Shown here: positions 1 through 64,000 of the stretch, one piece after another | Position numbering within the stretch: position 1 is the first letter of the stretch | Layout of the letters: every line of letters starts with the position of its first letter | Assembly (NCBI GenBank): GCA_964488535.1 | Contig: CAZAUT010000003.1 | Span: forward strand, 2,232 to 66,231 | DNA from: an uncultured Gammaproteobacteria bacterium | GTDB lineage: Bacteria > Patescibacteriota > Microgenomatia > UBA8517 | Length of the DNA stretch: 64,000 bases | Reading direction: 5' to 3' | Made by a program: the position numbers and the translations under genes | The notes under the pieces: generated by a model | What the model was told of the DNA's origin: nothing | What the model saw: only the letters and a program-made list of their open reading frames with translations | The model's database searches: none

Positions 1-20
1 CAAATAAAAAGCAAAACATT

Positions 21-335
21 ATGTCCCCTTTACTTGAAAAAGAAACAAATATTGGAAAACTGTATTTTAATAAATTCTTAAGATACGGAAAAAACATTAT
101 CTATGACTCACCAAGGAAAAACCACAGCGTAATCGCATCCGAGCATGGTGGAGAAGTCTACGTCGATGACGGTGGTTATATAGAACCATTTGGTAAATTT
201 CCATATAACGAAAATAAAATTATATTTACATCTACCACAGAGACCTGTTACATCAAAGGTGATAAAAAGGAACAAAGAAGAATAACCAAAATTACGGCAA
301 AAGAAATTTTAGGTGAAGATAAAGTAGCGGATTAA
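21..335 (+). CDS. hypothetical protein, paralogue of 9882..10286
   Basis: ORF of 104 aa. It shares GG(Y/W)(I/L)EP, TCx(I/L)KG..KE and a C-terminal EILGEDKVA motif with ORF 9882..10286. No recognised domain. Confidence 0.4.
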   Translation: MSPLLEKETNIGKLYFNKFLRYGKNIIYDSPRKNHSVIASEHGGEVYVDDGGYIEPFGKFPYNENKIIFTSTTETCYIKGDKKEQRRITKITAKEILGEDKVAD

Positions 336-353
336 AATTCAAGAACCTGAAAG

Positions 354-611
354 GTGGTGAAAATTATGAGTAAGGAAAGTGGATTATTAACATACAAACA
401 AGTGCTTAATCCAAAAGGCTGTGGAGCAGGAACTGAAAATGCTTGTTTTGCAATCACTAGTGGCATAAAAGGATTTGAATGCATGTTGATCACATGTCCA
501 CAAATGGCACAACTTGCAGGAATATCACTGGGATGGCGGGTAAATGTAGATCAGCAGGATAATAAAGTTTGGTGTCCTTTAGGAGTATTGGATAATTCAA
601 AAACCGAGTAA
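354..611 (+). CDS. small Cys-rich hypothetical protein
   Basis: ORF of 85 aa with several Cys residues and no recognisable family. It follows ORF 21..335 directly on the same strand. Confidence 0.3.
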   Translation: MVKIMSKESGLLTYKQVLNPKGCGAGTENACFAITSGIKGFECMLITCPQMAQLAGISLGWRVNVDQQDNKVWCPLGVLDNSKTE

Positions 612-641
612 AAAAATATGAAACGCGCGTTTCAAAAAAAA

Positions 642-1442
642 TTACTTCACAAATGGTACAAAATGAAATGTTCCAAATTCCTCCCTTGCCCTACGAAGCC
701 TTGGCGAAGTGGGGTTATTTATATCACTAACTGTTAAGCCACGTTTTTTCGTAATTCGAACCATCGTCTTATCCCTTCCTTTTCCCAACGGAGCCACAAG
801 TACTCCCCCGACTTTCAATTGTTTAAATAATTCCTCCGGTACATTTTCAACCCCGGCAGTTATAATTATCGCGTCGTACAGAGAGTGTTCTTTCCACCCC
901 CACTCCCCGCTTCCCGTTCTTACAAATACATTCCTATACCCCAACCTTGAAAGGTTGTTCCCTGCAAGGTGTGAGAGTTCGGAAATAATTTCCACCGTAT
1001 AGACCTTGTTAAAAAAGTACGACAGCACCGCTGCCTGATATCCGCTTCCCGTCCCAATCTCTAAAACACATGTATTACGTATAAAGTATTTTGTATTAAG
1101 TATTTCTTTATCTCTTTCATATATTTGAGTTATTCGTTTCAGTTTTGCGTTTGTAATTTGGAGATTCTTTCGGATTTCGGATTTCGAATTTCGAATTTCC
1201 GTTGCAAGTTGTGTCATCTTTGCAACGGTGTACGGTTGACTCATCGTCTGTCCGTATCCAATATCAACGGGGTAATCATCGTAGGCGATATTCCAGTACT
1301 TCTTCGGAACAAACTCGTGCCGGGGAACTTGAAGCATTACATCTAAGACGCGTTCATCTTTGAAGCCATATTTTTTCCGAATGGTTTTTACCATCTGACA
1401 ACGTCTATCCTTATAAGGATTGTGTCTGTTGTTTTCTGTCAT
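642..1442 (-). CDS. pcm: protein-L-isoaspartate O-methyltransferase, carrying in-frame repeat insertions
   Basis: Motifs GYGQTMSQP, VLEIGTGSGYQAAVL, YDAIIITAG and LKVGGVLVAP. It contains a tandem SKSEIRNSKSEIRK segment and a palindromic-element insertion near the C-terminus. Confidence 0.8.
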   Translation of the reverse strand: MTENNRHNPYKDRRCQMVKTIRKKYGFKDERVLDVMLQVPRHEFVPKKYWNIAYDDYPVDIGYGQTMSQPYTVAKMTQLATEIRNSKSEIRKNLQITNAKLKRITQIYERDKEILNTKYFIRNTCVLEIGTGSGYQAAVLSYFFNKVYTVEIISELSHLAGNNLSRLGYRNVFVRTGSGEWGWKEHSLYDAIIITAGVENVPEELFKQLKVGGVLVAPLGKGRDKTMVRITKKRGLTVSDINNPTSPRLRRAREEFGTFHFVPFVK

Positions 1443-1568
1443 CCCAAATCCAGTTCAGGATCTAACATAGGAATGAAGATTCTGAAACAAGTTCAAAATA
1501 ACACTGACCATTTCAAAAAACAACCCCCTTCACTCCTATATACTATATGCAATCTACTATATACTAAT

Positions 1569-1904
1569 TTACACTTTCTTCACAAACATCCGGACATATT
1601 TACCCAAAAACGGAACTTCATATTCTTGCCCTTGCCATGCTTTGTATACCAGCATAAGCCACAGGACAAAAGCCATAATTCCCAAAAGCCCGCTTAAGGG
1701 AATAAGTATGATTGTAATTCCCAATACCCACTGCAAAACAAAGATTGCTCCGAACACCACTATCGACTGCATTGCGTGAAATTTGACAAAAGGATCCTTT
1801 TCCACAAGCAAAAAGAATACTCCCGAAACAGGACCCAAAACATACGATAGTGCTGCTGCTGTATTTTTCGGAAGACCCGTTAAACTCTTTTTCTCATCTG
1901 CCAT
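1569..1904 (-). CDS. DUF4870-family small membrane protein
   Basis: 111 aa with two or three TM segments and an HAMQS motif typical of the DUF4870 / YvlC-like family. Confidence 0.55.
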   Translation of the reverse strand: MADEKKSLTGLPKNTAAALSYVLGPVSGVFFLLVEKDPFVKFHAMQSIVVFGAIFVLQWVLGITIILIPLSGLLGIMAFVLWLMLVYKAWQGQEYEVPFLGKYVRMFVKKV

Positions 1905-1919
1905 AAATTTTCACCACCA

Positions 1920-2010
1920 ATCTAAGAGTAAAAGAGCAGGAGAGCGGGAGAGCAGGAGTTTTTTTAACTTTTTACTTCTACTCTTCTACTCTTCCACTCT
2001 TCTACTCTAA
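1920..2010. repeat. GA-rich / TC-rich inverted repeat (gagagcgggagagcagg ... ctcttctactcttccactc), long hairpin
   Basis: The sequence shows an arm of G/A heptamer repeats, a T-run, then the complementary C/T-rich arm. The same motif family recurs at 10595-10640, 12475-12530, 21540-21650, 55720-55775 and 63470-63540. Confidence 0.6.
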
Positions 2011-2972
2011 TACATCTCTATTACAAAAAATAAGAAGTATATCCCCAAAAGTACTCCCGCCTCCCACCTGTCCAAACGTCTTTTTGAATGGACAAATAAA
2101 TAAAAAAGAAGAAAAACCGCAACAAAGGCAACGGCAGGAATAAGGTAACTCCGTCCGGAAAGCGAATTTATTGGATTTATAACAGCAGAAAGACCAATAA
2201 CCAAAGTCGTGTTAGCAACGATAGATCCCATCAGATTGCCTATAAACATCGAGGACTCTTTGTCTTTCAGTGATTGCAGGGAAAACGCAAATTCGGGCAG
2301 TGAAGTGCCGACAGCGAGTATGAATAATCCGATTATAAATATCGGAATGTTGGAGCGTTCTCCCAAAACCGAAGAAAATTTAACAATCGTATCGGCGGAA
2401 AAAAGCATTAAAGAGATTCCGATAAAAACATTTGCCAAACTCTTCCATTTATCCTCCGAAATGTGGCGGATTTTTCTGATAAATTTTGTAAAGGACAACC
2501 CCATTTCGTATTCTTTTACCGCCTGCTCACCGAAACCTCTAAAAAAGCTTATCGTATAGGCTCCATAAACAAGAAGCAGGATAAATCCGTCAATCCGTGT
2601 CAGTTTACCGTCAAAAAGCAGAATGTAAGGTAAAATACCGCAGACGAAACTTATTCCGGCAATTTTCTTAACAACGGCATCCGAGATATAAACCCGCCCT
2701 GTTATCAGTGCAGCACCTGCTCCGATAAGGGCTATGTTGGCAATATTGGAACCCAACGGAACACCAAGGGATAATCCAGATTTTCCGCTTGCTGAAGAGG
2801 TAACTCCCATAAACAGTTCCGGAAATGAAGTTCCGATGGCGATAATAACAGCAGAAAAACCGACTATACTGCTTCGGTTTATGAGCTTTCTTAACGAAAT
2901 CACGGTCAGATCTGCCGATTTGATCAGCAAAATCGAAAATATAATAACCAATATCAAAAGTAAAAATGACAT
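2007..2972 (-). CDS. Na+/Ca2+ exchanger (CaCA family, YrbG-like)
   Basis: About 10 TM segments and duplicated alpha-repeat motifs GTSFPE and GTSLPE. Confidence 0.8.
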   Translation of the reverse strand: MSFLLLILVIIFSILLIKSADLTVISLRKLINRSSIVGFSAVIIAIGTSFPELFMGVTSSASGKSGLSLGVPLGSNIANIALIGAGAALITGRVYISDAVVKKIAGISFVCGILPYILLFDGKLTRIDGFILLLVYGAYTISFFRGFGEQAVKEYEMGLSFTKFIRKIRHISEDKWKSLANVFIGISLMLFSADTIVKFSSVLGERSNIPIFIIGLFILAVGTSLPEFAFSLQSLKDKESSMFIGNLMGSIVANTTLVIGLSAVINPINSLSGRSYLIPAVAFVAVFLLFYLFVHSKRRLDRWEAGVLLGIYFLFFVIEMY

Positions 2973-2989
2973 AACCTTATAAATTGCTA

Positions 2990-3262
2990 AATTGTTAAAT
3001 GGTTAAATTGTTATTTAGTCAATAAAATATTTTCTATTTTCTGATTTTCCATTTTCTATTACAAATCTCTATTTTTCCTCAACAAGTTTCCATTTCCTGT
3101 TTTTTCTCCTAATATCCTAGTATCGTAATATCCTAATATCTTTTTTATTTTCCTATTCTACTTATTCTACTTTATCTACTTATTCTACTTTTTCTCCTAA
3201 GCACTTGATCACTTCCTATTTTTTCTCCTAATATCCTAGTATCATAATATCTTAATATCATC
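2990..3262. repeat. intergenic period ~8 tandem-repeat array (cctaatat / ctattttc / tacttattc families)
   Basis: Direct reading shows degenerate tandem units such as tcctaatatcctagtatcgtaatatcc and ttctacttattctactttatctac. Confidence 0.6.
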
Positions 3263-3263
3263 C

Positions 3264-5741
3264 TCAATACTCTCTCTCATGAAACACATCATGCCGGAAG
3301 GCAATTTTCGACAATTCTATTGTAACAAACATAACACCCGAAGAAAGAAAAATTACAACCCACTGTTCAATATTAAGGGGTGTAAGCCTGAAGAAATTTC
3401 TGGAAAACGGAATTGTAAAAGGCAGTATCTGGAAAGCTAAACCTGCAAAAACAGCCAGATTTAGCCATTTATTGTCAAAAGGATTTTCCGTCCAAAAAGG
3501 ATCCTTTAAAGTTCTGATGGAGAAAACATACACAAGAGAATTCACACCAAGTGCAGCAAAGGCAACCGATCTTGCCAAAGTCTCATCTCCCCCGCTTGTG
3601 TTCAGATAATAGCGGAACAGGAAAAGAGCAATAAGCCCGCCGGATAACGAAACGATTAAAATCAGCGCTTTCATCCATTTGTTTATAATTCCGACCCCGG
3701 GTTTCAAAGGTGGCCGTAACATGACGTTTTTGGCTTTCGGATCGATGGTTAAAGCCAAATGAGGAAAGCCGTCGGATACAATATTAATCCATAATATCTG
3801 GACGGCCGATACAGGCAAAGGCAAGAAAAGAATTATTGAGCCTACAACCGCGATTATCTCCTCAAAAGAATCAGACAGCAGATACAAAATAATTTTTCTT
3901 ATGTTGTCAAAAATACCCCGTCCTTCACGGATTGCAGAAATAATTGTTGAAAAACTGGAGTCAAGAAGTATAAGATCCGCTGACTCTTTCGCAACGTCGG
4001 TCGCTTCGCCTACCACAACTCCAATATCGGCTTTGTGAAGAGCTGGTGCATCATTTACTCCATCTCCCATCATAGCAATAATCTCATTATTCAATTTTAA
4101 TGCGTTTATTACCTTTAATTTTTGCTGCGGTTTTGTACGTGCAAATATGATAGGTGTTGCGTCTACTTCAAATAGTTTTTTAATTTTTACGGCAACTTCC
4201 GCGTCTGACATCTCCTCAAGCTCGTGTCCTAAAAACATTCTCTCTTTGGCAACATCCATTCCAAGTTCGTTCATCACCATCCGCGCAGTATCTGCATAGT
4301 CACCCGTAATTAATATTGTCTTAATCCCCGCAGTCTTTGTTTTTTCAAATACATCTCCAATATTTTTCCTGACAGGATCGGTAAAAACCAGAAGTCCGAC
4401 CCATGTTAATCCGCCCTTAACATCATGTTCGGATATTTTTTTCCTCTCTTCAGTGAAACCTTTTTTTGCCATTCCGATAACGCGATATCCTTCTTTCGTT
4501 TTCTCCTTTATCGTATCTCGTATCTCGTCTTGAGTATCACGTTTAAGTGTTGACCACTCCAACAAATGTTCCGGCGCTCCGTTAACGAAAAGCTCCTCTT
4601 TCTGTCTTTTATGTTTAACTAACGTTGCATAAAATCTGTTTTGGGGAGTAAAGGGAATGGAATCTACTATCGTACAATATTTATAGAAATCTTTCTCGTC
4701 TTTATCAAAATGAACAGAGTGTTTTTTCAGCCAATTTCTTGCAGCAACCATAATGGGATCATCGGGTGTCGCGAAATGTTGGTAGCAAACTTCCTCAACA
4801 TCCCCGATTTCTTCGACCACTTTTAATTTTCCGTAAGTCAAAGTTCCCGTTTTATCAACACAGATCGTTGTCACCGAACCTAATGTCTCTGCTGACAGAA
4901 GGTCTTTTACGAGTCCTTTTCTTTTTAATATTTTTTGCATCCCAACCGCCAAAACAACCGTCAGAGCAATTAAGAGTCCCTCAGGGATGGAAGAAACCGC
5001 AAGGGCGACTGAAGTTGTAAATATTTCTCTTTTATCCATTCCGGTCAATAGTCCGATGACAAATACAAAAACAGTTAGAAATACCACCAATACCGTAAGC
5101 TGTCTGCTGAAAGCTTTCAACTGCTTAGTAAGCGGAGTGTCTTCATCGGGTTTTTGGATTTGCTCCGCAATCTTCCCCATTTCGGTCAACCCTCCTGTTT
5201 TTGTAACCTCATAAACCGCCTCTCCTGAAGAAACAATTGTTCCCATATAAATGTCGTCGCCGGTATCTTTTTCTACTGGAACGGATTCGCCTGTAAGCAT
5301 CGCCTCTTCCAAAAAGAGACGGTTCGCACGGATAAGTTTTCCGTCAGCGGGAACTTTCTCGCCCTGTTCAAGATCGACAATGTCTCCAGGTACGATGAAT
5401 TTAGTCTCAATTCTCTTTTTTATTCCTCCTCTTACAACTTCAGCAGTCTGCGTTATCATACTTCTCAACGACATCAAAGCGTTATTAGCCTTTTTTTCCT
5501 GAACATATCCGAGGGTGGAGTTGACAATTACCACAAAAAATATAATTGCCGTATCCGACAGTTCTTTCAAAAAGAAAGTAACTGTTCCGGCTGCCAAAAG
5601 AACATAAACAAGAGGGTTTTTGAATTGTGATAAAAATATCGCCAAAGAAGTCGGCGGTGCTTTTTCGGGAAGGGTGTTATACCCGTATTTGGTCAATCGC
5701 TCATTTGCTTCTTTTTCCGTCAATCCAATAACATTTTCCAT
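3264..5741 (-). CDS. cation-transporting P-type ATPase (Ca2+ type, PacL/SERCA-like)
   Basis: Motifs ICVDKTGTLT (phosphorylation site), TGD, MMGDGVNDAPAL, and about 10 TM segments. It is adjacent to the CaCA exchanger. Confidence 0.85.
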   Translation of the reverse strand: MENVIGLTEKEANERLTKYGYNTLPEKAPPTSLAIFLSQFKNPLVYVLLAAGTVTFFLKELSDTAIIFFVVIVNSTLGYVQEKKANNALMSLRSMITQTAEVVRGGIKKRIETKFIVPGDIVDLEQGEKVPADGKLIRANRLFLEEAMLTGESVPVEKDTGDDIYMGTIVSSGEAVYEVTKTGGLTEMGKIAEQIQKPDEDTPLTKQLKAFSRQLTVLVVFLTVFVFVIGLLTGMDKREIFTTSVALAVSSIPEGLLIALTVVLAVGMQKILKRKGLVKDLLSAETLGSVTTICVDKTGTLTYGKLKVVEEIGDVEEVCYQHFATPDDPIMVAARNWLKKHSVHFDKDEKDFYKYCTIVDSIPFTPQNRFYATLVKHKRQKEELFVNGAPEHLLEWSTLKRDTQDEIRDTIKEKTKEGYRVIGMAKKGFTEERKKISEHDVKGGLTWVGLLVFTDPVRKNIGDVFEKTKTAGIKTILITGDYADTARMVMNELGMDVAKERMFLGHELEEMSDAEVAVKIKKLFEVDATPIIFARTKPQQKLKVINALKLNNEIIAMMGDGVNDAPALHKADIGVVVGEATDVAKESADLILLDSSFSTIISAIREGRGIFDNIRKIILYLLSDSFEEIIAVVGSIILFLPLPVSAVQILWINIVSDGFPHLALTIDPKAKNVMLRPPLKPGVGIINKWMKALILIVSLSGGLIALFLFRYYLNTSGGDETLARSVAFAALGVNSLVYVFSIRTLKDPFWTENPFDNKWLNLAVFAGLAFQILPFTIPFSRNFFRLTPLNIEQWVVIFLSSGVMFVTIELSKIAFRHDVFHEREY

Positions 5742-6037
5742 CCCTTTAATCCTAACACAAAACCTGTTTGTCTTTATGGCTATATTGTTACGTTGCTATA
5801 TGGCTATATTGCTAACACACATTTTCCATTTCATGATTTTCAATTTACTATTTTTTCCTAATATCTTTATATCCTAATATCGTAATATCTTTTTCTCTTT
5901 TCCCGATGATACTTAATACTTTATACATGATACGTTATACATTATACGTAATACATTTTCTCCCCATATACCATATACAACATACAATATACTCGTCATC
6001 TTATTATCTTTATATCTTTGTATCTTTATATCTTTTC
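5742..6037. repeat. intergenic tandem-repeat array (ggctatattg, cctaatatc, tatacgt/tatacat families)
   Basis: Sequence such as tggctatattgttacgttgctatatggctatattgctaac and tacgttatacattatacgtaatacat. Confidence 0.6.
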
Positions 6038-7870
6038 CTATCTCCCCTGAAGCCCGAAAAGCATCTTTATTTCCTGAAGCGTTGTCGCTTCCTTTACGCT
6101 TTTATCTTCTCTAAACTTAACAAGTCTCGGAAAGCGAAGGGCATATCCGCTTGTGTGAATCGGGCTTTTGGTCAAGTCATCTCCCGCAAGCTCAACCACA
6201 AACTTTGGCTCAACCCAAAAATCGGGAGTGTAGTTTTTGTGCGCCTCATACTCTTTCGGCTTTTCTCTTACTTCTAATCGCTTAAGCCTTATTGCTAACT
6301 CTCTAAATTCTTCATCCGTTAAGCCCGTTCCTATTTTGGTTAAAGTTAATATCCTCCCCTCGCCCACCGTAGCCTTGCGCGAAGGCGGGTCAACAACTCC
6401 CACCAAAAATTGTCCTAAACCGAACGACGCCCTTTTACCTTTGCCGACGGTATAGCCCATGACTACGCAGTCAACCGTATCCGAAAGTTTTCCCACCGCT
6501 TCCTCTCCCTGCTTCATTTTTACCCACCGCCAGCCGGTCCGTCCCGAAACATATTTGCTATCATACTTCTTGATAAATATTCCTTCCAAGCCATCTTTGA
6601 TTTTTTTTCTGTATTCGTTATTTATAACTTCAGGATCTTCAGTCACTACCATCGCGTCAACAACCAATAAATTATTTTCCTTGGAAATTATATTCTCTAA
6701 AAGTTTTCTTCTTTTATAATACGGCTCGTTCATCATATTTTTTCCGTCGCAATACAAAACATCAAATACCTGAAAGCTTAAAGGCACTGCTTCGCAGGTA
6801 ACAGAAATCTGATGCACCCTCCTTCTTTTCATCGTCGTCTGGAAATCGGCAAATTTTTTCATTTCGGGATCCATCCCAACGGCTTCGGAATCGAGAATTA
6901 CTTCGCTGCAATTTACATATTTCCCGATTTCCGAAAGTTCCGGAAACATCTCCGTCACATCATTTGAGTTTCTGGTAAATGCTTTTATAAATACATTAGT
7001 TTGTTCGTGATTCGCATGCTTCGTTTCTTCGTTGTTTTGAATTTTTAATTTTTGTTTTGAGTTTTGAGTTTTAAGTTTTGAGCTTTTATAGTGGATTAAA
7101 ACACGAAGTCCGTCAAACTTCGGCTCGATTGCCACTTTACCCATTTTTTCGATCATTTCGGCAGGTGACTTTATCCTTTGTCCGAGCATCGGAAGAACCG
7201 GAACTCCGACAACGGGGGTTACGTTTTTACACGTCTCGTCAATTCCCCTGAGCTTTACACTTTTAGCTAATAGCCCTACATCCGGTAAAATATTGTAGGC
7301 CTCTTCTATCTTCTTACTCTCACTCTTCCCCCCCGTTTCCATCCAGGAAAGCGCATCAATGATTGTCTTATCAGAAAAACCCAAACGCAATTTGCCAACA
7401 GGAATTCTTGCCAAATACCGGGCTGAAAGCGGATCAACACTTTTCAATAATTCCGCCAATTTATCAATTTTTCTTTCAACACTTCCCCCACCCTCGTCCA
7501 CCGCAATCTTATAAAGTACATCATATACTTCGTCAACTGAAGAATTTGTTTTCTGCTTTCTGTTTATTGTTTCTTGTGCAAGCAGCTCCGTCACTATTCC
7601 CAAATCTCCTTTTACTTTATATTCCCGTACCACATCCTCCACTTCACTTCCATACGCCTTCGCCACCGCCTGTATCACCAATTTGTCCGCCATATTAAAG
7701 ACAATTCCTTTGTAGTTTGGAGCAAGTCCGCCAAGGGCTAGATAGCAAATTTTGTCTATTTCATCAGGTGAAGATGTTTTAAAAAGTTCCGCCAGTATTC
7801 TCGTGATCTCAAGACGGGAGGGCGTACTTTCAAGTCGTTGAAGAAAAATCGAAAATTGCGAAAAAGTCAT
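6038..7870 (-). CDS. ATP-dependent DNA ligase, carrying in-frame repeat insertions
   Basis: KxDG adenylation motif (IEPKFDGLRV) plus downstream ligase motifs. A low-complexity insertion KLKTQNSKQKLKIQNNEETK is encoded by gttttgag repeats, and a palindromic-element insertion gives DPPSRKATVGEG. Confidence 0.8.
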   Translation of the reverse strand: MTFSQFSIFLQRLESTPSRLEITRILAELFKTSSPDEIDKICYLALGGLAPNYKGIVFNMADKLVIQAVAKAYGSEVEDVVREYKVKGDLGIVTELLAQETINRKQKTNSSVDEVYDVLYKIAVDEGGGSVERKIDKLAELLKSVDPLSARYLARIPVGKLRLGFSDKTIIDALSWMETGGKSESKKIEEAYNILPDVGLLAKSVKLRGIDETCKNVTPVVGVPVLPMLGQRIKSPAEMIEKMGKVAIEPKFDGLRVLIHYKSSKLKTQNSKQKLKIQNNEETKHANHEQTNVFIKAFTRNSNDVTEMFPELSEIGKYVNCSEVILDSEAVGMDPEMKKFADFQTTMKRRRVHQISVTCEAVPLSFQVFDVLYCDGKNMMNEPYYKRRKLLENIISKENNLLVVDAMVVTEDPEVINNEYRKKIKDGLEGIFIKKYDSKYVSGRTGWRWVKMKQGEEAVGKLSDTVDCVVMGYTVGKGKRASFGLGQFLVGVVDPPSRKATVGEGRILTLTKIGTGLTDEEFRELAIRLKRLEVREKPKEYEAHKNYTPDFWVEPKFVVELAGDDLTKSPIHTSGYALRFPRLVKFREDKSVKEATTLQEIKMLFGLQGR

Positions 7871-8057
7871 AAGCTATTATAAATCCTAAATCCTAATTTC
7901 CAAATCCTAAATAATTTTCAAATGTTCAATACAAAATTTTTTAGGATCCTTATATATTTGAATTTAAATATTAGAGTTTGTTTAGAATTTAGAGTTTAGT
8001 GCTTAGAATTTATCTTTGTAACCATCAGCTGAACTAATTCCGATCAGTTGATTTGTA
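7871..8057. repeat. inverted-repeat element of the aaatcctaaat ... tttagaatttag family
   Basis: aaatcctaaatcctaatttccaaatcctaaat and tttgtttagaatttagagtttagtgcttagaattt are reverse complements. The same family sits upstream of nrdR at 47165-47300. Confidence 0.5.
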
Positions 8058-8258
8058 TTATGTATTTATCAAATATGTGGAGAAAAATAGGTATCCGAAA
8101 AATACCATAAGAAAAAAGAGTATCCCGAATGTTAATGTTAAATACCCGTGTTCGTTTCGGTGAATTAGTTTGTTAAGACCGTCGCCAAACATCGTTATTC
8201 CAAATATCGCAGGTAATACCAAAACTATGTACAAAAATTGTGGGTCAGATGGACTCAT
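8058..8258 (-). CDS. small membrane protein, hypothetical
   Basis: 66 aa with two predicted TM helices. Confidence 0.3.
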   Translation of the reverse strand: MSPSDPQFLYIVLVLPAIFGITMFGDGLNKLIHRNEHGYLTLTFGILFFLMVFFGYLFFSTYLINT

Positions 8259-8334
8259 ACCTTAAAAAATAAATACAAATTTCAAATAAATACCAATAAA
8301 TACAAATTACCAATAAATAATTACCCCAAACACA

Positions 8335-8718
8335 CTATCTTTTTCTGGAATTGGAAATAATCCTACTAACTATGGCTACAATTTCTTCCCCTTCTTTAAT
8401 CAAAACACTTATTTTATCTTTAAAGATAATATTTAATTCGTACAAAAGTTTTAACCAATAAACGCTTTCTTTACCCTCTTTTCTTACCGTTGTAAAATTA
8501 TGAACAAAATCTTTCGAGGAAGATACTCCATCGGCTTCCTCGGAATTGGCGCCCATTGAAGTTGAAGACCGCAACAATTGTCCAATAACAATTTTATTTT
8601 CATCCGATTTAGGAAGCGACTTTGTTAATTTAATGACACTGATCACAAACATAAAAATTCGCCTATAAATATTGTATTTTCTGTTTTTAATTGGTAATTG
8701 GTACTTATTGGTGTTCAT
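8335..8718 (-). CDS. four-helix-bundle protein (Avd / 23S rRNA intervening-sequence protein family)
   Basis: GQLLRSSTSMGANSEEA and ESVYWLKLL motifs of the family. The true start is probably the internal Met (MFVISV, near 8652). Confidence 0.65.
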   Translation of the reverse strand: MNTNKYQLPIKNRKYNIYRRIFMFVISVIKLTKSLPKSDENKIVIGQLLRSSTSMGANSEEADGVSSSKDFVHNFTTVRKEGKESVYWLKLLYELNIIFKDKISVLIKEGEEIVAIVSRIISNSRKR

Positions 8719-8734
8719 TGGTATTTATTGGTAT

Positions 8735-9796
8735 TTATTTTGTAATTACATACCTCGCTGCTTTCGTCTTTCCTTCTTTCTTAATAATCTTATTTTCGAT
8801 CAGATAGTTCATGTCACGAAGAACTGTGTCTTCCGATACCATCGGGAAAAGTCTTTTTAGTTCCCCCATTCCGACATATCCGACCTCGCCCATGTGTTCA
8901 ATCAATTTCATCTGCCGTTCAGTAAGAGCGATCTGGTTCCCGATCAAGCCTTTAAGACGGGAATCAACGGAGAGTTTTCTAATTCTTTCTTTTATTTTCG
9001 TTAATTCAATAGCCACCACCTGGGTAAAGTACTCAAGCCACTCCGTCAGATCTTTTTCAAAAACATCACCCTGTTGTGAATCCGTCTTTTCAAAGGCTTC
9101 ATAATAACTTGCAGGGTCGGCGTCAAAATGCTCTTCAAGGGAGAAAAAGCTTTTTATATCATAGTTCTCCCTCATTAATACAAGAGTTGAAAAAGCTCTG
9201 ACTGTCCTTCCATTTCCTTCCACAAAAGGGTGGATAGAAACAAGAATATAATGAACAATTCCCGCCTTCAATATTGGATGTTCCTCCCGTGTATAAGGGC
9301 TATTTAACCATGCAATAAACTGCTCCAAAAGTATCGGCACTCTGGGAAAATTTGGCGGTTGAAAAACAATTTTTCCGCTGCCTTCTTCCTTAATAACAAC
9401 TTCACTTTTTCGCAATATCCCGCTTTTTTCGGGCGCAACAACCTTATCTACCGTTTCTTTGTGAATGTCGGTCAACATCGAAATTTCATACCCCCCCCGT
9501 TTTTCTTTCAGTTCATCCAGGAGTCCGACAACCCTCCTGTAATTTATGACTTCCTGGACATCGCGCTCTCTGGCAAATATCTCTTGTCCCTCCAACACCT
9601 GCCTCGCCTGGTCAATATTAAGGTCGTTTCCCTCCAAATGCGTACCGTGGTGAACGGTCCGCAATATAGCTTCGCTTTTAAATCTCTTTTCGTACAAGGG
9701 AACCAAGGGGGCATTTTCGATAACCTCTTTGGCAGCCTCAATCGCGCCGATGTTTCGAAGAATTTTGTTTGTAATTACAAACTTAGGTTCAAACAT
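8735..9796 (-). CDS. Fic/DOC family protein with C-terminal winged-HTH
   Basis: Canonical Fic motif HPFVEGNGRTVR, and a C-terminal wHTH-like segment. Confidence 0.8.
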   Translation of the reverse strand: MFEPKFVITNKILRNIGAIEAAKEVIENAPLVPLYEKRFKSEAILRTVHHGTHLEGNDLNIDQARQVLEGQEIFARERDVQEVINYRRVVGLLDELKEKRGGYEISMLTDIHKETVDKVVAPEKSGILRKSEVVIKEEGSGKIVFQPPNFPRVPILLEQFIAWLNSPYTREEHPILKAGIVHYILVSIHPFVEGNGRTVRAFSTLVLMRENYDIKSFFSLEEHFDADPASYYEAFEKTDSQQGDVFEKDLTEWLEYFTQVVAIELTKIKERIRKLSVDSRLKGLIGNQIALTERQMKLIEHMGEVGYVGMGELKRLFPMVSEDTVLRDMNYLIENKIIKKEGKTKAARYVITK

Positions 9797-9881
9797 ACCT
9801 TAAGTATTACTCTACTTATATCATATATCAGTATGCGTTTAAAGTGCGGAAAAAACATCTGTTATTGACAATTCCCTATCT

Positions 9882-10286
9882 TTGCAGATACAATCCGCGC
9901 TAATGGCACCACTACTTGAACATGGGGTTAACCTTGATCCGGGAATCCGATACCGTTTCGTAAGTAATGGAAAAACTATTGCTTGTGCACCTCACGACCT
10001 CTTTGGTTTCGACTCTTCCAGACCGGATAATAATTTGACGCACACTCAATTGGCAATAAAATATAAACTTTCCACAGAAATAGATGAACACGGGAGACCA
10101 TTTGTGGCTTCGGCGGGATGGCTTGAGCCGGTAATGTCTGATAAAGGATACAAATGGCGTCTTGACAATGAAGTGAACACTTGTGCCTTAAAAGGTAACT
10201 GGAAAGAACGAGAAACAGCCTTTGCAAATGTTCGGCAAAAGTTAATTGAAATCTTGGGTGAAGATAAAGTTGCTGTTGGTGAATAA
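9882..10286 (+). CDS. hypothetical protein, paralogue of 21..335
   Basis: 134 aa with the shared AGWLEP, TCALKGNWKE and EILGEDKVA motifs. It is divergent from the Fic gene. Confidence 0.4.
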   Translation: MQIQSALMAPLLEHGVNLDPGIRYRFVSNGKTIACAPHDLFGFDSSRPDNNLTHTQLAIKYKLSTEIDEHGRPFVASAGWLEPVMSDKGYKWRLDNEVNTCALKGNWKERETAFANVRQKLIEILGEDKVAVGE

Positions 10287-11168
10287 TCACTTCATTAAAT
10301 CAAAAAACGTCTCAGGTATTTTTTCAGCAAGGTCATCAGAATTGTAGTTTACCCCAACCTTTTTATACAACTCATCCGCCACAGCTTTCTCTATATAACT
10401 TGCCGCACAAGCTGCTAAAAACGGCTCGTTCTTGGCAAGTAACGCAACTGTCAACCCCGCCAACACATCCCCGCTTCCCCCTTTGGTAAGTCCAGGATTT
10501 CCACCTGTTACTTTTACACACTCATTTGGTGAACAAACCACTGACTTGGAACCTTTGGCAACAATAATACAGTTGTGTTTTTTTGCCATTTCCTGAACCA
10601 CTTCCACTCTTCTACTCTTCCACTCTTCTACTCTAAAGAGTATTTCCAACTCTTTAGCATTCGGAGTTAGTATAGCGTTGTTGGGAATCCATTTATTATC
10701 TATGGTTTGCAAACTCCCTGCATCAATCACCCACTTCTTATGAGGGAACTTCAACAGTAATCTTTTAGTAATTTCTCTCGTTTTATTTCCTTCCCTGTCA
10801 TATTTTTTCACCCCTAATTCATTGTTCATAATTCTTGATTCATGCGTAAAGCGCATCATCCCCGGCCCGATCAAAACCGCGTCCGACTTTTCAATATACG
10901 CATCAACTTCCTCCCATGGAACCAATATAAAAGAGGACAATTCTGCTTTTAGTCGCTCAGCAACCCCGCCTACGCTTGACTCCGGCGAAGCAAAGAAAAC
11001 CATATCCACAACTCTTGAAGCGGCTTTTAACGCCAGTATGGGTGCTCCATGGAAGAGTGATGATCCTCCGATTATTGTTACCTGCCCATTTTCCTCATTA
11101 GACGAACCCCATGCTGGACTATATAAACCTGTTAACAGTTTGGTATCAAATATTTTCATAATAAACAA
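10287..11168 (-). CDS. ADP-dependent NAD(P)H-hydrate dehydratase (YjeF C-terminal domain)
   Basis: Motifs GGSSLFHGAPILA, VLIGPGM and GGSGDVLAG. It contains an in-frame EEWKSRRVEVV insertion encoded by the tcttctactc repeat. Confidence 0.7.
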   Translation of the reverse strand: MFIMKIFDTKLLTGLYSPAWGSSNEENGQVTIIGGSSLFHGAPILALKAASRVVDMVFFASPESSVGGVAERLKAELSSFILVPWEEVDAYIEKSDAVLIGPGMMRFTHESRIMNNELGVKKYDREGNKTREITKRLLLKFPHKKWVIDAGSLQTIDNKWIPNNAILTPNAKELEILFRVEEWKSRRVEVVQEMAKKHNCIIVAKGSKSVVCSPNECVKVTGGNPGLTKGGSGDVLAGLTVALLAKNEPFLAACAASYIEKAVADELYKKVGVNYNSDDLAEKIPETFFDLMK

Positions 11169-11169
11169 A

Positions 11170-11262
11170 AATGGATAAGTCCCGTAGCCACGCTCTTGCG
11201 ACGCGAGGACGTAGACCTCGGGAGCAAGTAAGTGTGGTATCGGGAACCATTATCCTCCCCGC
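11170..11262 (-). ncRNA. conserved ~90-nt noncoding element, copy E1 (putative sRNA, leader or miniature element)
   Basis: It shares gcgaggaYgtaRacctcgRgagMaag and gtaagtgtgKtat blocks with the copies at 29590-29700 and 18800-18930. Each copy lies immediately 5' of a minus-strand gene. Confidence 0.3.
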
Positions 11263-11371
11263 TTGAATCCCATGCAGATTTGTAGAGCTTTTTCAGATCT
11301 TCTTTACCGAAGGTTTTCATATAATGATTATAAATATTATAATCGTTATAATTGGTATAACATAGACATGT

Positions 11372-11695
11372 ATGAATAAAACAGAAGAACAAATCTACAA
11401 AAAAGAGGTCGCAAAACAAAAAATGATCCATGAGGCGGTTATGGACGATGCAAAAGAATTCAAAAAGCAATTTGTTGCAAGATCTTTAAAGCTTGTTACA
11501 AGTGGGTTCGGACTTGTCTCGGCACTAGCATGGAATGAATTGATCAAAGAAGCTGTCGAAGTATATATAAAACCTTACTTCGGAAAAAACTCGGGATTAA
11601 TTTCTTTGGCAATTTATGCACTACTCGTAACTGCTCTTGCTGTCTTTATAACTTATCAATTGAGTAAGATTTCCGATTACTCTAAGGAGGATTAG
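11372..11695 (+). CDS. DUF5654-like small membrane protein
   Basis: 107 aa with two C-terminal TM helices, a type common in CPR genomes. Confidence 0.45.
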   Translation: MNKTEEQIYKKEVAKQKMIHEAVMDDAKEFKKQFVARSLKLVTSGFGLVSALAWNELIKEAVEVYIKPYFGKNSGLISLAIYALLVTALAVFITYQLSKISDYSKED

Positions 11696-11994
11696 TCATC
11701 AACAATTCCCTTTTTTGGCTGCCCAGCCTCCTCAAAACGCAATCTCATTTTAATTGTATCCACCTGATAATAACGGCCTGTTTCAACAGTTTGAGGTCCG
11801 CTGCCTTCCGCAACCGTAAGAAAAGAACCCTTTCGATCTGATGATAATGGTTTGCCAGGATTATTCTTCGCATGTTGAATTACCAAATCATCATATATTT
11901 TCCTTTGCTCACTTGTGAGATTGTCGAGCCTGTTCCTAAACTGCTTTTGCAAAAATTCTGATTCCATATTACCTCCTATTTTACACCCAACCAA
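11692..11994 (-). CDS. hypothetical protein
   Basis: 100-aa ORF. The start is probably the internal MESEF. Confidence 0.3.
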   Translation of the reverse strand: MVGCKIGGNMESEFLQKQFRNRLDNLTSEQRKIYDDLVIQHAKNNPGKPLSSDRKGSFLTVAEGSGPQTVETGRYYQVDTIKMRLRFEEAGQPKKGIVDD

Positions 11995-12151
11995 TATCTC
12001 CTTTCCACAAGAGATTGATTGTGTTACTTAGTTACTTGGTTACTTTATGGAGATTCGTAATTGGGAATTGGTGTACATTTGTGCACATTGGTACTTATTT
12101 GTATTTATTTCCCTATATACAACATACAATATACTTTTTCTCATAGTATCT

Positions 12152-13450
12152 TTATATCTTAATAATCTTCCCCTCCACTCCCTCTATGTAGTGTGGGTCT
12201 GCTGTAGTTATTAAAGTTTGCTGTTTATCTACAATTCCCATCACAACATCCCTATGTTCATGATCGAGTTCTGAAAAAATGTCATCAAGTAATAGAACCG
12301 GCTTATCACCCGTAATACTTTCAATATACGACAGTTCCGCAAGTTTCAGCCAAAGTATTCCCATTCGGGCTTCTCCTCGAGAACCGTATGTAGCAAGATT
12401 TCGAGTAGAATATTTTCCATTTTCCATTTTCTCCCGCAGGACGGGATCCTGCTCCGCAGGAAATTTTCCATTTATTCCCTTTTCTTTTACTCTTCTACTC
12501 TCCTGCTCTTCCACTCTAAAAACGAAATCATCCCTATGCGGTCCTACCAGCGTCGTCCCCGCCGCTACCTCCTCGTTTTCATATTGCTTCAGCCGTCCTT
12601 CACTTATAACACTACTATCATACTGTAAGCTGTAGACCGTCGACTGTAGACTTGTATCTATTTTCCCTTTCCCCCTTTCTTTATTTCTTAAGTTCTTTGT
12701 ATTATTTTTATATATTGGAAATTGGTGCTCATTGGTATTTATTGGATATTGGTATTTATTTATGTAATCGATTAGTTCCCCCCTCTTTTCGGTAATGTAA
12801 TTTCCATGTTTTATAAGGAGTTTATCCCAATACATCAACTGCCCACGGGACAAATTCTCATCCCTTATCCGAAGTAAGAGCCGATTTCTCTGCCGAAGCC
12901 CTTTTTCGTAGATCATCACCGATCTTCGGTATTCACGATCGGTCTGCGACAAAACCGAATCAAGAAATCTTCGCCGAAGCGATGGTGAAGCCGTCACCAA
13001 ATCCATGTCCCATGGACCAAAGAGAACTACCTTCAGATTCCCTGCAAAATCCAAAAGTCTCTTTGCAACTCCATTAACCATTAGTTTTTTTCTCTGCGCC
13101 CTCTGTACTCCTCCGCCATGCAATTCTATTTCACCGTTGGTTAAAACCACCTCTAGGTTTGTATTATGTATTATGTATTTTGTATTATGCGTATTTTCGC
13201 TTAATACATTATTCATGATACTTAATACTGCGGAGACACGAGCAATGCTCGTGTTGTAGCTTATCATCTCCCCCTCCACCCTTGCTTTAAAACTCTTTCC
13301 CGTTGCCAAAAGATAAATTGCTTCCAAAATATTGGTTTTTCCCACAGCATTATCTCCGACAACAATCGTCGTCTTATCCGAAAATTCAAATTTCTTTTTG
13401 CTAAAATTCCTGAAGTTGGTAAGCATCAAATGTTTAATAAACATAATCAA
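12152..13450 (-). CDS. recF: DNA replication and repair protein RecF, carrying in-frame repeat insertions
   Basis: N-terminus LTNFRNF ... VGDNAVGKTNILEAI (Walker A) and a C-terminal LLLDDIFSELD signature. Several in-frame segments are encoded by the ttggtatttattgg, gtattatgtat and tcttctactc repeat families. Confidence 0.8.
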   Translation of the reverse strand: MIMFIKHLMLTNFRNFSKKKFEFSDKTTIVVGDNAVGKTNILEAIYLLATGKSFKARVEGEMISYNTSIARVSAVLSIMNNVLSENTHNTKYIIHNTNLEVVLTNGEIELHGGGVQRAQRKKLMVNGVAKRLLDFAGNLKVVLFGPWDMDLVTASPSLRRRFLDSVLSQTDREYRRSVMIYEKGLRQRNRLLLRIRDENLSRGQLMYWDKLLIKHGNYITEKRGELIDYINKYQYPINTNEHQFPIYKNNTKNLRNKERGKGKIDTSLQSTVYSLQYDSSVISEGRLKQYENEEVAAGTTLVGPHRDDFVFRVEEQESRRVKEKGINGKFPAEQDPVLREKMENGKYSTRNLATYGSRGEARMGILWLKLAELSYIESITGDKPVLLLDDIFSELDHEHRDVVMGIVDKQQTLITTADPHYIEGVEGKIIKI

Positions 13451-13523
13451 GTCCGTTAAGTATAATATATTTTATACGAAACACTTTGCAGGTTATAATC
13501 TGTATATAAAGAAATAAATATTT

Positions 13524-14876
13524 ATGGAAAGCCAAGATACTCAGGAGACTAAGAATTCATTTACGCCTGATAATTTAAACATCTCCGACATTTTACCAAA
13601 AATAAGTACTCTAAAAGATGGTGAATATCTTAGAATTTCCCATGCTTTTTCAATTTTCAAAATCGGGGGTAAAACCATTGGGATAGACCCTTCTGTTCAA
13701 GGACGGCAGTATCTTAATGAAAAAGGAAAGTTGATTCCCCCTGGGAGCGATAACGCATTTATGTCCATAAAACCGAGAGAGACAGAGTATACGTGGGAGA
13801 TGATTCATGCAGAGCCAGAAGCTGCCAATGACAAAGTACTTAACAACACACAGAGGGTGGGAAAATATCTTGCACCTTACATCGATTACTTTCTTATATC
13901 TCATTTGGATGCTGATCACCTGGATTTTGAGTTAATCAGATCAGCCATGGAAAACAATCCCAATCTGAATGTATATGGCCCTCTAGGATGGCAAAAGTTT
14001 ATTTACAAATACCACACACTGGAATCAGATGATTCAAAATTCCCACAAAGCGGTCCTAACTTACCAAGAGATATTGAAAAAAGACTTCACGGATTGAGTC
14101 CAAAACATGCAATAGAAGGGAAAGATGTTGGCTTATCGTTTAAAGGACTTAATCTGAATGAAATAGACCTGTCTCAAGGTAGGGGGTTACCAAAAATTAA
14201 ATCCTTTGACATTCCACATGCCGGAGCCATAACAAATGTCGAATATGTTCAAGGGTTTTTACTCGAAGATGAAAATAACCGAATTCTCTACCTACCCGAT
14301 TCTGCCTTGTCTCCTGAAATCATAACAATCATTCGAAATTTACACAATGAAAAAAAACTTACACGAATGTTGATATCTATTGCCACAATGGGGTCAGAAA
14401 GTTTTTATGGAATTGATCCTAAAATTGCAGATAAATTAAGGGAAAACATTGAGGAACCTATTTCGCATTCCGCATATCTTCCCCTAATCGCTATTGCATT
14501 AACAGACAGTGAAACACCTGTTGATGTTATTCACCATGGATTTTTCTACCGGTCAAGACAGAAAAAATCGCTTTTCCGTCACAAATATCCCATTCCCAAA
14601 AATACAGATTCAATTGAGCCGAATGAATGGTTAAATCAATTTAAGTCGTATATTCAAAACTGTTTGGATACGATGCAGGGATCCATTAATAAGTTAGGAC
14701 CCGATGTGCTTTCTTTCGGAAAACAAGGAAGAACCAGTGTAAAAAGATTTATCGGTGATCTTTTTGCGAGATCGAAATTTTCAAATCAAATTGTTAACTG
14801 GATAAAAACTAACGGCGTACCAGATGGAATTATTAATAAAATTAATATTCCAGAAGCAGGTAAGATTGTTCATTAG
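13524..14876 (+). CDS. hypothetical protein, possibly MBL-fold
   Basis: 450 aa. An SHLDADHLD segment resembles the metallo-beta-lactamase HxHxDH motif. The call is weak. Confidence 0.3.
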   Translation: MESQDTQETKNSFTPDNLNISDILPKISTLKDGEYLRISHAFSIFKIGGKTIGIDPSVQGRQYLNEKGKLIPPGSDNAFMSIKPRETEYTWEMIHAEPEAANDKVLNNTQRVGKYLAPYIDYFLISHLDADHLDFELIRSAMENNPNLNVYGPLGWQKFIYKYHTLESDDSKFPQSGPNLPRDIEKRLHGLSPKHAIEGKDVGLSFKGLNLNEIDLSQGRGLPKIKSFDIPHAGAITNVEYVQGFLLEDENNRILYLPDSALSPEIITIIRNLHNEKKLTRMLISIATMGSESFYGIDPKIADKLRENIEEPISHSAYLPLIAIALTDSETPVDVIHHGFFYRSRQKKSLFRHKYPIPKNTDSIEPNEWLNQFKSYIQNCLDTMQGSINKLGPDVLSFGKQGRTSVKRFIGDLFARSKFSNQIVNWIKTNGVPDGIINKINIPEAGKIVH

Positions 14877-16030
14877 GATAAGGAGGAAATTAAATCAAAA
14901 TACTCTTTTTCGTACTTTTTGAATGTATCTTCAATATTGTGCTTACTGATTATTTTCAAACTTGCAGCTGAAAATTTTGAGATATTGTTTTTATGTCCGA
15001 TCAGTTCATCTATTTTTACAGCCATATTTTTATAATCCTCTGGCATAAACAGATATCCATTTTCACCATCGTGTACCAATTCTGGCAATGCTGCTGAATC
15101 TGAAGCGATGACCGGTAATCCAGACGCAAGAGCTTGCATAGTTACAATACTTTGCGCTTCAACGGTTGAAGGTATCACAAATAAATCCGCGTTTTTGTAA
15201 AGATCTGGTACATCTTTTTCATTCACATATCCGGTAAAATAAATCTTCTTTTCCAAATGCAGCTTCACAGTTAGATTTCTCAATTTGTCATTTTCGTCAC
15301 CATCTCCGGCAATTATTAATTTACAAATTTTCTTTACTTCACCCATTGCTTTAATTAGAACCTCTAATGATTTGTCTTTATCCAATCTTCCAAAATACAG
15401 TAAAGTTGGAACTTCCTGCATACTCTTTCTGACCCCATTATGAAAATGCTTGATGTTTATTCCGTTTGATATCGCTTCTATTGGTTTGATAACACCTAGG
15501 TTTATTAAATATTTTTTTATAGTAAATGTTGGCGTGATTATCCTGCTGCACTTGTTGGAAAATTTTTTCATATAATATGACGTCAATGCTTCAATCTTGT
15601 CTAATTTAGAAAAAATATGTAATCCCGGAATAAAACCTTTCATATAGCTAGTCAAATATCGGGGAATAAAGTGGTGCGTATAAAGAGTCGGAATTTTATT
15701 ATTGTTTGCTAAGTTTATAGTATAATTTGAGATATAAGCAGGGTCGTGCAAATGAATGATATTAGGTTTAAAGTTATTAACAATCTTTTCAACTTCAGAA
15801 AATGCCGGAAGGATGATTCTATGGCCTGTTCTGAACGGGTTTGGGAAAGATTTTAAACGAAACTCCAGAACATTGTTGACAATCATTTTAGAGGATTCAA
15901 GTGAATAAGACGGACATATAACTCCCACATTATGTCCTCTGCTAGCCATTGCCATCGAAATGGAACCGGCAACGGTTGATACTCCTGACGTAAAGGGAGG
16001 ATAGCTTCCTGATACAACTAAAATGTTCAT
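14873..16030 (-). CDS. glycosyltransferase family 4 (group 1)
   Basis: C-terminal EAQSIVTMQALASGLPVIASD (the E-x7-E-like GT4 signature). Confidence 0.75.
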   Translation of the reverse strand: MNILVVSGSYPPFTSGVSTVAGSISMAMASRGHNVGVICPSYSLESSKMIVNNVLEFRLKSFPNPFRTGHRIILPAFSEVEKIVNNFKPNIIHLHDPAYISNYTINLANNNKIPTLYTHHFIPRYLTSYMKGFIPGLHIFSKLDKIEALTSYYMKKFSNKCSRIITPTFTIKKYLINLGVIKPIEAISNGINIKHFHNGVRKSMQEVPTLLYFGRLDKDKSLEVLIKAMGEVKKICKLIIAGDGDENDKLRNLTVKLHLEKKIYFTGYVNEKDVPDLYKNADLFVIPSTVEAQSIVTMQALASGLPVIASDSAALPELVHDGENGYLFMPEDYKNMAVKIDELIGHKNNISKFSAASLKIISKHNIEDTFKKYEKEYFDLISSLS

Positions 16031-17616
16031 TTTAATAAATCTTTTAGTTCTTCTATATTAATTTTATCCAAGTTATCTCCTGTCCACAAAGATGTTTTGT
16101 TGTTTAAAGCAAATCGCTTTTGTTTTTCAATTAAATTCTCTTCAAGCCCTGTTCCGGGTCTGAAAATTATACAGTCTGGATCGTTAACCCAAATTTTATT
16201 ATGTAAAAAATTCCTGGTTCCACAACTTCTTAAATTCTCCCTTAACATGCCGTTGTTAACGACCGAATTAACAATCGGTATTTTGCAGATAGATGGATTC
16301 AAAGTGTCCAAGCCCACCCTGCAGTAATCTATCAGTCCAACCAGAGGTGAAATTTGAGTTATAGCTGATCCAATTAATACATCTTTTCCCGCTGCTTTTT
16401 TTATTGTCTCAAACCCCAACCTTAACGCCTGCACTCTTGTCATGGGAACATGATAATTATTTGAAAAACAAACGGGATATGTAAAATCAGTTTTTATATA
16501 TTCAAAACCGTATCCAACAATTTTCTTAATTGTTTTAGTTAAATGTTCTTGAAATTCAGGATGTGTTGGGTCAAGAGCCCTTAAAGATAAAAAGGGTGAG
16601 AAATCAAAGGGAGATGTTAACCTCGCTTCAAAATATTTCCCTCTTTTATCTTTTAAAAACCAATCCGGGTGATTTTTAAATATCTCAGAATCGGGACTTG
16701 CCACAAATGGAGCAAGCCAAATACCCGCCATCATTCCCTGCTTTTTTATTTCTTGTACGATAAATGGCAATCCTTTAGGAAAATGCTTTTCAACAGCTTC
16801 CGGCCAATCTCCCCAAGGGGTTGGGACACCATCTATTTGAACTATGTCAAACTTTAGCCCTCTCTTGTCAATTGCAGTAAGCTGGTCAAGAATATATTTC
16901 TCATTAACTTTATTTCCCTGAAAATAATATGCACAACATAATCCCTTTATCGGCTTTTTTATTTTATAACCGGAATTATTTTCACTTAATAGATCTGCAA
17001 AAACTGACAAAGAATCTTCTTTTTTACCATAAATAAATGCTATTTTTTCAGAAGATACCCTCTCACTCGGTAGCAACTTCATCTCATCTAATTGGCAGGT
17101 AATTCTAACCCTTATACCTCCATCTTCTTTCTTTAAAAATATTTGGGTAAACTGATCTTTTGTTGTTACTGCACCAATAACCAATGACCAACCATCACCA
17201 ACTAACTGCGTATACCATTCGCTAACCATAGAATTATCCAAATATCCATAATCTTTTTGGAATGAAAAGGGGTTTTGATCGCGTTCAAGAAACAACTTTT
17301 TCTTCTTTGTCGGAGTTATATCATTTCTATAACCGGAAAATCCGGATTGTGTCCAAGCGTTTTCTAATACTTTACTGGGGACATGTCCTCGAAGGACAAA
17401 GTCTGCTACTATAATCGAATATACACTTATGATTTTATTGATATTATTCGAAATTTTAACCTGAAAAGTAATTACACCGTCTTTAGTAAAGTTCCTTCTA
17501 TCTAGAGTAATCCCTTTGTAATTTCCACTCTTAACTAACAAGTCTTTGCCGTCAATATTGCAAAACACACCATATGATGAATTTTCTGCGTAATTATTAA
17601 GCAATGAAACAACCAT
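16027..17616 (-). CDS. glycoside hydrolase, alpha-galactosidase-like (clan GH-D)
   Basis: FDIVQIDGVPTPWGDW and GFEYIKTDF resemble the GH36/GH27 DDGW and KxD catalytic motifs. Confidence 0.45.
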   Translation of the reverse strand: MVVSLLNNYAENSSYGVFCNIDGKDLLVKSGNYKGITLDRRNFTKDGVITFQVKISNNINKIISVYSIIVADFVLRGHVPSKVLENAWTQSGFSGYRNDITPTKKKKLFLERDQNPFSFQKDYGYLDNSMVSEWYTQLVGDGWSLVIGAVTTKDQFTQIFLKKEDGGIRVRITCQLDEMKLLPSERVSSEKIAFIYGKKEDSLSVFADLLSENNSGYKIKKPIKGLCCAYYFQGNKVNEKYILDQLTAIDKRGLKFDIVQIDGVPTPWGDWPEAVEKHFPKGLPFIVQEIKKQGMMAGIWLAPFVASPDSEIFKNHPDWFLKDKRGKYFEARLTSPFDFSPFLSLRALDPTHPEFQEHLTKTIKKIVGYGFEYIKTDFTYPVCFSNNYHVPMTRVQALRLGFETIKKAAGKDVLIGSAITQISPLVGLIDYCRVGLDTLNPSICKIPIVNSVVNNGMLRENLRSCGTRNFLHNKIWVNDPDCIIFRPGTGLEENLIEKQKRFALNNKTSLWTGDNLDKINIEELKDLLK

Positions 17617-17844
17617 GGATTTATGCTAGATTGTAGCGTAAGTCAACTATACATAATAATATGTTCTTTTGTACAGAGAAGTAACAACATGTGCCAATTG
17701 CTGTGGGCTATTTGTTGACACTTTGGCCTGCCCGCTATGTCTGACATCAACTCTGACAGGCGGGGCAAAAATATCTTCCTGGGTACATACGATTCATGCA
17801 ACACCTAAACACTTTCTACGTTCGGGGATAAATTGATATTTTGA

Positions 17845-18780
17845 CTATTTCTGACAATTAGGACACATGTATGTCCCCCTCCCTCCAAGTTTTATTTTTA
17901 CAATCGGTGTTTTACATCGATTGCAGGGTTCCCCCTCCCGCCCGTAAACAAGCGTAAAATCCTGATAGTGTCCTTCACTTCCGTCGGGGGTCACAAATGC
18001 CTGCTCACTGGCACCTCCTTTTTTTATCCCCTCTTTCAGAACTGTCTCTATCGCCTTAAATAACTTAATCACTCGATCACTTGATAACTCAATCGCTTTT
18101 TCCTTCGGATTTATTCCCGCAAGCCACAAAGCATCATTAGCATAAATATTCCCTACCCCCGCCATCTTCGTCTGGTCCATTAAAAGTATTTTTATCGGCT
18201 TTTTGCTCTTTGAGAGAATCTCCGAAAAATCTTTCTCCCTCAAATCCCTCAAAAACTCCTTCCCCAATTTTTTTATGAAGTTTTGAGTTTTGACTTTTGA
18301 ACTTTGAGTTAGTTCCATCCACCCAAACCTCCTGTAATCATTAAAATAAAGAACCGCCCCTTGCCCTTCCGTAGCCTTGTGCGAAGGAGGGTCGTCTAAA
18401 TGAAAAATTACATGTGTGTGTTTCCCCGCCTTCGCCACTCCTTCTTTTAAACGTTCGGGGTTCACATATGCTTCGGCGGGCAAGCCAGGAACTCCCCCAA
18501 CTACCTTGGGCGATAGTTTTTTGTTTTCTGTTTTCTGTTTATTCCTGTAAATAAACTGTCCCGTCATTTTGACGTGGGTCACAATGGAGTACCCGTTTGA
18601 CAAATCCATAACCAACACCTTTCCAAATCTTCTGACACTTGTAATCTTTGCTCCAATTAGTTTTGTCCTATCCCATACCCCGTACTTCGTAATTCTTAAT
18701 TCAAAATTGACTATCGTATGTCCGACAAGAAACCTCTCAAGCTGAACACGTATACTTTCCACCTCTGGCAATTCTGGCAT
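17845..18780 (-). CDS. mutM: formamidopyrimidine-DNA glycosylase (Fpg/MutM), carrying in-frame insertions
   Basis: N-terminus MPELPEVE and a C-terminal zinc finger CNRCKTPIVK...CPNCQ. It has a DPPSHKATEGQG palindromic-element insertion and a gttttgag-repeat insertion. Confidence 0.8.
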   Translation of the reverse strand: MPELPEVESIRVQLERFLVGHTIVNFELRITKYGVWDRTKLIGAKITSVRRFGKVLVMDLSNGYSIVTHVKMTGQFIYRNKQKTENKKLSPKVVGGVPGLPAEAYVNPERLKEGVAKAGKHTHVIFHLDDPPSHKATEGQGAVLYFNDYRRFGWMELTQSSKVKTQNFIKKLGKEFLRDLREKDFSEILSKSKKPIKILLMDQTKMAGVGNIYANDALWLAGINPKEKAIELSSDRVIKLFKAIETVLKEGIKKGGASEQAFVTPDGSEGHYQDFTLVYGREGEPCNRCKTPIVKIKLGGRGTYMCPNCQK

Positions 18781-18799
18781 GATACTATTTTAACAGATT

Positions 18800-18930
18800 T
18801 CTACCCCTCGAAGCCCAGCTTAGTGGGGCGAAGTAGGACAACTCTTTCCCTGTAACCATGCCCCTCGCGAGCGCGAAGCTGTAAGATTCTGGCACGGGGT
18901 AAGTGTGTTATGGAGTCGGGTAATTCGGGC
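18800..18930 (-). ncRNA. conserved noncoding element, copy E3, upstream of fpg
   Basis: It shares gcgaagctgtaag..cacggggtaagtgtgttat blocks with E1 and E2. It also contains a copy of the cgaagcc..ggcgaag palindromic element. Confidence 0.3.
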
Positions 18931-19025
18931 ATATCATCAGTATATAGTATGCAGAATACTGTATACAGGACTTCATTGTTTTATTTGCTGTTGATGTAGT
19001 ATTAATATTATCCTATAATACTTCA

Positions 19026-19259
19026 ATGAACAAAGAAGTGTTGACTAAAAACACCAATACTTGGAAAGATGTTGTTACACGCGGTTGTTGCGATGGATCA
19101 ATTTTAACTTTATCGGCTGCCTTAGTGCGAGCTTACGACACGAAAGATTTGCCAACTCTTTATCCCGCATTTTTGTTACTGGGTTTGGTAAATTTTGTTA
19201 TGCTTCCTAATTTAAGAGAAATTAGATCTAAAATGAGAACTCCGGTCGATCTCAGTTAA
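19026..19259 (+). CDS. small hypothetical membrane protein
   Basis: 77 aa with a hydrophobic C-terminal half. Confidence 0.25.
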   Translation: MNKEVLTKNTNTWKDVVTRGCCDGSILTLSAALVRAYDTKDLPTLYPAFLLLGLVNFVMLPNLREIRSKMRTPVDLS

Positions 19260-19303
19260 ATACAAAATTATTTCCCTACAAACCGTTGTATTTTCCTGTT
19301 ACT

Positions 19304-20515
19304 TTAAATCACTTTTTTAATTTCCTTAACAAATTTCTCTTTTGAAAACCTTTTTGCATTGTTCATTATAACCTGCCTGTTCCACTTAATTTTTTCAAAT
19401 CTTTTTATCGCATTTAAAATACTTTTTGTATCATCGCTGTTAACAAATAATCCGGTTATTTCGTCAACTACACTTTCTTTGAATCCTCCGCCATTATATG
19501 CAATAACGGGACAACCTGCAGCCTGCGCTTCAACCGCTGTCATTCCAAAATCCTCATTCTTGGCAAGAGCAATAAAACCTTTTGCATTCGAATACAGTTC
19601 CCACAATTTTTCATCACTTACTCTCCCCATAAATTCAATGTTTCTGAATTTATGTTCCTTAATTCTTGATTCAACATCTGAATACCCCGCCGCCTCCCCT
19701 ACAATCTTCAGTTTGTATTTCCCATCCAATTTTGAAAATGCATCAACCGCATTTTCAATTCCTTTCGCTCCCACCAACCTCGAAACAATTAAGAAGTATT
19801 TCTTATCTTTTTTTCCCTTAATTCTTGCTTGCCCTTCGAAGCCTTGGCGAAGGAGGGATACACGATACTTGATACTTTCCGTATCCACCGGCGGATAAAT
19901 AACTACCGAATCTCTTTTATAAAATTTGTCTATTCTTCTTTTGACATTTGCTGAATTCGCAATAAACAAATCCACTCCAGCTGTTATTTTTTGTTTATTG
20001 CTTATTGCTTTTTGCTTACTGCCGTATGGCATTTGTGCTGTCTTAAAATCATACTGACGTAAAAAATGTCCGACAATAGAAGCATAAATTTTTACCGGCC
20101 AGTACTTTGTAAAGCCAACCGATGTTTCATATCCATAAAGCCATCGTGGCGGTGTATGACAATAAGCTATCACTTTGGTGTGCGGTCCAATTTTAAATCC
20201 CCGGGTTATATACCAGCTGCAAGAAGTAATAACCAAGTCATATTTTGATAAATCCAAACTACCCCAAATTAACGGAATTAAAAATCTTAAGGGGCTATAC
20301 AATTTCCAAATTTTTAAAATTGGTGCCAACCAACTTTCGTGTATTTCCGCATCCGGAAATTCTTTTTGAGCAGTACTACCTTTAACCGTAAATGCGGTAT
20401 AAATAGGCGCATTTGGGTACATTTCTATTAATACCTTCAATACGCGTTCAGCCCCTCCAAATTCTTTAATGTAGTCATGCACAAGCGCCACGCGCTTGTG
20501 TGTATTATGTATCAT
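19304..20515 (-). CDS. glycosyltransferase family 4 (group 1), carrying an in-frame palindromic-element insertion
   Basis: EDFGMTAVEAQAAGCPVIAYNGGG signature. The insertion LLRQGFEGQA is encoded by cccttcgaagccttggcgaaggaggg. Confidence 0.75.
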   Translation of the reverse strand: MIHNTHKRVALVHDYIKEFGGAERVLKVLIEMYPNAPIYTAFTVKGSTAQKEFPDAEIHESWLAPILKIWKLYSPLRFLIPLIWGSLDLSKYDLVITSCSWYITRGFKIGPHTKVIAYCHTPPRWLYGYETSVGFTKYWPVKIYASIVGHFLRQYDFKTAQMPYGSKQKAISNKQKITAGVDLFIANSANVKRRIDKFYKRDSVVIYPPVDTESIKYRVSLLRQGFEGQARIKGKKDKKYFLIVSRLVGAKGIENAVDAFSKLDGKYKLKIVGEAAGYSDVESRIKEHKFRNIEFMGRVSDEKLWELYSNAKGFIALAKNEDFGMTAVEAQAAGCPVIAYNGGGFKESVVDEITGLFVNSDDTKSILNAIKRFEKIKWNRQVIMNNAKRFSKEKFVKEIKKVI

Positions 20516-20518
20516 GTA

Positions 20519-20905
20519 TTACGTATTATGTATTTCTGCACTTTTTATAAGTCCGTTTATCAACTTATGTACGATAATTGTTTGATAATATACTTTATCG
20601 AAATCATCTTTTTCAATATAGCCAATATCCCTGGATATGATTAATTGGTTTTGAACCTCTGTCAAAGAACCCAAAGAAGTGGAGTAGAATTGTACTTTTT
20701 CTTTTCTTGTACGTCTACTAAATCCCTCTGCGATATTGCTGCTAACCGAAATTACAGCACGCAATATTTGGGGGATTAAAATGAAAGCTTCGCTCTTGGG
20801 AAAATTCTTCACAATTTTATAAACCAAAATTACCAACTTATGAGCTTCTTTCCATGCATTTAAATCTGTAAAGTTTGTTATCTTTTTGTTTTGCTGCTCA
20901 TACAT
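20519..20905 (-). CDS. four-helix-bundle protein (Avd / 23S rRNA IVS family)
   Basis: LNAWKEAHKLVILVYK .. FPKSE .. NIAEGFSRRTRKEK. Confidence 0.75.
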   Translation of the reverse strand: MYEQQNKKITNFTDLNAWKEAHKLVILVYKIVKNFPKSEAFILIPQILRAVISVSSNIAEGFSRRTRKEKVQFYSTSLGSLTEVQNQLIISRDIGYIEKDDFDKVYYQTIIVHKLINGLIKSAEIHNT

Positions 20906-20979
20906 AATACTTTATACCTTATACGTTATACATATTTTACATTGCGTTATACATAATACTTTATACGTTATACTCAAAC
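20906..20979. repeat. tandem-repeat array, tatacgt/tatacat family
   Basis: atacataatactttataccttatacgttatacatattttacattgcgttatacataatactttatacgttatac. Confidence 0.6.
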
Positions 20980-22002
20980 TCAAAACAACATACCTTGCTC
21001 ACTTACAGAGTTTATATCTTTCAACTTAACCTTCTCTTGACCAATCTCTGGTTTTGAGTTTGATAGTCTCCGCAGGAGACTTTTGAATCCATACTCCATA
21101 AAAAGCCCTACGGCTTTCTCGCTTCCCAAATCCCACTCCCCCATTTTTTTAATATCAATTTCTGTCGGAACGTTGGTGTCAATTGTCGCCAATTCGTACG
21201 ACAGGTCGGCTCCTTCCCTGTCTTTCTCTAATTTATTTCTTACATTTGGATTTATTTCCGACAGGTGTTTATAAACATTCTCCTTCGTTTTATATTTTGT
21301 CAATAAGTCCCTCGCCGTTTTCGGACCAATCCCTGCCACTCCGGGGTAATTGTCCGACGAATCTCCAACCAACGCTTTATAATCAACCATTTGTTTGGGC
21401 TCAAAATCAAATTCTTGCTTTACCTCTTCAACTCCGTATAATTTCCCTTCTTTTAATCCTTTTACCGGAACATAGACCTTCACTTTGTCATTTATGAGCT
21501 GAAAAATATCCCGATCGCCGGTGACGATGATAACTTTGTCGATCAGAGTAGAAGAGCGGGAGAGCGGGAGAGTAGAAGTTCTTATTGATTTCTGATTTTT
21601 CTCATGTTTCTTACTTACACTCTTCCACTCTTTTACTCTTATACTCTGCTTGGCAAGCGTCCCAAGCACATCATCCGCCTCAAACCCCGCTTTCTCATAA
21701 ACCGGAATTCCAAATGCTTCCAAAACATCGTGCATTTTGGTAATTTGTTGGGAAAGAAAGTCATCCATTTCAGGACGCTGTGATTGATAGTGAATATACT
21801 TTTCTTTTCTGAAAGTCTTTTCCGGGCGGTCAAAACAAACCGCAATATGGGTGGGTTTAATGTCGTTTATAAGTCCCAGAAGCATTGAAACAAATCCATA
21901 AACAGCATTTATAGGTTCTCCTTTTTTAGTCGTTAAGGGAGGCAAAGCATGATACGCCCGATGCATGATCGCATTTCCGTCAATAAGAATCAGTTTTGAC
22001 AT
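20980..22002 (-). CDS. stand-alone 5'-3' exonuclease (PolI N-terminal / FEN-like), carrying an in-frame repeat insertion
   Basis: N-terminus LILIDGNAIMHRAYHALPPL and an H3TH region. A 40-aa low-complexity insertion is encoded by a gagtagaag / ctcttccactc inverted repeat. Confidence 0.8.
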   Translation of the reverse strand: MSKLILIDGNAIMHRAYHALPPLTTKKGEPINAVYGFVSMLLGLINDIKPTHIAVCFDRPEKTFRKEKYIHYQSQRPEMDDFLSQQITKMHDVLEAFGIPVYEKAGFEADDVLGTLAKQSIRVKEWKSVSKKHEKNQKSIRTSTLPLSRSSTLIDKVIIVTGDRDIFQLINDKVKVYVPVKGLKEGKLYGVEEVKQEFDFEPKQMVDYKALVGDSSDNYPGVAGIGPKTARDLLTKYKTKENVYKHLSEINPNVRNKLEKDREGADLSYELATIDTNVPTEIDIKKMGEWDLGSEKAVGLFMEYGFKSLLRRLSNSKPEIGQEKVKLKDINSVSEQGMLF

Positions 22003-22299
22003 TATTGAATTTTAACACCTTTATCCCATAAAGTTGACATTCACACACACTAAGATACCGGTGATGATTGAAAAGTTTGGTCAATATGGAATAGACAGAG
22101 CGATTTCGGATAGAATTTTAGCTACGAGCAGTGGTACCAAGAAGCGAGAAGAGACTCCATTCAGGAAATAAAAAGGGCTGCATTTAACAGTAATGAAAGA
22201 CTTGCGGTACTACTCGGTATACTCCAACACTTCTTGGGAAATCAACCAAAAATGCTTAAAAGTGAAGCTCTTGGCTGGCAAAGTAAAAAAATATTGATG

Positions 22300-22660
22300 G
22301 GTATAAAGAGGTATTCCAAACTGCCAATCACCCCGGATTGGAATTTGTGACCGAATACAGACGCGACGGCGTCGGGCAGTTATACGCATACGACAGGCAA
22401 TTCGTTTATACTCCTTTGGACAAGTAAGCGGCATCAAACGTTTTAAAAAACACTCGCGATGTCTGTATCCTCTCGGATATTTTTCGGTGAACTGTATCAC
22501 CGAAAAAGGTGTTCAAGGAGAAGCTTACCCCATTACCAACCTTTATCTGGAACAAATTCTGTCGAGCCGGTTATCGAAACAGATTTCGCACCACAACGGT
22601 GTCCTTTTTCGTTTCTTGCAGACACTGCAAAAGCTGCCGCCTTAGACCTTCCTTCGGGGG
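22300..22660 (-). ncRNA. rnpB: candidate RNase P RNA
   Basis: A GC-rich noncoding island of ~360 nt. On the minus strand, GAUAACCGGCUCGACAG matches the P4 5' strand region GAAAGUCCGGGCUCCAUAG. About 255 nt downstream, ACAAAUUCCAAUCCGGGGUGAUUGGCAGUUU matches the conserved 3' end ACAGAACCCGGCUUAUCGGUCAGUUU. Confidence 0.45.
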
Positions 22661-22776
22661 TATTTAAAAAAGTTCTGCTTGCTTGTGTGCACGCTTGTCC
22701 ACCATCTCCGTGATAGTGAACGATTACATATTCACAACCTTCAGCCTTCATACGGATTGTTCAATATAAATATTTA

Positions 22777-22980
22777 TTACACGCCATCCTGTCTCTTGTC
22801 GTATTCCCGCATTCTTCCGATATAATTTCCATCCATCATTGCGCGCCAAGCCGTTCCGTCTTCATCGTACACCGGATGCACAACTTCCTTCCTTTTGAGT
22901 CTTATACTCCAATTCTGAAAAGCAGTTAAAAATGGTGATTTTTTTGTCTCTTTCGGTTTTTCAATAGTCATCTTCTTCAC
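22777..22980 (-). CDS. small hypothetical protein
   Basis: 67-aa ORF lying between ftsH and the RNase P RNA candidate. Confidence 0.3.
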   Translation of the reverse strand: MKKMTIEKPKETKKSPFLTAFQNWSIRLKRKEVVHPVYDEDGTAWRAMMDGNYIGRMREYDKRQDGV

Positions 22981-23040
22981 CTCCTGACTTCTCTACATCC
23001 CTCCCAATATCCTAGTATCTTAATATCTTAATATCTTTCC

Positions 23041-25032
23041 CTATTTCTTCCCCACAATCTTCTCAAACTGTTCCCGATCGAGCGTTTCTGTTTTCAAAAG
23101 TTCACTGGCTACATTATCAAGTTTTACCTTATTTTTCTTAACCAGGACAACTGCTTCTTTATACGCTGTATCCATAATTTTTTTGATTTCCATATCTACT
23201 TTCTCCTGCATTGCCGGAGAAACATTGGCCGGCTCGTAAAACATTGCTTTTCCCATTTCGTCCGCTTCGTACTGCGGTCCCAGGTTGATCGGCCCCAAGG
23301 GACTCATTCCGAATTCGACAACCATTGCCCGCGCAAGACGGGTTGCCTGTTCGATATCACTGCTTGCACCGCTGGTCATTTCATTAAATATCAATTCTTC
23401 CGCAGCCCGCCCTCCCAGCATAGCGGAGATTTGCTCTTTTATTCTTGAACGGGTTTCGTGAGTTCGGTCCGCTGCAGGAGGAATAAGGGTATGTCCGAGA
23501 CTTATCCCCCGCGCAACAATTGAAATCCTCTGAACCGGATCCATGTGGGGAAGAAAGTGAGTAACAATGGCGTGTCCGGCTTCATGGTATGCAGTTATTT
23601 TTTTGTCCTCCTCGCTTTGAAGACGCTTTTTCGCAGGTCCAAGTTTGACCTTAGTCCCTGCTTCCTCAATATCCTTCTGTTCGATCGCTTCCTTATTCTC
23701 ACGCGCTGCCAGAATCGCAGATTCGTTCAGTACATTTTCAAGATCGGCTCCCGAATACCCCACTGTCGAATCCGCAACCTTTTCCCAGTTAATGTCTTTA
23801 ACAAATTTTTTTCCTTTGGCATGAATTTTTAAAATTGCCAATCGGCCGTCTTTATCCGGCATATCAAGCATTACACGCCTGTCAAAACGGCCCGGACGAA
23901 GAAGAGCCGGGTCCAAAAGATCCCCTCTGTTTGTCGCTGCTATAACTACAACATTATCATTCGAAGTAAATCCGTCCATCTCAACCAAAATCTGATTTAA
24001 CGTCTGTTCGCGCTCGTCATGTCCGCCAACGATTCCACGCCCGCGTTGTCTTCCGATTGCATCAATCTCGTCAATAAATATTATTGAAGGTGACTGTGTT
24101 TTAGCAGTTGAAAACAGATCGCGCACGCGACTGGCACCAACACCCACAAGCATTTCCATAAACTCACTTCCGGCCATGGAAAAGAAAGGCACGCCGGCTT
24201 CACCCGCTACCGCCTTGGCCAAAAGGGTTTTTCCAACACCCGAAGGTCCGAATAAAAGCACTCCCTTAGGCGTTCTTGCTCCGATCTTCTGATACTTTGC
24301 CGGATTTTTCAAAAAATCTACAATTTCCACCAACTCTTTCTTTGCCTCGTCAACTCCCGCTACATCAGAAAAAGTGACATTTTGTTTTCCTTTTGAAAAA
24401 AGTTTTGCTTTGCTTCTGCCGAAAGAAAAGATGTCCTGTGCACTCCTGTTTTGGGCTCGAAGGACAGCAAAAAATATCGCTCCGAAAAGAACTACCGGAA
24501 GAAGGATTCCCAATATCTCACCGAAAGAATTAGAAAGCGATTGGTCAACAACCCGATATTTTATATCTGACGGTTGTTTGTTTATTTTTTCAAGTAATTC
24601 CGCCAAGCTGTCCGACGGTTCTTTTGTGGTTGTTTTTACGCTTCCATCCTGATATGTCAGTACCAGTTTTGAATCCTGAACAATAATTTCTTTTACTTTA
24701 CTTTCTTTAATATCAGTTAAAGCCTGAGAGATATCAAGCTTCTGGTCGGTATTGGCAATTTCAAAAATCGAGAGTATAAAAGGCGCAAAAAAGATAAAGA
24801 GCATAAAGGCCAGAAGCATTTTCCAAAGGTTTATACGCAGTTTTACCTCCACTTTCTTTTCGGCCGGTTTTCCATATTTTCCCTTTTTTCCGTCCTTTCC
24901 GTTCTTAACCTTTTTTTCCAATGCTGGCTTTTTCTCTTTTTTCTGATCCTCTTTTACAATTCGCTCAAGATCCTTCAGAGATTTTATCTTTACAAATTTT
25001 ATTTTAGGAATTATTGACATGTTAATAAACAA
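23041..25032 (-). CDS. ftsH: ATP-dependent zinc metalloprotease FtsH
   Basis: N-terminal TM segments, AAA motifs GPSGVGKTLLAKAVAGEAGVPFF and DEIDAIGR, and the zinc-binding HEAGHA. Confidence 0.9.
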   Translation of the reverse strand: MFINMSIIPKIKFVKIKSLKDLERIVKEDQKKEKKPALEKKVKNGKDGKKGKYGKPAEKKVEVKLRINLWKMLLAFMLFIFFAPFILSIFEIANTDQKLDISQALTDIKESKVKEIIVQDSKLVLTYQDGSVKTTTKEPSDSLAELLEKINKQPSDIKYRVVDQSLSNSFGEILGILLPVVLFGAIFFAVLRAQNRSAQDIFSFGRSKAKLFSKGKQNVTFSDVAGVDEAKKELVEIVDFLKNPAKYQKIGARTPKGVLLFGPSGVGKTLLAKAVAGEAGVPFFSMAGSEFMEMLVGVGASRVRDLFSTAKTQSPSIIFIDEIDAIGRQRGRGIVGGHDEREQTLNQILVEMDGFTSNDNVVVIAATNRGDLLDPALLRPGRFDRRVMLDMPDKDGRLAILKIHAKGKKFVKDINWEKVADSTVGYSGADLENVLNESAILAARENKEAIEQKDIEEAGTKVKLGPAKKRLQSEEDKKITAYHEAGHAIVTHFLPHMDPVQRISIVARGISLGHTLIPPAADRTHETRSRIKEQISAMLGGRAAEELIFNEMTSGASSDIEQATRLARAMVVEFGMSPLGPINLGPQYEADEMGKAMFYEPANVSPAMQEKVDMEIKKIMDTAYKEAVVLVKKNKVKLDNVASELLKTETLDREQFEKIVGKK

Positions 25033-25188
25033 GGAGAATTATAGCACGGAGAGTATTAATTTCTAATTACTAATTTCAAATTTCTAAACAAGCTCAAATT
25101 ACGCAATTCCCAACTATAAAAATGTCCCATTTTGACATTTGGGTTTGGGACTTGATTTGTCATTAGGTTAATCAGGTCAATTAGAAAT

Positions 25189-25668
25189 TTACATCACCCT
25201 CGTTCCATTCGGTACTTTTTCCATTGGAGTAAGTAGTACCGGTTTGTCGGAAACTTCCTCATCCCCTATTTTTATGGGTTTATCCAATATCAAATCTGCT
25301 GCCATCATCATTCCTTCACTATAGTCCCCCTCGGGACCAATTTTCTTTTTTTCCATATTAACTACAAAGGGAAATTGTTTTCCGATGAGATCGTCCGGCT
25401 TGAAAAAGTGCATTATGCCTGCAAAAATCGTAATTGGGGCCGATTTTTGCCCTGAGCGACCAAGAGGAGCCGAAGAGCTATTGCCGTCATTCTGGCCCAG
25501 TCCAGAATCTGACTCTGTCATCCTGAGCGTAGTCGAAGGATCTTTCTTTGTATCACCTACGTCTACAGTTAACTTCATCACCCAATGGCTCCACTCCGGC
25601 ACTACTGCCTCAACAACAGTCCCAATCCTAATGTCTAATTGTTTGAACTGGTTAAAAGTAACGTTCAT
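25189..25668 (-). CDS. tRNA-binding domain protein (CsaA / Trbp111-like), carrying an in-frame insertion
   Basis: The LDIRIGTV...LIGK...GMMMA pattern of the OB-fold tRNA-binding domain. A 38-aa low-complexity insertion is encoded by a palindromic segment. Confidence 0.55.
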   Translation of the reverse strand: MNVTFNQFKQLDIRIGTVVEAVVPEWSHWVMKLTVDVGDTKKDPSTTLRMTESDSGLGQNDGNSSSAPLGRSGQKSAPITIFAGIMHFFKPDDLIGKQFPFVVNMEKKKIGPEGDYSEGMMMAADLILDKPIKIGDEEVSDKPVLLTPMEKVPNGTRVM

Positions 25669-25692
25669 ATGGCATGTATATTGTATAAAGTA

Positions 25693-26073
25693 TTACGAAT
25701 TATGTATTTTTTCAACTCCTTTTATTAAACCATTAATTAGTTTATGAACAACAATCGTCTGATTATCTAAAACCTCAAAATTGTGCATATCAAGATAATT
25801 TACTCCACGGGCAATAATTATTTGATTTTGAAGCTCGGTTAACGACCCCTGAGCCATAGTATAAAACTGAATTTTTTCCTTTCTCGTCCGTCTACTAAAA
25901 CCCTCTGCAACATTACTTGAAACTGAAACGACAGCCCTTCTCATTTGAGAAACAAGTGCATATATCTCCTTTTGAGGAAAACGTTCTGTAACTTTGTAAA
26001 TTAATATTACTAATCTATAAGCTTCTTTCCAGGCATTCAAATCAGAAAACCTACGAATTTTCTCCTCATACAT
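25693..26073 (-). CDS. four-helix-bundle protein (Avd / 23S rRNA IVS family)
   Basis: LNAWKEAYRLVILIYK..FPQKE..NVAEGFSRRTRKEK. Confidence 0.75.
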   Translation of the reverse strand: MYEEKIRRFSDLNAWKEAYRLVILIYKVTERFPQKEIYALVSQMRRAVVSVSSNVAEGFSRRTRKEKIQFYTMAQGSLTELQNQIIIARGVNYLDMHNFEVLDNQTIVVHKLINGLIKGVEKIHNS

Positions 26074-26160
26074 AATACCTAATTCAAAATACTATATTCA
26101 ACAGAGCCCAACCTTCTCATACACTTACCTCAAATTCTTCCCTGAAAAAATTTGTAGACG

Positions 26161-27660
26161 TTACCCGTTCAATTTATTGATAATTCCAATAACTTCGTAT
26201 ACTTCACGCATCGTTTCTTTTGCAACAAGTCTGGCTTTTTCGGCACCTTTTTTCAAGATATTCCTGGCTAAATCGATATTATTCTCAAGTTCATTCCTTC
26301 TCTTTCTAGCTTCGGTGAATTTGCGTTTATGGGCTTCAAACAATTTCTCCTTTACCTCTACATCACCAACTTTTCCTTCCCGGTATTTTGTTTTCAGGTC
26401 GTCAACCTCTTCTTTGTCGTCGTTTATTATATCGTGATAAATAAATACAGGATTTCCCTCAACCTTCCCCGGATCCGTTGCTTTCTTCCTATTGGGGTCC
26501 GTATAGCTTCCCATAATCTGTCTTCTTATTGCCGTTTCGTCATCAAAAATTCCAATAATATTTCCCAAACTTTTACTCATTTTTCTTTCTCCGTCAGTAC
26601 CCACAACTCTGCCATTGGCACCCGTTTTAATTAACGGCTCCGGAACCGTAAAAACCTCCCCATGAACCCTATTGAAATTTCTTGCCGTTTCGCGCGCGAA
26701 CTCAACGTGCTGTCTCTGGTCATCACCAACAGGAACCCCGTCGGGTTTATAAAGCAAAATATCTGCTGTCATTAATATGGGGTAATTAAAAAGTCCCATA
26801 TTGATATCCTCTTTTGAAACCCCTTTAGCCAGTTTGTCTTTAAAGGCATGCATCCGGTTTGCCAAGCCAAAGGGAACGTAATTGGCTAAAACAATTGCCA
26901 ACATACTGTGTTCTGGTACATCCGACTGACGGAAGTAAATCCCTTTTTCGGGATCAAGCCCCAAGGCAATGTAGTCAAAAACGTTACTGACAATACACTT
27001 TTCAAGTTCATCTTTGTCTTGAACGGTTGTTAAAGCGTGTAAATCTGCAACAAAATAAAACGATTCAACCCCTTTTTCCAATAATTCAAATTGGGGTTTA
27101 ACTGCACCGGCGTAATTACCAAGATGAAGCGTGTTCCCGCTTGGAGTAATCCCGGACAATACCCTCTTGGCTACTCTTTGCGTTACTCCTTCTTCAATAA
27201 AATCACCAATAACTGCATTGGTTACTTTCTGTAAAATTTCTGGTTTTATCTTTAAATCGTGTTCAAAGCTGCCGGTTCCACCATAGGCATATTCTCTTTC
27301 AAGAATTGTCTCATCCATCAAGGTTAATAAATGTGTGACCATTGGAGTAGCCCCCTTTAAAGCACTTGTTACTTTTTTTATTTCATCTTCTGAAGCCATC
27401 TTAAGATCTGGGGTATTGAGATAAATCTTAATTTTTTCTGTATCCAATTTATGATCGTCTCTCCTAAAAACGGCAATAAATTTTTTATCGGTTTTAAAAA
27501 TAAGTGTTGAAACACCATCTTCGGCACCAATATTTAAAAACTCCAAACCTTCCTCCACAGTTTTAATTGGTGGATGTTTGATAATTTCATATTCCACACC
27601 TAAATTATCAAGTTCTTTCTGAAGTTCCTGCAATCTTCTATTTTCAATTTTGTCTTTCAT
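26161..27660 (-). CDS. trpS: tryptophanyl-tRNA synthetase with an N-terminal YbaK/ProX-like domain
   Basis: The C-terminal ~330 aa carry TLHLGNY (HIGH), VGDDQRQHVE (TrpRS GxDQ) and KMSKS. The N-terminal ~170 aa look like a YbaK/ProX deacylase domain (EIIKHPPIKTVEE, YAYGGTGSF). Confidence 0.75.
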   Translation of the reverse strand: MKDKIENRRLQELQKELDNLGVEYEIIKHPPIKTVEEGLEFLNIGAEDGVSTLIFKTDKKFIAVFRRDDHKLDTEKIKIYLNTPDLKMASEDEIKKVTSALKGATPMVTHLLTLMDETILEREYAYGGTGSFEHDLKIKPEILQKVTNAVIGDFIEEGVTQRVAKRVLSGITPSGNTLHLGNYAGAVKPQFELLEKGVESFYFVADLHALTTVQDKDELEKCIVSNVFDYIALGLDPEKGIYFRQSDVPEHSMLAIVLANYVPFGLANRMHAFKDKLAKGVSKEDINMGLFNYPILMTADILLYKPDGVPVGDDQRQHVEFARETARNFNRVHGEVFTVPEPLIKTGANGRVVGTDGERKMSKSLGNIIGIFDDETAIRRQIMGSYTDPNRKKATDPGKVEGNPVFIYHDIINDDKEEVDDLKTKYREGKVGDVEVKEKLFEAHKRKFTEARKRRNELENNIDLARNILKKGAEKARLVAKETMREVYEVIGIINKLNG

Positions 27661-28298
27661 ACATCTTTTAATATTTTAGCTTTTAAACCAAAAAAATCAT
27701 ATGCATTTTCTCCGGCAAGTACAGGATAGAAATTCTCGTTTGAGTCATTGTATACCTGAAAGTTAATATAATCGCCTTTATTTTTGATCTTATCATAAAC
27801 CTCATATACGGTGATTTTACTTTTAATACATCCTTTCTTTCTAATTGTCTCAATTATATTAAGTGTTCGTTCAAACGATTTTGGGTCGGTATGGTTTCCG
27901 ACTTCAATCGATACGCCATTTCGATAATTAATCAAGGCATGTCCTTTTTTAATATTATGTTTCATATAAACAATATCTTTGATACCAAGGGTTTTTGCAA
28001 AATTCAACATTTTCAAATCAACCATAATTACAAATGGTTTTGACATGGCAGAAAATGTATGAAGGTCAATGACAATGGTTTTTTTGTCAATCTTATATAA
28101 AACCTCCCGGGCTCGTTTTTCTTCATAACTATTACCCTTTTTTCCAAATGATGCGTTCATGTCTATTTGAATAAACCGCTTTCCCAGACTAAGTGCTTTT
28201 TTATTCGCAATAATTTGCCTTACTCCGGAAGAAGCCAAAGCCAAAACAGGCATGGGTTCGTCTCCGTGTATTGCTGTTACAAATTGTATATTTTTCAT
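27657..28298 (-). CDS. succinylglutamate desuccinylase / aspartoacylase (AstE/AspA) family protein, short form
   Basis: IHGDEP (the HGNE-type zinc motif) and DLH. At 213 aa it is shorter than typical family members. Confidence 0.5.
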   Translation of the reverse strand: MKNIQFVTAIHGDEPMPVLALASSGVRQIIANKKALSLGKRFIQIDMNASFGKKGNSYEEKRAREVLYKIDKKTIVIDLHTFSAMSKPFVIMVDLKMLNFAKTLGIKDIVYMKHNIKKGHALINYRNGVSIEVGNHTDPKSFERTLNIIETIRKKGCIKSKITVYEVYDKIKNKGDYINFQVYNDSNENFYPVLAGENAYDFFGLKAKILKDV

Positions 28299-28300
28299 AA

Positions 28301-28930
28301 TTAACTCTCCTTTACATATCCGGCAAAAATAATCGCATCGCCCCGCAGATGGTCAAACCCATTTCCCTTAATTGCGATCGAATCAAATTTTTTGATGTCG
28401 CCATACAAACTCGAGCCGCCATATCGTCCTCTATCAAACGGACCAATCTCTGACATCTGCAAATTTCTCGTTCCAATCAATTCAGCAATCTCCACAGACA
28501 TATGAAAATCATAATGAGAAATTTTCTCTCCAAGTTTTCGCATAATAAATGATTGTGTATGAAAAGCCAAAACATCTGAACCACATTCTCTTATATCGTT
28601 TTCTAAAAATGTCTTCGCAAATCCATTTCCCCGCACCGACTCTGACGTTATAATTCCTTCAAGGTGATATACACTCATATTTCGATAAAATCTCAAGCTT
28701 GTTGCTATAAACGCAACCGATTTACCGTTTTTATCTTGAGCTATCCTCAATCTATCACAATCAATCACATGGTCATAAACATCTTTATACAAAGCATCTG
28801 TAACGGTTCTCATAAAACCTTCTGCTGTTAATGGTGTAAGTGAAAGAGCCAAATTGTGTTTATGATTTTCGGATAAAGTTTCTTTTGGTCTTATAATTAC
28901 TTCGCCAAAGTACCCCCTGCCCTTCGACAT
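28301..28930 (-). CDS. putative GNAT-family acetyltransferase
   Basis: HLEGIITSESVRGNGFAKTFL resembles GNAT motif A. The call is weak. Confidence 0.35.
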   Translation of the reverse strand: MSKGRGYFGEVIIRPKETLSENHKHNLALSLTPLTAEGFMRTVTDALYKDVYDHVIDCDRLRIAQDKNGKSVAFIATSLRFYRNMSVYHLEGIITSESVRGNGFAKTFLENDIRECGSDVLAFHTQSFIMRKLGEKISHYDFHMSVEIAELIGTRNLQMSEIGPFDRGRYGGSSLYGDIKKFDSIAIKGNGFDHLRGDAIIFAGYVKES

Positions 28931-29154
28931 TGCTCAGGGTTAATAACCCATTTGCACTCTCAGAGCAAGAGGCTCCTTTCACAATGTTTGGTTCATATTC
29001 TTTTGACATATTTTTTTGTACACCAATAACGCAAAAAACCCTTGCAAAACCACCACAAAATGATGATCTTACAAGGGTTCTTCAATTAAAGCTTATTGCC
29101 GTTCCGCAGCTTTAGCGAAGGACGGTGCCACCTTGTTTTAATATCTTACCCCAA

Positions 29155-29181
29155 CCAATAAAAAAGTCGCCTATCGGCGAC
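29155..29181 (-). terminator. rho-independent terminator (GTCGCCGATAGGCGAC + U-run) on the minus strand
   Basis: A perfect 6-bp stem with a 4-nt loop, followed by TTTTTTATT on the minus strand. It lies ~240 nt downstream of tRNA-Met. Confidence 0.45.
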
Positions 29182-29455
29182 AAACAGTTCGAATAAGATA
29201 TCCTCATTATTCGGTACTCCGACTGTCTGCCGACATACCGTTGTGACGTGATGACGCTTCACTTGCGTGGTAGACTATCGCCTACCCGGCTCCGGGATCC
29301 CAACCAATCCCTTCACAGCCTTTTTTAAATTATGTTGGTATAGTACCAAAATTTCGAAATAATTGCAAACATACTGAAGTTGAAAAGAATTTTGACATGT
29401 CGATCTGCGATTGCCATAGCGATTTGAAAAATCGGTATGTCGCAAAAATTTGCTG

Positions 29456-29527
29456 TGCCAAGGGAGAGGATCGAACTCTCGACATCGCGCTTATGAAACG
29501 CGCGCTCTACCACTGAGCTACCTTGGC
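29456..29527 (-). tRNA. tRNA-Met (CAT anticodon; elongator Met or Ile2/lysidine type)
   Basis: The minus strand reads GCCAAGGTAGCTCAGTGGTAGAGCGCGCGTTTCATAAGCGCGATGTCGAGAGTTCGATCCTCTCCCTTGGCA. The cloverleaf is complete, with anticodon loop TTCATAA and no GGG/CCC initiator signature in the anticodon stem. Confidence 0.8.
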
Positions 29528-29540
29528 AATATTTTTTGCG

Positions 29541-29577
29541 CCATGAAACGATTGCTCTACCACTGAGCTACGTTGGC
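29541..29577 (-). pseudogene. truncated 5'-half copy of tRNA-Met, ending in the anticodon loop after CAT
   Basis: The minus strand reads GCCAACGTAGCTCAGTGGTAGAGCAATCGTTTCAT then GGCGC. It lies 12 nt upstream of the intact tRNA-Met. Confidence 0.5.
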
Positions 29578-29589
29578 AAAATTTGTCAT

Positions 29590-29700
29590 GAAACGACTAC
29601 CCTGCCATTACCTGCCCCGTAAAAGCGATACTTCGATGCGAGGATGTAAACCTCGAGAGAAGCGAGCTCTGTACGGGGAGCTACCCCGACATTCCCTATT
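29590..29700 (-). ncRNA. conserved noncoding element, copy E2, upstream of tRNA-Met
   Basis: cgatgcgaggatgtaaacctcgagagaagcgagctctgtacgggg shares blocks with E1 and E3. It contains the hairpin CGAGG-7nt-CCTCG. Confidence 0.3.
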
Positions 29701-29906
29701 TTACTAAAGCGTTGTATTAACTTCAATCTTGAAGTATAATTTACCCTGTTCTTTACCATAATTCCTAATTCATAATTCGTAATTCAGGAAAAATGTGCGG
29801 GGTAGTGTCCCGAAAAAATTTCGCTTTGCTCAATTCAACGGGACGAGCAGATGAAACTTCGCATACATTGGTAATTTTAATCGTATTTTAACAACTTAAT
29901 CATATG

Positions 29907-30227
29907 TGCGGGGTAGTGTACGGCTGCACGGAAGGCTCAAAATGGGCTTCCCGCTTAGCGGGATAAATTTGGCTATATCGGTGAAACCTAAGCTTTATAG
30001 AGTATGGCAACGCCGAGGAAAGACTACGTTCAAATTTTATGAAAGTAGAATCCGTAGAGACTATACGCCAAAGCACGTTCATATAAACTGAATGTACAAG
30101 ACATAGTCCGACACTCCCAAATACCTTTTGGTATTTGACAGTAAACTGTATAGTTCATTGCAAGAAATTGGAGATTACAGAATAAGCATAATCTTCCAGA
30201 TCAGGTTCAACTCCTGACCCCGCAACA
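29907..30227 (+). ncRNA. ssrA: tmRNA (SsrA)
   Basis: The 5' acceptor strand TGCGGGG pairs with the 3' CCCCGCA. The 3' T-arm CAGGTTCAACTCCTG is near-identical to the E. coli tmRNA T-arm GGGTTCAACTCCCGC. A candidate tag ORF at 30007-30042 (GCA ACG CCG AGG AAA GAC TAC GTT CAA ATT TTA TGA, giving ATPRKDYVQIL) aligns in position and codons with E. coli ANDENYALAA. Confidence 0.6.
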
Positions 30228-30241
30228 CATTTTTCAGAAAT

Positions 30242-30676
30242 TTAAAAACTGCTTTTCTGAAAAAAAATCTCTGCCCACTTCCTCCAATTTGGTACCGTGT
30301 TGTCCTCATTAATAATTTCATCCTTGGGCACAAGTTTAACCAAAATCTCATCCGGCGGTAAGATCAGAATCAGCTCATTTTCTTTTGTCATGTTCAGTTG
30401 ATTACGAAGCTGCTTTTCAATATAATCGTCACTTGTAATCTCTTCATATTTACTCTTTAATTGGGCTTCCCTGTCGCGAAGTTCAACCAGTTCTCTTTCT
30501 TTTATGTCCGCTTCCTCGTCAATATTTCTCAGTCTCTTGAAAGTACGCACGGAAGAACTTAAAAACATCACTAAAGAAACGAGAAAAGCGATGGATAAGA
30601 TCTTCTCTTTAACCGCAGACGAACGTTTTTCTGAATTATTTTTGATTAGACTATATTGTCTCATAATATTGACCAA
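30242..30676 (-). CDS. FtsB/DivIC-like septum formation initiator (TM + coiled coil)
   Basis: 144 aa with an N-terminal TM helix followed by a heptad-rich segment (ELVELRDREAQLKSKYEEI). Confidence 0.45.
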   Translation of the reverse strand: MVNIMRQYSLIKNNSEKRSSAVKEKILSIAFLVSLVMFLSSSVRTFKRLRNIDEEADIKERELVELRDREAQLKSKYEEITSDDYIEKQLRNQLNMTKENELILILPPDEILVKLVPKDEIINEDNTVPNWRKWAEIFFQKSSF

Positions 30677-30762
30677 GTGCCATACGACGTGATAATATAC
30701 TGTCCGATAGCTTATTTTTTAAGGGTTAGGTCTCCAAAATAAGTCTAAAGACATTATATAAT

Positions 30763-31626
30763 ATGACGCAGGTTGTTCTTAAAGACCTTTTGCCCAAATT
30801 CATACAACACCTCAAGGATAATAAAAGATCCCCATCGACAGTATTGGCGTACAAAGCAGACCTCGATCAGCTGGTTTCATTTCTCACAGAGAAAGGTAAA
30901 GTATTGACCGAAGATGTAGAAGCATCCGACATTGAAGGGTTCCGTGATACGCTGCTAGCCAACAAGTATACGCCGAAATCCGTTTCGAGAAAACTAAATG
31001 CCGTAAAAACGTTTTTCAGGTTTTTGACCGACAACAAAATATCTCCCAAAGATCCGTCGTCTTCAGTTTCTCACCCCAAAATCGAGTCAACTATGCCGAA
31101 ATTTTTATCTGCCATTGAATACAGAGCCTTGCGGGATGTGGTCCGAAACGACGCCAGGATAGCTGCAATAATTGAATTGATCTTAGAGGCCGGATTGAGA
31201 ATTTCTGAAGTAGCCGGACTTAAAAGGGAAAACTGCAAAAACCACATCCTTAAAATTGAGGCTTATGCAACTCAGGAAGCTCGGGAAATTCCTCTCAATG
31301 CATCGGCAAAGGCTGCCCTCGACAGGTATCTTAACGAGAGGCCGGATACCAAGTCTCCCTATGTATTCGTAAGTAAAAACGGAAAACCTCTTGCCATAAG
31401 AAATATCAGAGCAGCTATCGACAGATATTTCCAAAAAGCCGAAATTCCCGGATACACCGTAAACGATCTCCGCACTACTTTTGTCGTACAAAACTTAAAA
31501 GCCGGCGTGGATCTTATTCTTCTTTCCCGTGTTTCGGGCCCCAAAAGACTCTCAACGACGGAAAGATATCTTCAGCTTGCCCAAATCACCCAATCGGGCA
31601 AGAAACAGGAGTTGGTGGAGTTGTAA
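30763..31626 (+). CDS. tyrosine site-specific recombinase (XerC/XerD/integrase family), with divergent active-site residues
   Basis: Core-binding N-domain, ARG-I in GLRISEVAGL, DLRTTF in place of HxLRH, and C-terminal LSTTERY carrying the catalytic Tyr. Confidence 0.7.
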   Translation: MTQVVLKDLLPKFIQHLKDNKRSPSTVLAYKADLDQLVSFLTEKGKVLTEDVEASDIEGFRDTLLANKYTPKSVSRKLNAVKTFFRFLTDNKISPKDPSSSVSHPKIESTMPKFLSAIEYRALRDVVRNDARIAAIIELILEAGLRISEVAGLKRENCKNHILKIEAYATQEAREIPLNASAKAALDRYLNERPDTKSPYVFVSKNGKPLAIRNIRAAIDRYFQKAEIPGYTVNDLRTTFVVQNLKAGVDLILLSRVSGPKRLSTTERYLQLAQITQSGKKQELVEL

Positions 31627-31654
31627 ACCCAATAAATTAGCCCAATTAGTCAAA

Positions 31655-32203
31655 TTAGTCCAATTTGCCTAATTTGTAGTTACTTCTTTTTCTGTACAAA
31701 TTTTCACGAAATCCACCTTCCTTCACAAACTTTTCTTGTTTTGACTTCAGCAGTTTGTCCAAAAGATAACCCTGCTTGTAACACAAACAAATCATTAAAT
31801 TTGCAAAATTTTCGGGGTTGTTAAAATCCAATCCTGTCCAATCGGCTAAATCATCCAAAGTAGTTGGTTTACCAACGCTTTCTTTAAAACTCCGTATTCT
31901 TAACACCCGCGGGTCGTTTTTGTCCCATACCGGCAAATTCCTCATCCTTAAAAAATCCTCATAATCCTCCGAAAGTTCCGAATATGAACTTCTGCTGACA
32001 CTATTAAGCATAATGTCGCTGGCTATTGAAAGTTCTTTTGAACCTTCAACAATATTCTGCTTGCCGCTTCTTGCGGCTTGAATCATCTGCTCAACGGTTC
32101 TTTTGAATTTTGGGTGAGACAAAAATCTTTCACAAAAAATGTTTGTTAAATCGTAGATCGTAACTGAAGTTCGATAAACCAGAAGTTCTTTATATCCTCC
32201 CAT
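31655..32203 (-). CDS. four-helix-bundle protein with a C-terminal suffix domain
   Basis: LLVYRTS..IYDLT...QMIQAARSGKQNIVEGS plus a ~70-aa C-terminal extension. Confidence 0.6.
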   Translation of the reverse strand: MGGYKELLVYRTSVTIYDLTNIFCERFLSHPKFKRTVEQMIQAARSGKQNIVEGSKELSIASDIMLNSVSRSSYSELSEDYEDFLRMRNLPVWDKNDPRVLRIRSFKESVGKPTTLDDLADWTGLDFNNPENFANLMICLCYKQGYLLDKLLKSKQEKFVKEGGFRENLYRKRSNYKLGKLD

Positions 32204-32407
32204 TATCTCAAGTTAGCCCAATCGGACAAATTAGTCAAATTCAGATAATCAGCCAAATTAGACAAATTAGCCACACGCCAATAAACCGTTTTTTATTTTC
32301 AACATATTTGTGGCCCGGGATGGGTTCGACCAAGTCTGACTTGGGTTACTCTCCATCGACTTCCATTTTATGACAGATACTAATCTGACATGTCAGAAAT
32401 TGAGATT

Positions 32408-32446
32408 GTGGGCGTGCATGGGATCGAACCATGGACATCTACTTTA
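32408..32446 (-). pseudogene. 3' half of a split tRNA (AAAGTAG..GTCCATGGTTCGATCCCATGCACGCCCA)
   Basis: An anticodon-stem 3' strand, variable loop, T-arm and acceptor 3' strand CACGCCC that match the 5' half at 32569-32602. Confidence 0.45.
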
Positions 32447-32462
32447 TGGCAATAAATTTCCT

Positions 32463-32534
32463 GTGGGCTGAGATGGGTTCGAACCATCGACATCTACTTT
32501 ATAAGAGTAGCGCTCTACCACTGAGCTATCAGCC
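32463..32534 (-). tRNA. tRNA-Ile (TAT anticodon)
   Basis: The minus strand reads GGGCTGATAGCTCAGTGGTAGAGCGCTACTCTTATAAAGTAGATGTCGATGGTTCGAACCCATCTCAGCCCA. The cloverleaf is complete, with anticodon loop CTTATAA. Confidence 0.7.
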
Positions 32535-32568
32535 CTTAAATTTATTGACATGTCAAACTCCGTTTGCC

Positions 32569-32602
32569 ATAAGAGTAGCGCTCTACCGCTGAGCTACACG
32601 CC
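32569..32602 (-). pseudogene. 5' half of a split tRNA (GGGCGTGTAGCTCAGCGGTAGAGCGCTACTCTTAT)
   Basis: Acceptor 5' strand, D-arm, anticodon stem, and a loop ending at CTTAT. Its 3' partner lies 125 nt downstream on the minus strand, beyond the intact tRNA-Ile. Confidence 0.45.
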
Positions 32603-32614
32603 CTCAACTTCTGT

Positions 32615-32650
32615 CATAAGAAAGGCACTCTAACCACTGAGTTACCGAGC
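32615..32650 (-). pseudogene. additional truncated tRNA 5' half (GGCTCGGTAACTCAGTGGTTAGAGTGCCTTTCTTAT)
   Basis: A third 5' half that also ends at CTTAT. No matching 3' half was found. Confidence 0.4.
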
Positions 32651-32971
32651 CGTGAGGTTATTATATCAAGAGATGTGTAAAAACTTAACACGAGGTTGAA
32701 AATTTGTTGATAGTTACTTGGTTACTTTGACAAACGCGGTACGTGATACGAAATGCGAGATACGAAATACGTAAAACGAAAATGGTTAGTAGAAATCAGA
32801 AAATTGTAATGGATAATAGAGATTGGAAAATGGTACTCAAATTTCTATTTTCAATTTTCCATTACTAATTTCTACTTTCTCTCAACCAATTTCTGTTCCT
32901 GTTTATTGTTTTTCCTCCCAATATCCTAATATCCTAGTATCTTAATATCTTCATCTCTCAACAATTTGTAT

Positions 32972-33808
32972 TCACAAATTATTGTTCACCGCTCCCCTTA
33001 TCCCCTCCCAATCCTTAACTTTTCTTATTTTGAGGTTTTTATTCCATGCGGCCCGAAGTACGGAAAGGTCAACACCTAATTTTTTGGCGTGTCCCAAAAT
33101 GGCTACGGTATCCTTGGGGAAACATTTCAAACCAAAACCTCCAAACGGAGACGCCTTCAAAAATGCCTTACCTACTCTCGGATCGGCACCTACCATCTCT
33201 GCAATTTCGTTATAATTAACCCCCAATTTCTTTGCCAGTTCCGCCATTTCATTGGCAAAAATTATTTTGGTTGCCATAAAAGTATTACTCATATATTTCA
33301 CCATCTCAGCCGATGTCGGGTCGGTTATATAAACTTTCACTTTATAGCCCATTACGTCACGGTGAAGACGGGCAATTCTGTTGGCAACATCTTCGTTAAA
33401 GGCACCGATGACAATACGGTCCGGGTGTAAAAAATCCCATGGAGCATTGATTTCGGTTAAAAATTCCGGATTCATGGCAAAATCCACTTTCGGATATTTC
33501 TTTGCGTATTTGGCGGTTGTGCCCGGAATCACAGTTGATTTAACAATTACGGGAATGTTCTTTCCGGCCAGTAGAGGAGCTATCCCGTCAACAACCTTGT
33601 CCATTATGGAAAGATCGATACCTGTGTGATCCGCTTTCATCGGTGTGGGAAGACAAAGAAAAATAAAGTCGGACTTTTCGCAGAGTTCCCCGACCGGAGT
33701 CGATCCTTTATCGGTCTTATTGTTCCACAGAATTTTATGTTTCCTGCCAAAACCCGTTCCGGTAGCCTTGCCTACTATTCCCCAACCGATAATACCAAGC
33801 GTAGCCAT
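32972..33808 (-). CDS. UDP-glucose / nucleotide-sugar 6-dehydrogenase family protein (short form)
   Basis: N-terminal Rossmann fold GIIGWGIVG and catalytic GFGLKCFPKD. At 278 aa it appears to lack the usual C-terminal UDP-binding domain. Confidence 0.65.
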   Translation of the reverse strand: MATLGIIGWGIVGKATGTGFGRKHKILWNNKTDKGSTPVGELCEKSDFIFLCLPTPMKADHTGIDLSIMDKVVDGIAPLLAGKNIPVIVKSTVIPGTTAKYAKKYPKVDFAMNPEFLTEINAPWDFLHPDRIVIGAFNEDVANRIARLHRDVMGYKVKVYITDPTSAEMVKYMSNTFMATKIIFANEMAELAKKLGVNYNEIAEMVGADPRVGKAFLKASPFGGFGLKCFPKDTVAILGHAKKLGVDLSVLRAAWNKNLKIRKVKDWEGIRGAVNNNL

Positions 33809-33945
33809 GATGAGAAATTTACTACTTTATAAAAAAAATCGCAAGGGAGGAAAAATCTTCACAAATATATACCAATTTCAAATGTCCACCAATTCCCAAT
33901 AAGAAATTTGTATTTATTTGTATTTATTGGTACTTATTGGAAATT

Positions 33946-36270
33946 CTATAGTTTTGATCTTCTTGCAATCTCTGCTTCAACAAGCCGAATGTCGCGCCCA
34001 TAATTAAGTCTGCTCATTTCGCGTATGATTTCGGCCACCTTCGGATTTTCCATAGCCTTTATTTTCTCAACATCGCGGAAAAGATCCATTGAAAATGGCG
34101 GAACGGGTTCATTATTTACCGTAGTTTTGACATAGACGTGATATTTTTCAATGTTAAGAAGGTCGTCTTCGGCAAAAACGGGTGTAAATTCATGCTGAAG
34201 GTAACTCGCGTCCGTAGTTCCGATTCTAAAAGAAATTATCGTGCCGACGTTCCCGAAAACGGCGTTTTTAACCTCTTCCTCCACCTGTCCGATAAACTGA
34301 TTTGCAACACAAAGTGCCAGAGCATATTTTCTGGCTTCGGAGAGAATGACAGCAAAATCAGGGGTTGCAAAATTTTGGAACTCATCAACATAAAGATAAA
34401 ACGGACGTCTTTGCTCTTTAGGTACGTCTGTCCTGCTCATTGCTGCCATAAGAATTCTTGGAACCAAAATAAGCCCCAAAAAGCTGGAGTTCTCCTCCCC
34501 GATCGTACCTTTTGAGAGATTGATAAAGAGAATCTTTCCGTCATCCATAACCCGGCGGAGATCGAAAGATGACTGGGATTGGCCGATTATATTCCTCACC
34601 ATCTTGTTTGTAACAAATCTTCCGAATTTTGAAGTAATATAGTCCAAAACTTCAGATTTATGAAAATCGGACGTCTGTGCAATCTGGTCGGTCCAGTAAC
34701 GCCGGACAATCGGATCCTTCACTTTAGGCAGCAGTTCCTGCACATAGCGCGAGTCTGTCAAAACCCTCATTACCTCGATAAAAGTGTTGCCATCCTCGCT
34801 CATAACCGTCAGCATTGCATTTCTTACTGCATGTTCAAAACGAGGGCCCACAATACCGGTTTTATAGGGATCGAAAAGCTTATACATCATGTTTATGACG
34901 GAAGTGGATGCAAAGTGCTTCTGATCTTCCGTTTTGGCTTCAAGAAGGTTTAACCCCATCGGTCTTTCCGTGTCGGAAGGGTTGAAATAAATAACATCCT
35001 CGGCCCGTTCCGGCGGGATGAGATTTAAAAGTTCCTCTACCGCGTCTCCATGCGGATCGATAAAACACACTCCCTCGCCGTTTCGTATGTCCTGAATTAC
35101 AAGATCTTTTAATAGCTCCGACTTTCCGACACCGGTTTTTCCGACAATATACATATGCCTCATTCTGTCTTCATCGGTAATGTAAACCGGCCGTTTTGTT
35201 CCCTGGTATGAACTTAATCCCAAATACGTTCCCGTCTGAGGAATTCTGGCCGGGGCAGGTGCGGTTTTTGAATAAACCCAATGTATATGGGGTGTTGTAA
35301 TCGTTTTATTGGGAAAATGATATATCGACGCAAGTTCCTCGGAATTAAGTATTGTTTTTTTATTTCCCATGATATGAAACATTGGGTGGTAACGGTAAAT
35401 AAAGTCTTCAATAAAAGCGCCTTTTTGTCTTACCTTTCTCCCTTTAAGATAATTAAGATCTCCGTTAAATTGTGCAAATGCACTGCTGATATTCGACAGG
35501 TGGGATTTTGCCGTCTCTTTGTTGTTGGCAACAACAACAATCCTGATTGATGTGTCAAAACCAGATTTGGATATTTTGTTTTCCACCGCCTCAAGCGTTT
35601 TCGCGGGAACGGAAAACTTTGCTTTCTCCGGATCTGCCTCCTGTTTCTTCGTTGAAGAAATAAAGCCGGATCCGGCTTTACTCCAGTTATTTTCTGCGGG
35701 AGAAATGAGTATTTGAATTGCAGCTGACTCACCATCGCCCATCTTTGCCAATGCTGCAGTTATAACCGACATAGGATCGGTGGGCAATTCTTTATATGTT
35801 TTCATCGGAAAGTAGTTGTCCCTTGCCAGTTGAAATGCCTTATAGGCAACCTTTCCTTCCTCCGTAAAGATATTGTATTCCTGTACTTCGGTCACGTCTG
35901 CATCGGGATACGCTCCGTGAATCTGTTTTTCTATCATGTCCTGAAATTTTTTCGGTGTCCAAACGTAAAAACGGATATCTTCCTTTTTGGCAACAATCTC
36001 GAAAGAAATCGTTGGCTGTGTTTTATATTTTTGTTTCCAACCGCCTTCTTTTATTGAATAAAGCGCGGAAAACATCTGCTCCATCGCATCAATTTTTATC
36101 TCATTATTTTTATGAACTGCCACCTGCAGTAAAACCGAGTCTATCGATTCTTCTTCTCTGTTTCGATGTTTGATATTCGTAAAAATAAAAAAAACCGCAA
36201 CGGCAGCAAAGAAAATAAAAAGAGACAATATTGCTAAAAATATTAGGATTATATCTATTTCGCTATACAT
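33946..36270 (-). CDS. type IV coupling protein-like P-loop ATPase (VirD4/TraD/TraG family), membrane anchored
   Basis: N-terminal TM helix, Walker A IVGKTGVGKS, Walker B YLYVDEFQNF, then ARKYALALCVANQF..GNVGTIISFRIG, which parallels the TrwB RKFGLRVVAGLQ..FRSLVVLG region. Confidence 0.55.
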   Translation of the reverse strand: MYSEIDIILIFLAILSLFIFFAAVAVFFIFTNIKHRNREEESIDSVLLQVAVHKNNEIKIDAMEQMFSALYSIKEGGWKQKYKTQPTISFEIVAKKEDIRFYVWTPKKFQDMIEKQIHGAYPDADVTEVQEYNIFTEEGKVAYKAFQLARDNYFPMKTYKELPTDPMSVITAALAKMGDGESAAIQILISPAENNWSKAGSGFISSTKKQEADPEKAKFSVPAKTLEAVENKISKSGFDTSIRIVVVANNKETAKSHLSNISSAFAQFNGDLNYLKGRKVRQKGAFIEDFIYRYHPMFHIMGNKKTILNSEELASIYHFPNKTITTPHIHWVYSKTAPAPARIPQTGTYLGLSSYQGTKRPVYITDEDRMRHMYIVGKTGVGKSELLKDLVIQDIRNGEGVCFIDPHGDAVEELLNLIPPERAEDVIYFNPSDTERPMGLNLLEAKTEDQKHFASTSVINMMYKLFDPYKTGIVGPRFEHAVRNAMLTVMSEDGNTFIEVMRVLTDSRYVQELLPKVKDPIVRRYWTDQIAQTSDFHKSEVLDYITSKFGRFVTNKMVRNIIGQSQSSFDLRRVMDDGKILFINLSKGTIGEENSSFLGLILVPRILMAAMSRTDVPKEQRRPFYLYVDEFQNFATPDFAVILSEARKYALALCVANQFIGQVEEEVKNAVFGNVGTIISFRIGTTDASYLQHEFTPVFAEDDLLNIEKYHVYVKTTVNNEPVPPFSMDLFRDVEKIKAMENPKVAEIIREMSRLNYGRDIRLVEAEIARRSKL

Positions 36271-36355
36271 ATATCTATCTTCACAAATACGTACAAATTA
36301 TAAATGAGTACTAATTTCCAATAAAAAATTCTTTCGTTGGTAATTTTTGAAATTC

Positions 36356-36718
36356 CTAAACAGAATTTTCTTTAGGGCTTGTAATCTTTTTAATCATTCT
36401 CCAACCGAAATGAATCGCTTTCTTGATTAGCCTGATCCAGAATACCGCAAACCAGGTTATTGCATTTTCCGAATCGCCCTTCGACCAATCTTCGAGCTGC
36501 TGCTGAGAAGCCGGTATCTGAATCGTCACCGTTTGAGTTTGCGGTGTTTGGATCAGAGGCTTCCCCGAATCGTCGTTGACCTGTGCCTGAAACTGGCTGG
36601 GAACTTTTTGTACAATACCTCCACGTTCCAGCTCCGGCGGAATTTCAACATCGGTCGGTCTTTCTTTAATTAAAGGCGGTCCGGGGGAATGCTGTTCCCT
36701 TTCAACATCGGTGGACAT
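36356..36718 (-). CDS. hypothetical protein with a C-terminal TM helix
   Basis: 120 aa: a Q/P-rich N-terminal half and ITWFAVFWIRLI as the TM segment. It lies immediately upstream of the coupling-protein-like gene in the same orientation. Confidence 0.35.
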   Translation of the reverse strand: MSTDVEREQHSPGPPLIKERPTDVEIPPELERGGIVQKVPSQFQAQVNDDSGKPLIQTPQTQTVTIQIPASQQQLEDWSKGDSENAITWFAVFWIRLIKKAIHFGWRMIKKITSPKENSV

Positions 36719-37026
36719 GCTAATTCATTATAACCAAAATTATCAAATTGTTATATGGCTATATGGCTATATTGTTACTACTTATTATTATTCTAACCTC
36801 GATTGACGAAGATAGATTCCCACGGCTGAAGCCGTGGTACATATATCATTTCAAACGCCTCGCGTTTGGATTGTCTGGTTCAATTCATCCCCCGCTGGGC
36901 GGGGTCTTCTTGAACTAATGATAAAATCTCTTCTTTATTGATTTATCACCTTTAACTATCAATTTCTTGATCACTCAATCAACTTGATTAACTCAATTAA
37001 CTTAATCAACTATTTGCTTGCGCAAT

Positions 37027-37056
37027 TTGACAAAGAAGAAGTAGTAGTAGTACAAT
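37027..37056 (+). promoter_or_regulatory. sigma70-like promoter, TTGACA-N18-TACAAT
   Basis: atttgacaaagaagaagtagtagtagtacaatg. A near-identical atttgacaaagaagaag box sits at 38284-38300 upstream of the second small Cys-rich ORF. Confidence 0.35.
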
Positions 37057-37426
37057 GCCCCATAATTATTTCATGAGTATAGAGTACATATTGGTTTCCG
37101 CAGATACACCGGCTGGTCAAGAGCATCACCTTAAAAAATATGCGCCTCCAGGATGTCCTGTCTTGGGTTGTTTAGATGAACATCGGAAAAGAGGCGAAGA
37201 TTGGTCTTATGCTTATCCGAAACCGGAAGAACAAAAACCATGGCCTATAGAATATTCAGGAACAGGAGAGGGTTTCACTCTCACATGCAGTCCTTGGTTT
37301 AACAGCAGAGTATGTGAAAGTTGTCGTTTAAATGAAAAAAATGGCGGCCATAAATACACCCACAAACCAACTTTGGGAGAAAAGATCAAAAAGGTAGTAC
37401 AGCAAATTGGAAATAAAATTTCCTAG
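37055..37426 (+). CDS. small Cys-rich hypothetical protein (cassette gene A)
   Basis: 123 aa with Cys pairs CPVLGC and CESC. The start may be the internal Met at 37073. Confidence 0.35.
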   Translation: MPHNYFMSIEYILVSADTPAGQEHHLKKYAPPGCPVLGCLDEHRKRGEDWSYAYPKPEEQKPWPIEYSGTGEGFTLTCSPWFNSRVCESCRLNEKNGGHKYTHKPTLGEKIKKVVQQIGNKIS

Positions 37427-37509
37427 GATTACTACTTCTTTGCTATCTTTGCAGAAAACCGTATTCACTTCAAGGTTGTTAACCTTCAAACCACCCACTT
37501 TTCCTCCCC

Positions 37510-37568
37510 AACCCCCTCTTTCCAATTCACCCACCTCGCCAGCATAAACAAATAATCCGATAAGATAA
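37510..37568 (-). pseudogene. remnant of the 3' end of a PduO-type adenosyltransferase gene
   Basis: ccaattcacccacctcgccagcataaacaaataatccgataag matches about 50 nt of the 3' coding end of the intact gene at 38700..38760. Confidence 0.35.
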
Positions 37569-37982
37569 TTAATCCAAATTCGTTTTTAGTCCGATCTGTT
37601 TGAAATGGTGGTCAAATGTAAAAATCTCATCAAACCTGTATTTTTTAAATTGATAAACAATTGAACCGTCGGTAAATGATAATTTTTTGTCATCGTATTT
37701 CTTGAGTTCTTCGAACACAAAACTATTTTCCAATTCCGATATTTCCATTACCCGTAAATTAAGCATTGCCCCTTTGTTTACAGCATCGTTAAAATCAATT
37801 ACCGCATATAGACCGGCATCATAAATTAGACGGGTAAATACTTCAGACAATACCAAATTATTCGTAAAAAAAAGCGGGCGTACTTTCGTAATTATATTAA
37901 TATACTTCTTTGCCTGAAGATGGTTTATGTCATTTTTATTTTCCAAAGCAAGCCATGCACCGGAATCAATAAATATTTTCAT
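37569..37982 (-). CDS. vapC: PIN-domain toxin VapC
   Basis: N-terminal MKIFIDSGAWLAL acidic-residue pattern of the PIN domain. It overlaps the upstream RHH gene by 4 nt. Confidence 0.75.
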   Translation of the reverse strand: MKIFIDSGAWLALENKNDINHLQAKKYINIITKVRPLFFTNNLVLSEVFTRLIYDAGLYAVIDFNDAVNKGAMLNLRVMEISELENSFVFEELKKYDDKKLSFTDGSIVYQFKKYRFDEIFTFDHHFKQIGLKTNLD

Positions 37983-38293
37983 TTGTAATAAATTTCATCC
38001 ACATTCTCAGACAAATTTACTTTTTTTCTGCCTGTTGAAACAGAACCGATAATCTTCTCAAGCCATAAATAATCACTGGGAATTTTACGGCTGTTTAATG
38101 AAAGCATTTTCCCCACTCTGGAAGAAGCGCCATCTACTGCCTCTCTTATCACTTCCGACCTTGTAAATCCGATTAATTTTGACGCTTCGTCCAAAATCTT
38201 AACACTTTGCGGCTCCAAATATACCTGATACCTTTTCATATACATACACCATACCATAGGTGTATATAATAAGTCAATACACCCATTTGACAA
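37979..38293 (-). CDS. vapB: RHH/CopG-type antitoxin VapB
   Basis: MKRYQVYLEPQSVKILDEASKLIGFTRSEVIREAV ribbon-helix-helix pattern. The real start is probably the Met at ~38239. Confidence 0.55.
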   Translation of the reverse strand: MSNGCIDLLYTPMVWCMYMKRYQVYLEPQSVKILDEASKLIGFTRSEVIREAVDGASSRVGKMLSLNSRKIPSDYLWLEKIIGSVSTGRKKVNLSENVDEIYYK

Positions 38294-38316
38294 AGAAGAA
38301 GAAGAAGTAAAATACT
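38284..38316 (+). promoter_or_regulatory. promoter-like box, TTGACA + A-rich -10 (second copy)
   Basis: atttgacaaagaagaagaagaagtaaaatact. Confidence 0.3.
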
Positions 38317-38328
38317 GAAAATTCTTAT

Positions 38329-38682
38329 TTGTATATGGAAATCACAAAAGGTGGCACAGATAAATCAAATAAGGTTCTTCTTTGCGATGTTTCCCGCAAT
38401 GTGAAATATCAGCATAGTGTACCTTCCAGACCAAGCAGGGGAACGTGCGATAGTGGGGACGGAAGCGTTCATTGTGATTGGTGTAAACACGCGCAAGAAT
38501 TTTTAACAGAACATGCAGTAAATAATTCGGCAGATGGTGCAGAAAGTATTCGTTTTGTTCCCAATCCGGACGATCACTCTCTCACAGTCGTTTACCCTTC
38601 AAAACCCGATGGAACGTTTATGAGTAGGTCTGTTGCTCGCGGACACCTGTCCGATCCCGAAAAAGTTGATGTTGTAGATTGA
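38329..38682 (+). CDS. small Cys-rich hypothetical protein (cassette gene B)
   Basis: 117 aa with CDSGDGSVHCDWCKH. The table start is TTG; the first ATG is at 38335. Confidence 0.35.
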   Translation: MYMEITKGGTDKSNKVLLCDVSRNVKYQHSVPSRPSRGTCDSGDGSVHCDWCKHAQEFLTEHAVNNSADGAESIRFVPNPDDHSLTVVYPSKPDGTFMSRSVARGHLSDPEKVDVVD

Positions 38683-38699
38683 TTCGTATTTTTATAATT

Positions 38700-39236
38700 T
38701 CACTTTATCCACTTCTTTTCTCTAATCCCCTTTTCCCAATTCACCCATCTGGCCAATACAAACAAATAATCCGACAGGCGATTAAGGTATTTCAAAACCC
38801 CCGCCGGAACCTTTTCCGCCTCACTTAATCCCACCACTTCTCTCTCCGCTCTTCTGGCCAGTGTCCTTGCATACTGAAGCCTTGCTGCAACCGGACTTCC
38901 GCCCGGATAAATAAAATTTGAAAGTTTCGGCAGTATTTTATCGGTTTCGTCTATTTCCTCTTCCAATTTTCTTGTTTCTTTACTTTCTAATTTCAAATCT
39001 GATCCTGCTAAAATTGAACCCGTTGTCAGTAAATTATTTTGAACCAGCCTTAGTTTTACCTTCAATTTTTCATCAGAAGTTTCCGCTATAACAATTCCCA
39101 AAAAACTATCAATCTCATCAACCGCTCCGATTGCCCGGGTATTGCATGACGATTTTGAAACACGGACCGATTTTCCGTCAACTTTTCTGAAAAGTCCCGT
39201 TGTTCCGTCATCGCCGGTTTTTGTATAAATAACCAT
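38700..39236 (-). CDS. ATP:cob(I)alamin adenosyltransferase, PduO type
   Basis: N-terminus IYTKTGDDGTTGL and C-terminal RLSDYLFVLAR. Confidence 0.75.
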   Translation of the reverse strand: MVIYTKTGDDGTTGLFRKVDGKSVRVSKSSCNTRAIGAVDEIDSFLGIVIAETSDEKLKVKLRLVQNNLLTTGSILAGSDLKLESKETRKLEEEIDETDKILPKLSNFIYPGGSPVAARLQYARTLARRAEREVVGLSEAEKVPAGVLKYLNRLSDYLFVLARWVNWEKGIREKKWIK

Positions 39237-39281
39237 AAATATAAAGATATCAAGATATTAAGATATTAGAATACTACGATA

Positions 39282-39653
39282 TTACGAGTGGGAAAGCTTC
39301 TCGGTTGAACGAATAAGTCCGCCAAGTATAACCCCCGATTTTTCGGATTGTTTCATTATCTCTTCAAACCCTTCATTGGATAAGTATCCTAAATCCTTGG
39401 CAATTAACGACTGTGTTTGAACCTCTGAAAGTGAACCTCTGGCATCGAAATAGAAATTCAACCTGTCTTTGTAGTGGTATCTGGAGAATCCTTCTGCTAT
39501 ACAAGATTCATTGGAAACAACGGCACGTCTGATTTGTGAAGTCAATCCAAAAGTTTCCGACTTTGGAAAACTCCCGGAATACTTGTAAATCATAAGTGTT
39601 AACTTATGCGCCTCTTTCCAAGCATCCAAATCCTGAAATGTTTTTATTTTCAT
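39282..39653 (-). CDS. four-helix-bundle protein (Avd / 23S rRNA IVS family)
   Basis: LDAWKEAHKLTLMIYK..FPKSE..CIAEGFSRYHYKDR. Confidence 0.75.
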   Translation of the reverse strand: MKIKTFQDLDAWKEAHKLTLMIYKYSGSFPKSETFGLTSQIRRAVVSNESCIAEGFSRYHYKDRLNFYFDARGSLSEVQTQSLIAKDLGYLSNEGFEEIMKQSEKSGVILGGLIRSTEKLSHS

Positions 39654-39767
39654 TCTCCTAATATCTCAATATCCTAATATCGTAATATCCTAGTATCCCA
39701 GTATCTTTCTTTCTATCCTGTGCCCTCTCCTAATATCGTAATATCGTAGTATCCTAATACCGTTTCT
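39654..39767. repeat. tandem-repeat array, cctaatatc / gtaatatc family
   Basis: tcctaatatctcaatatcctaatatcgtaatatcctagtatcccagtatc ... ctcctaatatcgtaatatcgtagtatcctaataccg. Confidence 0.6.
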
Positions 39768-41927
39768 CTAAAGTTCGCATGTACTAAACCCGCACTTTTT
39801 GCATTTGAAGCATTTATTATCCCTGACCAGTAAAATATTACATGTGGGACATTTTCTCAATGAGGGAAGGGTTCTTTCCGACGACCCGAACTCAAAAACC
39901 TGGTTGTTTTTTGCCTTATCGCGGTAAACGGTAAGGCCTTTGCAACCCAGTTTCCAGGCCAAAATGTACGCCTGTTCGACATCGTCGGGTGTTGCGTGAG
40001 AAGGCATATTAATTGTTTTTGTTATCGCGTTGTCTGTCCACTTCTGAAAAGCAGCCTGCATTCTGATGTGATCGCGCCAGTCAATATCGTGTGCCACTTT
40101 AAAAACATTCCGAAGATGTTTCGGAATCTCGGTTATACCCTGCGCACTTCCATGATTCTGAACCACCTTTTGAATAAGACTGTCGCTGTAAACGCCGTAT
40201 TCTTTAAGCTTTCTCGTAAAAATGCCGACTGTGTTTTTTAACCGCATCCCGTCCAAGACGTTTTGTTCATATGCAAGTGCAAAAAAGGGTTCTATCCCGA
40301 AAGAAGTCTCACAAATGACTGCATTTCCGCTTGATGGCGGGAAAGTTAAGAGAGCTACATTTCTTGGCTTGTCCTTCCTTTCCGCCCAAATTGATTTATT
40401 AACAAGCGGAAATGCTCCCTTTTCTTTTGCCAAATGCACCGAAGCCTCAAAGCCCGACTGATACATCGTCTGCGTGACTTTTTCGGCTAGATTAAAGGCT
40501 TCGACACTGTCATAGGGTATTTCCATCATGGCAAGCGTTTCCGCCCAGCCGACACAGCCGATTCCGATCCTTCTGTGTTTTTTTACTGCCTCGGAAATTT
40601 CCTGTACCGGAAACCATGAAGCATCAATTACATTATCCATTAACCGCACCGCTGTCTTCATTGTCTTCTGCAATCCTTCAAAATCAAATCCGCCGTCCGG
40701 CGGACCATGTATCACAAATTTGGTAAAATTTATATATCCCAGATTACAGGACTCGTATGGATATAAAGGAACCTCTCCGCAGGGATTGGTCGTCATTAAA
40801 AGCCCCTGTTTTCCGAGAAGCGGATTGGATAGTGCCGTTCCTTTGTTTATTGCGGATAAATTAATAATTCCCGGATCTCCCGTTTGCCACGCCATTTGGG
40901 CCATTAGTTCAAGAATCGAATTTGCTTTAACTTTATTCACGACTTCACCCGTTCTTGGATTTATAAGGTCCCAGTTATCACCGTTTTGCGCTTTTTGCAT
41001 AAACTCATCGGTAACACCAACCGAAATGTTTGTTTTTGAAAGATAGCCGTCGTTTTGCTTCGAGGAAATAAAATTAAAAATATCGGGGTGGCTCGAATTC
41101 AATATTGCCATGTTTCCGCTTTCATATTTCCCCTCCTGTTTGAACAGGGATGTCATAAGATCAAACATTTCGATCAGTTTTACCGGCCCTGCAGCCAGGT
41201 TTGGAGCGCCCCCAACCGGATCTCCCTCGGGACGGATCATTGAGAAATTATAACCGCATCCCCCGCCGTGTTTTTTAATTAAAGTGGATTTGTGAAGAAT
41301 ATTGAAAATTGAATTAATATCATCCTCGATTGGCCAGACAAAACAATTAGCAAGCTGGGGAGATTTTTTTCCGGCATTGGCAAGCGTTCTTGTACCCGGA
41401 AGAAACTTGAAACTCATCATCAGATCAAGAAAGCGCTTGTTCCATAGACTTCTCTTTTCTTTTGTTTTTTCGACATCGGAAAGGCATTTTGCAACCCTTT
41501 CAAACATTTGCCGTGGTGTTTCCAAAATCTCCCCCTTCTCGTTTTTTTTAAGGTAACGTGACTTAAGAATGTATAAAGTATTGTAAGAAAGTCCAATATC
41601 GTCCTTCACCCCAAGCGATTCTTTATCCTGTCTCAAATGTTTTTTGTTCTCCCGGTATCTGATAAATTCTTTCGCTGTTTTTGCGTGACCGCGTTCAATA
41701 AGAACCTTTTCTACAATTTCGCCGATTTCCGAAGTTTTTATGTTTTCACCGACAGCGTACTTTTCCTTCAAAACAGTCAAAACCTCGTTCCTTAAGGAAA
41801 GTGCCGTCTTTTCGTCCTTTCCTCCGACATTCCGTGCTGCAAGAAAGATACTCCGGAAAATTTTCTCTCCGTCAAACGGCTCGTTTATTCCGCTCGCTTT
41901 GATAACGTATTTGGCTGGTTGCTTCAT
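39768..41927 (-). CDS. nrdJ: adenosylcobalamin-dependent (class II) ribonucleotide reductase with an N-terminal ATP-cone
   Basis: ATP-cone VIKASGINEPFDGEKIFRSI, NCFVWP, radical-site TTNPCGEVPL, and a C-terminal CxxC...CxxC zinc ribbon. Confidence 0.85.
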   Translation of the reverse strand: MKQPAKYVIKASGINEPFDGEKIFRSIFLAARNVGGKDEKTALSLRNEVLTVLKEKYAVGENIKTSEIGEIVEKVLIERGHAKTAKEFIRYRENKKHLRQDKESLGVKDDIGLSYNTLYILKSRYLKKNEKGEILETPRQMFERVAKCLSDVEKTKEKRSLWNKRFLDLMMSFKFLPGTRTLANAGKKSPQLANCFVWPIEDDINSIFNILHKSTLIKKHGGGCGYNFSMIRPEGDPVGGAPNLAAGPVKLIEMFDLMTSLFKQEGKYESGNMAILNSSHPDIFNFISSKQNDGYLSKTNISVGVTDEFMQKAQNGDNWDLINPRTGEVVNKVKANSILELMAQMAWQTGDPGIINLSAINKGTALSNPLLGKQGLLMTTNPCGEVPLYPYESCNLGYINFTKFVIHGPPDGGFDFEGLQKTMKTAVRLMDNVIDASWFPVQEISEAVKKHRRIGIGCVGWAETLAMMEIPYDSVEAFNLAEKVTQTMYQSGFEASVHLAKEKGAFPLVNKSIWAERKDKPRNVALLTFPPSSGNAVICETSFGIEPFFALAYEQNVLDGMRLKNTVGIFTRKLKEYGVYSDSLIQKVVQNHGSAQGITEIPKHLRNVFKVAHDIDWRDHIRMQAAFQKWTDNAITKTINMPSHATPDDVEQAYILAWKLGCKGLTVYRDKAKNNQVFEFGSSERTLPSLRKCPTCNILLVRDNKCFKCKKCGFSTCEL

Positions 41928-41936
41928 GTTGATAAT

Positions 41937-44243
41937 TTAAAGCCTGCACTTACTCCACCCGCATTCTTTGCAACTTCTACATCCTCCCTCAAATTCCAAA
42001 ACTCCTTTGCACTCCGGGCAGTTTTTTTCTTCTTTCTCCAATTCGGGCTTATACTTTTCACCGGTATTTATTACTTGATCCTCCTTGCTGCCATCTCTGT
42101 AAACCGTAATGCCCTTACATCCGAGTTTCCATGCCAGCATGTACGATTTCTCAACCTCCTCAACCGTCGCCGTGTTTCTGAAGTTTATGGTTTTTGACAC
42201 AGCATTATCGGCATATTTCTGAAACGCTGCCTGTATTCTTACATGCCACTGGGGATCAATGTCGTGTGTTGTAACAAAAACTTTTCTGATGTCACCGGGA
42301 AGTCCGGGTACATTTTGAATTGAACCGTGATTTTTGATAATTTTTTCGATCAACGTATCACTAAACAGATTTTTTTCTTTTAATATTTCCTCAAAAACCG
42401 GATTAATATAATAAAGTTTTCTGGTAGATCTATTCTTGTGATCCTCGTTATAGAAAGAACTCCTTGTATAAACAAGGGCAAAACTTGGCTCGACACCGCT
42501 TGTTGTATCTCCAATCATCGATACTGTACCTGTTGGAGCAATAGTAATCATCGTACAATTACGATATTTCTCTGCGGATCCTTTGTAGGTCGATATGTCC
42601 CAATTGGGAAATACACCGCGAGTTTTGGCTAATTCAAGCGAAGCTTCTTCGGCTTTGCGTTTAACAAATTTTGCAATCTTATCCGCAATCCGTACACCGT
42701 CGGGGCTGTTATAGGCAATATTCAATTTAAAAAGTGTTTCCGCAAAACCTACCATTCCCAAACCTATTTTCCTGTTTCCGTACTTTACGATTTTTTCGGT
42801 TTCGGGTAAAACATAGTAGTTTGTTTCAATCATATTGTCCAAAAAACGGACAAGTGTTTTAACCGTATCTCCCAACTCTTCCCAGTTAATTTCCCATCCG
42901 CCATTCTTCCTGATTAAATGGTTTGCTAAATGAACGGAAGAAAGGTTGCATGACTCGTAAGGTAACAAAGGTTGTTCACCACATGGATTCGTTGCATTTA
43001 ACACTCCAAGGCTTGGAGTGAAGTTATCCTCTTCCATCCGGTCTAAAAAGACCATCCCGGGATCGCCGGTTTTCCACGCATGTTCACAAATTTCATGAAA
43101 AAGTTTTCGGGCAGAAACTTTCTTCACCGCCACTCCATCCCGTGGATTCACCAGAGAAAACTTCTTATCAGCCACGACCGCTTCCATAAACTCATTTGTC
43201 GCACCGACAGAAATGTTAAAATTCTTCATATTTCCGTCTTCGTCCTTGATTTTAATGAACTCAAAAATGTCAGGGTGGTTAACATTTAAAATACCCATAT
43301 TTCCACCGTGTTTTTTGGATCCCTGCATAATTTTTGACAAGGCTGCACTGTAAACCTGCAAAAAGTCCACAGGCCCTGAAGCGGTATTTGGAACATTTCT
43401 TACCTTGTCACCCTTGAAACGTATATCACTGAAGTTAAATCCTGTTCCTCCAAAGTTTTTTTGAATGAGAGCTGCCTCGCCAAGTGTCTGGAAAATTTTA
43501 GAAATAGAATCTTCAATTTTCAAGACGAAGCATGGGGAAAGTTGCTGCAAACAATGGTCATTACCGGCTTCATACATAGCACTGGTAGTGCATATAAATT
43601 TAAACTTAACCATTTTATTAAAAAATACCTGTGCTGCCAATTCGACATCTTTTTCGTTACCCCAATTAATTTCTGTTTTGGCGATATATTTCGCAACTCT
43701 CCAGAAAATCTGTCCCGGAGTCTCTTCCGGCTTTCCGTCAGCACCCAACTTGGAACATCTGGCAACAAGGGTTGTCCTGGCATTGCCGGTCATTTCCGGT
43801 TCGCGGATGATAAATTCGTCTTTTTTTGACTGTTCCTTCCTTTCTTTGTATAAAATATAATATCTGGCCGTTTCGAAATAACCTTTCTGTGCAATGACAG
43901 GTTCAACAATGTTCCGGATTTCTAATGTGGAAATGACTGGTTTCTTAAAAATTAAAAGCTTGGATAGGACTTCTTTTAATATGGCGTTTGAGTCCTCTTT
44001 GGAATAGGACATCGTATCCTTGCCGGCTAAGATAATACTTTTTACTATTTTATTCCAAATGAATAATTGTGTCTGTCCGTCCGATTTTATTACTTTTTTT
44101 ATTTTTAATTTGGGTAAATTTGCTTTTATGTAATCTTTGTCTTTTTTCATATCAACACTCCGAATAACCGCATCCGTGACACGTCTTGCAGCCCATTTCG
44201 TGAACCAAAGTTGCGTTTCCGCAAGACGGACAAAAATCGGCAT
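41937..44243 (-). CDS. nrdJ: class II ribonucleotide reductase paralogue 2, with ATP-cone
   Basis: ATP-cone VIKSDGQTQLF, ATNPCGEQPL, and a C-terminal CPECK..CRSCKECG. The start is probably the Met at ~44153. Confidence 0.85.
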   Translation of the reverse strand: MPIFVRLAETQLWFTKWAARRVTDAVIRSVDMKKDKDYIKANLPKLKIKKVIKSDGQTQLFIWNKIVKSIILAGKDTMSYSKEDSNAILKEVLSKLLIFKKPVISTLEIRNIVEPVIAQKGYFETARYYILYKERKEQSKKDEFIIREPEMTGNARTTLVARCSKLGADGKPEETPGQIFWRVAKYIAKTEINWGNEKDVELAAQVFFNKMVKFKFICTTSAMYEAGNDHCLQQLSPCFVLKIEDSISKIFQTLGEAALIQKNFGGTGFNFSDIRFKGDKVRNVPNTASGPVDFLQVYSAALSKIMQGSKKHGGNMGILNVNHPDIFEFIKIKDEDGNMKNFNISVGATNEFMEAVVADKKFSLVNPRDGVAVKKVSARKLFHEICEHAWKTGDPGMVFLDRMEEDNFTPSLGVLNATNPCGEQPLLPYESCNLSSVHLANHLIRKNGGWEINWEELGDTVKTLVRFLDNMIETNYYVLPETEKIVKYGNRKIGLGMVGFAETLFKLNIAYNSPDGVRIADKIAKFVKRKAEEASLELAKTRGVFPNWDISTYKGSAEKYRNCTMITIAPTGTVSMIGDTTSGVEPSFALVYTRSSFYNEDHKNRSTRKLYYINPVFEEILKEKNLFSDTLIEKIIKNHGSIQNVPGLPGDIRKVFVTTHDIDPQWHVRIQAAFQKYADNAVSKTINFRNTATVEEVEKSYMLAWKLGCKGITVYRDGSKEDQVINTGEKYKPELEKEEKNCPECKGVLEFEGGCRSCKECGWSKCRL

Positions 44244-46662
44244 GACGGCTTAACAGAGACAATTGATTATTTCTGTCGTCACTCAGTCCTTTTGTACCGT
44301 AATTGTAAGACAGACCATTGCCGTTAATAAGTAATTTCTCCTGAACCGGCTGGTTATACTCCTTCTTGTTTTCCGGAATCATTCCAACATCCAGAGATAA
44401 GGCTCTGGCAATTGCATCCGGCAGTGATAATATTCTGTCCGATCCAAAACCAACACTTCTTGACCCGCCTATGCCTTGAAGTTGTTCTATTATAATTGCA
44501 GCTCTCTCTCTGCCGGTTAAGTTGCTGCCCAATCTTAAGGATTTGGAAATGACACGACCTAAGGCTTCCGCCATTGCCTGCACGTCACTGCCCGCCCTTC
44601 CGATATTAATGAATGTCTCAACCGGACTTCCCGTTTCATCATGATTTACAGTAATAAATGCTGTCCCCACAGGTGTTTTCAAACGGTAGGTTGAACCGGA
44701 CACTTTAATTGGCCGTTCCCAAATTGCTAAAAACGATTTTGATTCGCCGTTTTTGTATACTCCATTTTTTGATTCCGCCTTCTCCTCTTTCTTTTCATTT
44801 CTTATCAACGTCCCTTCCCTTGATCCTTCTCTCATGTAAGATATTCCCTTGCATCCGGTGTCGTAGGCAAGCATGTAAAGCTTCTTTACATCGTGCGCTG
44901 TGTGAGACTTCGGAGCGTTCACGGTCTTACTGATAGAAGAATCGGTATAGGTTTGTATTAATGCCTGAATTTTTACGTGCTCATCAGGGGATAAATTGTC
45001 GGCAGTTACAAAGTAGGACGGGATATTTTCCTTTCCGTTGTTTTCTATCCATTCCTGATAGAGCGGATGATACATCGTCCTCTCCCCCAACCGGTCTTTC
45101 TGAATATAGGAGAATGAGAAAACAGGTTCTATTCCCGAAGATACTCCTGCAAGAAGTGCTATTTTTCCGGTCGGAGCTTCCGTTGTCAGAAAACAATTTC
45201 TAATACCCTGACGGCGAATTTTTTGTCTGATCTCCTTCGGCAAATTTTTAATAAAACCACCCCGAAGAAAATTCTCTTTGTTGTAAGCAGGAAAAACACC
45301 CTTCTCTTTTGCTAAATCACTTGAGCAGTCATAAGATGTATCACGAAGGGTTTTGTAAATTTTTTCTATAAGTTTTAATGATTCTTCCGAGCCGTAGCGA
45401 ATCTTCAATTTAATGAGCATGTCGGCAAGTCCCATTGTTCCAAGACCAAGTCTTCTTTCTCTTTTTTGTGTCTCTTCGATTTCGGGGTAAAGATAATTTT
45501 CCGAATCAACTGCATTATCCAAAAATCTCACTCCCACTTTAATAGTCTTAGTAAAATCATCAAAGTCAAATACATCTCCGTTAACAAAGGCAGACAGATT
45601 AAGTGAACTTAAATTGCATACCCCCCAAGCCGGTAATCCCTGTTCACCGCATACGTTTGTTGCAATTACTTTTTCAAAATACCAGGAATTGTTCATATCA
45701 TTGTATCTGTCCATATACACAACACCCGGTTCGGCCGATTCCCAAGCCGATTCGCATATTCGGTCCCACAGCTCACGCGCTTTGATTGTTTTATAAATTT
45801 TTGTGGGATAACTTTTTCTTTTCCACTCGCTCAAATCGCCGCTCCATTCTTGTCTATACTTCTCAAAATCGGTATCCGGAAATTCCAAATGCCAGTCTTT
45901 GTCGTTTTTCACTGCCTCCATAAACGAGTCCGACAAACAGATGCTCAGATTGGCTCCGGCAATTTTTCCCGTTTCTTTCTTTATCGAAATAAATTCTTCA
46001 ATGTCGGGATGCCAATCCCAAAGCATTATCATTAACGCCCCGCGCCTTGTCCCTCCCTGCTGAATAATGTCATGAACGGCAACAGAATAAAGGTTTGCCC
46101 ATGAAACAGCACCCGAACTTGTTCCGTTAACGCTTTTTAAATATGATCCGTTTGGCCTGAGCGTGGAAATGTTGAAACCTACTCCTCCGCCCCGTGCGCT
46201 AATTTCCGTGACCTGCTCCAAAGTTTTTATAATTCCGCCTCTCGTATCCTGAGGGTTTGGTATAACAAAGCAATTAATCATTGTTGCATTGGAACCGCTG
46301 CCTGCTGCCGTCAAAAATCTTCCGGCCGGACAAAATTTAAAGTCCACCATGGCTTCATAAAAATTCTTTTCCCATACTTTTTTTTCTTTGGAGGTTTTTT
46401 CCGCTTGAGCAAGCGCAAAGGATACACGATGCCACATCTGTTCGGGGTATTTTTCCATTGGTTTTCCTTTCTCGTTTTTTAGAGAATATCTGTCAAGAAA
46501 CAACTGTTTTCTTATCCCCGTTAAGGAAGTGCCCTCATGAACTGTTACAAGATGACGAATACTGTTGTATTTTGAACCCAAAGTTTTTGATAACTTTTTT
46601 ATTTTCATAATTTTAAAATCACAAAGTACACGGGATAAATCGGGAAGAATGGCGGATAACAC
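44152..46662 (-). CDS. nrdJ: class II ribonucleotide reductase paralogue 3, no ATP-cone, long C-terminal extension
   Basis: NCFVIP, ATNVCGEQGL (Pro to Val in the NPCGE motif), and a C-terminal CPSCG..CKTCHGCG. The start is probably MKIKKLSK at ~46611. Confidence 0.8.
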   Translation of the reverse strand: MLSAILPDLSRVLCDFKIMKIKKLSKTLGSKYNSIRHLVTVHEGTSLTGIRKQLFLDRYSLKNEKGKPMEKYPEQMWHRVSFALAQAEKTSKEKKVWEKNFYEAMVDFKFCPAGRFLTAAGSGSNATMINCFVIPNPQDTRGGIIKTLEQVTEISARGGGVGFNISTLRPNGSYLKSVNGTSSGAVSWANLYSVAVHDIIQQGGTRRGALMIMLWDWHPDIEEFISIKKETGKIAGANLSICLSDSFMEAVKNDKDWHLEFPDTDFEKYRQEWSGDLSEWKRKSYPTKIYKTIKARELWDRICESAWESAEPGVVYMDRYNDMNNSWYFEKVIATNVCGEQGLPAWGVCNLSSLNLSAFVNGDVFDFDDFTKTIKVGVRFLDNAVDSENYLYPEIEETQKRERRLGLGTMGLADMLIKLKIRYGSEESLKLIEKIYKTLRDTSYDCSSDLAKEKGVFPAYNKENFLRGGFIKNLPKEIRQKIRRQGIRNCFLTTEAPTGKIALLAGVSSGIEPVFSFSYIQKDRLGERTMYHPLYQEWIENNGKENIPSYFVTADNLSPDEHVKIQALIQTYTDSSISKTVNAPKSHTAHDVKKLYMLAYDTGCKGISYMREGSREGTLIRNEKKEEKAESKNGVYKNGESKSFLAIWERPIKVSGSTYRLKTPVGTAFITVNHDETGSPVETFINIGRAGSDVQAMAEALGRVISKSLRLGSNLTGRERAAIIIEQLQGIGGSRSVGFGSDRILSLPDAIARALSLDVGMIPENKKEYNQPVQEKLLINGNGLSYNYGTKGLSDDRNNQLSLLSRHADFCPSCGNATLVHEMGCKTCHGCGYSEC

Positions 46663-46714
46663 CGGATTTTTCCCTGCGTTTTCCTGTCATAATCCTGTTT
46701 CTTCCTGTGTGCTT

Positions 46715-47155
46715 CTACTCTTTGATCGCGCGTGCAAAATCCTCCAAATCCTCAAACTGCAGATAAACGCTTGCAAACCGAAGCCACGCCACCTTGTCGA
46801 TTCTTTTTAATTTTTTCAGTATTGCAATACCTATAGCTTTACTGGAAACCTCCTCTTTTTCTTTTCTCAACATCTCCCTCTCCACCCTATCCACGATATC
46901 GTTAACCAAATCCATTGAAACGGGTCTTTTCTCAACGGCTCGTAATATTCCCTTTTTGATCTTCTCTCTGTCATAAGGTTCTCGCCTGCCGTCTTTTTTT
47001 ACAACCCACATTGCTGATCCGCCAATCTTCTCGTAAGTTGTAAATCTTTTTTTACATTTTAAACATTCCCTTCTTCTTCTCAAAGATTTTCCTTCATCAA
47101 CCATGCGCGACTCTAAAACCTGTGTATCGTTTGCTGTACAAAATGGACAACGCAT
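46715..47155 (-). CDS. nrdR: transcriptional repressor NrdR
   Basis: N-terminal zinc ribbon MRCPFCTANDTQVLESR...CLKCKKRFTTYE followed by an ATP-cone. Confidence 0.85.
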   Translation of the reverse strand: MRCPFCTANDTQVLESRMVDEGKSLRRRRECLKCKKRFTTYEKIGGSAMWVVKKDGRREPYDREKIKKGILRAVEKRPVSMDLVNDIVDRVEREMLRKEKEEVSSKAIGIAILKKLKRIDKVAWLRFASVYLQFEDLEDFARAIKE

Positions 47156-47531
47156 ACCTTAATTTATAAATTCTAAATCCTAAACAAATCGAAATTTTTC
47201 AATATCAAATGCATTTAACTTTTCTTTAAGTGAATTTTTATATTTGTTATTTTGTATTTGTTTAGAATTTAGGGTTTAGTGCTTAGAGTTTGCTTGGATT
47301 TCATTCAAGCTTTTCATATATGAAAACGAAAAGTACTACCCGTTGTACTGGTTGTGATGTTCATACACTACCTGTCTTTAGTCAACTATAAGTAACTGTA
47401 TCAAATTACGGCATTTTCCGCACGCCATGAAGCTGAAAATATGTCAATTACCGAAAATTCATGTGGAATTATTATAAGATTAACGCCATATACTCCGAAG
47501 CATGATGATAGACATTCCTCAAAGAAATAAT

Positions 47532-48158
47532 TTATTGCCAATCGAACGGGTTATTCGGTACCCGTGATCCTTTCTCCAGAAGGGAATTTCTGGCCCGTTC
47601 AAATGTTTTTATGGGAATGTTCTTGTAAAGAACAATTGTCGGCCGTATATCATCCGGAACTTTTAATTCCAATTCGGAAAGGACTTCATAATGCTTAAGG
47701 GAAGCATACGCCAAACGCGAAGATACATCCTGCGAAAATATCCCTTTCTCCTTTCTTAAACTTTCTTCATATAAAGATGCCTCTTCAAGGTATTTTTCGG
47801 CTTTAGTCAAAGTTGACACAGCATTTTCATTTTTCCCGCGTTCAAAAAGAAGTATTGACGAACCGAGGCGTTTGTCGGCAAAAAGAATTTTAAGTTCAAT
47901 CTTTTTTAGTTTGTCGGGAGTCAAAGCAATCCACATCCTGTCGCGTATTGCCTTAACGGGCCAGAGCACACTGTCGGGCAAAATACTGCCCGGATATGCA
48001 AGGCTGTACTCAATATTTATGTCTTCCTCCGCCAGAGCAGAAGGGGTTTTTATATGATTTGTTTCAAATCTAACAGCAGCTGATCGAAAAACAGACGTAA
48101 AAAGTATCCCTAAGGCAAAAATAATAACAGCGGAATAGACCAAAGCTTTCCGAAACAT
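47532..48158 (-). CDS. hypothetical membrane-anchored or secreted protein, DUF5667-like
   Basis: N-terminal TM helix followed by a helical domain. The family assignment is tentative. Confidence 0.3.
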   Translation of the reverse strand: MFRKALVYSAVIIFALGILFTSVFRSAAVRFETNHIKTPSALAEEDINIEYSLAYPGSILPDSVLWPVKAIRDRMWIALTPDKLKKIELKILFADKRLGSSILLFERGKNENAVSTLTKAEKYLEEASLYEESLRKEKGIFSQDVSSRLAYASLKHYEVLSELELKVPDDIRPTIVLYKNIPIKTFERARNSLLEKGSRVPNNPFDWQ

Positions 48159-48259
48159 ACTATTTCTTACTATACGCCCACCAGTTGCTCAAATCAAATT
48201 CCCGTTATTATTTACCGCTTATTGTTCACTATTCCCAACTAGTGCCTAGTTGCTAGTTT

Positions 48260-48946
48260 CTACCTAAAAAGAATAATCGGCCATTCCCATAATACATGAA
48301 GAATAACAGGGGCAGCAATATTTTTTGTTCTTAAAAATAAAACCGATGCACCGAACCCATAAGCAAACGTCAGAAGTAAAAAAACGGCAAACTGAATTCC
48401 GCTGAGACTCCATTGGTAATAAGCTATCGGCATGTGGATCAAGGTCCATAAAACCGTTGTGAGAATTATTGACGAGTATTCGTTTTTCAGCTTTCGCACC
48501 ATATCGCTCAAAAGATACCCGCGGAAAACAATTTCTTCCGTTAAGGAGGTAATAAACGAAAGAACTATAGCTCCTCCAAAAAAGAGAGATCCTATATTTG
48601 CATTAAATTCCAATCCTTTATATTTCGTGATATTGGCAATAAGACCTAAAAAGGCAAATCCAACACCAAGGGCAATTGAAATATATACTGAAGGGAATAA
48701 ATTTTTTAATGTGATACCAAGATCCGAAAGCTTCAGTTTTTCCCTAGGGATAATATAAAAAAAGGGCAGAAACCAGACGATGGGTTTTATATAAAGTTCT
48801 TCAGTTGTATCGGAAAATTTGAAATTTGCGCGATACAAAGACCAGACTATAAATAAATAAATAAAATATATAAGAGGTGTTGCCAAACCTTTATGTTTAT
48901 ATGTTGTTGATTGTTTATCCATAAACAAATATAACTTAAAACTCAA
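48260..48946 (-). CDS. CPBP-family intramembrane metalloprotease (CAAX protease / Abi-like)
   Basis: Multiple TM helices and the EEIVFRGYL motif, with a downstream His. Confidence 0.7.
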   Translation of the reverse strand: MSFKLYLFMDKQSTTYKHKGLATPLIYFIYLFIVWSLYRANFKFSDTTEELYIKPIVWFLPFFYIIPREKLKLSDLGITLKNLFPSVYISIALGVGFAFLGLIANITKYKGLEFNANIGSLFFGGAIVLSFITSLTEEIVFRGYLLSDMVRKLKNEYSSIILTTVLWTLIHMPIAYYQWSLSGIQFAVFLLLTFAYGFGASVLFLRTKNIAAPVILHVLWEWPIILFR

Positions 48947-49026
48947 AAGTCAAAACTCAAAACAAAAACTTAAAACTGAAAAGTTTTTAGCTTTAATCTG
49001 AAACTTTGAACTTTAAGCTTTTAGCT
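48947..49026. repeat. inverted tandem-repeat element, ctcaaaac / gttttgag family
   Basis: aaactcaaaagtcaaaactcaaaacaaaaacttaaaactgaaaagtttttagctttaatctgaaactttgaactttaagc. Confidence 0.55.
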
Positions 49027-49563
49027 TTAAGCTTTCTCCATTTCGCATTCTTCAAACGCCATGTCTATTGTTTCTATTATTAAATTTACCCTATCTTTGG
49101 CTTCGGTTAAAGTGACGGCGTTCTTCTCGTTGGGAAACCAGTGGAACAAAAGATTTCTGCATTCTTTCCAACACATCCAAAGCTTATTTGCAAGATCCTC
49201 TCCGTTACAAAGTTCTTTGATTCTGTCGTATACGCCTTCTTTTTCCCGCAGCTCCTTCTCCAGCGAAGGATTAAGGGCCTTACCGATCCTGAAATGTTTT
49301 CCGTAATAATCGTTTTCGGAAATAAAACCGAGGTCAAGAAATAATTTTTTCAAAAATCCCTCGTAGCCTTTTGCAGCCGGGAAAACGATAAATGAGTAGT
49401 CGTGAAACCCCTCTTTTTGCACAACCCCCCTCCCAAATGTTTCTGAAAAATTTGTTTCCCATTTTTGTGCTGTTTCAACCAAAAGAAGAGATTGCATTAA
49501 CAGCTCTTTTATGTCGGAATGAACATAACTCCACCAGACCCTTTTCTCCAATTCCTCAACCAT
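49027..49563 (-). CDS. hypothetical protein with a possible HEPN-like Rx4H motif
   Basis: 178 aa, fully alpha-helical by eye, with KECRNLLFHWF (Rx4H). There is no other recognisable family. Confidence 0.3.
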   Translation of the reverse strand: MVEELEKRVWWSYVHSDIKELLMQSLLLVETAQKWETNFSETFGRGVVQKEGFHDYSFIVFPAAKGYEGFLKKLFLDLGFISENDYYGKHFRIGKALNPSLEKELREKEGVYDRIKELCNGEDLANKLWMCWKECRNLLFHWFPNEKNAVTLTEAKDRVNLIIETIDMAFEECEMEKA

Positions 49564-49642
49564 ATACTTATAATAGCAAATTATTTTGAAGTTGTTTTGA
49601 AGAAATCGCTAATGACCAAAAAGAAAGCGTAAAAGAAAATCC

Positions 49643-52099
49643 GTGTCACAATGTAATATAATATGCAACATGAAGAAGAAAGAAAGACATAAACAAAAAA
49701 CAGGGATCGAAAAGCGAAAAGTAGAAAGCAATAAGAAATTAAAAAGTATATTGAATGTTGTATATCGTATGTTGGGGAAAGCAGTAAACAGAAAGCAGAA
49801 AGCAAAAAACAAGAAAACAGTAAACAAAAAGCAGAAAGCTCTCCTTCGTATGAAGCTACGGACAAGCGAAGTAATTAACAAAAAGCTAAAGACAAGAATC
49901 CCGCGGAAATCTTTTTTGCATAATAAAAAATTCCGCATCATTATCGCCTGTGGTCTATTGACTGCAGTCGTTGCCTTCACAACGTGGCTTTTTTGGGGAC
50001 TTCCCCTTCCTACAAAACTACTGAAATCACAGGTTCCGGTTTCCACAAAATTATATGATCGTAACGGAGAACTAATATACGAGATATATGCCGATAAAAG
50101 AAGCTCACCCGTTAATATTGACGAACTGCCGTCCTACGTCATTGACGCCACAATCTCAATTGAAGACAAGGATTTTTACAGACACCACGGCTTCTCAATT
50201 TCCGGTATTACGCGTGCTGCCTATAACACGCTTTTCAAGCAAAAGCTGCAGGGCGGTTCAACTTTAACGCAACAACTGGTGAAGAATGTACTCCTGACGC
50301 CCGAACGTACCGTCAAAAGAAAGATGCGGGAATTGGTAATTACGGTTATCGTCGAAATACTGTATTCCAAAGAGCAAATCCTTGATCTTTATTTTAATCA
50401 GATTCCTTATGGTTCCACCGCTTACGGAATAGGATCCGCAAGTGAATTGTATTTTGATAAAGATGCCAAGGATCTTACTCTTGCAGAAGCTGCACTTTTG
50501 GCAGGAATTACCGCAGCACCGACAAAATACTCTCCCTTTGGGGCTCATCCGGAGATCGCTAAATCAAGACAGGAAATTGTTCTTGCCCGTATGGTCGAGG
50601 ACGGGAAGATAACGCAGGAGGATGCAGATGAGGCCAAATCACAAGAACTGAAATTCGCCGAACCGCAAAAGTTTAACGCTCCTCATTTTTCTCTCTGGGT
50701 AAAAGAACTTCTGGCTGATAAATACGGGGACACACTGGTTGAACAAGGAGGTCTTCGTGTTACAACTACCCTTGATATGGATCTTCAAGAATACGCGGAA
50801 GGCACGGTCTCGGGTGAGTTGGCGAAATTGAAAAAACAAAATGTCGGAAACGGTGCAGTACTTGTCACCCGCCCCGGGTCAGGGGAAATTCTTGCAATGG
50901 TTGGATCAAAAGATTATTTCGCCAAAGACGAAGATGGAAAAGTAAATGTCATTTTTGCCAACCGCCAACCGGGATCATCCATAAAACCCATAAACTATGC
51001 TCTGGCTCTGAAAGACAGAAAGATCACTCTTTCCACTCCCCTGGCTGATGTGCCGACTTGTTTCTCGGTCTACGGACAAAAGGCGTACTGTCCGGTGAAT
51101 TACGACGGATCGTTCCATGGAGCAGTCCAGCCGAGATTTGCATTGGGAAATTCCTACAACAGTCCCGCGGTAAGAGTCTTGGCTCTTAATGGTTTGGAAC
51201 ACTTTATAGATTTTGCCAATCAGATGGGATTAACGACGTTTATTGATCCAAAAAATTACGGATTGTCGCTAACTCTTGGCGGGGGCGAAGTAAAACCGTA
51301 TGACATGGCAACCGCCTTTGGTGTTTTTGCAAACGAGGGAGTAAAAATACCTCTCAATCCGATACTTAAAATTACAGACTGGAAAGGAGAAGTGTACGAA
51401 GAAGTTGATCCCAACAAGATTGACGGAACAAGAGTACTTGATCCTGAAGTGACATTTTTAATCTCTCACACCCTTCACGACAATAATGCAAGATCGGCTG
51501 CTTTCGGCAGCAACTCATACTTGGTAGTCAAAAACCATTCCGAGGTGTCTGTAAAAACCGGAACAACCAACGATAGAAAGGATAACTGGACGATCGGTTA
51601 TACTTCTCAAATTCTTACTCTCGTCTGGGTCGGGAACAATGATAATTCGGAAATGAGCGGAGCCGTTTCCGGTGTCTCAGGAGCATCGCCAATCTGGAAC
51701 TCTGTAATTAAATATGCACTTGATAAGGCCGAAAAAAGCTATTACAACCAAGAAGATGATGGGCACGCCTGGCCGAGACAGCCTGAAGGAATCGTCGGGA
51801 AAAATGTCTGTGCAACAACTGGAAACATACCAACCAATCCTGATTCTCCAGAGTGTGGAACTAGGTTTGAATATTTCATCAAAGACGCAATTGGTGCGAA
51901 TATCCAGGCGGGACAAAAGGATGTACTTGTATTCAAAGATACAAGACAGCTTGCCAATGAAGATGCCCTTCCCGAACAGGTAGAAGTACAAAACCACCCC
52001 TTCCTTCTCGACCCTTTGGGGACTCTTGTCTGTCTCGATTGTCCCCTGGCAAGTTCATCTGCTAAAATCAGCTACCCTTTGATTGCTGCGCCCAACTAA
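49643..52099 (+). CDS. class A penicillin-binding protein (transglycosylase + transpeptidase)
   Basis: GT51 motifs EDKDFYRHHGFS and GGSTLTQQLVKN. Transpeptidase motifs RQPGSSIKP, SYN and KTGTT. Confidence 0.85.
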   Translation: MSQCNIICNMKKKERHKQKTGIEKRKVESNKKLKSILNVVYRMLGKAVNRKQKAKNKKTVNKKQKALLRMKLRTSEVINKKLKTRIPRKSFLHNKKFRIIIACGLLTAVVAFTTWLFWGLPLPTKLLKSQVPVSTKLYDRNGELIYEIYADKRSSPVNIDELPSYVIDATISIEDKDFYRHHGFSISGITRAAYNTLFKQKLQGGSTLTQQLVKNVLLTPERTVKRKMRELVITVIVEILYSKEQILDLYFNQIPYGSTAYGIGSASELYFDKDAKDLTLAEAALLAGITAAPTKYSPFGAHPEIAKSRQEIVLARMVEDGKITQEDADEAKSQELKFAEPQKFNAPHFSLWVKELLADKYGDTLVEQGGLRVTTTLDMDLQEYAEGTVSGELAKLKKQNVGNGAVLVTRPGSGEILAMVGSKDYFAKDEDGKVNVIFANRQPGSSIKPINYALALKDRKITLSTPLADVPTCFSVYGQKAYCPVNYDGSFHGAVQPRFALGNSYNSPAVRVLALNGLEHFIDFANQMGLTTFIDPKNYGLSLTLGGGEVKPYDMATAFGVFANEGVKIPLNPILKITDWKGEVYEEVDPNKIDGTRVLDPEVTFLISHTLHDNNARSAAFGSNSYLVVKNHSEVSVKTGTTNDRKDNWTIGYTSQILTLVWVGNNDNSEMSGAVSGVSGASPIWNSVIKYALDKAEKSYYNQEDDGHAWPRQPEGIVGKNVCATTGNIPTNPDSPECGTRFEYFIKDAIGANIQAGQKDVLVFKDTRQLANEDALPEQVEVQNHPFLLDPLGTLVCLDCPLASSSAKISYPLIAAPN

Positions 52100-52170
52100 G
52101 TTACTCTCATGTGCAAACTTTCGCTTGAAGCGGAATTTTAAGCCTTATTCTTTATTACACAAAAGCCGAA

Positions 52171-52401
52171 GTGTTATTATTAAATATGGCAAACACACCT
52201 TCCCCTTCCGACAACCATGCGTCATATATTGACCCGAGCGGAAAAGAAGTTGAAAAGTCTTATCAAAAAGTCGGTTATCTGCCCAACAGGACATTTACAA
52301 TCATACTTTTGATAATATTTCTTGTTACCGCAGTTTCCGCAATAGTGATAACCGATTATAATTACAGAAGGGAAAGAGACAGGATCATGTCGCGTAAATA
52401 G
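52171..52401 (+). CDS. small membrane protein, hypothetical
   Basis: 76 aa with a single TM helix. Confidence 0.25.
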   Translation: MLLLNMANTPSPSDNHASYIDPSGKEVEKSYQKVGYLPNRTFTIILLIIFLVTAVSAIVITDYNYRRERDRIMSRK

Positions 52402-52404
52402 ATA

Positions 52405-53100
52405 TTGGCAAAAAGCGTAAAATCTATGTTTATTAACCGGCTTCGCCTTTTTCAGAATCTTCTCGTTCTTTCGTTGGTTACCTTAATTACCATTGTCTGG
52501 TCCACGGTTATTTTTTTATCTCATCAAAATGAACAATTATTTAAACAAGGAAAAATCATTTCCTCATATGAAGAATGTGCTGGTTCAGGAAATGTAATTT
52601 TGGAATCCTACCCTTCCATATGTATCACCAAAGACGGACAGCGGTTTGTACAGCAGTTGCAGACTTCAGTAAATGAACCTGATAACTGGCAGGAATATGT
52701 TGACAGTGATTACAATTTCTCGGTATCCCATCCGTCTTACATCACACCTCAATTCGGCACAAATGATCTTGTCTTAAAGTCAATCTATTTTCATGAAACC
52801 GGAGAAGAAACACGATTCTGGATGACAATTGAAGTGAATCAAAGTAGTTTGGAATTTTCCAATGCGGTAGAAAACGAACTTGCGATAATCTCGCACGGCA
52901 ACGGAAAATTGTTAAAAAAAGCCGATATTTCAATTCAGAACTATAACTCCATCAGGGCAGATTATGATTCACAAAGTAGTGGTGGAAAACCGATTTCGCA
53001 TATATATATCGACAAAAAACCATACATCTACGCCATACATACTTACACCAAGGACGTTGACCAAATTCTCTCTACCTTTCGATTTGAATCTGATCAATAA
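52405..53100 (+). CDS. membrane-anchored hypothetical protein, paralogue 1 of 3
   Basis: Conserved N-terminal anchor FQNLLVLSLVTLITIVWSTVIFLSHQN and C-terminal DQILSTFRFESDQ. Confidence 0.5.
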   Translation: MAKSVKSMFINRLRLFQNLLVLSLVTLITIVWSTVIFLSHQNEQLFKQGKIISSYEECAGSGNVILESYPSICITKDGQRFVQQLQTSVNEPDNWQEYVDSDYNFSVSHPSYITPQFGTNDLVLKSIYFHETGEETRFWMTIEVNQSSLEFSNAVENELAIISHGNGKLLKKADISIQNYNSIRADYDSQSSGGKPISHIYIDKKPYIYAIHTYTKDVDQILSTFRFESDQ

Positions 53101-53103
53101 TAC

Positions 53104-54300
53104 TTGAATTTAATGAATATTAAACTTCGCTTTCTTCAAAACCCTCTTGCATTGTCTGCCATAACTTTAATAGTTATCGTCTGGTCAACAGTTTCTTTTC
53201 TTGCATACCAAAATAAACTTCTAAAAATTCAAGAGAAACATTTTGAAAAAAATATCCCAAAAAGTATATCCGAAAGCATTTCTACTGCACCACCTTTTCC
53301 ATTCGGATCATTTTCTATATCATCCATTCCCAACTGGCGTAAGTATTCGAATTCTGAATTAAACTATTCTATTGAATTTCCAAACGATTGGAACTTTTCT
53401 ATTAACGACACATACCCAGAAAATCCGATTTTCTATATCTCTAAAGACAAATTAAGCAATTGGCATGAATGCCATAGAAAAACATCTTGTTTGGTAATCC
53501 AAACAAACATGGGTGGACGTGGCGGTTATATGTTCATGACAAAAACTCGTCAATCCTTATACAATCAAAATAACGTATCTGGAATACGAACCGACATTCT
53601 CGCATATGATGGAGGTGTTTACAGTTTTTTTATTAATATTGACGAACATATTCAACGACCACTGTGGAAACAGGGAACAATAGACATTTTTCCCAAAATC
53701 ATTAATGAAAAATTTTCCGAAACGGAAATGTTGCATCGTACCGGCCAAACCTCATTTGATTCACGGCTTGATAGCATTGCAACAGATACTGAAGATTTAT
53801 CTCTCCTTAGCCAAATCCTCTCCACATTTAAATTCACCGACAACAACCATAACAATTCGCTAAAGTGTATAAATGCTTTTGCGAACTCCAAAATTGAACT
53901 GCCCAACCACTCCATCCTCAATGGAACAGTAAGTGGGCAGGTTTTTTGGCCGTCTGAAAAACTACCAATAGGCATTAAAGTATGTGCATATAACACTTTA
54001 AACTATGCTAGATATTGCACCTCAGAAATCTTAAACGAAAATCCCTTCTATTCCTTATCTATCCCTGAAGGAAACTATTATATTTTTTCACTCTCCGCAG
54101 ACGGTTTAATTGGGGTGGATGGAATGTTAACAAAAAACAATGATCGCTATGTAGATACGGATACCGCAGGTTCAATAATTAGTGAAGCTCCTTTGCATAT
54201 ACATGTCGGCGCAAACACTACAACAGAAAACATAGATGTCGGTGATCATGTAATTGGTAAAAATACTCTTTCCTGTCCGGAAGTAAAAAACAACAAATGA
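53104..54300 (+). CDS. membrane-anchored hypothetical protein, paralogue 2 of 3
   Basis: Anchor LQNPLALSAITLIVIVWSTVSFLAYQN and C-terminal SQILSTFKFTDNN, with a longer central region. Confidence 0.5.
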   Translation: MNLMNIKLRFLQNPLALSAITLIVIVWSTVSFLAYQNKLLKIQEKHFEKNIPKSISESISTAPPFPFGSFSISSIPNWRKYSNSELNYSIEFPNDWNFSINDTYPENPIFYISKDKLSNWHECHRKTSCLVIQTNMGGRGGYMFMTKTRQSLYNQNNVSGIRTDILAYDGGVYSFFINIDEHIQRPLWKQGTIDIFPKIINEKFSETEMLHRTGQTSFDSRLDSIATDTEDLSLLSQILSTFKFTDNNHNNSLKCINAFANSKIELPNHSILNGTVSGQVFWPSEKLPIGIKVCAYNTLNYARYCTSEILNENPFYSLSIPEGNYYIFSLSADGLIGVDGMLTKNNDRYVDTDTAGSIISEAPLHIHVGANTTTENIDVGDHVIGKNTLSCPEVKNNK

Positions 54301-54339
54301 TGTTTGTTCAAACTCTAAATAAACTGATACCCAAGTAGT

Positions 54340-55074
54340 ATGTTATCCAACAAATTTCATTTTTTTCAAAACACCCTCACCCTTTCTGCTGTTGCTTTTA
54401 TCATTACCTTCTGGTCAACAGTTTCTTTTCTTGCATACCAAAACAATCAATTTAAAGAATATTCAGATGGATACAAAAGAGGTATAGACATATTTAAAAC
54501 AACACCAGCCCCTTCACCGGTTCCTACAATTTATCAACTGCAAATAACTGAGGATAACAATTGGTATGTTTTTAAAAATGAAGAATATCATTACACAATT
54601 AGCTATCCTAAAAATTTTAGGCTAATTGGTCGAGACCCTGCATCTATTGAAATAGACTTAGACCAAACGGAGGGGGCACCAACAAGATGGTTAAGAATTA
54701 ATGTTGTTTCCCCGGAAAATATTTCTCAATACCAAATACTTAACAATTTAGAAGTTGGTGAGACCACGGTTGATAAAGCAAATGAATTCAATACATGGAA
54801 AAGACTGAATAACAGAGATATTGCCAATGTTTCAGCAAAAGTGTTTATTAACGAAAAACCGTGGGAACTTCCGATACTAAAACTGATTATTCTTGAACAT
54901 AACAATGTCTTTCTAATAATAAAATATGTTCCATATAACAGTACCCAAGAGTCTATAAAAAAACAACCAGATGACCCTGAAGCCCGGATTGATTTTGTTG
55001 GTATCTTTGACCAAATTCTCTCCACCTTTCGATTTGACTCAGAGTTGCAACATTCAAATTTACCCGCTGAATGA
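54340..55074 (+). CDS. membrane-anchored hypothetical protein, paralogue 3 of 3
   Basis: Anchor FQNTLTLSAVAFIITFWSTVSFLAYQN and C-terminal DQILSTFRFDSELQ. Confidence 0.5.
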   Translation: MLSNKFHFFQNTLTLSAVAFIITFWSTVSFLAYQNNQFKEYSDGYKRGIDIFKTTPAPSPVPTIYQLQITEDNNWYVFKNEEYHYTISYPKNFRLIGRDPASIEIDLDQTEGAPTRWLRINVVSPENISQYQILNNLEVGETTVDKANEFNTWKRLNNRDIANVSAKVFINEKPWELPILKLIILEHNNVFLIIKYVPYNSTQESIKKQPDDPEARIDFVGIFDQILSTFRFDSELQHSNLPAE

Positions 55075-55159
55075 TTTTGGTATTACCGAAACTTTAATTT
55101 CCATTTACCAAAATCTCCACATTGTTGTCTTTTATATTTCTTTGATCTTTAGATCTTAA

Positions 55160-55480
55160 GCTTTACTTGCATTTTCCCTTCAATTACTCGATTGCTTACT
55201 CACTTAATCGCTTAATCGCTTCGTCGCCTTATCCCTTTGTATTTTTATTTCCTTCCCTGACAATACTTAATACATAATACGTTATACACTTTCCCCATTC
55301 CCCCATACATGCTTCATCCTACTTACTACATTCTGCATACTACGTGCTTTCTTTCTCCCTATATACTATATACAGCATACAATATACTGTTTCTTCCCTA
55401 GTATCCCAATATACTCCCTTGACCTCTTTTGTTATCTTTTTATCCTTTTAATCCTATTTATTTTTAAATATTTAGGTACT
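55160..55480. repeat. intergenic tandem-repeat arrays (cgcttaatcg, tacgttatac, tatacagcatacaatatac families)
   Basis: Direct reading shows several period 7-10 families in succession upstream of the second PBP gene. Confidence 0.55.
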
Positions 55481-55493
55481 AAATTGAATTAAA

Positions 55494-57815
55494 ATGGGTT
55501 ACTGCCAAACCCGAAAACCAAATGTTAAACAATTTTCAAAATTAGCAAAAAAAGGCCTCAAATTCTTGAAAGGCCTTGTGCTTTTGGTCGGCAAACCGTT
55601 CTACCTTATTTTCCTGCTTCTTCTTACCGTTCTAAATTCCGTTCTAAATTTCGCGTTTTCAAGAAAGTATAACAATTATAATCGTTATAATAATTATAAT
55701 TTTTATATTAAACTCCTTCTTACCTCTTCTACTCTTCTACTCTTCTACTCTTCTACTCTTTCTGGTCTTCCTTCCCCCAAAACCCTCTCTACAACCCATC
55801 CTCCTCTTTCGACAAAGATCTATGATAGGGACGGCTTTTTGCTTTATACAATTTACGATAATGAAAACAGGTCGCTTGTTTCAATTAAAGACATACCCGC
55901 CCATCTGATTCTGGCTACTCTGGCAATCGAAGATAACGAGTTCTACAAACATCCCGGTTTTTCTGCAAAGGGAATACTCCGTGCCCTATCGAAAAATATC
56001 AGTGACGGTACAATGTACGGAGGTTCAACAATTACCCAGCAGCTCGTTAAAAATACACTTCTTTCTTCCGAAAAAAGTATCGAAAGAAAAATAAAGGAAC
56101 TTTTTCTGGCTATAGAGATCGAACTTTTATACCCCAAAAACAGAATTCTTGAAATGTATCTCAACACGTCTCCTTACGGCGGTCCGGTATACGGCATCGG
56201 TCAGGCTGCAAGGGTTTATTTCGACAAAGATGTCGAAAAATTGTCGTTGGCAGAATCGGCTTTTCTGGCGGGTATTCCAAAAAGTCCCAATATATATTCG
56301 CCGTTTATCGGTGATATCGATAGAGGACTGGAAAGACAAAAAGAAGTGCTTTCTCTCATGCTTTCAAATGGTTTCATAACTTCTGTTCAATTTGAAGAAG
56401 CAATGTCCGAAACACTTTCGTTCTCAGGCAATAAAATAAAAATATATTCTCCTCACTTTGTTATGTATGTAAAAGATCTTCTTGAAAAGGATTTCGGAAA
56501 GGATACTGTCTCCCGCGGAGGACTGGAGGTTACGACAACTCTTGATATAAATATCCAAAAGGCAGCCGAAAAAGTTGTATCCGAGGAAATTGCAAATCTC
56601 AAAAACCAGAAGGTCACAAACGCTGCGGTAATTGTTCTCAACCCAAAGAATGGAGATATTCTGGCAATGATCGGATCCGCGGATTATTTTAATAAGACAA
56701 ATAATGGCAATGTAAACGCCGTTCTTTCGCTTCGTCCTCCGGGTTCTTCAATTAAGGTTGTCAACTATGTATATGCTTTATCACACGGCTATACCGCTGC
56801 AACCGTTGTCGACGACTCCCCCGTCTCATATTCTTATTCCGGATCACCTCCCTACTCGCCGGTCAATTATGACAGAAAGTTTAAAGGAAAAATGACAGTC
56901 AGATCGGCGCTTGCACAGTCAAGGAATGTCCCTGCTGTTAAGATTCTTAATTCTTACGGAATCGAAAATATGATAGCCACGGGGAAGAGCATGGGTATCT
57001 CAACATGGGAAGAAAGCCAAAATTTCGGTCTTTCAATGACACTTGGAGGTGCAAATACAACTTTGTACGATCTTGCGGGTGTATACTCCGTCATTGCCAA
57101 TTACGGTGTAAAACCAAACATCAACCCGATTCTGTCTGTGAGGAACTACAACTCATTACTGCTTTCACAAAAGGCATGCGTCAGAAGCAATCATTCGGCG
57201 GTTTTACCGACTGTTCCGATACAAAAACTAAAAACTCTTGCAGATATTCCCCGTCTATCTCTCATATCACTCACAAGTGCATCATACTCGGCGGATTTTG
57301 AAAAAAATGATACCTGCAAAGTCAACTACGTCATAGATCCCAGAGTTGCGTTTATCATTACCGATATTCTAAAAGACAATAAGGCACGATCACCTGCATT
57401 CGGAGCAAACTCCCAGCTCACAATTAAAGACCATCCCGAGGTGGCAGTAAAAACCGGAACAAGTAATTCCATACGTGACAATGTCGCCATTGGTTATTCT
57501 CAAGATTATTTGGTGGCCGTGTGGGTGGGAAATAATGACAATTCGCCGATGAGTAATATTGCTTCCGGGGTTACCGGTGCAACGCCGATTTTTAATAAAA
57601 TAATGACAAAACTGCTTGAAAACGACGAAAGTAAGGATTGGGAAATCCCGTCAGGTTTGGTAAAACTGCCGGTTTGCACGTCCTTCAAAGTTCCCGACAG
57701 TGAAGAAATTATCGTCAAAAGATATGAGGAGTGGTTTTTGGAGGAAAATGTACCGAAAAATGTGTGTTTAAAAAAAACAACTAAACATTTGAAGGAAAGT
57801 GGGTTAATGCTCTGA
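55494..57815 (+). CDS. class A penicillin-binding protein, second copy, with in-frame repeat segments near the N-terminus
   Basis: EDNEFYKHPGFS, GGSTITQQLVKN, RPPGSSIKV and KTGTS. N-terminal YNNYNRYNNYNFY and SSTLLLFYSSTL are encoded by the aattataat and tcttctactc repeats. Confidence 0.85.
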   Translation: MGYCQTRKPNVKQFSKLAKKGLKFLKGLVLLVGKPFYLIFLLLLTVLNSVLNFAFSRKYNNYNRYNNYNFYIKLLLTSSTLLLFYSSTLSGLPSPKTLSTTHPPLSTKIYDRDGFLLYTIYDNENRSLVSIKDIPAHLILATLAIEDNEFYKHPGFSAKGILRALSKNISDGTMYGGSTITQQLVKNTLLSSEKSIERKIKELFLAIEIELLYPKNRILEMYLNTSPYGGPVYGIGQAARVYFDKDVEKLSLAESAFLAGIPKSPNIYSPFIGDIDRGLERQKEVLSLMLSNGFITSVQFEEAMSETLSFSGNKIKIYSPHFVMYVKDLLEKDFGKDTVSRGGLEVTTTLDINIQKAAEKVVSEEIANLKNQKVTNAAVIVLNPKNGDILAMIGSADYFNKTNNGNVNAVLSLRPPGSSIKVVNYVYALSHGYTAATVVDDSPVSYSYSGSPPYSPVNYDRKFKGKMTVRSALAQSRNVPAVKILNSYGIENMIATGKSMGISTWEESQNFGLSMTLGGANTTLYDLAGVYSVIANYGVKPNINPILSVRNYNSLLLSQKACVRSNHSAVLPTVPIQKLKTLADIPRLSLISLTSASYSADFEKNDTCKVNYVIDPRVAFIITDILKDNKARSPAFGANSQLTIKDHPEVAVKTGTSNSIRDNVAIGYSQDYLVAVWVGNNDNSPMSNIASGVTGATPIFNKIMTKLLENDESKDWEIPSGLVKLPVCTSFKVPDSEEIIVKRYEEWFLEENVPKNVCLKKTTKHLKESGLML

Positions 57816-57955
57816 TTTCTATTACTTTATCGCGAATCGCCCTAATTGTAATATCTCCCGCAATTTACGGTAGCTGTAAATCATGTTGCGAAGGTACCTT
57901 TTGAAAAACGGATGAAAGACTACGAACTGCCTCACGTGGTGTGATTTTTATTCTT

Positions 57956-59038
57956 TCATTTCCCATTGACTGCATCATAAACAATTTTTGACAATTCTGC
58001 AAATGCCTTGTCTGCTTCGTCTAGATCGGCATCTTTGCTCATAATCACAACAATATAGGGATTGTCTGCATATACAATTCCTGCATCATTGACCACTCCC
58101 GTTTCCCTACCGTATTTGTGGGCAATTTTAATTTTCGAAGGTAATCCCGCCGGAAGATGGTTTTCATACTTCGTATCCGTCAAATACGACAGTAGTTCGG
58201 TGGTATTTTTGTTGTTTAACAATTTACCTTCCCACAATTTTCGGAAAAATAACCCCACATCATAAGGTGTTGTTTCATTTGTATCGACACTCGTATCAAC
58301 CATACCAATATCATTAATTATTTCGTTCACTCTTTCCTCACCTAAAATTTTTACGCAAATATTAAAGGCTGTGTTGTCCGACTCCTTACCCATCAAACGG
58401 ATTAGTTCGCGGTAAGAAAGTTCGTACCCTGCCGGTTTATAATAAAGTGAACCTGACCCTTCAGCTTTATCTTCCTTTTTCAATTTATATAACGTTTTTA
58501 AATCCAGATTTTGTCTCTCTTCCTCGATATACATTCCTGCCATGACCGGAAGTTTTATCAGCGAAGCTGCCTGAAACATCTCTTTTTCTCTTACTCCGAA
58601 TTCATAAGAATCGTTGCCGTCTAAAACATAAACAAAAAGTCCGTATTCTCCCTGAAGCGGATCGGTATGTTTTATAAATTCTTCAACTGCACGGACGGAT
58701 ATGTTTTTTTCATTCCTCTTTCCGATTTCCACTGTCCTTTTTACCGATAAATCAATTTTGGGAAGTTTCAGGGCAAAGGGATTGTTTACCAATAATCCGC
58801 GTGAACGCGCAGAAAAATACAAAGACAGCCCAAATGTGAATACTATCAGAAAAAAAATTATTACTCTGTCAAGTGTTTTCCATGGACGTATAGGCTCCTT
58901 TCTCCTCCTTTTATTTTCAGGCTTCAGATCCTTGATTTTTTTTACCTTTAGGTTTTTCTCTTCCTGCTTTTCTTGCGCACTTTCGTCTTCTTTATTATCT
59001 TTAAGCTTAGTATTTTTATTTTTTCCGAATATTCCCAT
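57956..59038 (-). CDS. membrane-anchored class A beta-lactamase-like serine hydrolase
   Basis: Lys-rich N-terminus plus a TM helix, then AASLIKL (SxxK), ESDNTAF (SDN) and HKYG (KxG-like). Confidence 0.5.
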   Translation of the reverse strand: MGIFGKNKNTKLKDNKEDESAQEKQEEKNLKVKKIKDLKPENKRRRKEPIRPWKTLDRVIIFFLIVFTFGLSLYFSARSRGLLVNNPFALKLPKIDLSVKRTVEIGKRNEKNISVRAVEEFIKHTDPLQGEYGLFVYVLDGNDSYEFGVREKEMFQAASLIKLPVMAGMYIEEERQNLDLKTLYKLKKEDKAEGSGSLYYKPAGYELSYRELIRLMGKESDNTAFNICVKILGEERVNEIINDIGMVDTSVDTNETTPYDVGLFFRKLWEGKLLNNKNTTELLSYLTDTKYENHLPAGLPSKIKIAHKYGRETGVVNDAGIVYADNPYIVVIMSKDADLDEADKAFAELSKIVYDAVNGK

Positions 59039-59088
59039 AAAGAAATTATATGTTAATTATTAAATTATTAAATTATTAAATTATTTAT

Positions 59089-59556
59089 GTGATTGTTCCG
59101 AAAGTGAAAATTCTCCACACTTCAAGATACATATTGACACACGCTAATTTACAGAATATATTTGTGCCAATTACTATGAGTCCATTTTTTGAAATCGAAG
59201 GTGATATTAAAACCTATTATGATGACAGCCCGCAGGGAAGTCGCCGGCAAGTGGTTTTAACAAGAAGATCCCGATTATATCAAGGTGACGTTGTCGACTT
59301 GTTTCAGTTTGAAGGCATTCTCAGACCACAAGTGGCTGCTGTACATGTAGTAGATGATAATAATTTAAAAATTGTAAGATTCCCAACAGAAGACTTAAGA
59401 TTAGAAGAAGAAAGTTTGGATATGCAGAACTTTGAAGCTCCAGTGCGACGCGTATTTCCCATTGAAAGAAGAGTTTCCAGAGAAAGTGTAATACTTACCA
59501 ATCGGAAAATAACCGAAATTCACGCGGTAATTTACGAAGAAAAAGAAGAAAAATAA
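59089..59556 (+). CDS. hypothetical protein
   Basis: 155-aa ORF with no recognisable motif. Confidence 0.3.
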   Translation: MIVPKVKILHTSRYILTHANLQNIFVPITMSPFFEIEGDIKTYYDDSPQGSRRQVVLTRRSRLYQGDVVDLFQFEGILRPQVAAVHVVDDNNLKIVRFPTEDLRLEEESLDMQNFEAPVRRVFPIERRVSRESVILTNRKITEIHAVIYEEKEEK

Positions 59557-59617
59557 CAAATACCCCCATATTTCTTCTTTTACCACAAAAAAACTTAATA
59601 TTAAAAATCGCTTAATT

Positions 59618-60604
59618 TTAGCTTCTGCGGGAGTCCCAAATCTCGGGATTTACCAAGTTCTCCGGCTTTTCACCGCTAGCGGTTTTGAGTATCGCATCAA
59701 CCGCCAACTGTCCCATTTTCTCTCTGGCCTCAAAGGTAGCCGAGGCAATATGGGGAGTTAATATTACATTCTCCATTCCGATAAGCTCCGGATTAATGTT
59801 CGGCTCCGTTTCAAAAACGTCCAAGCCCGCTCCCCCGACCTTACCTTCACGAAGCCCGTCAACAAGCGCGTGCTCATCAACGATTGGGCCTCGGGCAGTA
59901 TTAACAATAATAACACCGTGCTTCATTTTTCCGATTGCGTCACGGCCGATCATTCCTCTTGTTTCGTCAGTTAGGGGAACATGTACGGAAATAAAATCCG
60001 ATTCGCTATAAAGCCGATCCAAATCCGCAAACTCTATTCCGAATTCTTTCTCTGCTTCTGAGTCGGGAGATCTTTTGTTATACAAAACCCTCATATCAAA
60101 TCCTTTTACTCTTTTGGCAGCCATCGTCCCAATTCTCCCGAGACCGATTATTCCCAACGTCTTTCCCTTCAACGCACGCCCAAGAAAAATATTAGGTTCC
60201 CACCCGCGGTAACTTCCTCTTTTGGTTGACTCGTCCGCCTCGACTATTCTTCTGGCAAGAGATAGCATCAAAGTTACCGCGTGTTCGGCAACGGCTTCGT
60301 TGACTTCGTCGCAAGGGGTATTTGCAATCAAAACATTTCTGTCGGTTGCGTCTTTGACGGTGATATTGTCAAATCCAACCGCATAATTACTGAATATCTT
60401 TACTTGGGGGCCAATTGCATCAATCACATCCCCATTTATCTTATCCGTCAGAAAAGACAAAACCGCATCCATTCCCCTCGCACGTTCCAGAAACTCCTCC
60501 GGTTCCAGAGGTCTGTCATGTTCACAAACATAAACCTCGTTTCCCGAATTTATCAAGCGGTCAAGATGTGTTCCCGGAAATTTTCTTGAAACAAAAATTC
60601 GCAT
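59618..60604 (-). CDS. D-isomer-specific 2-hydroxyacid dehydrogenase (glyoxylate / hydroxypyruvate reductase family)
   Basis: NAD-binding GIIGLGRIGTMAAKR plus a catalytic-domain pattern including HIASAT. Confidence 0.8.
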   Translation of the reverse strand: MRIFVSRKFPGTHLDRLINSGNEVYVCEHDRPLEPEEFLERARGMDAVLSFLTDKINGDVIDAIGPQVKIFSNYAVGFDNITVKDATDRNVLIANTPCDEVNEAVAEHAVTLMLSLARRIVEADESTKRGSYRGWEPNIFLGRALKGKTLGIIGLGRIGTMAAKRVKGFDMRVLYNKRSPDSEAEKEFGIEFADLDRLYSESDFISVHVPLTDETRGMIGRDAIGKMKHGVIIVNTARGPIVDEHALVDGLREGKVGGAGLDVFETEPNINPELIGMENVILTPHIASATFEAREKMGQLAVDAILKTASGEKPENLVNPEIWDSRRS

Positions 60605-60639
60605 AAAAGTTTATTAAGTTGACTGAGTTAATTAAGAAA

Positions 60640-61002
60640 TTAAGTTGATTTTTTTATTGTCAAGATATTACTGTTGATTCCCTTAGCCAAACCACCATAT
60701 TCATGGTCCATATTTTGAAAATTCACTTTATCAATATATCCTAAACCGAGTGCTATTGACAAGTGGCTTTGGGTTTCAAAACATTCTCCACGGGGAACAT
60801 ATAACGATCTGACTTTATCCTTATAGTAATATCTTCCATAAGCTTCCGCAATTCCGGCAGTAACTCCGTTTGCCGAACTTCTAGTTTGACTTATTAAGTT
60901 GTATTTTTCTTCTTTTGGATAGGTTGAAGTAATTTTGTAAATTTCTACCTCCAACTCGTATGCCTCCCTCCAAATATTTAAGTCCCTAAAACTACCAACC
61001 AT
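60640..61002 (-). CDS. four-helix-bundle protein (Avd / 23S rRNA IVS family)
   Basis: LNIWREAYELEVEIYK..YPKEE..GIAEAYGRYYYKDK. Confidence 0.75.
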   Translation of the reverse strand: MVGSFRDLNIWREAYELEVEIYKITSTYPKEEKYNLISQTRSSANGVTAGIAEAYGRYYYKDKVRSLYVPRGECFETQSHLSIALGLGYIDKVNFQNMDHEYGGLAKGINSNILTIKKST

Positions 61003-61098
61003 AAATATTCATTTAGTTAACCAATTATGTAAATCAACTGAAAATCCCAATCTGCTTGTTTTACTTAATTTACTTAGTTAACCAATTATCGTAATTAA

Positions 61099-62091
61099 CT
61101 ATATCTCCCCCACCCCCACCCCGCAACTTCCCGCCCGATCCAGCCATTCTTGCATTTTTTCTTCTGTCAAAAGACCTTTTTGCGCCCCGACATATCCGAT
61201 AACCGAGGCGGAATTTACCGTTCCCCATACAAGCGCTTCAGAAATATCCTTCCCCTTAATAAGGGCGGAAAGACATCCCGAACCAAAAGCGTCTCCAGCC
61301 CCCGTTCGCTCGTACGCATCAACCGGCATAACGTCCGATTTAAAATATTTTCCTTCATACTTCGCAAATGCGCCATTTGGTCCGTCGGTAATCACTGGTA
61401 CTTTCGGACCCAAAGAAGACACTCTGTCCAGAAGTTCTTTTTCCTTCCCTCTGCTTTCGTCAAACCCGGAAATCTTTTCCGCTTCTTCACGATTGATGTA
61501 AACCATGTAAGAAATCTCCAAAACATTTTTTATCTTTTCTACACCCGCCCTGATCTGCCGGCTACCCGGATTGAATACTACTTTTATATCAGGTTTATCT
61601 TTAATGTTTCTGACGATCTTTTCGTAAGTGTCTTCAAAATCACTCCCCATTGAAGTTAAATAAATCCAAGAGACATTGGGGAACTCAACAGGTAATTGAT
61701 AATCAATTTCATCTTTATAGGTAAATATTGTTCTTTCTCCCGAATAATTGATTGCCAGTGAATAATTTGACCTTTTGTCCTTTGCCCGATAAACGAACGA
61801 TGTGTCAACACCGTCTTTGATAAGTTTTTCAACTATCTGGTTTCCGATATCATCATCTCCCAGAGTCAGCAGAGGTGCGCTTTTTATTCCTAACCGCCTT
61901 GTTCCAACCGCATTATTTGCAGCATTTCCTCCTATGGAAAATTCCAGCTCCTTAACCGGAATCTTGTCGCCGTAAGAAAAACATATAAGGCAGTCCTTAT
62001 CGTTTGTCTGGCATAGCGCCTCGCTTTCGGTTGGAAAAATGAAAGCGTCCAAAGACGCATCGCCAATGGTTAATAGGTCAATATTACTCAT
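61099..62091 (-). CDS. PfkB-family carbohydrate kinase (ribokinase / phosphofructokinase-like)
   Basis: GGNAANNAV and the anion-hole motif TGAGDAFGSG. It overlaps the aldolase gene by 4 nt. Confidence 0.75.
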   Translation of the reverse strand: MSNIDLLTIGDASLDAFIFPTESEALCQTNDKDCLICFSYGDKIPVKELEFSIGGNAANNAVGTRRLGIKSAPLLTLGDDDIGNQIVEKLIKDGVDTSFVYRAKDKRSNYSLAINYSGERTIFTYKDEIDYQLPVEFPNVSWIYLTSMGSDFEDTYEKIVRNIKDKPDIKVVFNPGSRQIRAGVEKIKNVLEISYMVYINREEAEKISGFDESRGKEKELLDRVSSLGPKVPVITDGPNGAFAKYEGKYFKSDVMPVDAYERTGAGDAFGSGCLSALIKGKDISEALVWGTVNSASVIGYVGAQKGLLTEEKMQEWLDRAGSCGVGVGEI

Positions 62092-63461
62092 GTTTTACAA
62101 AAATCATCGATACTTTTATGAACATCGGGCATGTCAATCTTACCTAAAACAAGTTCTTTGGTATTACCTACATTCAAACATCCGAACAAAAATTCAAACT
62201 TCTGTTCGAGTGTTTTTCTTATCTCAGACCTGCTTCCGCCGTCAATTTCCCAAATTTCTTTTTTGAATTTTCCCAGCGCTTTTTTTCTCATTTTATAATG
62301 AAACTGTTCGACACTTTCCCCCTCTTTCTTTTCACTGCCCTCTTCGGTATCAATCCAGGAGTACATCTTCTCAAGAAGATCCTTCGGAAAAGAATCGTGG
62401 TCAAGTAAAAGGTTCTGAAACCCCGTGGCGAGATGAATCTCCAATGTTTCGGACAGCGGAAATTGCGAAAACAAGTTGTCCGGAAGGGTTGATGCCCCAT
62501 GCTGGACAGCACCCCCCATGCCATAAACATTCCTGGCGACTCTTGATATATCAGTTAACACTCCGAAGTCAACTTTCACATCGGCAAGGGATCCGTTAGG
62601 CAGAACAACGCCTCCATGGTGCGTCCCTGTCTGGACGCTAACTTTGCTCAAAGCGCTGTCCGTACCCCACTTTTCCAGAAGCCCGTCCATATAAACTCTG
62701 AAGTCTTCAACCGTCGAATTTTTACCGCCAATATGGCCAATCTCTCCACCAATCGAAATTACGACACCAGAAGGCTGCCCACTTCGGATAAATTTGCCCA
62801 CTTCCAAAGTCGAGAGTATATTAGGTTGCTGCTGTAATTGCACACTCTCTTTTTCAGTGTCAACAAGGGTTGACATGTCAATATCGATATTGTAAAAACC
62901 GGCATCTATAGCCTCTTGTGTTAACTTTTTAATTGCTTCCGTTTCGCCTTCGGCCGGAACCCCGGGCGACGCAGCTTTTGCCTGAAAATGATCACCCTGA
63001 ATAAATACCGGACCTTTATATCCTTCTTTTATAGCTGCACCGAGAATAACTGATGAAAATTCCTCCGGTCGTTGACCGGTATAACCTATCTCGCTTCTGG
63101 CTATCTCGACAATAAATGCACACGAATTTAATTTAGAGGCAACCTTGAAAACCGCGCGGGCGGTGTCATATGCCATCACTCTTATATTTATCGCCGGCAC
63201 TGTAAAATCATGCGCCACCTCACCCTTACCTCTTGCCATATACAGATTGTTTATCGACGACGGTTTAATACCCAGCGATTGCGCAATTTCCCAAATTAAA
63301 AACCTCGTAAACTTTTTCTCCTCCGTTTTTCCAAAAACAGATATCCAGACCAATCTGTCCCATTTGTCACTCTGTAAAAATGAATGGTTTATAACCAGTA
63401 TCCCGTTCGAAGTAATTTCAATATTGCCGGAAATTATTTCACTTATTTCTTCATTGTCCAT
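62088..63461 (-). CDS. class II (metal-dependent) fructose / ketose-bisphosphate aldolase family protein
   Basis: FIQGDH, IGGEIGHIGG, THHGG and VQHGAST, matching the class II aldolase His/Glu pattern. Confidence 0.6.
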   Translation of the reverse strand: MDNEEISEIISGNIEITSNGILVINHSFLQSDKWDRLVWISVFGKTEEKKFTRFLIWEIAQSLGIKPSSINNLYMARGKGEVAHDFTVPAINIRVMAYDTARAVFKVASKLNSCAFIVEIARSEIGYTGQRPEEFSSVILGAAIKEGYKGPVFIQGDHFQAKAASPGVPAEGETEAIKKLTQEAIDAGFYNIDIDMSTLVDTEKESVQLQQQPNILSTLEVGKFIRSGQPSGVVISIGGEIGHIGGKNSTVEDFRVYMDGLLEKWGTDSALSKVSVQTGTHHGGVVLPNGSLADVKVDFGVLTDISRVARNVYGMGGAVQHGASTLPDNLFSQFPLSETLEIHLATGFQNLLLDHDSFPKDLLEKMYSWIDTEEGSEKKEGESVEQFHYKMRKKALGKFKKEIWEIDGGSRSEIRKTLEQKFEFLFGCLNVGNTKELVLGKIDMPDVHKSIDDFCKT

Positions 63462-63469
63462 ATTAAAAT

Positions 63470-63545
63470 CAGAGTATAAGAGTATAAGTAAAGCATAACT
63501 TTTGTTAAAATACTTCTACTCTCCCGCTCTTATACTCTATTCAAT
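63470..63545. repeat. inverted repeat, gagtataagag ... ctcttatactc
   Basis: agagtataagagtataagtaaagc ... ctactctcccgctcttatactc. Confidence 0.55.
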
Positions 63546-63599
63546 CTACCATTTAATTCTTGCAACGGCAAGGATTTTCCTGCATACTGAATGTACAAT

Positions 63600-64000
63600 T
63601 ATGAAACAAAAAACCGACCCCGCATCCGATTCGCTCATAAGCGGAATTAATCCTCCAGCCGAGGCCCCTTCTGCGGAGTCCGGTATACCTCCGGCTCCTG
63701 CACCAATTGACCTGCCGGTATCACCGTCTTCCCAGCCGTCGACAACCGTCCAGGACAGCCAACAGATGCCGGCGCCTGCACCGCAAAACATGAATGAGCA
63801 TCCTTATTCCGGTTTTCAGACCCAAAGCGTACAAAATCAGGCTCCTTCCGGCCAAATCTTCACACCCACACAGGTTCAGACAGCGGAAACGCCTTTCATT
63901 CAACCGCCTGCCGTTCAGACTCCCGATCCCATACAAACCCAAAACATACCTCAAAATACATCACCTTTTGATCCGCCCCCGGCCCCGCCACAAGCACCAC
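63600..64000 (+). CDS. partial (5') ORF encoding a Pro/Gln/Ala-rich low-complexity protein, running off the window
   Basis: ATG at 63600 opens MKQKTDPASDSLISGINPPAEAPSAESGIPPAPAPIDLP... There is no stop before position 64000, and local GC is elevated by Pro and Ala codons. Confidence 0.4.

What the first reader, a model, noticed from the sequence alone, without database searches (positions are those of the whole stretch)
12475..13210. Period 7-9 tandem-repeat families fill intergenic DNA and are also translated in-frame inside essential genes
A handful of short-unit repeat families account for much of the intergenic sequence, often as inverted-repeat hairpins. The families are tcttctactc/gagtagaag, gttttgag/ctcaaaac, ttggtatttattgg, tatacgt/tatacat, cctaatatc and aattataat. 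The same families occur inside open reading frames without breaking them. In recF they are at 12475-12530, 12640-12760 and 13140-13210. In the ligase they are at 7020-7090, in fpg at 18270-18320, in yjeF-C at 10595-10640, in the 5'-3' exonuclease at 21540-21650, in the second PBP at 55670-55775 and in pcm at 1160-1200. This gives RecF about 70 extra residues over typical length, for example. A lineage in which simple-sequence elements spread into core genes while remaining coding is unusual.
Basis: seen in the sequence. Interest (0 to 1): 0.65.

Follow-up and report, generated by a model that had tools for sequence, protein, structure and literature searches.

The report
Short tandem arrays invading CPR genes
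A Woesebacteria-like (candidate phyla radiation) genome is peppered with about 30-45-base arrays made of 4-5 copies of a 7-10-base unit, filling spacers and sitting in frame inside housekeeping genes as floppy extra loops, and a few of them are conserved far more than neutral DNA, so they are not all junk.

Summary
The repeats are real and sit at every coordinate given. TRF finds 50 arrays of period 7-10 with at least 3.5 copies, against 0-1 in shuffles. The genes are correctly named and stay intact.

Three details are overstated. There are 42 distinct units, not a handful. Arrays cover 17% of non-coding DNA, reaching about 60% in some spacers. Only about one array in five has an inverted partner.

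The organism is a Woesebacteria-like CPR bacterium. Independent assemblies of four syntenic relatives carry arrays at the same protein loops, so mis-assembly is excluded. Array density among Microgenomates runs from 0 to 0.9 per kb.

In RecF the three array-bearing segments are exactly the AlphaFold low-confidence loops. Array-coded peptide is rich in K, N, Q and S. Units inside genes are enriched for stop-free sequences.

Most arrays look made and homogenised in place. Units at one orthologous site differ between species, and two strains differ by a unit-register indel.

A subset is constrained at nucleotide level. Spacer arrays are 95% identical where synonymous sites are saturated, and a recF hairpin is the most conserved stretch of that gene.

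Closest analogues are cyanobacterial STRR, Rickettsia RPEs and Borg repeats. I rate it a new variant of a known kind.

The parts
12152..13444 (-). recF, 430 aa, with Walker A, signature and Walker B motifs intact. It carries three array-bearing inserts.
   Evidence: PDB RecF hits at E = 1e-36 in three separated blocks. 7796 homologues, the best being Woesebacteria/Patescibacteria. Alignment A1. AlphaFold pLDDT is below 50 only at residues 55-62, 79-91, 236-267, 316-327 and 329-333.
13135..13222 (-). recF insert 1. A hairpin whose arms are period-7 arrays: (GTATTAA-like)x4, then a loop, then (CATAATA)x4.3. It includes the TRF array 13160-13189 and encodes ...NNVLSENTHNTKYIIHNT...
   Evidence: TRF. 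RNA fold -17.2 kcal/mol, z = -4.0. It is 83% identical in nucleotides to L081 (third codon positions 68%), against 62% and 40% for the rest of the gene. It is the most conserved 25-codon window of recF.
12622..12760 (-). recF insert 2. Three adjacent arrays: (CTACAGT)x4.4, (TAAAGAAA)x2.9 and (AAATACCAAT)x3.3.
   Evidence: TRF. It sits at an indel hotspot in A1. pLDDT is below 50 at residues 236-267. L083 carries (TACCAAT)x4.9 at the same site.
12400..12520 (-). recF insert 3. (AGAGTRGA)x4.4 at 12483-12517, a GC-rich palindrome, (GGAAAAT)x2.9 at 12412-12431, and a remnant of a 3' arm.
   Evidence: TRF, pattern search, fold. The segment is absent from P0084 and P0107.
21545..21647 (-). In-frame hairpin inside the 5'-3' exonuclease gene. 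The 5' arm is (AGAGTNNA)x4.25 and the 3' arm is (CTNNNNCT)x4.25. Both arms are 34 nt.
   Evidence: RNA fold -37.8 kcal/mol, z = -6.2. The same insert with 34-nt arms is at the same loop in L081, and is absent from L083.
10601..10634 (-). (AGAGTAGA AGAGTGGA)x2 + AG, 34 nt, in frame in the NAD(P)H-hydrate dehydratase gene (yjeF-C).
   Evidence: TRF gives period 16 x2.1 at 100% match, against period 8 at 88%..
7032..7086 (-). (TCAAAAC)x7.7 in frame in the ATP-dependent DNA ligase gene. It splits the adenylation domain.
18279..18310 (-). (CAAAACT)x4.6 in frame in fpg. A second array, (AGAAAAC)x3.6, lies at 18516-18540.
19991..20022 (-). (AAGCAAT)x4.6 in frame in a GT4 glycosyltransferase gene. The orthologous loop carries (AAATCCG)x4.7, perfect, in L083 and (AAATACG)x5.1 in L086.
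1168..1199 (-). (TTCGAAA)x4.6 in frame in pcm.
49746..49839 (+). Arrays in the N-terminal region of the first class A PBP, including (GAAAGCA)x8.9.
55627..55760 (+). Arrays in the second class A PBP, between the membrane helix and the transglycosylase domain: (TATAATAAT)x4.9 and a perfect (CTCTTCTA)x4.6.
1925..2008 (-). Intergenic AGAG-family hairpin. It overlaps the stop codon of the Na/Ca exchanger gene.
   Evidence: RNA fold -38.2 kcal/mol, z = -7.1.
2973..3263 (-). Spacer built from five arrays. Two of them are (GATAYTAN)x4+GGAG modules 119 nt apart. The stretches 3102-3140 and 2977-3000 are 95-96% identical to the orthologous spacer of L083.
5742..6037 (-). Spacer built from five arrays, about 60% of its length.
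39239..39763 (.). GATATTAG-family arrays flanking a small gene (39282..39653) in inverted orientation, at 39239-39284 and 39656-39705, plus a further copy at 39731-39763.
7875..8015 (-). Intergenic hairpin made of (TTCTAAA)-type and (GGATTTA)-type period-7 arrays.
   Evidence: RNA fold -29.8 kcal/mol, z = -4.8.
63471..63543 (.). Shorter AGAG-family hairpin in a spacer.
   Evidence: RNA fold -23.3 kcal/mol, z = -4.5.

Best explanation
The window comes from a Woesebacteria-like CPR bacterium whose genome carries a dense population of STRR-like short tandem arrays. Units are 7-10 nt (mode 7-8) and usually occur in 4-5 copies, giving arrays of about 30-45 nt. Sometimes two inverted arrays form a long hairpin.

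Most arrays are generated and kept homogeneous in place, by short tandem duplication, replication slippage and unit-register recombination. This step is inferred from patterns, not observed. They accumulate where they do no harm, which means spacers right up to the stop codons and insertion-tolerant surface loops of proteins.

Inside genes only frame-preserving, stop-free versions survive. These are translated into K/N/Q/S-rich disordered loops that leave the fold and the catalytic motifs intact. The sequence, the AlphaFold model and the orthologue comparison show this. Translation itself is inferred.

A minority of arrays has been captured, or exists, for a nucleic-acid-level role. Examples are the (GATAYTAN)x4+GGAG module that tends to lie 2-7 nt after stop codons, the array just upstream of the Na/Ca exchanger gene, and the tandem-armed hairpin in recF. 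They are conserved where neutral sites are saturated. The constraint is shown. The role is not known, and I guess RNA processing, termination or translational coupling at cistron boundaries.
For: The arrays are real and non-random.

They occur in independent assemblies of relatives.
- L081 and L082 are identical over 13.6 kb although they come from two samples.
- L083 and L084 are two strains at about 99.4% identity.

The distribution is lineage-patchy: 0 to 0.9 arrays per kb across 80 recF loci, and none in the 21 kb fetched around recF from the complete genome CP011214.

Evidence for origin and turnover in place:
- There are 42 distinct units.
- The same loop carries different, internally homogeneous units in different species. 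The GT4 loop has AAGCAAT, AAATCCG and AAATACG. The ligase, fpg and yjeF loops behave the same way.
- Some arrays show ABAB dimer duplication at 100% match, at 10601-10634 and 6005-6035.
- A 47-nt indel in unit register separates two 99.4%-identical strains.
- A 119-nt module is duplicated in the window spacer relative to L083.

Evidence for tolerance and translation:
- pLDDT is below 50 at the three recF inserts.
- Inserts fall at indel hotspots of the family.
- Genic units are enriched for stop-free sequences.
- K+N+Q+S+R makes up 54% of array-coded residues, against 27.5% elsewhere.

Evidence for constraint on a subset:
- Synonymous-type third positions between the window and L083 are 37-41% identical. 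Even so, spacer arrays 3102-3140 and 2977-3000 are 95-96% identical, and the spacer is 76% identical over 159 nt.
- recF insert 1 is the most conserved nucleotide window of the gene against L081.
- The seven GATAYTAN copies all end in four units followed by GGAG, or GGAA in one copy; one copy has two extra units upstream.
Against: Simple slippage does not predict the sharp lower bound of 7 nt on unit length.

Nor does it predict the peaked copy number. The mode is 4.2-4.7 copies, and eight period-8 arrays are exactly 34 nt.

Both arms of the exonuclease hairpin are 34 nt in two genomes at 58% protein identity, which argues for a fixed architecture rather than free copy-number drift.

The excess of lag-2 identity over lag-1 identity (65 arrays against 27) may partly be a TRF edge effect.

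Nucleotide-level conservation of some arrays shows that the 'harmless filler' part cannot be the whole story.

No mechanism or enzyme was identified. Only 64 kb of the genome could be examined.
Confidence: 0.55

Rival explanations
1. The arrays, at least the hairpin and multi-copy families, are small non-autonomous mobile elements of the MITE, REP or RPE kind. On this view they transpose into spacers and, in frame, into genes.
For: - The AGAG family has at least 6 loci in the window with the same 34-nt arm architecture and the same ends, AGAGT...ACTCT.
- The GATAYTAN family has 7 copies with a fixed 4-unit+GGAG design.
- recF insert 3 looks nested.
- The exonuclease hairpin is present in the window and in L081 but absent from the closer relative L083.
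- In-frame palindromic inserts are known for Rickettsia RPEs (PMC10969869).
Against: - No target-site duplications or conserved loops were seen.
- Most arrays have unique units (42 of 56) and no inverted partner.
- Orthologous sites show concerted evolution rather than identical inserts.
- No transposase was linked to them.
- (AGAGTRGA)n occurs in very diverse metagenomic contigs, with GC from 0.34 to 0.69, so the unit alone does not mark a family.
Confidence: 0.15
2. The arrays exist because they are functional cis-elements, not because of a mutational habit. They would be tandem binding sites for a protein or an RNA-level signal for termination, processing, stability or translational coupling. 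Their presence in ORFs would be secondary.
For: - Nucleotide-level conservation persists where synonymous sites are saturated.
- The architecture is fixed at four units.
- 12 of 34 intergenic arrays lie within -20 to +9 nt of a stop codon.
- By my reading of the sequences, five of nine GATAYTAN copies in two genomes start 2-7 nt after a stop.
- There is no excess of canonical terminators or sigma-70 promoters in 20 kb.
- STRR in cyanobacteria have been proposed to stabilise transcripts or couple translation (PMC2670836).
Against: - 42 different units cannot be sites for one factor.
- Many arrays at orthologous sites change their unit between species, or are absent from close relatives.
- Related genomes have none, so the cell does not need them.
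- Closeness to ORF ends is partly explained by stop-rich arrays ending ORFs, and by the longest-ORF rule for start codons.
Confidence: 0.2
3. The arrays are selected at protein level to create new disordered regions, as proposed for tandem repeats in Borg elements.
For: Array-coded segments are predicted disordered and rich in polar residues. Borg tandem repeats do this (PMC9879509).
Against: - Units are 7, 8 or 10 nt and not multiples of three, so no amino-acid repeat is formed.
- The same kinds of array fill non-coding DNA at eight times the density.
- The AGAG positions are conserved in all three reading frames, which protein selection cannot explain.
Confidence: 0.05
4. The arrays are an assembly artefact, or the contig is chimeric.
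For: Repeats are a known source of assembly errors (PMC9879509, introduction).
Against: - The arrays are shorter than a sequencing read.
- The same phenomenon, often the same arrays at the same sites, appears in contigs from ENA, JGI, Logan and NCBI built by different pipelines.
- All ORFs are intact.
Confidence: 0.01

Closest known systems
Cyanobacterial STRR (short tandemly repeated repetitive sequences)
   Same: - Both are tandem arrays of about 7-bp units, dispersed at many loci and mostly between genes.
- Some can form hairpins.
- The function is unknown, with proposals of transcript stability or translational coupling (PMC2670836).
- STRR also occur inside a functional gene, the RNase P RNA gene (Vioque 1997, title cited in PMC2858038).
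   Different: - The phylum is different (CPR/Microgenomates).
- Units run from 7 to 10 nt, with dozens of different sequences. From my own knowledge STRR have a few defined heptamers; this was not checked here.
- Copy number peaks at about 4.3-4.7.
- They occur in frame inside many protein-coding housekeeping genes.
Rickettsia palindromic elements (RPE) and other intragenic MITEs
   Same: Both are small, hairpin-capable repeats found in spacers and inserted in frame into unrelated housekeeping genes, in a way compatible with the protein fold (PMC10969869).
   Different: - RPEs are about 150-bp elements in ten families, each coding a conserved peptide.
- Here most inserts are 30-45-nt arrays with unique units.
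- Only a minority are palindromic.
- There is evidence of turnover in place, and none of transposition.
Tandem repeats of Borg extrachromosomal elements
   Same: Both are pervasive tandem repeats between and within genes. The ORFs are never broken, the new protein segments are disordered, the repeats evolve fast, and closely related genomes lack them (PMC9879509).
   Different: - Borg genic units are always divisible by three and give perfect amino-acid repeats.
- Borg units are nearly all unique and perfect.
- Here units are 7, 8 or 10 nt and the arrays are short and often imperfect.
- Some arrays here are old and conserved.
- The host is a bacterial chromosome.
Contingency loci (phase-variable simple sequence repeats)
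   Same: Both are short-unit tandem repeats inside coding regions, where a change of one unit would shift the reading frame.
   Different: - Here they lie in housekeeping genes rather than surface or restriction genes.
- The arrays are mostly imperfect.
- No copy-number difference was seen within genes between the two strains compared.

Membership tests
Cyanobacterial STRR | Tandem arrays of heptanucleotide units | tested here: met
   Periods are 7 (30 rows), 8 (28), 9 (16) and 10 (11), with almost none below 7. This is broader than strict heptamers.
Cyanobacterial STRR | Many dispersed copies, mainly intergenic | tested here: met
   46 intergenic arrays cover 17% of non-coding DNA, against 2.2% of coding DNA.
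Cyanobacterial STRR | A few defined unit sequences shared by the copies. This feature is taken from my own knowledge of STRR1-3. | tested here: not met
   42 distinct canonical units among 56 arrays.
Cyanobacterial STRR | Host is a heterocyst-forming cyanobacterium | tested here: not met
   The best RecF homologues are Woesebacteria/Patescibacteria.
RPE / MITE | Copies share a conserved full-length sequence of defined size | tested here: not met
   This holds only for sub-families: the AGAG hairpins and (GATAYTAN)x4+GGAG. Loops and flanks differ, and most arrays are unique.
RPE / MITE | Terminal inverted repeats and target-site duplications | tested here: inconclusive
   Inverted arms are present in about 10 of 49 arrays. 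No duplications were seen at the copies inspected. No clean empty site was available for comparison.
RPE / MITE | In-frame insertion into unrelated genes without loss of fold | tested here: met
Borg-type tandem repeats (aaTR) | Genic unit length divisible by three, giving amino-acid tandem repeats | tested here: not met
   Genic units are 7, 8, 9 or 10 nt. Only 55668-55711 has period 9.
Borg-type tandem repeats (aaTR) | Create intrinsically disordered regions | tested here: met
   pLDDT is below 50 at the recF inserts. The composition is polar.
Phase-variable contingency loci | Copy number varies between close strains and switches the gene on and off | tested here: not met
   The alignment of L083 and L084 (about 99.4% identity) shows no unit-register length difference inside any gene. 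The only array difference is intergenic. Only one strain pair was compared.
Self-splicing intron or intein, as an alternative to translation | A recognisable intron RNA or intein domain at the insert | tested here: not met
   Rfam finds nothing at any array. The inserts are 10-45 residues of low-complexity sequence.

The most novel reading that the evidence does not exclude
The constrained subset is a new class of cis-acting nucleic-acid signal in Microgenomates. It comprises four-unit arrays such as (GATAYTAN)x4+GGAG placed a few bases after stop codons, and tandem-armed hairpins conserved inside recF and the exonuclease gene. These would be read by an unknown factor at RNA or DNA level, for example for termination, processing or ribosome hand-over between cistrons. 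They could reside inside coding sequence, which would force proteins to carry the encoded loop.
Probability: 0.2. Interest if true: 0.75.

Novelty: new variant of a known kind. Interest (0 to 1): 0.55.

Why it matters
CPR bacteria have tiny genomes, yet this lineage spends about a sixth of its non-coding DNA, and up to about 90 residues of a single repair protein, on short arrays.

If the arrays are mutational by-products, they point to a lineage-specific replication or repair peculiarity. They also give a natural experiment on which protein loops tolerate insertions.

If the conserved subset is functional, it would be an unrecognised signal at gene boundaries in a group for which the scan of 20 kb here found no excess of canonical terminators or sigma-70 promoters.

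There is also a practical side. Such inserts inflate protein lengths and can mislead annotation, orthology calls and structure prediction for CPR genomes.

Tried and rejected
- **Hairpins as the general rule.** Rejected. Reverse-complement partner scores exceed controls for only about 10 of 49 arrays. The generic inverted-repeat finder misses the AGAG hairpins because their arms lack 8-nt exact seeds.
- **A shared pool of units across genomes.** The support is weak. Six units are shared with four relatives, against 2.4 expected (p about 0.02). With one mismatch allowed, 25 are shared against 19, which is not significant.
- **Successive doubling (1 to 2 to 4 to 8 copies) as the origin of the 4.x-copy mode.** This is suggestive. 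Some arrays are ABAB at 100% match, and lag-2 identity exceeds lag-1 in 65 arrays against 27. However, TRF edge bias can produce part of this signal, so I do not rely on it.
- **Finding the same species in metagenomes to look for copy-number alleles.** A 24-mer from recF found nothing, and the window's RecF is not in the gene index.
- **Scanning metagenomes for (AGAGTRGA)x3.** It gave at least 120 hits in unrelated contigs of all GC contents, so the scan was uninformative.
- **The difference between L083 and L084 near position 17100.** It is a scaffold gap of Ns, not a repeat change.
- **Differences in gene calls between L081 and L082.** The DNA is identical.
- **Promoter and terminator consensus scans.** No excess over shuffles.
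- **Rfam.** No family matches at any array.
- **Literature.** Searches for CPR, Microgenomates or Patescibacteria together with tandem repeats found no description.
Full report
**What is there**

TRF on the 64-kb window gives 126 rows, dominated by periods 7 (30 rows), 8 (28), 9 (16) and 10 (11). Fifty rows have period 7-10 and at least 3.5 copies. Twenty Markov-1 and Markov-3 shuffles give 0 or 1 each.

I merged the rows into 95 arrays and set them against a map of 56 ORFs of at least 100 aa.
- 46 arrays are intergenic. They cover 1646 of 9762 non-coding bases, or 17%.
- 44 are genic. They cover 1198 of 54238 coding bases, or 2.2%.
- 5 straddle a gene end.

Many of the genic rows are 2-copy matches that may be chance. 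About 14 are strong arrays, and these lie in nine genes. By my sum of the TRF rows, spacers 2973-3263 and 5742-6037 are about 60% array.

Every coordinate in the finding holds an array. Pfam confirms the gene names:
- PCMT
- ATP-dependent ligase (N, M and C domains)
- Fpg
- NAD(P)H-hydrate dehydratase
- 5'-3' exonuclease
- two class A PBPs
- RecF/SMC_N

In several of these genes the domain is split or stretched at the array.

- The units are not a handful of families. The 56 arrays have 42 distinct canonical units.
- Inverted partners are a minority. The reverse complement of an array finds a partner within 150 nt above control scores for roughly 10 of 49 arrays.
- Those that do pair are striking. 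The AGAG-family hairpins at 1925-2008 and inside the exonuclease gene (21545-21647) fold at -38 kcal/mol with z of -6 to -7.

**Organism, and is it real**

RecF (12152-13444, minus strand, 430 aa) has thousands of homologues. The best are at 56-64% identity and carry the labels Woesebacteria or Patescibacteria. Loci fetched through RecF include Woese-, Gottesman-, Ames-, Levy- and Collierbacteria.

Four syntenic relatives were fetched:
- L081/L082 (Logan and JGI)
- L083/L084 (two ENA assemblies of Rifle groundwater, labelled Woesebacteria GW2011)
- L085
- L086

They share the gene order exonuclease, GT4, fpg, recF, DUF5654, yjeF-C, Fic, ligase, ATPase, Na/Ca exchanger. All carry the same kind of array.

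L081 and L082 are 100% identical over 13.6 kb although they come from different samples and pipelines. The arrays are also shorter than a sequencing read, so mis-assembly is excluded.

Across 80 recF loci the density of period 7-10 arrays runs from 0 to 0.9 per kb.
- There are none in the 21 kb fetched around recF from the complete Woesebacteria genome CP011214, and almost none in the Chloroflexota loci.
- Density is highest in some Levy-, Gottesman- and Amesbacteria and in this window, which has about 0.75 per kb.

The trait is therefore lineage-patchy within Microgenomates.

**Inside genes**

In an alignment of RecF with 23 homologues, the three array-bearing segments fall at three indel hotspots. 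At these positions relatives have inserts of other lengths or none, and relatives range from 349 to 421 aa.

An AlphaFold model built on that alignment has mean pLDDT 77.6. Confidence drops below 50 at residues 79-91, 236-267 and 316-333, which are the three inserts, and at one short loop (55-62). Walker A, the signature motif and Walker B are invariant.

The same picture holds for the other genes when aligned with the syntenic relatives:
- exonuclease, between GTLAK and VIIVTGDRD
- ligase, after IHYK
- fpg
- yjeF-C
- GT4

Array-coded residues are 54% K+N+Q+S+R, against 27.5% in the rest of the same proteins. They contain almost no G, A, P, D or C.

A period of 7 or 8 cycles through all three reading frames, so a unit must be stop-free in every frame to survive in an ORF.
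- This holds for 8 of 13 genic units, against 5 of 30 intergenic units read on the sense strand (Fisher p = 0.009).
- Where the consensus has a stop, the in-frame copy is changed. An example is AGAGTAGA alternating with AGAGTGGA in yjeF-C.
- In PBP2 the arrays lie between the membrane helix and the transglycosylase domain, so they must be read through.
- Rfam finds no intron at any array.

I conclude that the segments are translated. This is an inference and was not observed.

**Evidence for origin and turnover in place**

- At the same loop of the GT4 enzyme the window has (AAGCAAT)n, L083 has a perfect (AAATCCG)x4.7 and L086 has (AAATACG)x5.1. Each array is homogeneous for its own variant, which is the signature of concerted evolution.
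- The ligase, fpg and yjeF-C loops likewise carry different units in different species.
- Several arrays are exact duplications of a two-unit block. 10601-10634 and 6005-6035 have period 16 at 100% match, against period 8 at 88-91%.
- L083 and L084 differ by about 0.6%. Their one array difference is a 47-nt indel in unit register in a (GATATTRG)n region after a tRNA synthetase gene.
- Relative to L083, the window spacer 2973-3263 has duplicated a 119-nt module that includes an array.

**Features that simple slippage does not explain**

- Units shorter than 7 nt are nearly absent.
- Copy number is peaked rather than geometric. For period 7, nineteen arrays lie between 3.6 and 4.9 copies. For period 8, eight arrays are exactly 34 nt (4.25 units). 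A few arrays have 7-10 copies.
- Both arms of the exonuclease hairpin are 34 nt in the window and in L081, at 58% protein identity. The AGAG positions are unchanged in all three reading frames, while the other four positions of each unit vary.
- Identity at lag 2 exceeds identity at lag 1 in 65 arrays against 27. TRF's way of setting array ends can create part of this, so I treat it as suggestive only.

**Evidence that some arrays are constrained**

Between the window and L083, third positions of identical four-fold-type codons are 37-41% identical in four genes. Neutral sites are therefore near saturation.

The orthologous spacer between the ATPase and Na/Ca exchanger genes behaves very differently.
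- It is 76% identical over 159 aligned bases.
- The array at 3102-3140, (GATAYTAN)x4+GGAG, is 95% identical to L083 19306-19344, down to its internal variants.
- The (ACAATTTA)n array that abuts the exchanger start codon (2977-3000) is 96% identical to L083 19445-19468.

The GATAYTAN family has seven copies in the window.
- All end in four units followed by GGAG (GGAA in one copy), usually with an A-run after it; one copy has two extra units upstream.
- By my reading of the sequences, five of nine copies in the two genomes start 2-7 nt after a stop codon.

Inside recF, insert 1 is a hairpin whose two arms are period-7 arrays. Its nucleotide identity to L081 is 83% (third positions 68%), against 62% (40%) for the rest of the gene. 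It is the most conserved 25-codon window of the whole gene, even though it encodes a loop predicted to be disordered.

Overall, 12 of 34 intergenic arrays lie within -20 to +9 nt of a stop codon. Part of this is because stop-rich arrays end ORFs. The similar closeness to start codons is partly an artefact of the longest-ORF rule.

**Interpretation**

The class is heterogeneous. The best single account has three parts:
1. A lineage-specific tendency to create and homogenise short tandem arrays in place.
2. Selection that filters which arrays persist, and where.
3. A subset that has a nucleic-acid-level role at cistron boundaries, or has acquired one.

I could not identify the generating mechanism. 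The options below are untested ideas from general knowledge:
- flap-ligation duplications during Okazaki fragment maturation
- templated insertions during end joining, which could also give inverted copies
- slippage that escapes mismatch repair for loops longer than a few bases

Transposition (MITE- or RPE-like) remains possible for the hairpin and multi-copy families. I found no target-site duplications and no conserved loops. The (AGAGTRGA)n unit itself occurs in very diverse metagenomic contigs.

**Comparison with what is known**

- **Cyanobacterial STRR** is the closest analogue. These are tandem repeats of about 7 bp between genes, able to form hairpins, with unknown function (PMC2670836). 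They have also been reported inside the RNase P RNA gene (title cited in PMC2858038).
- **Rickettsia palindromic elements** are the precedent for in-frame inserts in housekeeping genes (PMC10969869).
- **Borg tandem repeats** are the precedent for pervasive repeats that create disordered protein regions, but there the genic units are always divisible by three (PMC9879509).

None of the three fits on its defining features, as set out in the membership table. Full-text searches found no description of this phenomenon in CPR bacteria.

**Verdict**

This is a new variant of a known kind of genomic repeat, and its unexpected, testable twist is nucleotide-level constraint on some arrays, including one inside recF.

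Noticed in passing
window 6356-6391 (-) and 18358-18393 (-): A different, GC-rich 36-nt element, GACCCKCCTTCGCRCAAGGCTACGGWRGGSSARGGG, sits in frame in both the ligase gene (coding DPPSRKATVGEG) and fpg (coding DPPSHKATEGQG). The three syntenic relatives lack it at these sites. An exact search with its core found no copy in the 82 loci held at that point.
   Followed up: partly
window 29891-30132 (+), flanks 29795-29831 and 30180-30227: Rfam finds a complete group I intron (51.9 bits, gathering score 50). Downstream lies a tRNA-like 3' half, ...GCATAATCTTCCAGATCAGGTTCAACTCCTGACCCCGCA. GCGGGGTAG motifs occur twice upstream. This may be an intron-split tRNA-Met that ARAGORN did not call.
   Followed up: no
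window 32463-32535 (-): A tRNA-Ile with anticodon TAT, which is uncommon in bacteria. It scores 75.6 bits in Rfam.
   Followed up: no
L083 7863-7915: A perfect 27-nt x2 in-frame tandem duplication (GSPRGGALR twice) in the fpg gene of the relative. This is a Borg-like repeat with a unit divisible by three, in the same lineage.
   Followed up: no
window 8068-8260: A 193-nt stretch upstream of the ligase gene is 82% identical to L083 14172-14364, although neutral sites are saturated. It overlaps a 66-aa ORF (8058..8258). It is either a conserved small gene or a non-coding RNA.
   Followed up: no
L081 3447-4985 and L086 4057-5508, compared with window 20980-22002: The 5'-3' exonuclease of two relatives has a conserved C-terminal domain of about 170 aa. 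The window and L083 lack it.
   Followed up: no
window 18400-18470 (-), fpg residues about 103-126: A window-specific insert of 20 aa (LPAEAYVNPERLKEGVAKAG) in fpg. It is not a tandem array, and the three relatives lack it.
   Followed up: no
window 39239-39705: A 123-aa gene (39282..39653) is bracketed by GATATTAG-family arrays in inverted orientation, like a small cassette.
   Followed up: no
window 55724-55760: A perfect (CTCTTCTA)x4.6 array lies inside a class A PBP gene. Gain or loss of one 8-nt unit would shift the frame, so this site could in principle switch the gene off.
   Followed up: no
L081 35-412 and 11789-12133: Stand-alone genes for 23S rRNA intervening-sequence (bAvd-like) four-helix-bundle proteins recur in the syntenic relative L081. 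I did not confirm the window counterpart, which is possibly the 104-aa ORF at 9976-10290 (-).
   Followed up: no

What the first reader, a model, noticed from the sequence alone, without database searches (positions are those of the whole stretch)
26161..27660. TrpRS fused to an N-terminal YbaK/ProX-like trans-editing domain
The catalytic core is ordinary TrpRS, with HIGH-like TLHLGNY, GDDQ and KMSKS. The first ~170 residues have the hallmark features of the YbaK/ProX aminoacyl-tRNA deacylase fold. TrpRS normally has no editing domain, so a fused deacylase suggests proofreading or a moonlighting function in this lineage.
Basis: partly seen in the sequence, partly recalled or inferred. Interest (0 to 1): 0.5.

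Follow-up and report, generated by a model that had tools for sequence, protein, structure and literature searches.

The report
TrpRS with Lys-less YbaK-like domain
A tryptophan-charging enzyme from an ultrasmall (CPR/Patescibacteria) bacterium really does carry an extra proofreading-type domain, but that domain belongs to an undescribed branch that lacks the family's hallmark lysine, so whether it proofreads is still open.

Summary
ORF 26161..27660 (-) encodes a 499-aa protein. Residues 166-499 are a canonical bacterial TrpRS (TIGR00233, 290 bits; TLHLGNY, GDDQ and KMSKS are present). Residues 1-157 are a YbaK/INS-fold domain (Pfam PF04073, 65 bits; AF2 pLDDT 92.7; TM 0.8-0.9 to ProX, YbaK and APE2540). 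The domain lacks the conserved Lys that all characterized INS-superfamily deacylases use: S51 here, and never Lys in 113 family copies. Its GXXXP loop is altered (GATPM). It has an invariant RRxD motif instead, and R66 sits cross-strand from position 51. Lys51 and a basic residue at 66 are mutually exclusive across the superfamily sample. The fusion is common but patchy in Microgenomates-type CPR lineages. Variants include tandem double domains, extra B3/4 or tRNA_bind domains, a split two-gene form, a TyrRS fusion and free-standing copies. The domain is under purifying selection (dN/dS about 0.12) and is flexibly tethered. The best reading is a cis-acting module that binds the aminoacylated tRNA end and probably deacylates it, substrate unknown. 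The main rival is a non-catalytic tRNA-binding domain. I found no description in the searched literature. This is a new variant of a known kind.

The parts
26161..27660 (-). Complete gene: YbaK-like domain plus TrpRS, 499 aa plus stop codon
27190..27660 (-). N-terminal INS/YbaK-fold domain, residues 1-157 (the Pfam PF04073 match covers residues 29-145, i.e. 27226-27576)
   Evidence: Pfam 65 bits; AF2 pLDDT 92.7; Foldseek TM 0.8-0.9 to 2cx5/1wdv/1dbu; profile against PDB, 1wdv E=2.6e-20
27508..27510 (-). Ser51, at the position of the superfamily's conserved Lys (K46 of H. influenzae YbaK)
   Evidence: Residue-level alignments to five PDB references. Family counts A54, S42, G9, P3, K0
27454..27465 (-). 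RRDD motif (R66, R67, D68, D69). R67 and D69 are invariant and R66 nearly so. R66 is inferred to lie cross-strand from S51
27340..27354 (-). G103-A-T-P-M107, the altered counterpart of the GXXXP loop. G103 is conserved in 111 of 113 copies; the Pro is shifted by one position in this copy
27313..27315 (-). D116, invariant in this clade and also conserved in canonical superfamily members
27166..27189 (-). Inter-domain linker, residues 158-165 (GVTQRVAK), predicted flexible
   Evidence: Full-length AF2: pLDDT below 50 at residues 158-161, pTM 0.64. The closest homolog has a 9-aa indel here
26164..27165 (-). Bacterial-type TrpRS catalytic core and anticodon-binding helices, residues 166-499. HIGH-like motif at 27112-27132, GDDQ at 26716-26727, KMSKS at 26569-26583
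   Evidence: TIGR00233 289.6 bits against cutoff 176.75; PF00579; motifs verified
25189..25668 (-). Downstream stand-alone tRNA_bind (Trbp111-like) protein, 159 aa. It is a likely functional partner: homologous to the C-terminal extension of the 780-800-aa TrpRS forms, and syntenic with trpS in relatives
   Evidence: PF01588 34.8 bits; alignment to the C-terminus of P0039; synteny in L001, L002 and L007

Best explanation
The gene encodes a genuine two-module enzyme. SHOWN: it has a canonical bacterial TrpRS core that charges tRNA-Trp. This is preceded by an INS/YbaK-fold domain on a short linker that is predicted to be flexible. The domain belongs to a discrete, previously uncharacterized 'Lys-less RRxD' clade of the aminoacyl-tRNA-deacylase superfamily. 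The clade is under purifying selection. It is repeatedly linked to class-Ic synthetases (TrpRS and occasionally TyrRS) by N-terminal fusion, C-terminal fusion or gene adjacency. INFERRED: the domain still binds the aminoacylated 3'-CCA end of tRNA in the conserved pocket (G103 loop, D116, G128/G130). R66, on the neighbouring beta-strand, takes over the substrate-positioning role of the missing Lys. The domain then hydrolyses an aberrant aminoacyl-tRNA-Trp made by the adjacent active site. That would be post-transfer editing in cis, or re-sampling after release. The substrate is unknown. Candidates are D-Trp, Trp analogues, or other aromatic amino acids on tRNA-Trp. The module is accessory rather than essential, because close relatives have lost it.
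For: The fold and homology are secure. The active-site-lining positions shared with canonical deacylases are retained almost invariantly despite only 22-46% pairwise identity: G103 in 111/113 copies, D116 in 111/113, G128 in 107/113. Lys51 and a basic residue at 66 are mutually exclusive: 0 of 86 Lys-type representatives have a basic residue at 66, against 40 of 59 non-Lys representatives (Fisher p~1.5e-21). The hairpin of strands 49-56 and 61-67 puts residues 51 and 66 in cross-strand register. This pattern fits a relocated positive charge rather than active-site decay. dN/dS is ~0.12 against the closest fused homolog. Linkage to TrpRS is independent and recurrent: N-terminal fusions across a large CPR clade; a C-terminal fusion (P0142); and a separate gene 10 nt upstream of a TrpRS that is only 36% identical (L013). 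The same clade is fused to a TyrRS in two independent assemblies. Some TrpRS forms also carry a second copy of the domain, or a B3/4 domain, which is the PheRS-beta editing fold and also the fold of the stand-alone deacylase CtdA (PMC10018355). Stacking deacylase-type modules argues for an editing role. Free-standing copies exist, as expected of an autonomous catalytic unit like the known trans-editing factors.
Against: The conserved Lys, described as used by all characterized INS-superfamily members (PMC11286415), is absent. The GXXXP proline is absent or shifted in about half of the clade, including this copy. TrpRS is not known to need editing (own knowledge), and no misacylation product is identified. 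Close relatives with 80-86% identical cores lack the domain, with no remnant within 6 kb, so it is dispensable. The co-occurring tRNA_bind domain fits a pure tRNA-affinity role equally well. The R66-for-Lys substitution was inferred from strand register, not from coordinates. No activity was or could be measured here.
Confidence: 0.45

Rival explanations
1. The domain is a pseudo-deacylase: a catalytically dead INS-like domain kept as a tRNA acceptor-end or tRNA-body binding module. It would raise TrpRS affinity for tRNA-Trp, or hold and protect Trp-tRNA-Trp. This would resemble appended tRNA-binding domains such as Trbp111/Arc1p-type domains, or the INS-like N-terminal domain of yeast ProRS that I recall being reported as editing-defunct (own knowledge).
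For: The hallmark Lys is lost throughout the clade and the GXXXP Pro is partly lost. The domain is flexibly tethered and dispensable in close relatives. It co-occurs with a bona fide tRNA-binding domain, either fused or encoded next door. The YbaK fold is also used outside editing, for example in SadB and 3mem.
Against: G103, D116, G128/G130 and the RRxD motif are conserved near-invariantly at positions that line the catalytic pocket in homologs, and the Lys51/basic-66 swap is strictly exclusive. Both look like maintenance of a specific small-ligand site, not a generic RNA-binding surface. Pairing with a B3/4 deacylase-type domain and tandem duplication is more easily explained by catalysis.
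Confidence: 0.3
2. The domain is a trans-editing factor for another synthetase's errors, such as Ala- or Cys-tRNA-Pro as for INS, ProXp and YbaK. It would be fused to TrpRS only for co-expression or as a scaffold, with no role on tRNA-Trp.
For: The nearest sequence relatives with known function are the ProRS INS domain (NF006625 E=3e-10; 5znj E=7e-18) and ProX/YbaK proteins. Free-standing copies exist away from trpS. A precedent is the AlaX-like domain on Plasmodium TrpRS (PMC3240968).
Against: In the top 150 representatives, the clade is linked specifically to TrpRS or TyrRS in three different arrangements and never to ProRS. It lacks the Lys shared by all known tRNA-Pro editing factors. It scores far below the YbaK and ProRS family cutoffs. 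Whether CPR ProRS lacks an INS domain was not tested.
Confidence: 0.1
3. The apparent fusion is an artefact: a mis-assembly, a missed stop codon or frameshift, or a wrong start codon.
For: The sequence comes from a metagenome. Some relatives have the two parts as separate genes.
Against: The 1,500-nt ORF is uninterrupted. An identical protein is found in a second, independent assembly. About 95 homologous fused proteins come from NCBI, JGI, ENA and Logan sources. Eight fused loci were recovered directly from DNA of species-representative genomes. dN/dS of 0.12 in the N-domain shows it is translated.
Confidence: 0.01

Closest known systems
[quoted passage not shown]
   Same: Same fold (TM 0.8-0.9). 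Detectable sequence homology. The Gly of the GXXXP loop, the Asp equivalent to D116 and the GxG motif are shared. An R-x-D motif similar to the 'VRGxH' stretch of INS in S. aureus ProRS (5znj) is present.
   Different: No conserved Lys (S/A/G/P instead); a basic residue at position 66 instead; the GXXXP Pro is variable. It is attached to a class-I TrpRS rather than inserted in a class-II ProRS. It falls below every curated family cutoff. [quoted passage not shown]
Uncharacterized INS-superfamily clusters ProXp-7, -8 and -9 (Kuzmishin Nagy et al. 2020, as cited in PMC11286415 and PMC11295145)
   Same: These are uncharacterized branches of the same superfamily. The RRxD clade could correspond to one of them.
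   Different: This could not be checked because the defining paper is not in the accessible library. ProXp-7 (MCP3) retains the Lys and GXXXP, so it is not this clade.
Plasmodium cytosolic TrpRS with an appended AlaX-like domain (PMC3240968)
   Same: A TrpRS carrying an N-terminal homolog of a trans-editing factor whose role on tRNA-Trp is unclear.
   Different: Different fold (AlaX versus YbaK/INS), a eukaryotic-type TrpRS, and restricted to alveolates.
ProXp-ala fused to ProRS in trypanosomatids and Plasmodium (PMC11286415, PMC8319005)
   Same: An INS-superfamily domain at the N-terminus of a synthetase, acting in cis.
   Different: The partner there is ProRS, the cognate error-maker. Those domains retain the Lys and GXXXP and have demonstrated Ala-tRNA-Pro deacylase activity.
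D-aminoacyl-tRNA deacylases (DTD1/2/3)
   Same: Only a possible functional analogy. DTD1 substrates are D-Tyr-, D-Trp- and D-Asp-tRNA (PMC1807948). YbaK-type domains in this survey are fused to exactly TyrRS, TrpRS and AspRS.
   Different: Unrelated folds: no DTD structure appears in the fold search. No evidence of chirality selection. The AspRS and archaeal-type TyrRS fusions carry the canonical Lys-type domain, not the RRxD type.

Membership tests
Tryptophanyl-tRNA synthetase (bacterial type, class Ic) | Whole-protein match to the curated equivalog model TIGR00233 above its cutoff | tested here: met
   289.6 bits against cutoff 176.75, residues 165-493 aligned to model positions 3-328 of 328
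Tryptophanyl-tRNA synthetase (bacterial type, class Ic) | HIGH-type and KMSKS signature motifs plus the GxDQ motif of the Rossmann-fold core | tested here: met
   TLHLGNY 177-183, GDDQ 312-315 and KMSKS 360-364 verified by translation. H179, G181, N182, G312, D314, Q315, K360, M361 and K363 are invariant in 48 homologs
Tryptophanyl-tRNA synthetase (bacterial type, class Ic) | Tryptophan-specific aminoacylation of tRNA-Trp | not testable with these tools
   Inferred from the equivalog match only
INS/YbaK aminoacyl-tRNA deacylase superfamily (PF04073) | YbaK-type alpha/beta fold | tested here: met
   AF2 pLDDT 92.7. Foldseek top 37 hits are all YbaK/ProX/INS-fold proteins or domains, TM up to 0.84/0.90
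INS/YbaK aminoacyl-tRNA deacylase superfamily (PF04073) | Pfam model match above the gathering threshold | tested here: met
   65.3 bits against 25.5, model positions 1-122 of 123
INS/YbaK aminoacyl-tRNA deacylase superfamily (PF04073) | Strictly conserved substrate-positioning Lys (K279 in E. coli INS, K46 in H. influenzae YbaK) | tested here: not met
   It aligns to S51. In 113 clade copies the position is A54, S42, G9, P3, K0. The requirement is stated in PMC11286415
INS/YbaK aminoacyl-tRNA deacylase superfamily (PF04073) | GXXXP loop | tested here: inconclusive
   G103 is conserved (111/113), but this copy reads G-A-T-P-M, with the Pro one position early. Clade-wide, P107 occurs in 57/113 and P106 in 48/113
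INS/YbaK aminoacyl-tRNA deacylase superfamily (PF04073) | Hydrolysis of a mis-acylated tRNA | not testable with these tools
   Needs biochemistry
YbaK (Cys-tRNA-Pro deacylase, TIGR00011) | Equivalog model score above the cutoff | tested here: not met
   24.5-28 bits against cutoff 153.25
ProRS INS domain | Insertion between motifs 2 and 3 of a class-II ProRS | tested here: not met
   The domain is N-terminal to a class-I TrpRS. The ProRS models match only residues 23-126, far below cutoff (36-39 bits against 558)
D-aminoacyl-tRNA deacylase (DTD) | DTD fold (DTD1), or the DTD2/DTD3 folds | tested here: not met
   No DTD-type structure among the Foldseek hits. Only a functional analogy is considered

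The most novel reading that the evidence does not exclude
The Lys-less RRxD domain is a new kind of class-Ic-synthetase-dedicated proofreader. Specifically, it would be a chiral checkpoint that removes D-Trp (and, on TyrRS, D-Tyr) from tRNA in CPR bacteria, substituting for DTD. These bacteria scavenge amino acids from hosts and environments rich in D-amino acids. The lead is that YbaK-type domains in this survey are fused to TrpRS, TyrRS and AspRS, the same three synthetases whose D-aminoacyl-tRNA products are the tested DTD1 substrates (PMC1807948). Replacing the pocket Lys with a small residue could make room for a bulky aromatic side chain. That last point is inference.
Probability: 0.1. 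Interest if true: 0.85.

Novelty: new variant of a known kind. Interest (0 to 1): 0.55.

Why it matters
TrpRS is one of the synthetases thought to need no editing domain. A widespread CPR lineage has nevertheless kept a deacylase-fold module on it under purifying selection. Sometimes the module is duplicated, or joined by a second editing-type (B3/4) fold. Either TrpRS has fidelity problems in these organisms that have not been recognised, or the deacylase fold has been repurposed. The clade also breaks the rule that INS-superfamily members use a conserved Lys: a basic residue appears on the neighbouring strand exactly when the Lys is absent. That gives a clean, testable case of active-site residue relocation. 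It also defines a new subfamily with free-standing members outside CPR whose substrate is unknown. If the substrate proves to be D-aminoacyl-tRNA or a Trp analogue, it would add a new quality-control route to translation in reduced-genome bacteria.

Tried and rejected
1. I looked for remnants of the N-domain next to un-fused trpS genes in close relatives, using tblastn with 113 domain sequences against L001-L007. There were none (best E=0.005, unrelated positions). The split-gene and pseudogene explanations are therefore rejected for those loci.
2. The 81- and 65-aa ORFs directly upstream of trpS in L007 are not N-domain fragments.
3. A genome-contig scan with the N-domain alignment failed because no stretch was conserved enough. 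I used the full-length alignment instead.
4. The afdb50 fold library was unavailable.
5. Literature searches for a TrpRS-YbaK fusion, for CPR aaRS editing domains, and for DTD in CPR found no description. The key superfamily review (Kuzmishin Nagy 2020) is not in the library, so I could not check whether the clade corresponds to ProXp-8 or ProXp-9.
6. I scanned the ten largest ORFs of the window for ProRS, DTD or YbaK genes and found none. This says nothing about the rest of the genome.
7. The second homolog search, with the N-domain profile, returned only 13 hits because of its word index. The exhaustive representative search was the informative one.
8. The full-length AF2 model gave no confident inter-domain docking (pTM 0.64), so I could derive no geometry between the synthetic site and the putative editing site.

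Full report
**1. Observation**

The window has an uninterrupted ORF at 26161..27660 on the minus strand (ATG start, 499 aa).
- Pfam finds two domains: PF04073 tRNA_edit at residues 29-145 (65.3 bits, gathering cutoff 25.5) and PF00579 at residues 166-448 (213.7 bits).
- NCBIfam's trpS equivalog TIGR00233 scores 289.6 bits against a cutoff of 176.75 over residues 165-493.
They are invariant in 48 homologs.
- An identical protein occurs in an independent assembly.

**2. The N-terminal domain has a real YbaK/INS fold**

- An AF2 model of residues 1-166, built on 38 diverse homologous domains, has mean pLDDT 92.7 and pTM 0.86.
- All 37 significant Foldseek hits against the PDB are YbaK/ProX/INS-fold proteins or domains. 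They include T. thermophilus ProX 2cx5/2z0k, APE2540 1wdv, H. influenzae YbaK 1dbu and E. coli YbaK 2dxa, with TM 0.8-0.9 and rmsd 1.4-2.3 A.
- A profile of the domain family hits 1wdv at 2.6e-20, the S. aureus ProRS INS domain at 6.9e-18 and YbaK at 2.6e-13.

**3. It is not a canonical member of that superfamily**

The literature states that all characterized INS-superfamily members use a highly conserved Lys and a GXXXP loop (PMC11286415).
- In the residue-level alignments to five solved references, their 'K-T-[LMV]' motif aligns with 'S-T-L' in the window protein (S51).
- Over 113 domain copies from 95 homologous synthetases, this column is A54, S42, G9, P3 and never Lys.
- The GXXXP counterpart here is G103-A-T-P-M107. 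The Gly is conserved (111/113), but the Pro is at the canonical position in only about half of the clade.
- In their place the clade has an invariant R67 and D69 and a nearly invariant R66 ('RRxD'). T52, K76, G99, D116 and G128 are also strongly conserved, with E121 and G130 moderately so.
- G103, D116 and the G128/G130 motif are shared with canonical members.

**4. A discrete clade with a cross-strand charge swap**

An exhaustive profile search of 1.84 billion representative proteins found 7,425 hits at E<=1e-3 and 37 at E<=1e-30.
- Typing the best 150 shows a clean break. The strongest hits lack Lys51 and have [RK]-R-x-D. Weaker hits are canonical, with Lys51 and Pro107.
- Among these 50%-non-redundant representatives, 0 of 86 Lys51 proteins have a basic residue at position 66, against 40 of 59 non-Lys51 proteins (Fisher p~1.5e-21). 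The sequences are not phylogenetically independent.
- In the model, strands 49-56 and 61-67 form a hairpin with a four-residue turn. That places residue 51 opposite residue 66.

I infer that the positive charge that positions the substrate has moved to the neighbouring strand. This rests on strand register, not on coordinates, which the tools do not expose.

**5. Distribution and architectures**

Counts among the 120 best homologs:

| Architecture | Count |
|---|---|
| One N-domain + TrpRS | 74 |
| Two tandem N-domains + TrpRS | 11 |
| Two N-domains + TrpRS + C-terminal extension | 7 |
| B3/4 domain + N-domain + TrpRS | 3 |
| No N-domain | 25 |

- In P0039 the C-terminal extension is a tRNA_bind (Trbp111/MetRS-C-like) domain. 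In P0052 the extra N-terminal domain matches the PheRS-beta B3/4 editing region.
- Named sources are Woesebacteria, Gottesmanbacteria, Microgenomates, Dojkabacteria and 'Patescibacteria group'.
- On a neighbour-joining tree of the core, un-fused forms are scattered among fused ones, which indicates repeated loss.
- Un-fused relatives with 69-83% identical cores (P0113 69%, P0031 80%, P0022 83%) share the window's synteny of trpS, then tRNA_bind in most, then ftsH. They have no N-domain remnant within 6 kb.
- In species-representative genomes, 8 of the 80 best trpS loci are fused and 72 have no N-domain within 3 kb. Among the ~20 closest CPR loci, about 8 are fused.

The RRxD-type domain also occurs in other arrangements:
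- as a separate gene ending 10 nt upstream of a TrpRS only 36% identical to this one (L013);
- at the N-terminus of a bacterial TyrRS, in two assemblies (P0148);
- free-standing in a Parcubacteria genome next to rpsB-tsf;
- free-standing in a complete 1.45-Mb genome among unrelated genes.

A related Lys-less domain without the RR motif sits at the C-terminus of another TrpRS (P0142). Canonical Lys-type domains are fused to archaeal-type TyrRS and to AspRS.

**6. Constraint and tethering**

- Against the closest fused homolog (P0002/L011), the N-domain has 65% amino-acid identity, dN 0.25 and dN/dS ~0.12. The core has 88% identity and dN 0.077. The domain evolves about three times faster but is clearly under purifying selection.
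- In the full-length AF2 model both domains are confident (mean pLDDT 86.1). The linker at 158-161 falls below pLDDT 50 and pTM is 0.64, so the domain looks flexibly tethered.

**7. Surroundings**

- Downstream lies a 126-aa PF05635 (23S rRNA IVP / bAvd-like) gene that is absent from syntenic loci.
- After it comes a 159-aa tRNA_bind protein, homologous to the C-terminal extension of the long TrpRS forms. This is a Rosetta-stone link suggesting it works with TrpRS.
- ftsH follows.
- Upstream, an AstE/AspA-like gene overlaps the trpS start by 4 nt.
- No ProRS, DTD or YbaK gene is among the window's largest ORFs.

**8. Mechanism**

Shown: the architecture, the fold, the clade identity, the selective constraint, and the recurrent linkage to TrpRS and TyrRS.

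Inferred: the pocket still binds the aminoacylated A76, R66 replaces the Lys, and the module deacylates an aberrant aminoacyl-tRNA-Trp.

I give this 0.45. The arguments for it are:
- pocket residues are kept near-invariant;
- the charge swap looks compensatory;
- deacylase-type modules are stacked (double domains, B3/4);
- free-standing copies exist.

The main rival, at 0.3, is a non-catalytic domain that binds the tRNA end. It is favoured by the loss of the Lys, the dispensability of the domain, and the association with tRNA_bind. A trans-editing factor for tRNA-Pro errors gets 0.1, and an artefact about 0.01.

**9. Comparison and novelty**

- The closest known relatives are the ProRS INS domain and the free-standing ProX/YbaK factors. 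Membership in the fold superfamily is met, but the defining Lys test is not met and the GXXXP test is inconclusive.
- Conceptual precedents are the Plasmodium TrpRS with an AlaX-like domain, which is a different fold (PMC3240968), and the ProXp-ala-ProRS fusions of protists.
- None of my searches found a description of a TrpRS-YbaK fusion.
- The proteins are in public databases, annotated simply as tryptophan--tRNA ligase.

I rate it a new variant of a known kind, with interest 0.55.

The most novel reading not excluded is chiral proofreading of D-Trp/D-Tyr-tRNA. It is suggested by the match between the fusion partners (TrpRS, TyrRS, AspRS) and the tested DTD1 substrates. I give it a probability of about 0.1.

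Noticed in passing
window 25693..26073 (-): A 126-aa gene of the 23S-rRNA-intervening-sequence-protein / bAvd-like four-helix-bundle family (PF05635, 117.6 bits) sits between trpS and the tRNA_bind gene. It is absent from the syntenic loci of relatives (L001, L002, L004-L007), so it looks like a lineage-specific insertion.
   Followed up: partly
window 25189..25668 (-): The stand-alone tRNA_bind protein carries a ~30-residue low-complexity loop insertion (about residues 41-72, 'DTKKDPSTTLRMTESDSGLGQNDGNSSSAPLGRSGQKS'). A different insertion sits at the same place in L007, and there is none in L001 or in the fused C-terminal domain of P0039.
   Followed up: partly
window 39768..46662 (-): Three consecutive genes each encode a ribonucleotide-reductase large-subunit-type protein (PF02867 at 390-416 bits). 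Two have ATP-cone domains and one has a TSCPD domain. The second and third ORFs overlap by ~90 nt. Three tandem RNR paralogs are unusual for a reduced genome.
   Followed up: no
L001 3..140 and L002 1..126: Both contigs carrying the un-fused trpS P0022 end ~250 bp upstream of the gene, inside an ORF fragment ('...NEINNRPRKCLGYSTPNEVFFAKL') that I recognise as resembling the C-terminus of IS30-type transposases (from memory, not run against any library). A repeat or IS element sits exactly where the N-domain would be, which may relate to how the domain was lost.
   Followed up: partly
window 1..64000: GC skew is negative in essentially every 2-kb bin, and almost all long ORFs are on the minus strand. 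This strong strand asymmetry is reminiscent of that reported for a complete Microgenomates genome (PMC7143001 title).
   Followed up: no
window 32463..32535 (-): ARAGORN calls a tRNA-Ile with anticodon TAT (UAU). Bacteria more commonly decode AUA with a lysidine-modified CAT tRNA (own knowledge). A tRNA-Met (CAT) lies at 29455..29527.
   Followed up: no
proteins P0139, P0158-P0160, P0164, P0170, P0173, P0174, P0192, P0198, P0211, P0230, P0232, P0260: A second group of Lys-less PF04073 proteins, mostly free-standing (~150-175 aa, a few up to 270 aa), has Pro at the Lys position and no RR motif. It is a further uncharacterized branch of the deacylase superfamily.
   Followed up: no
proteins P0206, P0257, P0209, P0228: Canonical Lys-type YbaK-like domains are fused to the C-terminus of bacterial and archaeal-type AspRS, and to either end of archaeal-type TyrRS. 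I did not find these fusion architectures mentioned in the reviews I read.
   Followed up: partly
window 27657..28298 (-) and 28301..28930 (-): The gene whose stop overlaps the trpS start by 4 nt is a short AstE/AspA-like (succinylglutamate desuccinylase/aspartoacylase) protein (PF24827, 34.8 bits). The next gene upstream (209 aa) has no Pfam match. In the closest homolog (L011) the upstream neighbour is different, a His_Phos_1 protein.
   Followed up: no

What the first reader, a model, noticed from the sequence alone, without database searches (positions are those of the whole stretch)
29541..29577. Recurrent truncated 5' copies of tRNA-like genes immediately upstream of the intact genes (tRNA-Met, tmRNA, tRNA-Ile)
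The same architecture appears three times within 3 kb. A 37-nt 5' half of tRNA-Met, ending right after the CAT anticodon, lies 12 nt upstream of tRNA-Met. A 16-nt exact copy of the tmRNA 5' end (ATGTGCGGGGTAGTGT at 29790) lies 112 nt upstream of ssrA. The tRNA-Ile cluster carries its own 5' halves. The truncation points are consistent, at anticodon-loop position 36/37, which suggests one anticodon-loop-specific recombination mechanism. The unusual tyrosine recombinase at 30763 is a candidate for that mechanism.
Basis: partly seen in the sequence, partly recalled or inferred. Interest (0 to 1): 0.55.

Follow-up and report, generated by a model that had tools for sequence, protein, structure and literature searches.

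The report
Nested tRNA genes from serial insertions
In this Woesebacteria (CPR) genome, new tRNA-Met and tRNA-Ile genes were repeatedly inserted into the anticodon loop of the resident copy, leaving nested half-gene relics, while the supposed tmRNA is an ordinary intron-containing tRNA.

Summary

- **No tmRNA.** The "tmRNA" is a tRNA(CAU) gene split by a group I intron at position 33/34, a known site for tRNA-fMet. Its 16-nt upstream copy stops in the D-stem.
- **Nested genes.** The tRNA-Ile(UAU) cluster reads 5'C-5'B-[intact A]-3'B-3'C. Joining the B halves gives a perfect tRNA-Ile. The Met cluster has two 5' relics, and its 3' partner survives in relatives.
- **One breakpoint.** Across about 23 related Woesebacteria loci, every relic breaks at anticodon position 35|36. 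Inserts are 100-120 bp with no ORF. They hold one same-isoacceptor, co-oriented tRNA between short inverted repeats (TGNCA...TGNCA), often next to about 20-nt hairpins.
- **Polymorphic.** Each locus has one intact gene. Relics are present, one-sided or absent depending on the genome.
- **Recombinase.** The neighbouring gene is a core Xer-like gene, present with or without relics.

Best reading: serial, site-specific "disrupt and replace" insertion of tRNA cassettes, followed by decay. The enzyme is unknown. I found no prior description.

The parts
32652..32670 (-). Promoter-like extended -10 (CTTGATATAATAACCTCAC) directly upstream of the outermost Ile 5' relic
   Evidence: The sequence is conserved upstream of the outermost copy in L002, L003, L008, L009, L010 and L027. 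Coordinates.
32617..32651 (-). Ile-C 5' relic: positions 1-35 of the oldest resident tRNA-Ile(UAU), ending CTTA
   Evidence: It pairs with the 3' relic at 32311-32370 through the acceptor stem GGCUCGG/CCGGGCC.
32604..32616 (-). Left inverted-repeat flank of the B-level insert (TGACAGAAGTTGA)
   Evidence: Matches the right flank at 32391-32408 at 12 of 14 positions. The junction repeats TTATGACAGA/TCTGTCATAA are 10/10 complementary (I2). L019 has the same flank next to the same tRNA, which is still intact there.
32570..32603 (-). Ile-B 5' relic (positions 1-35)
   Evidence: Joined to 32409-32446 it gives a perfect tRNA-Ile(TAT) in ARAGORN.
32551..32569 (-). Solo hairpin unit TGGCAAAC-GGA-GTTTGACA
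   Evidence: It is 85% identical to a unit in the Met cluster at 29392-29418 (D8).
32536..32550 (-). Left inverted repeat of the A unit (TGTCAATAAATTTAA)
   Evidence: 14 nt, 93% complementary to 32446-32459 (I12, 62 I1).
32464..32535 (-). Intact tRNA-Ile(UAU), the innermost and only functional copy
   Evidence: ARAGORN; Rfam tRNA 75.6 bits.
32447..32463 (-). Right inverted repeat of the A unit (CAGGAAATTTATTGCCA)
32409..32446 (-). Ile-B 3' relic (position 36 to the discriminator base), starting TAAAG
32391..32408 (-). Right inverted-repeat flank of the B-level insert (CAATCTCAATTTCTGACA)
32371..32390 (-). Solo hairpin unit TGTCAGAT-TAGT-ATCTGTCA
32311..32370 (-). Ile-C 3' relic, carrying a 23-nt T-loop insertion (AGAGTAACCCAAGTCAGACTTGG at 32330-32352)
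   Evidence: ARAGORN calls tRNA-Ile only after the T-loop insert is removed. The same insert family occurs in L001, L009, L010, L012 and L018.
29698..29726 (-). Promoter-like site (TTGAAG-17-TAAAAT) upstream of the outermost Met relic
   Evidence: The region is conserved upstream of the intact resident gene in L011 and of the relic in L010.
29589..29690 (-). Met-C 5' relic, interrupted after D-stem position 13 by a 69-nt hairpin insertion (29609-29677) and ending TTCA
   Evidence: The same D-loop element family sits in an Ile relic in L009 and a Met relic in L010 (92% over 51 nt).
29578..29588 (-). Left flank of the B-level Met insert (TGACAAATTTT)
29544..29577 (-).
   Evidence: An intact gene with the same acceptor stem (GCCAACG) is the functional tRNA-Met in the closest relative, L006, so L006 shows the empty site.
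29528..29543 (-). Left inverted repeat of the Met-A unit (TGGCGCAAAAAATATT)
   Evidence: 12 nt, 92% complementary to 29437-29448 (I2).
29456..29527 (-). Intact tRNA-Met(CAU), elongator type
   Evidence: ARAGORN; Rfam 69.7 bits.
29438..29455 (-). Right inverted repeat of the Met-A unit (CAGCAAATTTTTGCGACA)
29382..29437 (-). Three consecutive small hairpin units (U2 29417-29437, U3 29398-29416, truncated U4 29382-29397); the Met-B 3' relic that follows them in relatives is deleted here
   Evidence: The alignment with L003, L010 and L021 shows the same units followed by ...GCCA|TAAGCGAC...CGTTGGCA. Four of the nine U2 pairs change on both sides, and the third pair never pairs.
29793..29808 (+). 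5' relic of the tRNA-fMet-type gene (ATG plus positions 1-13), followed by a 95-nt insert
   Evidence: Exact 16-mer repeat (D11). An 11-nt second copy of the tRNA 5' end (CGGGGTAGTGT), about 110 nt from the first, is also present in L006.
29907..29937 (+). 5' exon of tRNA(CAU), positions 1-33
   Evidence: The intron-less orthologue is L003 5374-5444.
29938..30186 (+). Group I intron (249 nt, no ORF), with U at -1 and a terminal G
   Evidence: Rfam RF00028 at 29891-30132, 51.9 bits against a gathering score of 50. Relatives score 69.6-75 bits. The terminal G is conserved.
30187..30225 (+). 3' exon of tRNA(CAU)
   Evidence: The spliced sequence is called tRNA-Met(CAT) by ARAGORN.
30763..31626 (+). 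Xer-like tyrosine recombinase; a neighbour, with no evidence that it belongs to the mechanism

Best explanation
The two clusters are graveyards of serial gene replacement at the DNA level.

**Proposed sequence of events**
1. A short DNA segment of about 100-120 bp, with no ORF, carries one complete tRNA gene. It is bounded by 10-14 bp imperfect inverted repeats with ends 5'-TGNCA...TGNCA-3'.
2. It inserts exactly between anticodon positions 35 and 36 (YA|TAA) of the resident tRNA gene of the same isoacceptor.
3. The insertion destroys the resident gene. Only insertions that bring a co-oriented, functional cognate tRNA, read from the resident promoter, can survive.
4. The cargo recreates the same target site, so the event can repeat. 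This gives the nested order 5'C-5'B-[A]-3'B-3'C.
5. The split outer halves are dead relics and decay in two ways. Homologous deletion between a relic half and the matching half of the inner gene leaves one-sided arrays. Small hairpin elements also accumulate in the D-loop, the T-loop and at the junctions.
6. New alleles must come from other Woesebacteria, because each genome keeps only one intact copy.

**Shown:** the nested anatomy, the invariant breakpoint, the inverted-repeat flanks, the presence/absence polymorphism, and one intact gene per locus.

**Inferred:** the direction and order of the events, the selection filter, the horizontal origin of the alleles, and deletion by recombination.

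**Unknown:** the enzyme. The junctions fit three options. One is a blunt A|T cut with TG...CA ends. Another is a 2-bp AT duplication or crossover, as made by a DDE transposase or a serine recombinase. The third is insertion 3' of a tetranucleotide on single-stranded DNA.

The 'tmRNA' is unrelated in kind. It is a tRNA-fMet-type gene with a group I intron at 33/34.
For: **Anatomy in the window**
- Joining 32603-32570 to 32446-32409 gives a perfect tRNA-Ile(TAT). The C halves give a tRNA-Ile once a 23-nt T-loop insert is removed.
- The RNA fold of the whole cluster is the nested structure, z = -4.5.
- Inverted repeats sit exactly at the insert ends: 14 nt at 93%, 10 nt at 100%, 9 nt at 100%, and 12 nt at 92% for Met.

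**Breakpoint across relatives**
- All 12 non-redundant 5' relics end at YA(35). They are followed by TG in 10 cases, TA in 1 and CC in 1.
- About 15 non-redundant 3' relics start at TAA(36-38), or at A37 in 2 cases. They are preceded by CA in most cases, otherwise TA, TG or other.

**Pattern across about 23 distinct syntenic loci**
- Each of the 21 loci that hold an intact tRNA-Ile(TAT) holds exactly one (L011/L012 and L013 contigs end before it; L023 holds no tRNA).
- All relics share the strand and the isoacceptor of the intact gene.
- Relics are on both sides in the window, L003, L009, L014, L019, L020 and L029. They are 3'-only in L001, L010 and L018, and 5'-only in L008 and L027. They are absent in L002, L004, L005, L015, L016, L022 and L024.

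**The same cassette in different roles**
- The GGGCGTG tRNA with flank TGACAGAA(G/A)TTGA is intact and innermost in L019, but is the split 'B' in the window.
- The TGGAAGAAAATTT-typeII cassette lies inside different outer alleles: GGGCGTG in L003 and GGGTGCG in L027.

**Empty sites**
- L006 has an intact GCCAACG tRNA-Met.
- L011 has an intact GCCAGGG tRNA-Met behind the same promoter region that precedes relics in L010 and the window.

**Other reconstructions:** L003 Ile-B and L020 Met-B are called as tRNAs.

**Decay**
- The flanks lose complementarity in L014 and L027, so they are not needed for the inner tRNA.
- The window has lost the Met 3' relic that L003 and L010 keep.
Against: - No enzyme was found. 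None of about 45 window ORFs matches a transposase, homing endonuclease or serine recombinase in Pfam.
- The TG.C...G.CA hairpin units are not dispersed through the 64-kb window as a MITE or REP family would be.
- No copy of a cassette was seen outside a tRNA gene, and none in viral contigs.
- The small hairpins keep perfect stems through changes on both sides in orthologous positions, with an always-mismatched third pair. That hints at a selected structure or a templated process that this model does not explain.
- Ile-B is undamaged, so an RNA-level role cannot be excluded from sequence alone.
- All related sequences are metagenome assemblies.
Confidence: 0.7

Rival explanations
1. Stumps of larger integrative elements. 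A phage, plasmid or ICE integrated into the anticodon loop without rebuilding the host tRNA, and carried its own cognate tRNA ('tRNA-dependent lysogeny'). Genome streamlining then deleted everything except the now-essential tRNA and the recombinase-binding arms, which are inverted repeats in attP.
For: - The disrupt-and-complement principle has been shown experimentally for mycobacteriophages (PMC10865867).
- Inverted-repeat arms around a 2-bp shared core would fit the attP half-sites of a large serine recombinase.
- One relic (L013) does contain a 164-aa ORF inside it.
- A VirD4-like coupling-protein gene lies next to the Ile cluster in the window.
Against: - At least 15 independent inserts are all trimmed to 0-4 nt beyond the tRNA on both sides. 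No intermediate-sized stump was seen and no integrase remnant.
- Repeated, equally precise deletions are unlikely.
- No matching tRNA was found in IMG/VR contigs.
Confidence: 0.15
2. The adjacent tyrosine recombinase (30763-31626) catalyses anticodon-loop-specific recombination that generates truncated 5' copies upstream of tRNA-Met, tmRNA and tRNA-Ile.
For: - The recombinase gene lies between the two clusters in every relative.
- Anticodon stem-loops are classic attB sites for tyrosine integrases (Williams 2002, cited in PMC9897764).
Against: - It is a core Xer-family gene: 4145 homologues, nearly all of the 120 listed being 287 aa.
- The same synteny holds in loci with no relics.
- The junctions share only AT, not a 6-8 bp overlap.
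- There is no tmRNA.
- The fMet fragment ends in the D-arm.
- 3' halves exist, so the products are not 5' truncations.
Confidence: 0.07
3. A functional RNA-level architecture. The outer halves are exons of tRNAs whose 'introns' contain other tRNAs. The inverted repeats form a closing helix that allows excision and ligation, in the manner of archaeal disrupted tRNA genes.
For: - Ile-B would be a perfect tRNA after removal of the insert.
- The flanks and the anticodon stem form one long helix.
- Relic insertions sit in the D-, anticodon- and T-loops while the stems stay intact.
- The hairpin stems covary.
Against: - Many loci keep only the 5' halves or only the 3' halves, or keep halves whose acceptor stems do not match, as in L001, L009, L010 and L027.
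- There is no bulge-helix-bulge motif. The helix is continuous apart from one bulged base.
- An intact redundant copy is always present.
- Flank complementarity decays in L014 and L027.
- Ile-C and Met-C are visibly degenerate.
Confidence: 0.05
4. Local tandem duplication and slippage followed by random deletions, or chimeric metagenome assembly of strain variants.
For: - tRNA genes are short repeats prone to misassembly.
- All relatives are MAGs or metagenome contigs.
Against: - The inner and outer genes are different alleles, and no genome has two intact copies that could have duplicated.
- The 5' end point and the 3' start point coincide to the nucleotide in about 27 relics.
- L030, a contig from a different metagenome, matches L001 across the intact tRNA-Ile and its downstream 3' relic. 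L003 and L017 carry identical fragment maps on contigs of different length.
Confidence: 0.03

Closest known systems
tRNA-dependent lysogeny of actinobacteriophages (Guerrero-Bustamante & Hatfull 2024, PMC10865867)
   Same: Integration into an essential host tRNA gene does not rebuild it. [quoted passage not shown]
   Different: - There, the element is a whole phage with its own tyrosine integrase and a common core of about 10 bp.
- Here, the insert is only about 100-120 bp, has no gene except the tRNA, and shares 0-2 bp with the target.
- Here, the event has recurred to give nested genes.
attL/attR tRNA-gene fragments left by integrative elements (Reiter 1989 and Williams 2002, as cited in PMC9897764)
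   Same: The sublocation is specific to the symmetric anticodon stem-loop, and partial tRNA genes are left beside an intact one.
   Different: - Classical integration duplicates the 3' part as a direct repeat tens of bp long, and the repeats are kilobases apart.
- Here, complementary 5' and 3' halves flank a complete foreign allele at 11-36 nt distance, with no direct repeat beyond AT.
Group I introns in Patescibacteria tRNA genes (Nakagawa et al. 2026, PMC13011429)
   Same: - The phylum is the same, and the anticodon loop is the insertion hot spot.
- That paper reports 35/36 as the Patescibacteria-enriched intron site and 33/34 as the usual site in tRNA-fMet.
- The window's third tRNA is an ordinary member of the 33/34 class.
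   Different: - The Met and Ile inserts are not introns. They have no ribozyme core (no Rfam hit) and no U(-1)/terminal-G rule.
- They preserve function by carrying a replacement gene rather than by splicing.
Archaeal disrupted tRNA genes (split, tri-split and multi-intron tRNAs; PMC4390854, PMC4090602)
   Same: tRNA genes are interrupted at the anticodon loop and at non-canonical D- and T-loop positions.
   Different: - Those are expressed and repaired at the RNA level through bulge-helix-bulge motifs.
- Here there is no such motif, the halves are often unpaired, and a complete redundant gene is always present.
Small palindromic mobile DNA: MITEs, REP/REPIN elements and their Y1 transposases (PMC3116915, PMC3733652, PMC3184786)
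   Same: They are non-coding, 20-120 bp in size, have terminal inverted repeats or hairpins, can insert into one another, and have conserved short end motifs.
   Different: - Those are dispersed in many intergenic copies and carry no cargo.
- Here, the units are confined to tRNA genes in the sampled DNA, and the larger ones carry a functional tRNA gene.

Membership tests
tmRNA (ssrA) | Detected by a tmRNA covariance or heuristic model: tRNA-Ala-like acceptor/T-arm domain plus a tag-peptide reading frame | tested here: not met
   ARAGORN reports no tmRNA in the window. There is no RF00023 hit at the gathering score, nor at E<=10 in 28900-33000.
Group I intron in a bacterial tRNA gene (33/34, tRNA-fMet class) | Catalytic core matches Rfam RF00028 at or above the gathering score | tested here: met
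   51.9 bits against a gathering score of 50 in the window. Orthologues in L001, L002, L004 and L005 score 69.6-75 bits.
Group I intron in a bacterial tRNA gene (33/34, tRNA-fMet class) | U precedes the 5' splice site, the intron ends in G, and the joined exons form a valid tRNA | tested here: met
   The exons are ...GGCU| and G|CAUAA.... The spliced sequence is called tRNA-Met(CAT). An intron-less orthologue with the identical exon join exists in L003.
Group I intron in a bacterial tRNA gene (33/34, tRNA-fMet class) | Self-splicing activity | not testable with these tools
   Needs in vitro transcription and splicing.
Integrative element at a tRNA gene (tyrosine-integrase att relics) | A direct repeat of the tRNA 3' segment (common core of at least 7-10 bp) flanks an element that encodes an integrase | tested here: not met
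   The junctions share only AT. The inserts are 100-120 bp with no ORF. The flanking pieces are complementary halves, not direct repeats.
tRNA-dependent lysogeny | [quoted passage not shown] | tested here: met
   The outer genes are split at 35|36. The inner gene always has the same anticodon and strand.
tRNA-dependent lysogeny | The incoming DNA is a temperate phage with its own integrase | tested here: not met
   There are no phage genes in or next to the inserts. There is no viral-contig match.
MITE | Terminal inverted repeats on a short non-coding element | tested here: met
   Inverted repeats of 9-14 bp at 92-100% lie at the insert ends. By eye, the ends share the motif TG(A/G)(C/A)A.AAA.TTT across units.
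MITE | Target-site duplication | tested here: inconclusive
   The junctions read equally well as no duplication with TG...CA ends or as a 2-bp AT duplication with G...C ends.
MITE | Many dispersed copies, and a parent IS with the same ends | tested here: not met
   Units of this type occur only at the tRNA loci in the 64-kb window. No transposase was found in the window. Whole genomes could not be searched.
Archaeal-type split or intron-containing tRNA | A bulge-helix-bulge motif at the exon-intron boundaries, with both exons retained | tested here: not met
   The helix is continuous with one bulged base. One-sided or mismatched halves occur in L001, L009, L010, L018 and L027.
Xer-type chromosome-dimer recombinase (for the gene at 30763-31626) | Full-length match to the tyrosine-recombinase catalytic and N-terminal SAM-like domains, conserved as a core gene | tested here: met
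   PF00589 and PF02899 both match. The best NCBIfam hits are XerC, XerA and XerD, below the equivalog cut-offs. There are 4145 homologues and conserved synteny.
Xer-type chromosome-dimer recombinase (for the gene at 30763-31626) | A dif site and dimer-resolution activity | not tested
   The conserved motif upstream of the gene looks like a promoter, and no dif-like palindrome was recognised.

The most novel reading that the evidence does not exclude
Woesebacteria, and perhaps other CPR bacteria, host a previously undescribed class of selfish cassettes. These are miniature, ORF-less, inverted-repeat-bounded tRNA genes that home into position 35|36 of the cognate chromosomal tRNA gene. They kill that gene and make themselves essential. 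Because the cargo regenerates the target, the process is recursive and produces nested tRNA genes. Companion mini-hairpin elements would be specific for the D-loop (13|14) and the T-loop (53|54). All would be mobilised in trans by an enzyme, still unidentified, that recognises hairpin or palindrome centres.
Probability: 0.4. Interest if true: 0.8.

Novelty: new variant of a known kind. Interest (0 to 1): 0.68.

Why it matters
- **A third way into an essential tRNA gene.** Elements are known to rebuild the gene from an att copy, or to splice out as an intron. Bringing a complete spare gene in a 100-bp package would be a third solution.
- **tRNA allele turnover.** It would explain how tRNA alleles are exchanged between lineages with tiny genomes that hold a single copy of each tRNA gene.
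- **A datable record.** The nested relics record successive horizontal transfers in order.
- **Annotation.** Half-tRNAs, and tRNAs hidden by introns, are missed or mis-called by standard tools. Here an intron-containing tRNA was read as a tmRNA.
- **A possible tool.** The invariant 35|36 breakpoint points to an unknown nuclease or recombinase specific for hairpin centres, which could be useful.

Tried and rejected
- **tmRNA.** Rejected by ARAGORN and Rfam.
- **Genome-wide hairpin family.** The count of TR..YA hairpins in the window (57) is only slightly above block-shuffled controls (26-54, mean about 41). The one extra TGACATGTCA site, at 62871, lies inside a coding ORF.
- **Phage origin.** Two exact 27-mer scans of IMG/VR gave nothing.
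- **Mobilising enzyme in the window.** Pfam scans of about 45 ORFs found none.
- **The ORF inside an L013 relic.** It has no informative family match.
- **A dif site next to xer.** The alignment of upstream regions shows only a promoter-like motif.
- **Excess conservation of the outermost Ile 3' relic.** Among L009, L010 and L012 it is no more conserved (0.90-0.91) than the adjacent coding DNA (0.85-0.92). I therefore dropped the idea that the relic is under selection.
- **Exact-protein look-ups.** Look-ups of the window's Xer and DivIC proteins found no contig.
- **Literature.** Six searches found no description of nested bacterial tRNA genes.
- **Not possible.** I could not test other tRNA species, other CPR lineages, or the existence of full-length elements.

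Full report
**What is at the coordinates**

ARAGORN and Rfam find only two intact tRNAs in the 64-kb window, both on the minus strand. They are tRNA-Met(CAU) at 29455/6-29527 and tRNA-Ile(UAU) at 32463/4-32535.

It lies 16 nt upstream of the intact gene. It is not a copy of that gene. Only 31 of 35 positions match, and the differences fall in the acceptor and anticodon stems, so it is another allele.

Further upstream is an older 5' relic (29690->29589). It also ends TTCA|TG, and its D-loop is interrupted by a 69-nt hairpin insertion.

**The 'tmRNA' is a tRNA with a group I intron**

No tmRNA model matches. Rfam RF00028 hits 29891-30132 at 51.9 bits, against a gathering score of 50.

The flanking exons are 29907-29937 and 30187-30225. 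Joined, they give a tRNA(CAU) that ARAGORN accepts. L003 carries the same gene without the intron. The intron follows U33 and ends in a conserved G. This is the 33/34 site that Nakagawa et al. list as usual for tRNA-fMet (PMC13011429).

The exact 16-mer at 29793-29808 and 29904-29919 is real, and L006 has an 11-nt second copy of the same tRNA 5' end. It covers three leader bases plus positions 1-13, so it stops in the D-stem, not the anticodon loop.

A 17-bp inverted repeat (29781-29797 and 30226-30242) links the leader of this relic to the trailer of the intact gene (I6). This suggests the present gene is a chimera. It would be left after an insertion in the D-arm region, followed by deletion between the repeated 3' parts.

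**The Ile cluster is nested**

On the minus strand the order is:
- promoter-like TGATATAAT box
- 5'C (32651-32617)
- 5'B (32603-32570)
- intact A
- 3'B (32446-32409)
- 3'C (32370-32311)

Joining the B halves gives a flawless tRNA-Ile(UAU). Joining the C halves gives a tRNA-Ile(UAU) once a 23-nt T-loop insertion is removed, with one anticodon-stem mismatch. The predicted fold of the whole cluster is the nested structure.

Each insert is bounded by inverted repeats that abut the breakpoints:
- TTATGACAGA / TCTGTCATAA, 10 of 10
- TTATGGCAA / TTGCCATAA, 9 of 9
- a 14-nt repeat at 93% around A
- a 12-nt repeat at 92% around tRNA-Met A

Hairpin units of about 20 nt with the same TGNC...GNCA ends lie between them. 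One unit family occurs in both clusters at 85% identity (D8).

**Relatives**

The neighbouring recombinase was used to collect 5 genome loci and 25 metagenome loci, all Candidatus Woesebacteria or Patescibacteria, at 60-88% amino-acid identity over the matched segment. The gene order tRNA-Met, tRNA(CAU) with or without intron, xer, tRNA-Ile(UAU) is conserved.

A fragment map and sequence views show the following.
- Each of the 21 loci that hold an intact tRNA-Ile(UAU) holds exactly one.
- All relics lie on the strand of the intact gene and carry its anticodon.
- Relics are on both sides, 3'-only, 5'-only or absent, depending on the genome.
- Every relic breaks at 35|36.

The same cassette appears in different roles. 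The GGGCGTG tRNA with flank TGACAGAA(G/A)TTGA is the live gene in L019 and the split 'B' in the window. The cassette TGGAAGAAAATTT-typeII lies within different outer alleles in L003 and L027.

Empty sites exist too. L006, the closest relative, has an intact GCCAACG tRNA-Met. L011 has an intact GCCAGGG tRNA-Met behind the promoter region that precedes relics in L010 and the window.

The window has lost the Met 3' relic that L003 and L010 retain after the same three hairpins. L003 Ile-B and L020 Met-B also reconstruct into tRNAs.

**Interpretation**

The simplest account is recurrent insertion of a small tRNA-bearing DNA segment at YA|TAA of the cognate gene. Selection would allow only insertions that replace the function they destroy. 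That explains three features: the same isoacceptor, the co-orientation behind the resident promoter, and the single intact copy. The cargo restores the target, so nesting can repeat.

One-sided arrays follow from deletion between a relic half and the homologous half of the inner gene.

Flank complementarity decays in L014 and L027. The flanks therefore look like insertion signatures rather than RNA processing stems.

The enzyme is unknown. No candidate lies in the window. The junctions are compatible with several chemistries.

**The recombinase**

The recombinase at 30763-31626 is a full-length Xer-family protein with thousands of same-length homologues. It is present in the same place in relic-free loci. 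The 0-2 bp shared between the junctions is unlike the overlap region of a tyrosine recombinase. It remains an untested candidate, but a weak one.

**Unexplained**

- Two more insertion families occur only in relics. One is a hairpin of about 66 nt after D-stem position 13. It is found in both Met and Ile relics, at 92% identity over 51 nt between L009 and L010. The other is an A(G/A)AGTAAC-plus-hairpin insert after T-stem position 53.
- The orthologous small hairpin U2 keeps a perfect stem through two-sided changes in 4 of 9 pairs, with a third pair that never pairs. This points to selection on the structure, or to repeated re-creation of palindromes.

**Prior knowledge**

Six literature searches found no description of nested bacterial tRNA genes. 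They did find group I introns in Patescibacteria tRNAs (PMC13011429), att-derived tRNA fragments (PMC9897764) and tRNA-dependent lysogeny (PMC10865867). The last is the closest functional analogue.

**Verdict**

The intron-containing tRNA is ordinary. The nested Met and Ile genes are an unusual and apparently undescribed variant of tRNA-gene-targeted insertion.

Noticed in passing
window 29938-30186; L001-L028: The group I intron in the tRNA-fMet-type gene is polymorphic. It is present in the window, L001, L002, L004, L005, L006, L011 and L013. It is absent in L003, L010, L014-L016, L018-L021 and L024. The gene also lies in either orientation relative to its neighbours, so this small gene has been inverted or re-inserted several times.
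   Followed up: partly
window 29609-29677 (-); L009 2748-2813; L010 597-662; L014 6946-7010: A rod-like hairpin element of about 66 nt (CCCG(C/T)A...TTTTACGGGG) is inserted after D-stem position 13 of relic tRNA genes. It occurs in both Met and Ile relics, so it appears to be mobile and D-loop-specific. It has no Rfam match.
   Followed up: partly
window 32330-32352 (-); L001 3297-3329; L009 2389-2411; L010 3384-3406; L018 2880-2904: An insertion family in the T-loop (after position 53) of relic 3' halves: A(G/A)AGTAA(C/T)C followed by a variable hairpin. Other relics carry unrelated T-loop inserts of 28-70 nt.
   Followed up: partly
window 31626-31683 and 32193-32286: Arrays of 9-bp tandem repeats (AATTAGNCN, 3 overlapping 40-nt repeat-family copies on one side and 6 on the other) flank both sides of the 182-aa ORF at 31655-32203. 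That ORF has only a weak match to the 23S rRNA intervening-sequence protein family (E = 0.0014). The arrangement resembles iterons or a small inserted module.
   Followed up: no
window about 29166-29310 (-): A GC-rich, structured stretch of about 150 nt downstream of the Met cluster ends in a clean intrinsic-terminator-like hairpin (GTCGCCGATAGGCGAC followed by a T-rich tail). It contains no long ORF and has no Rfam family. It may be an unannotated small RNA.
   Followed up: no
window 32700-36270: In relatives, a conserved gene ends just before the tRNA-Ile promoter. In the window it is replaced by an AT-rich repeat region, a truncated UDP-glucose dehydrogenase (32972-33808) and a VirD4/TraG-like coupling ATPase (33946-36270). 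This may be an island next to the tRNA locus.
   Followed up: no
L013 937-1431 (-): A 164-aa ORF of unknown family sits inside a tRNA-Met 3' relic, between the anticodon part and the T-arm part. This shows that relics can also take up larger inserts.
   Followed up: partly
window 39768-46662: Two ribonucleotide reductase large-subunit genes (39768-41927 and 44152-46662) are separated by about 2.2 kb with almost no long ORF.
   Followed up: no
window 6038-7870 and 49027-49563: An ATP-dependent DNA ligase of the archaeal/eukaryotic three-domain type, and a small HEPN RNase LS-like toxin domain protein.
   Followed up: no
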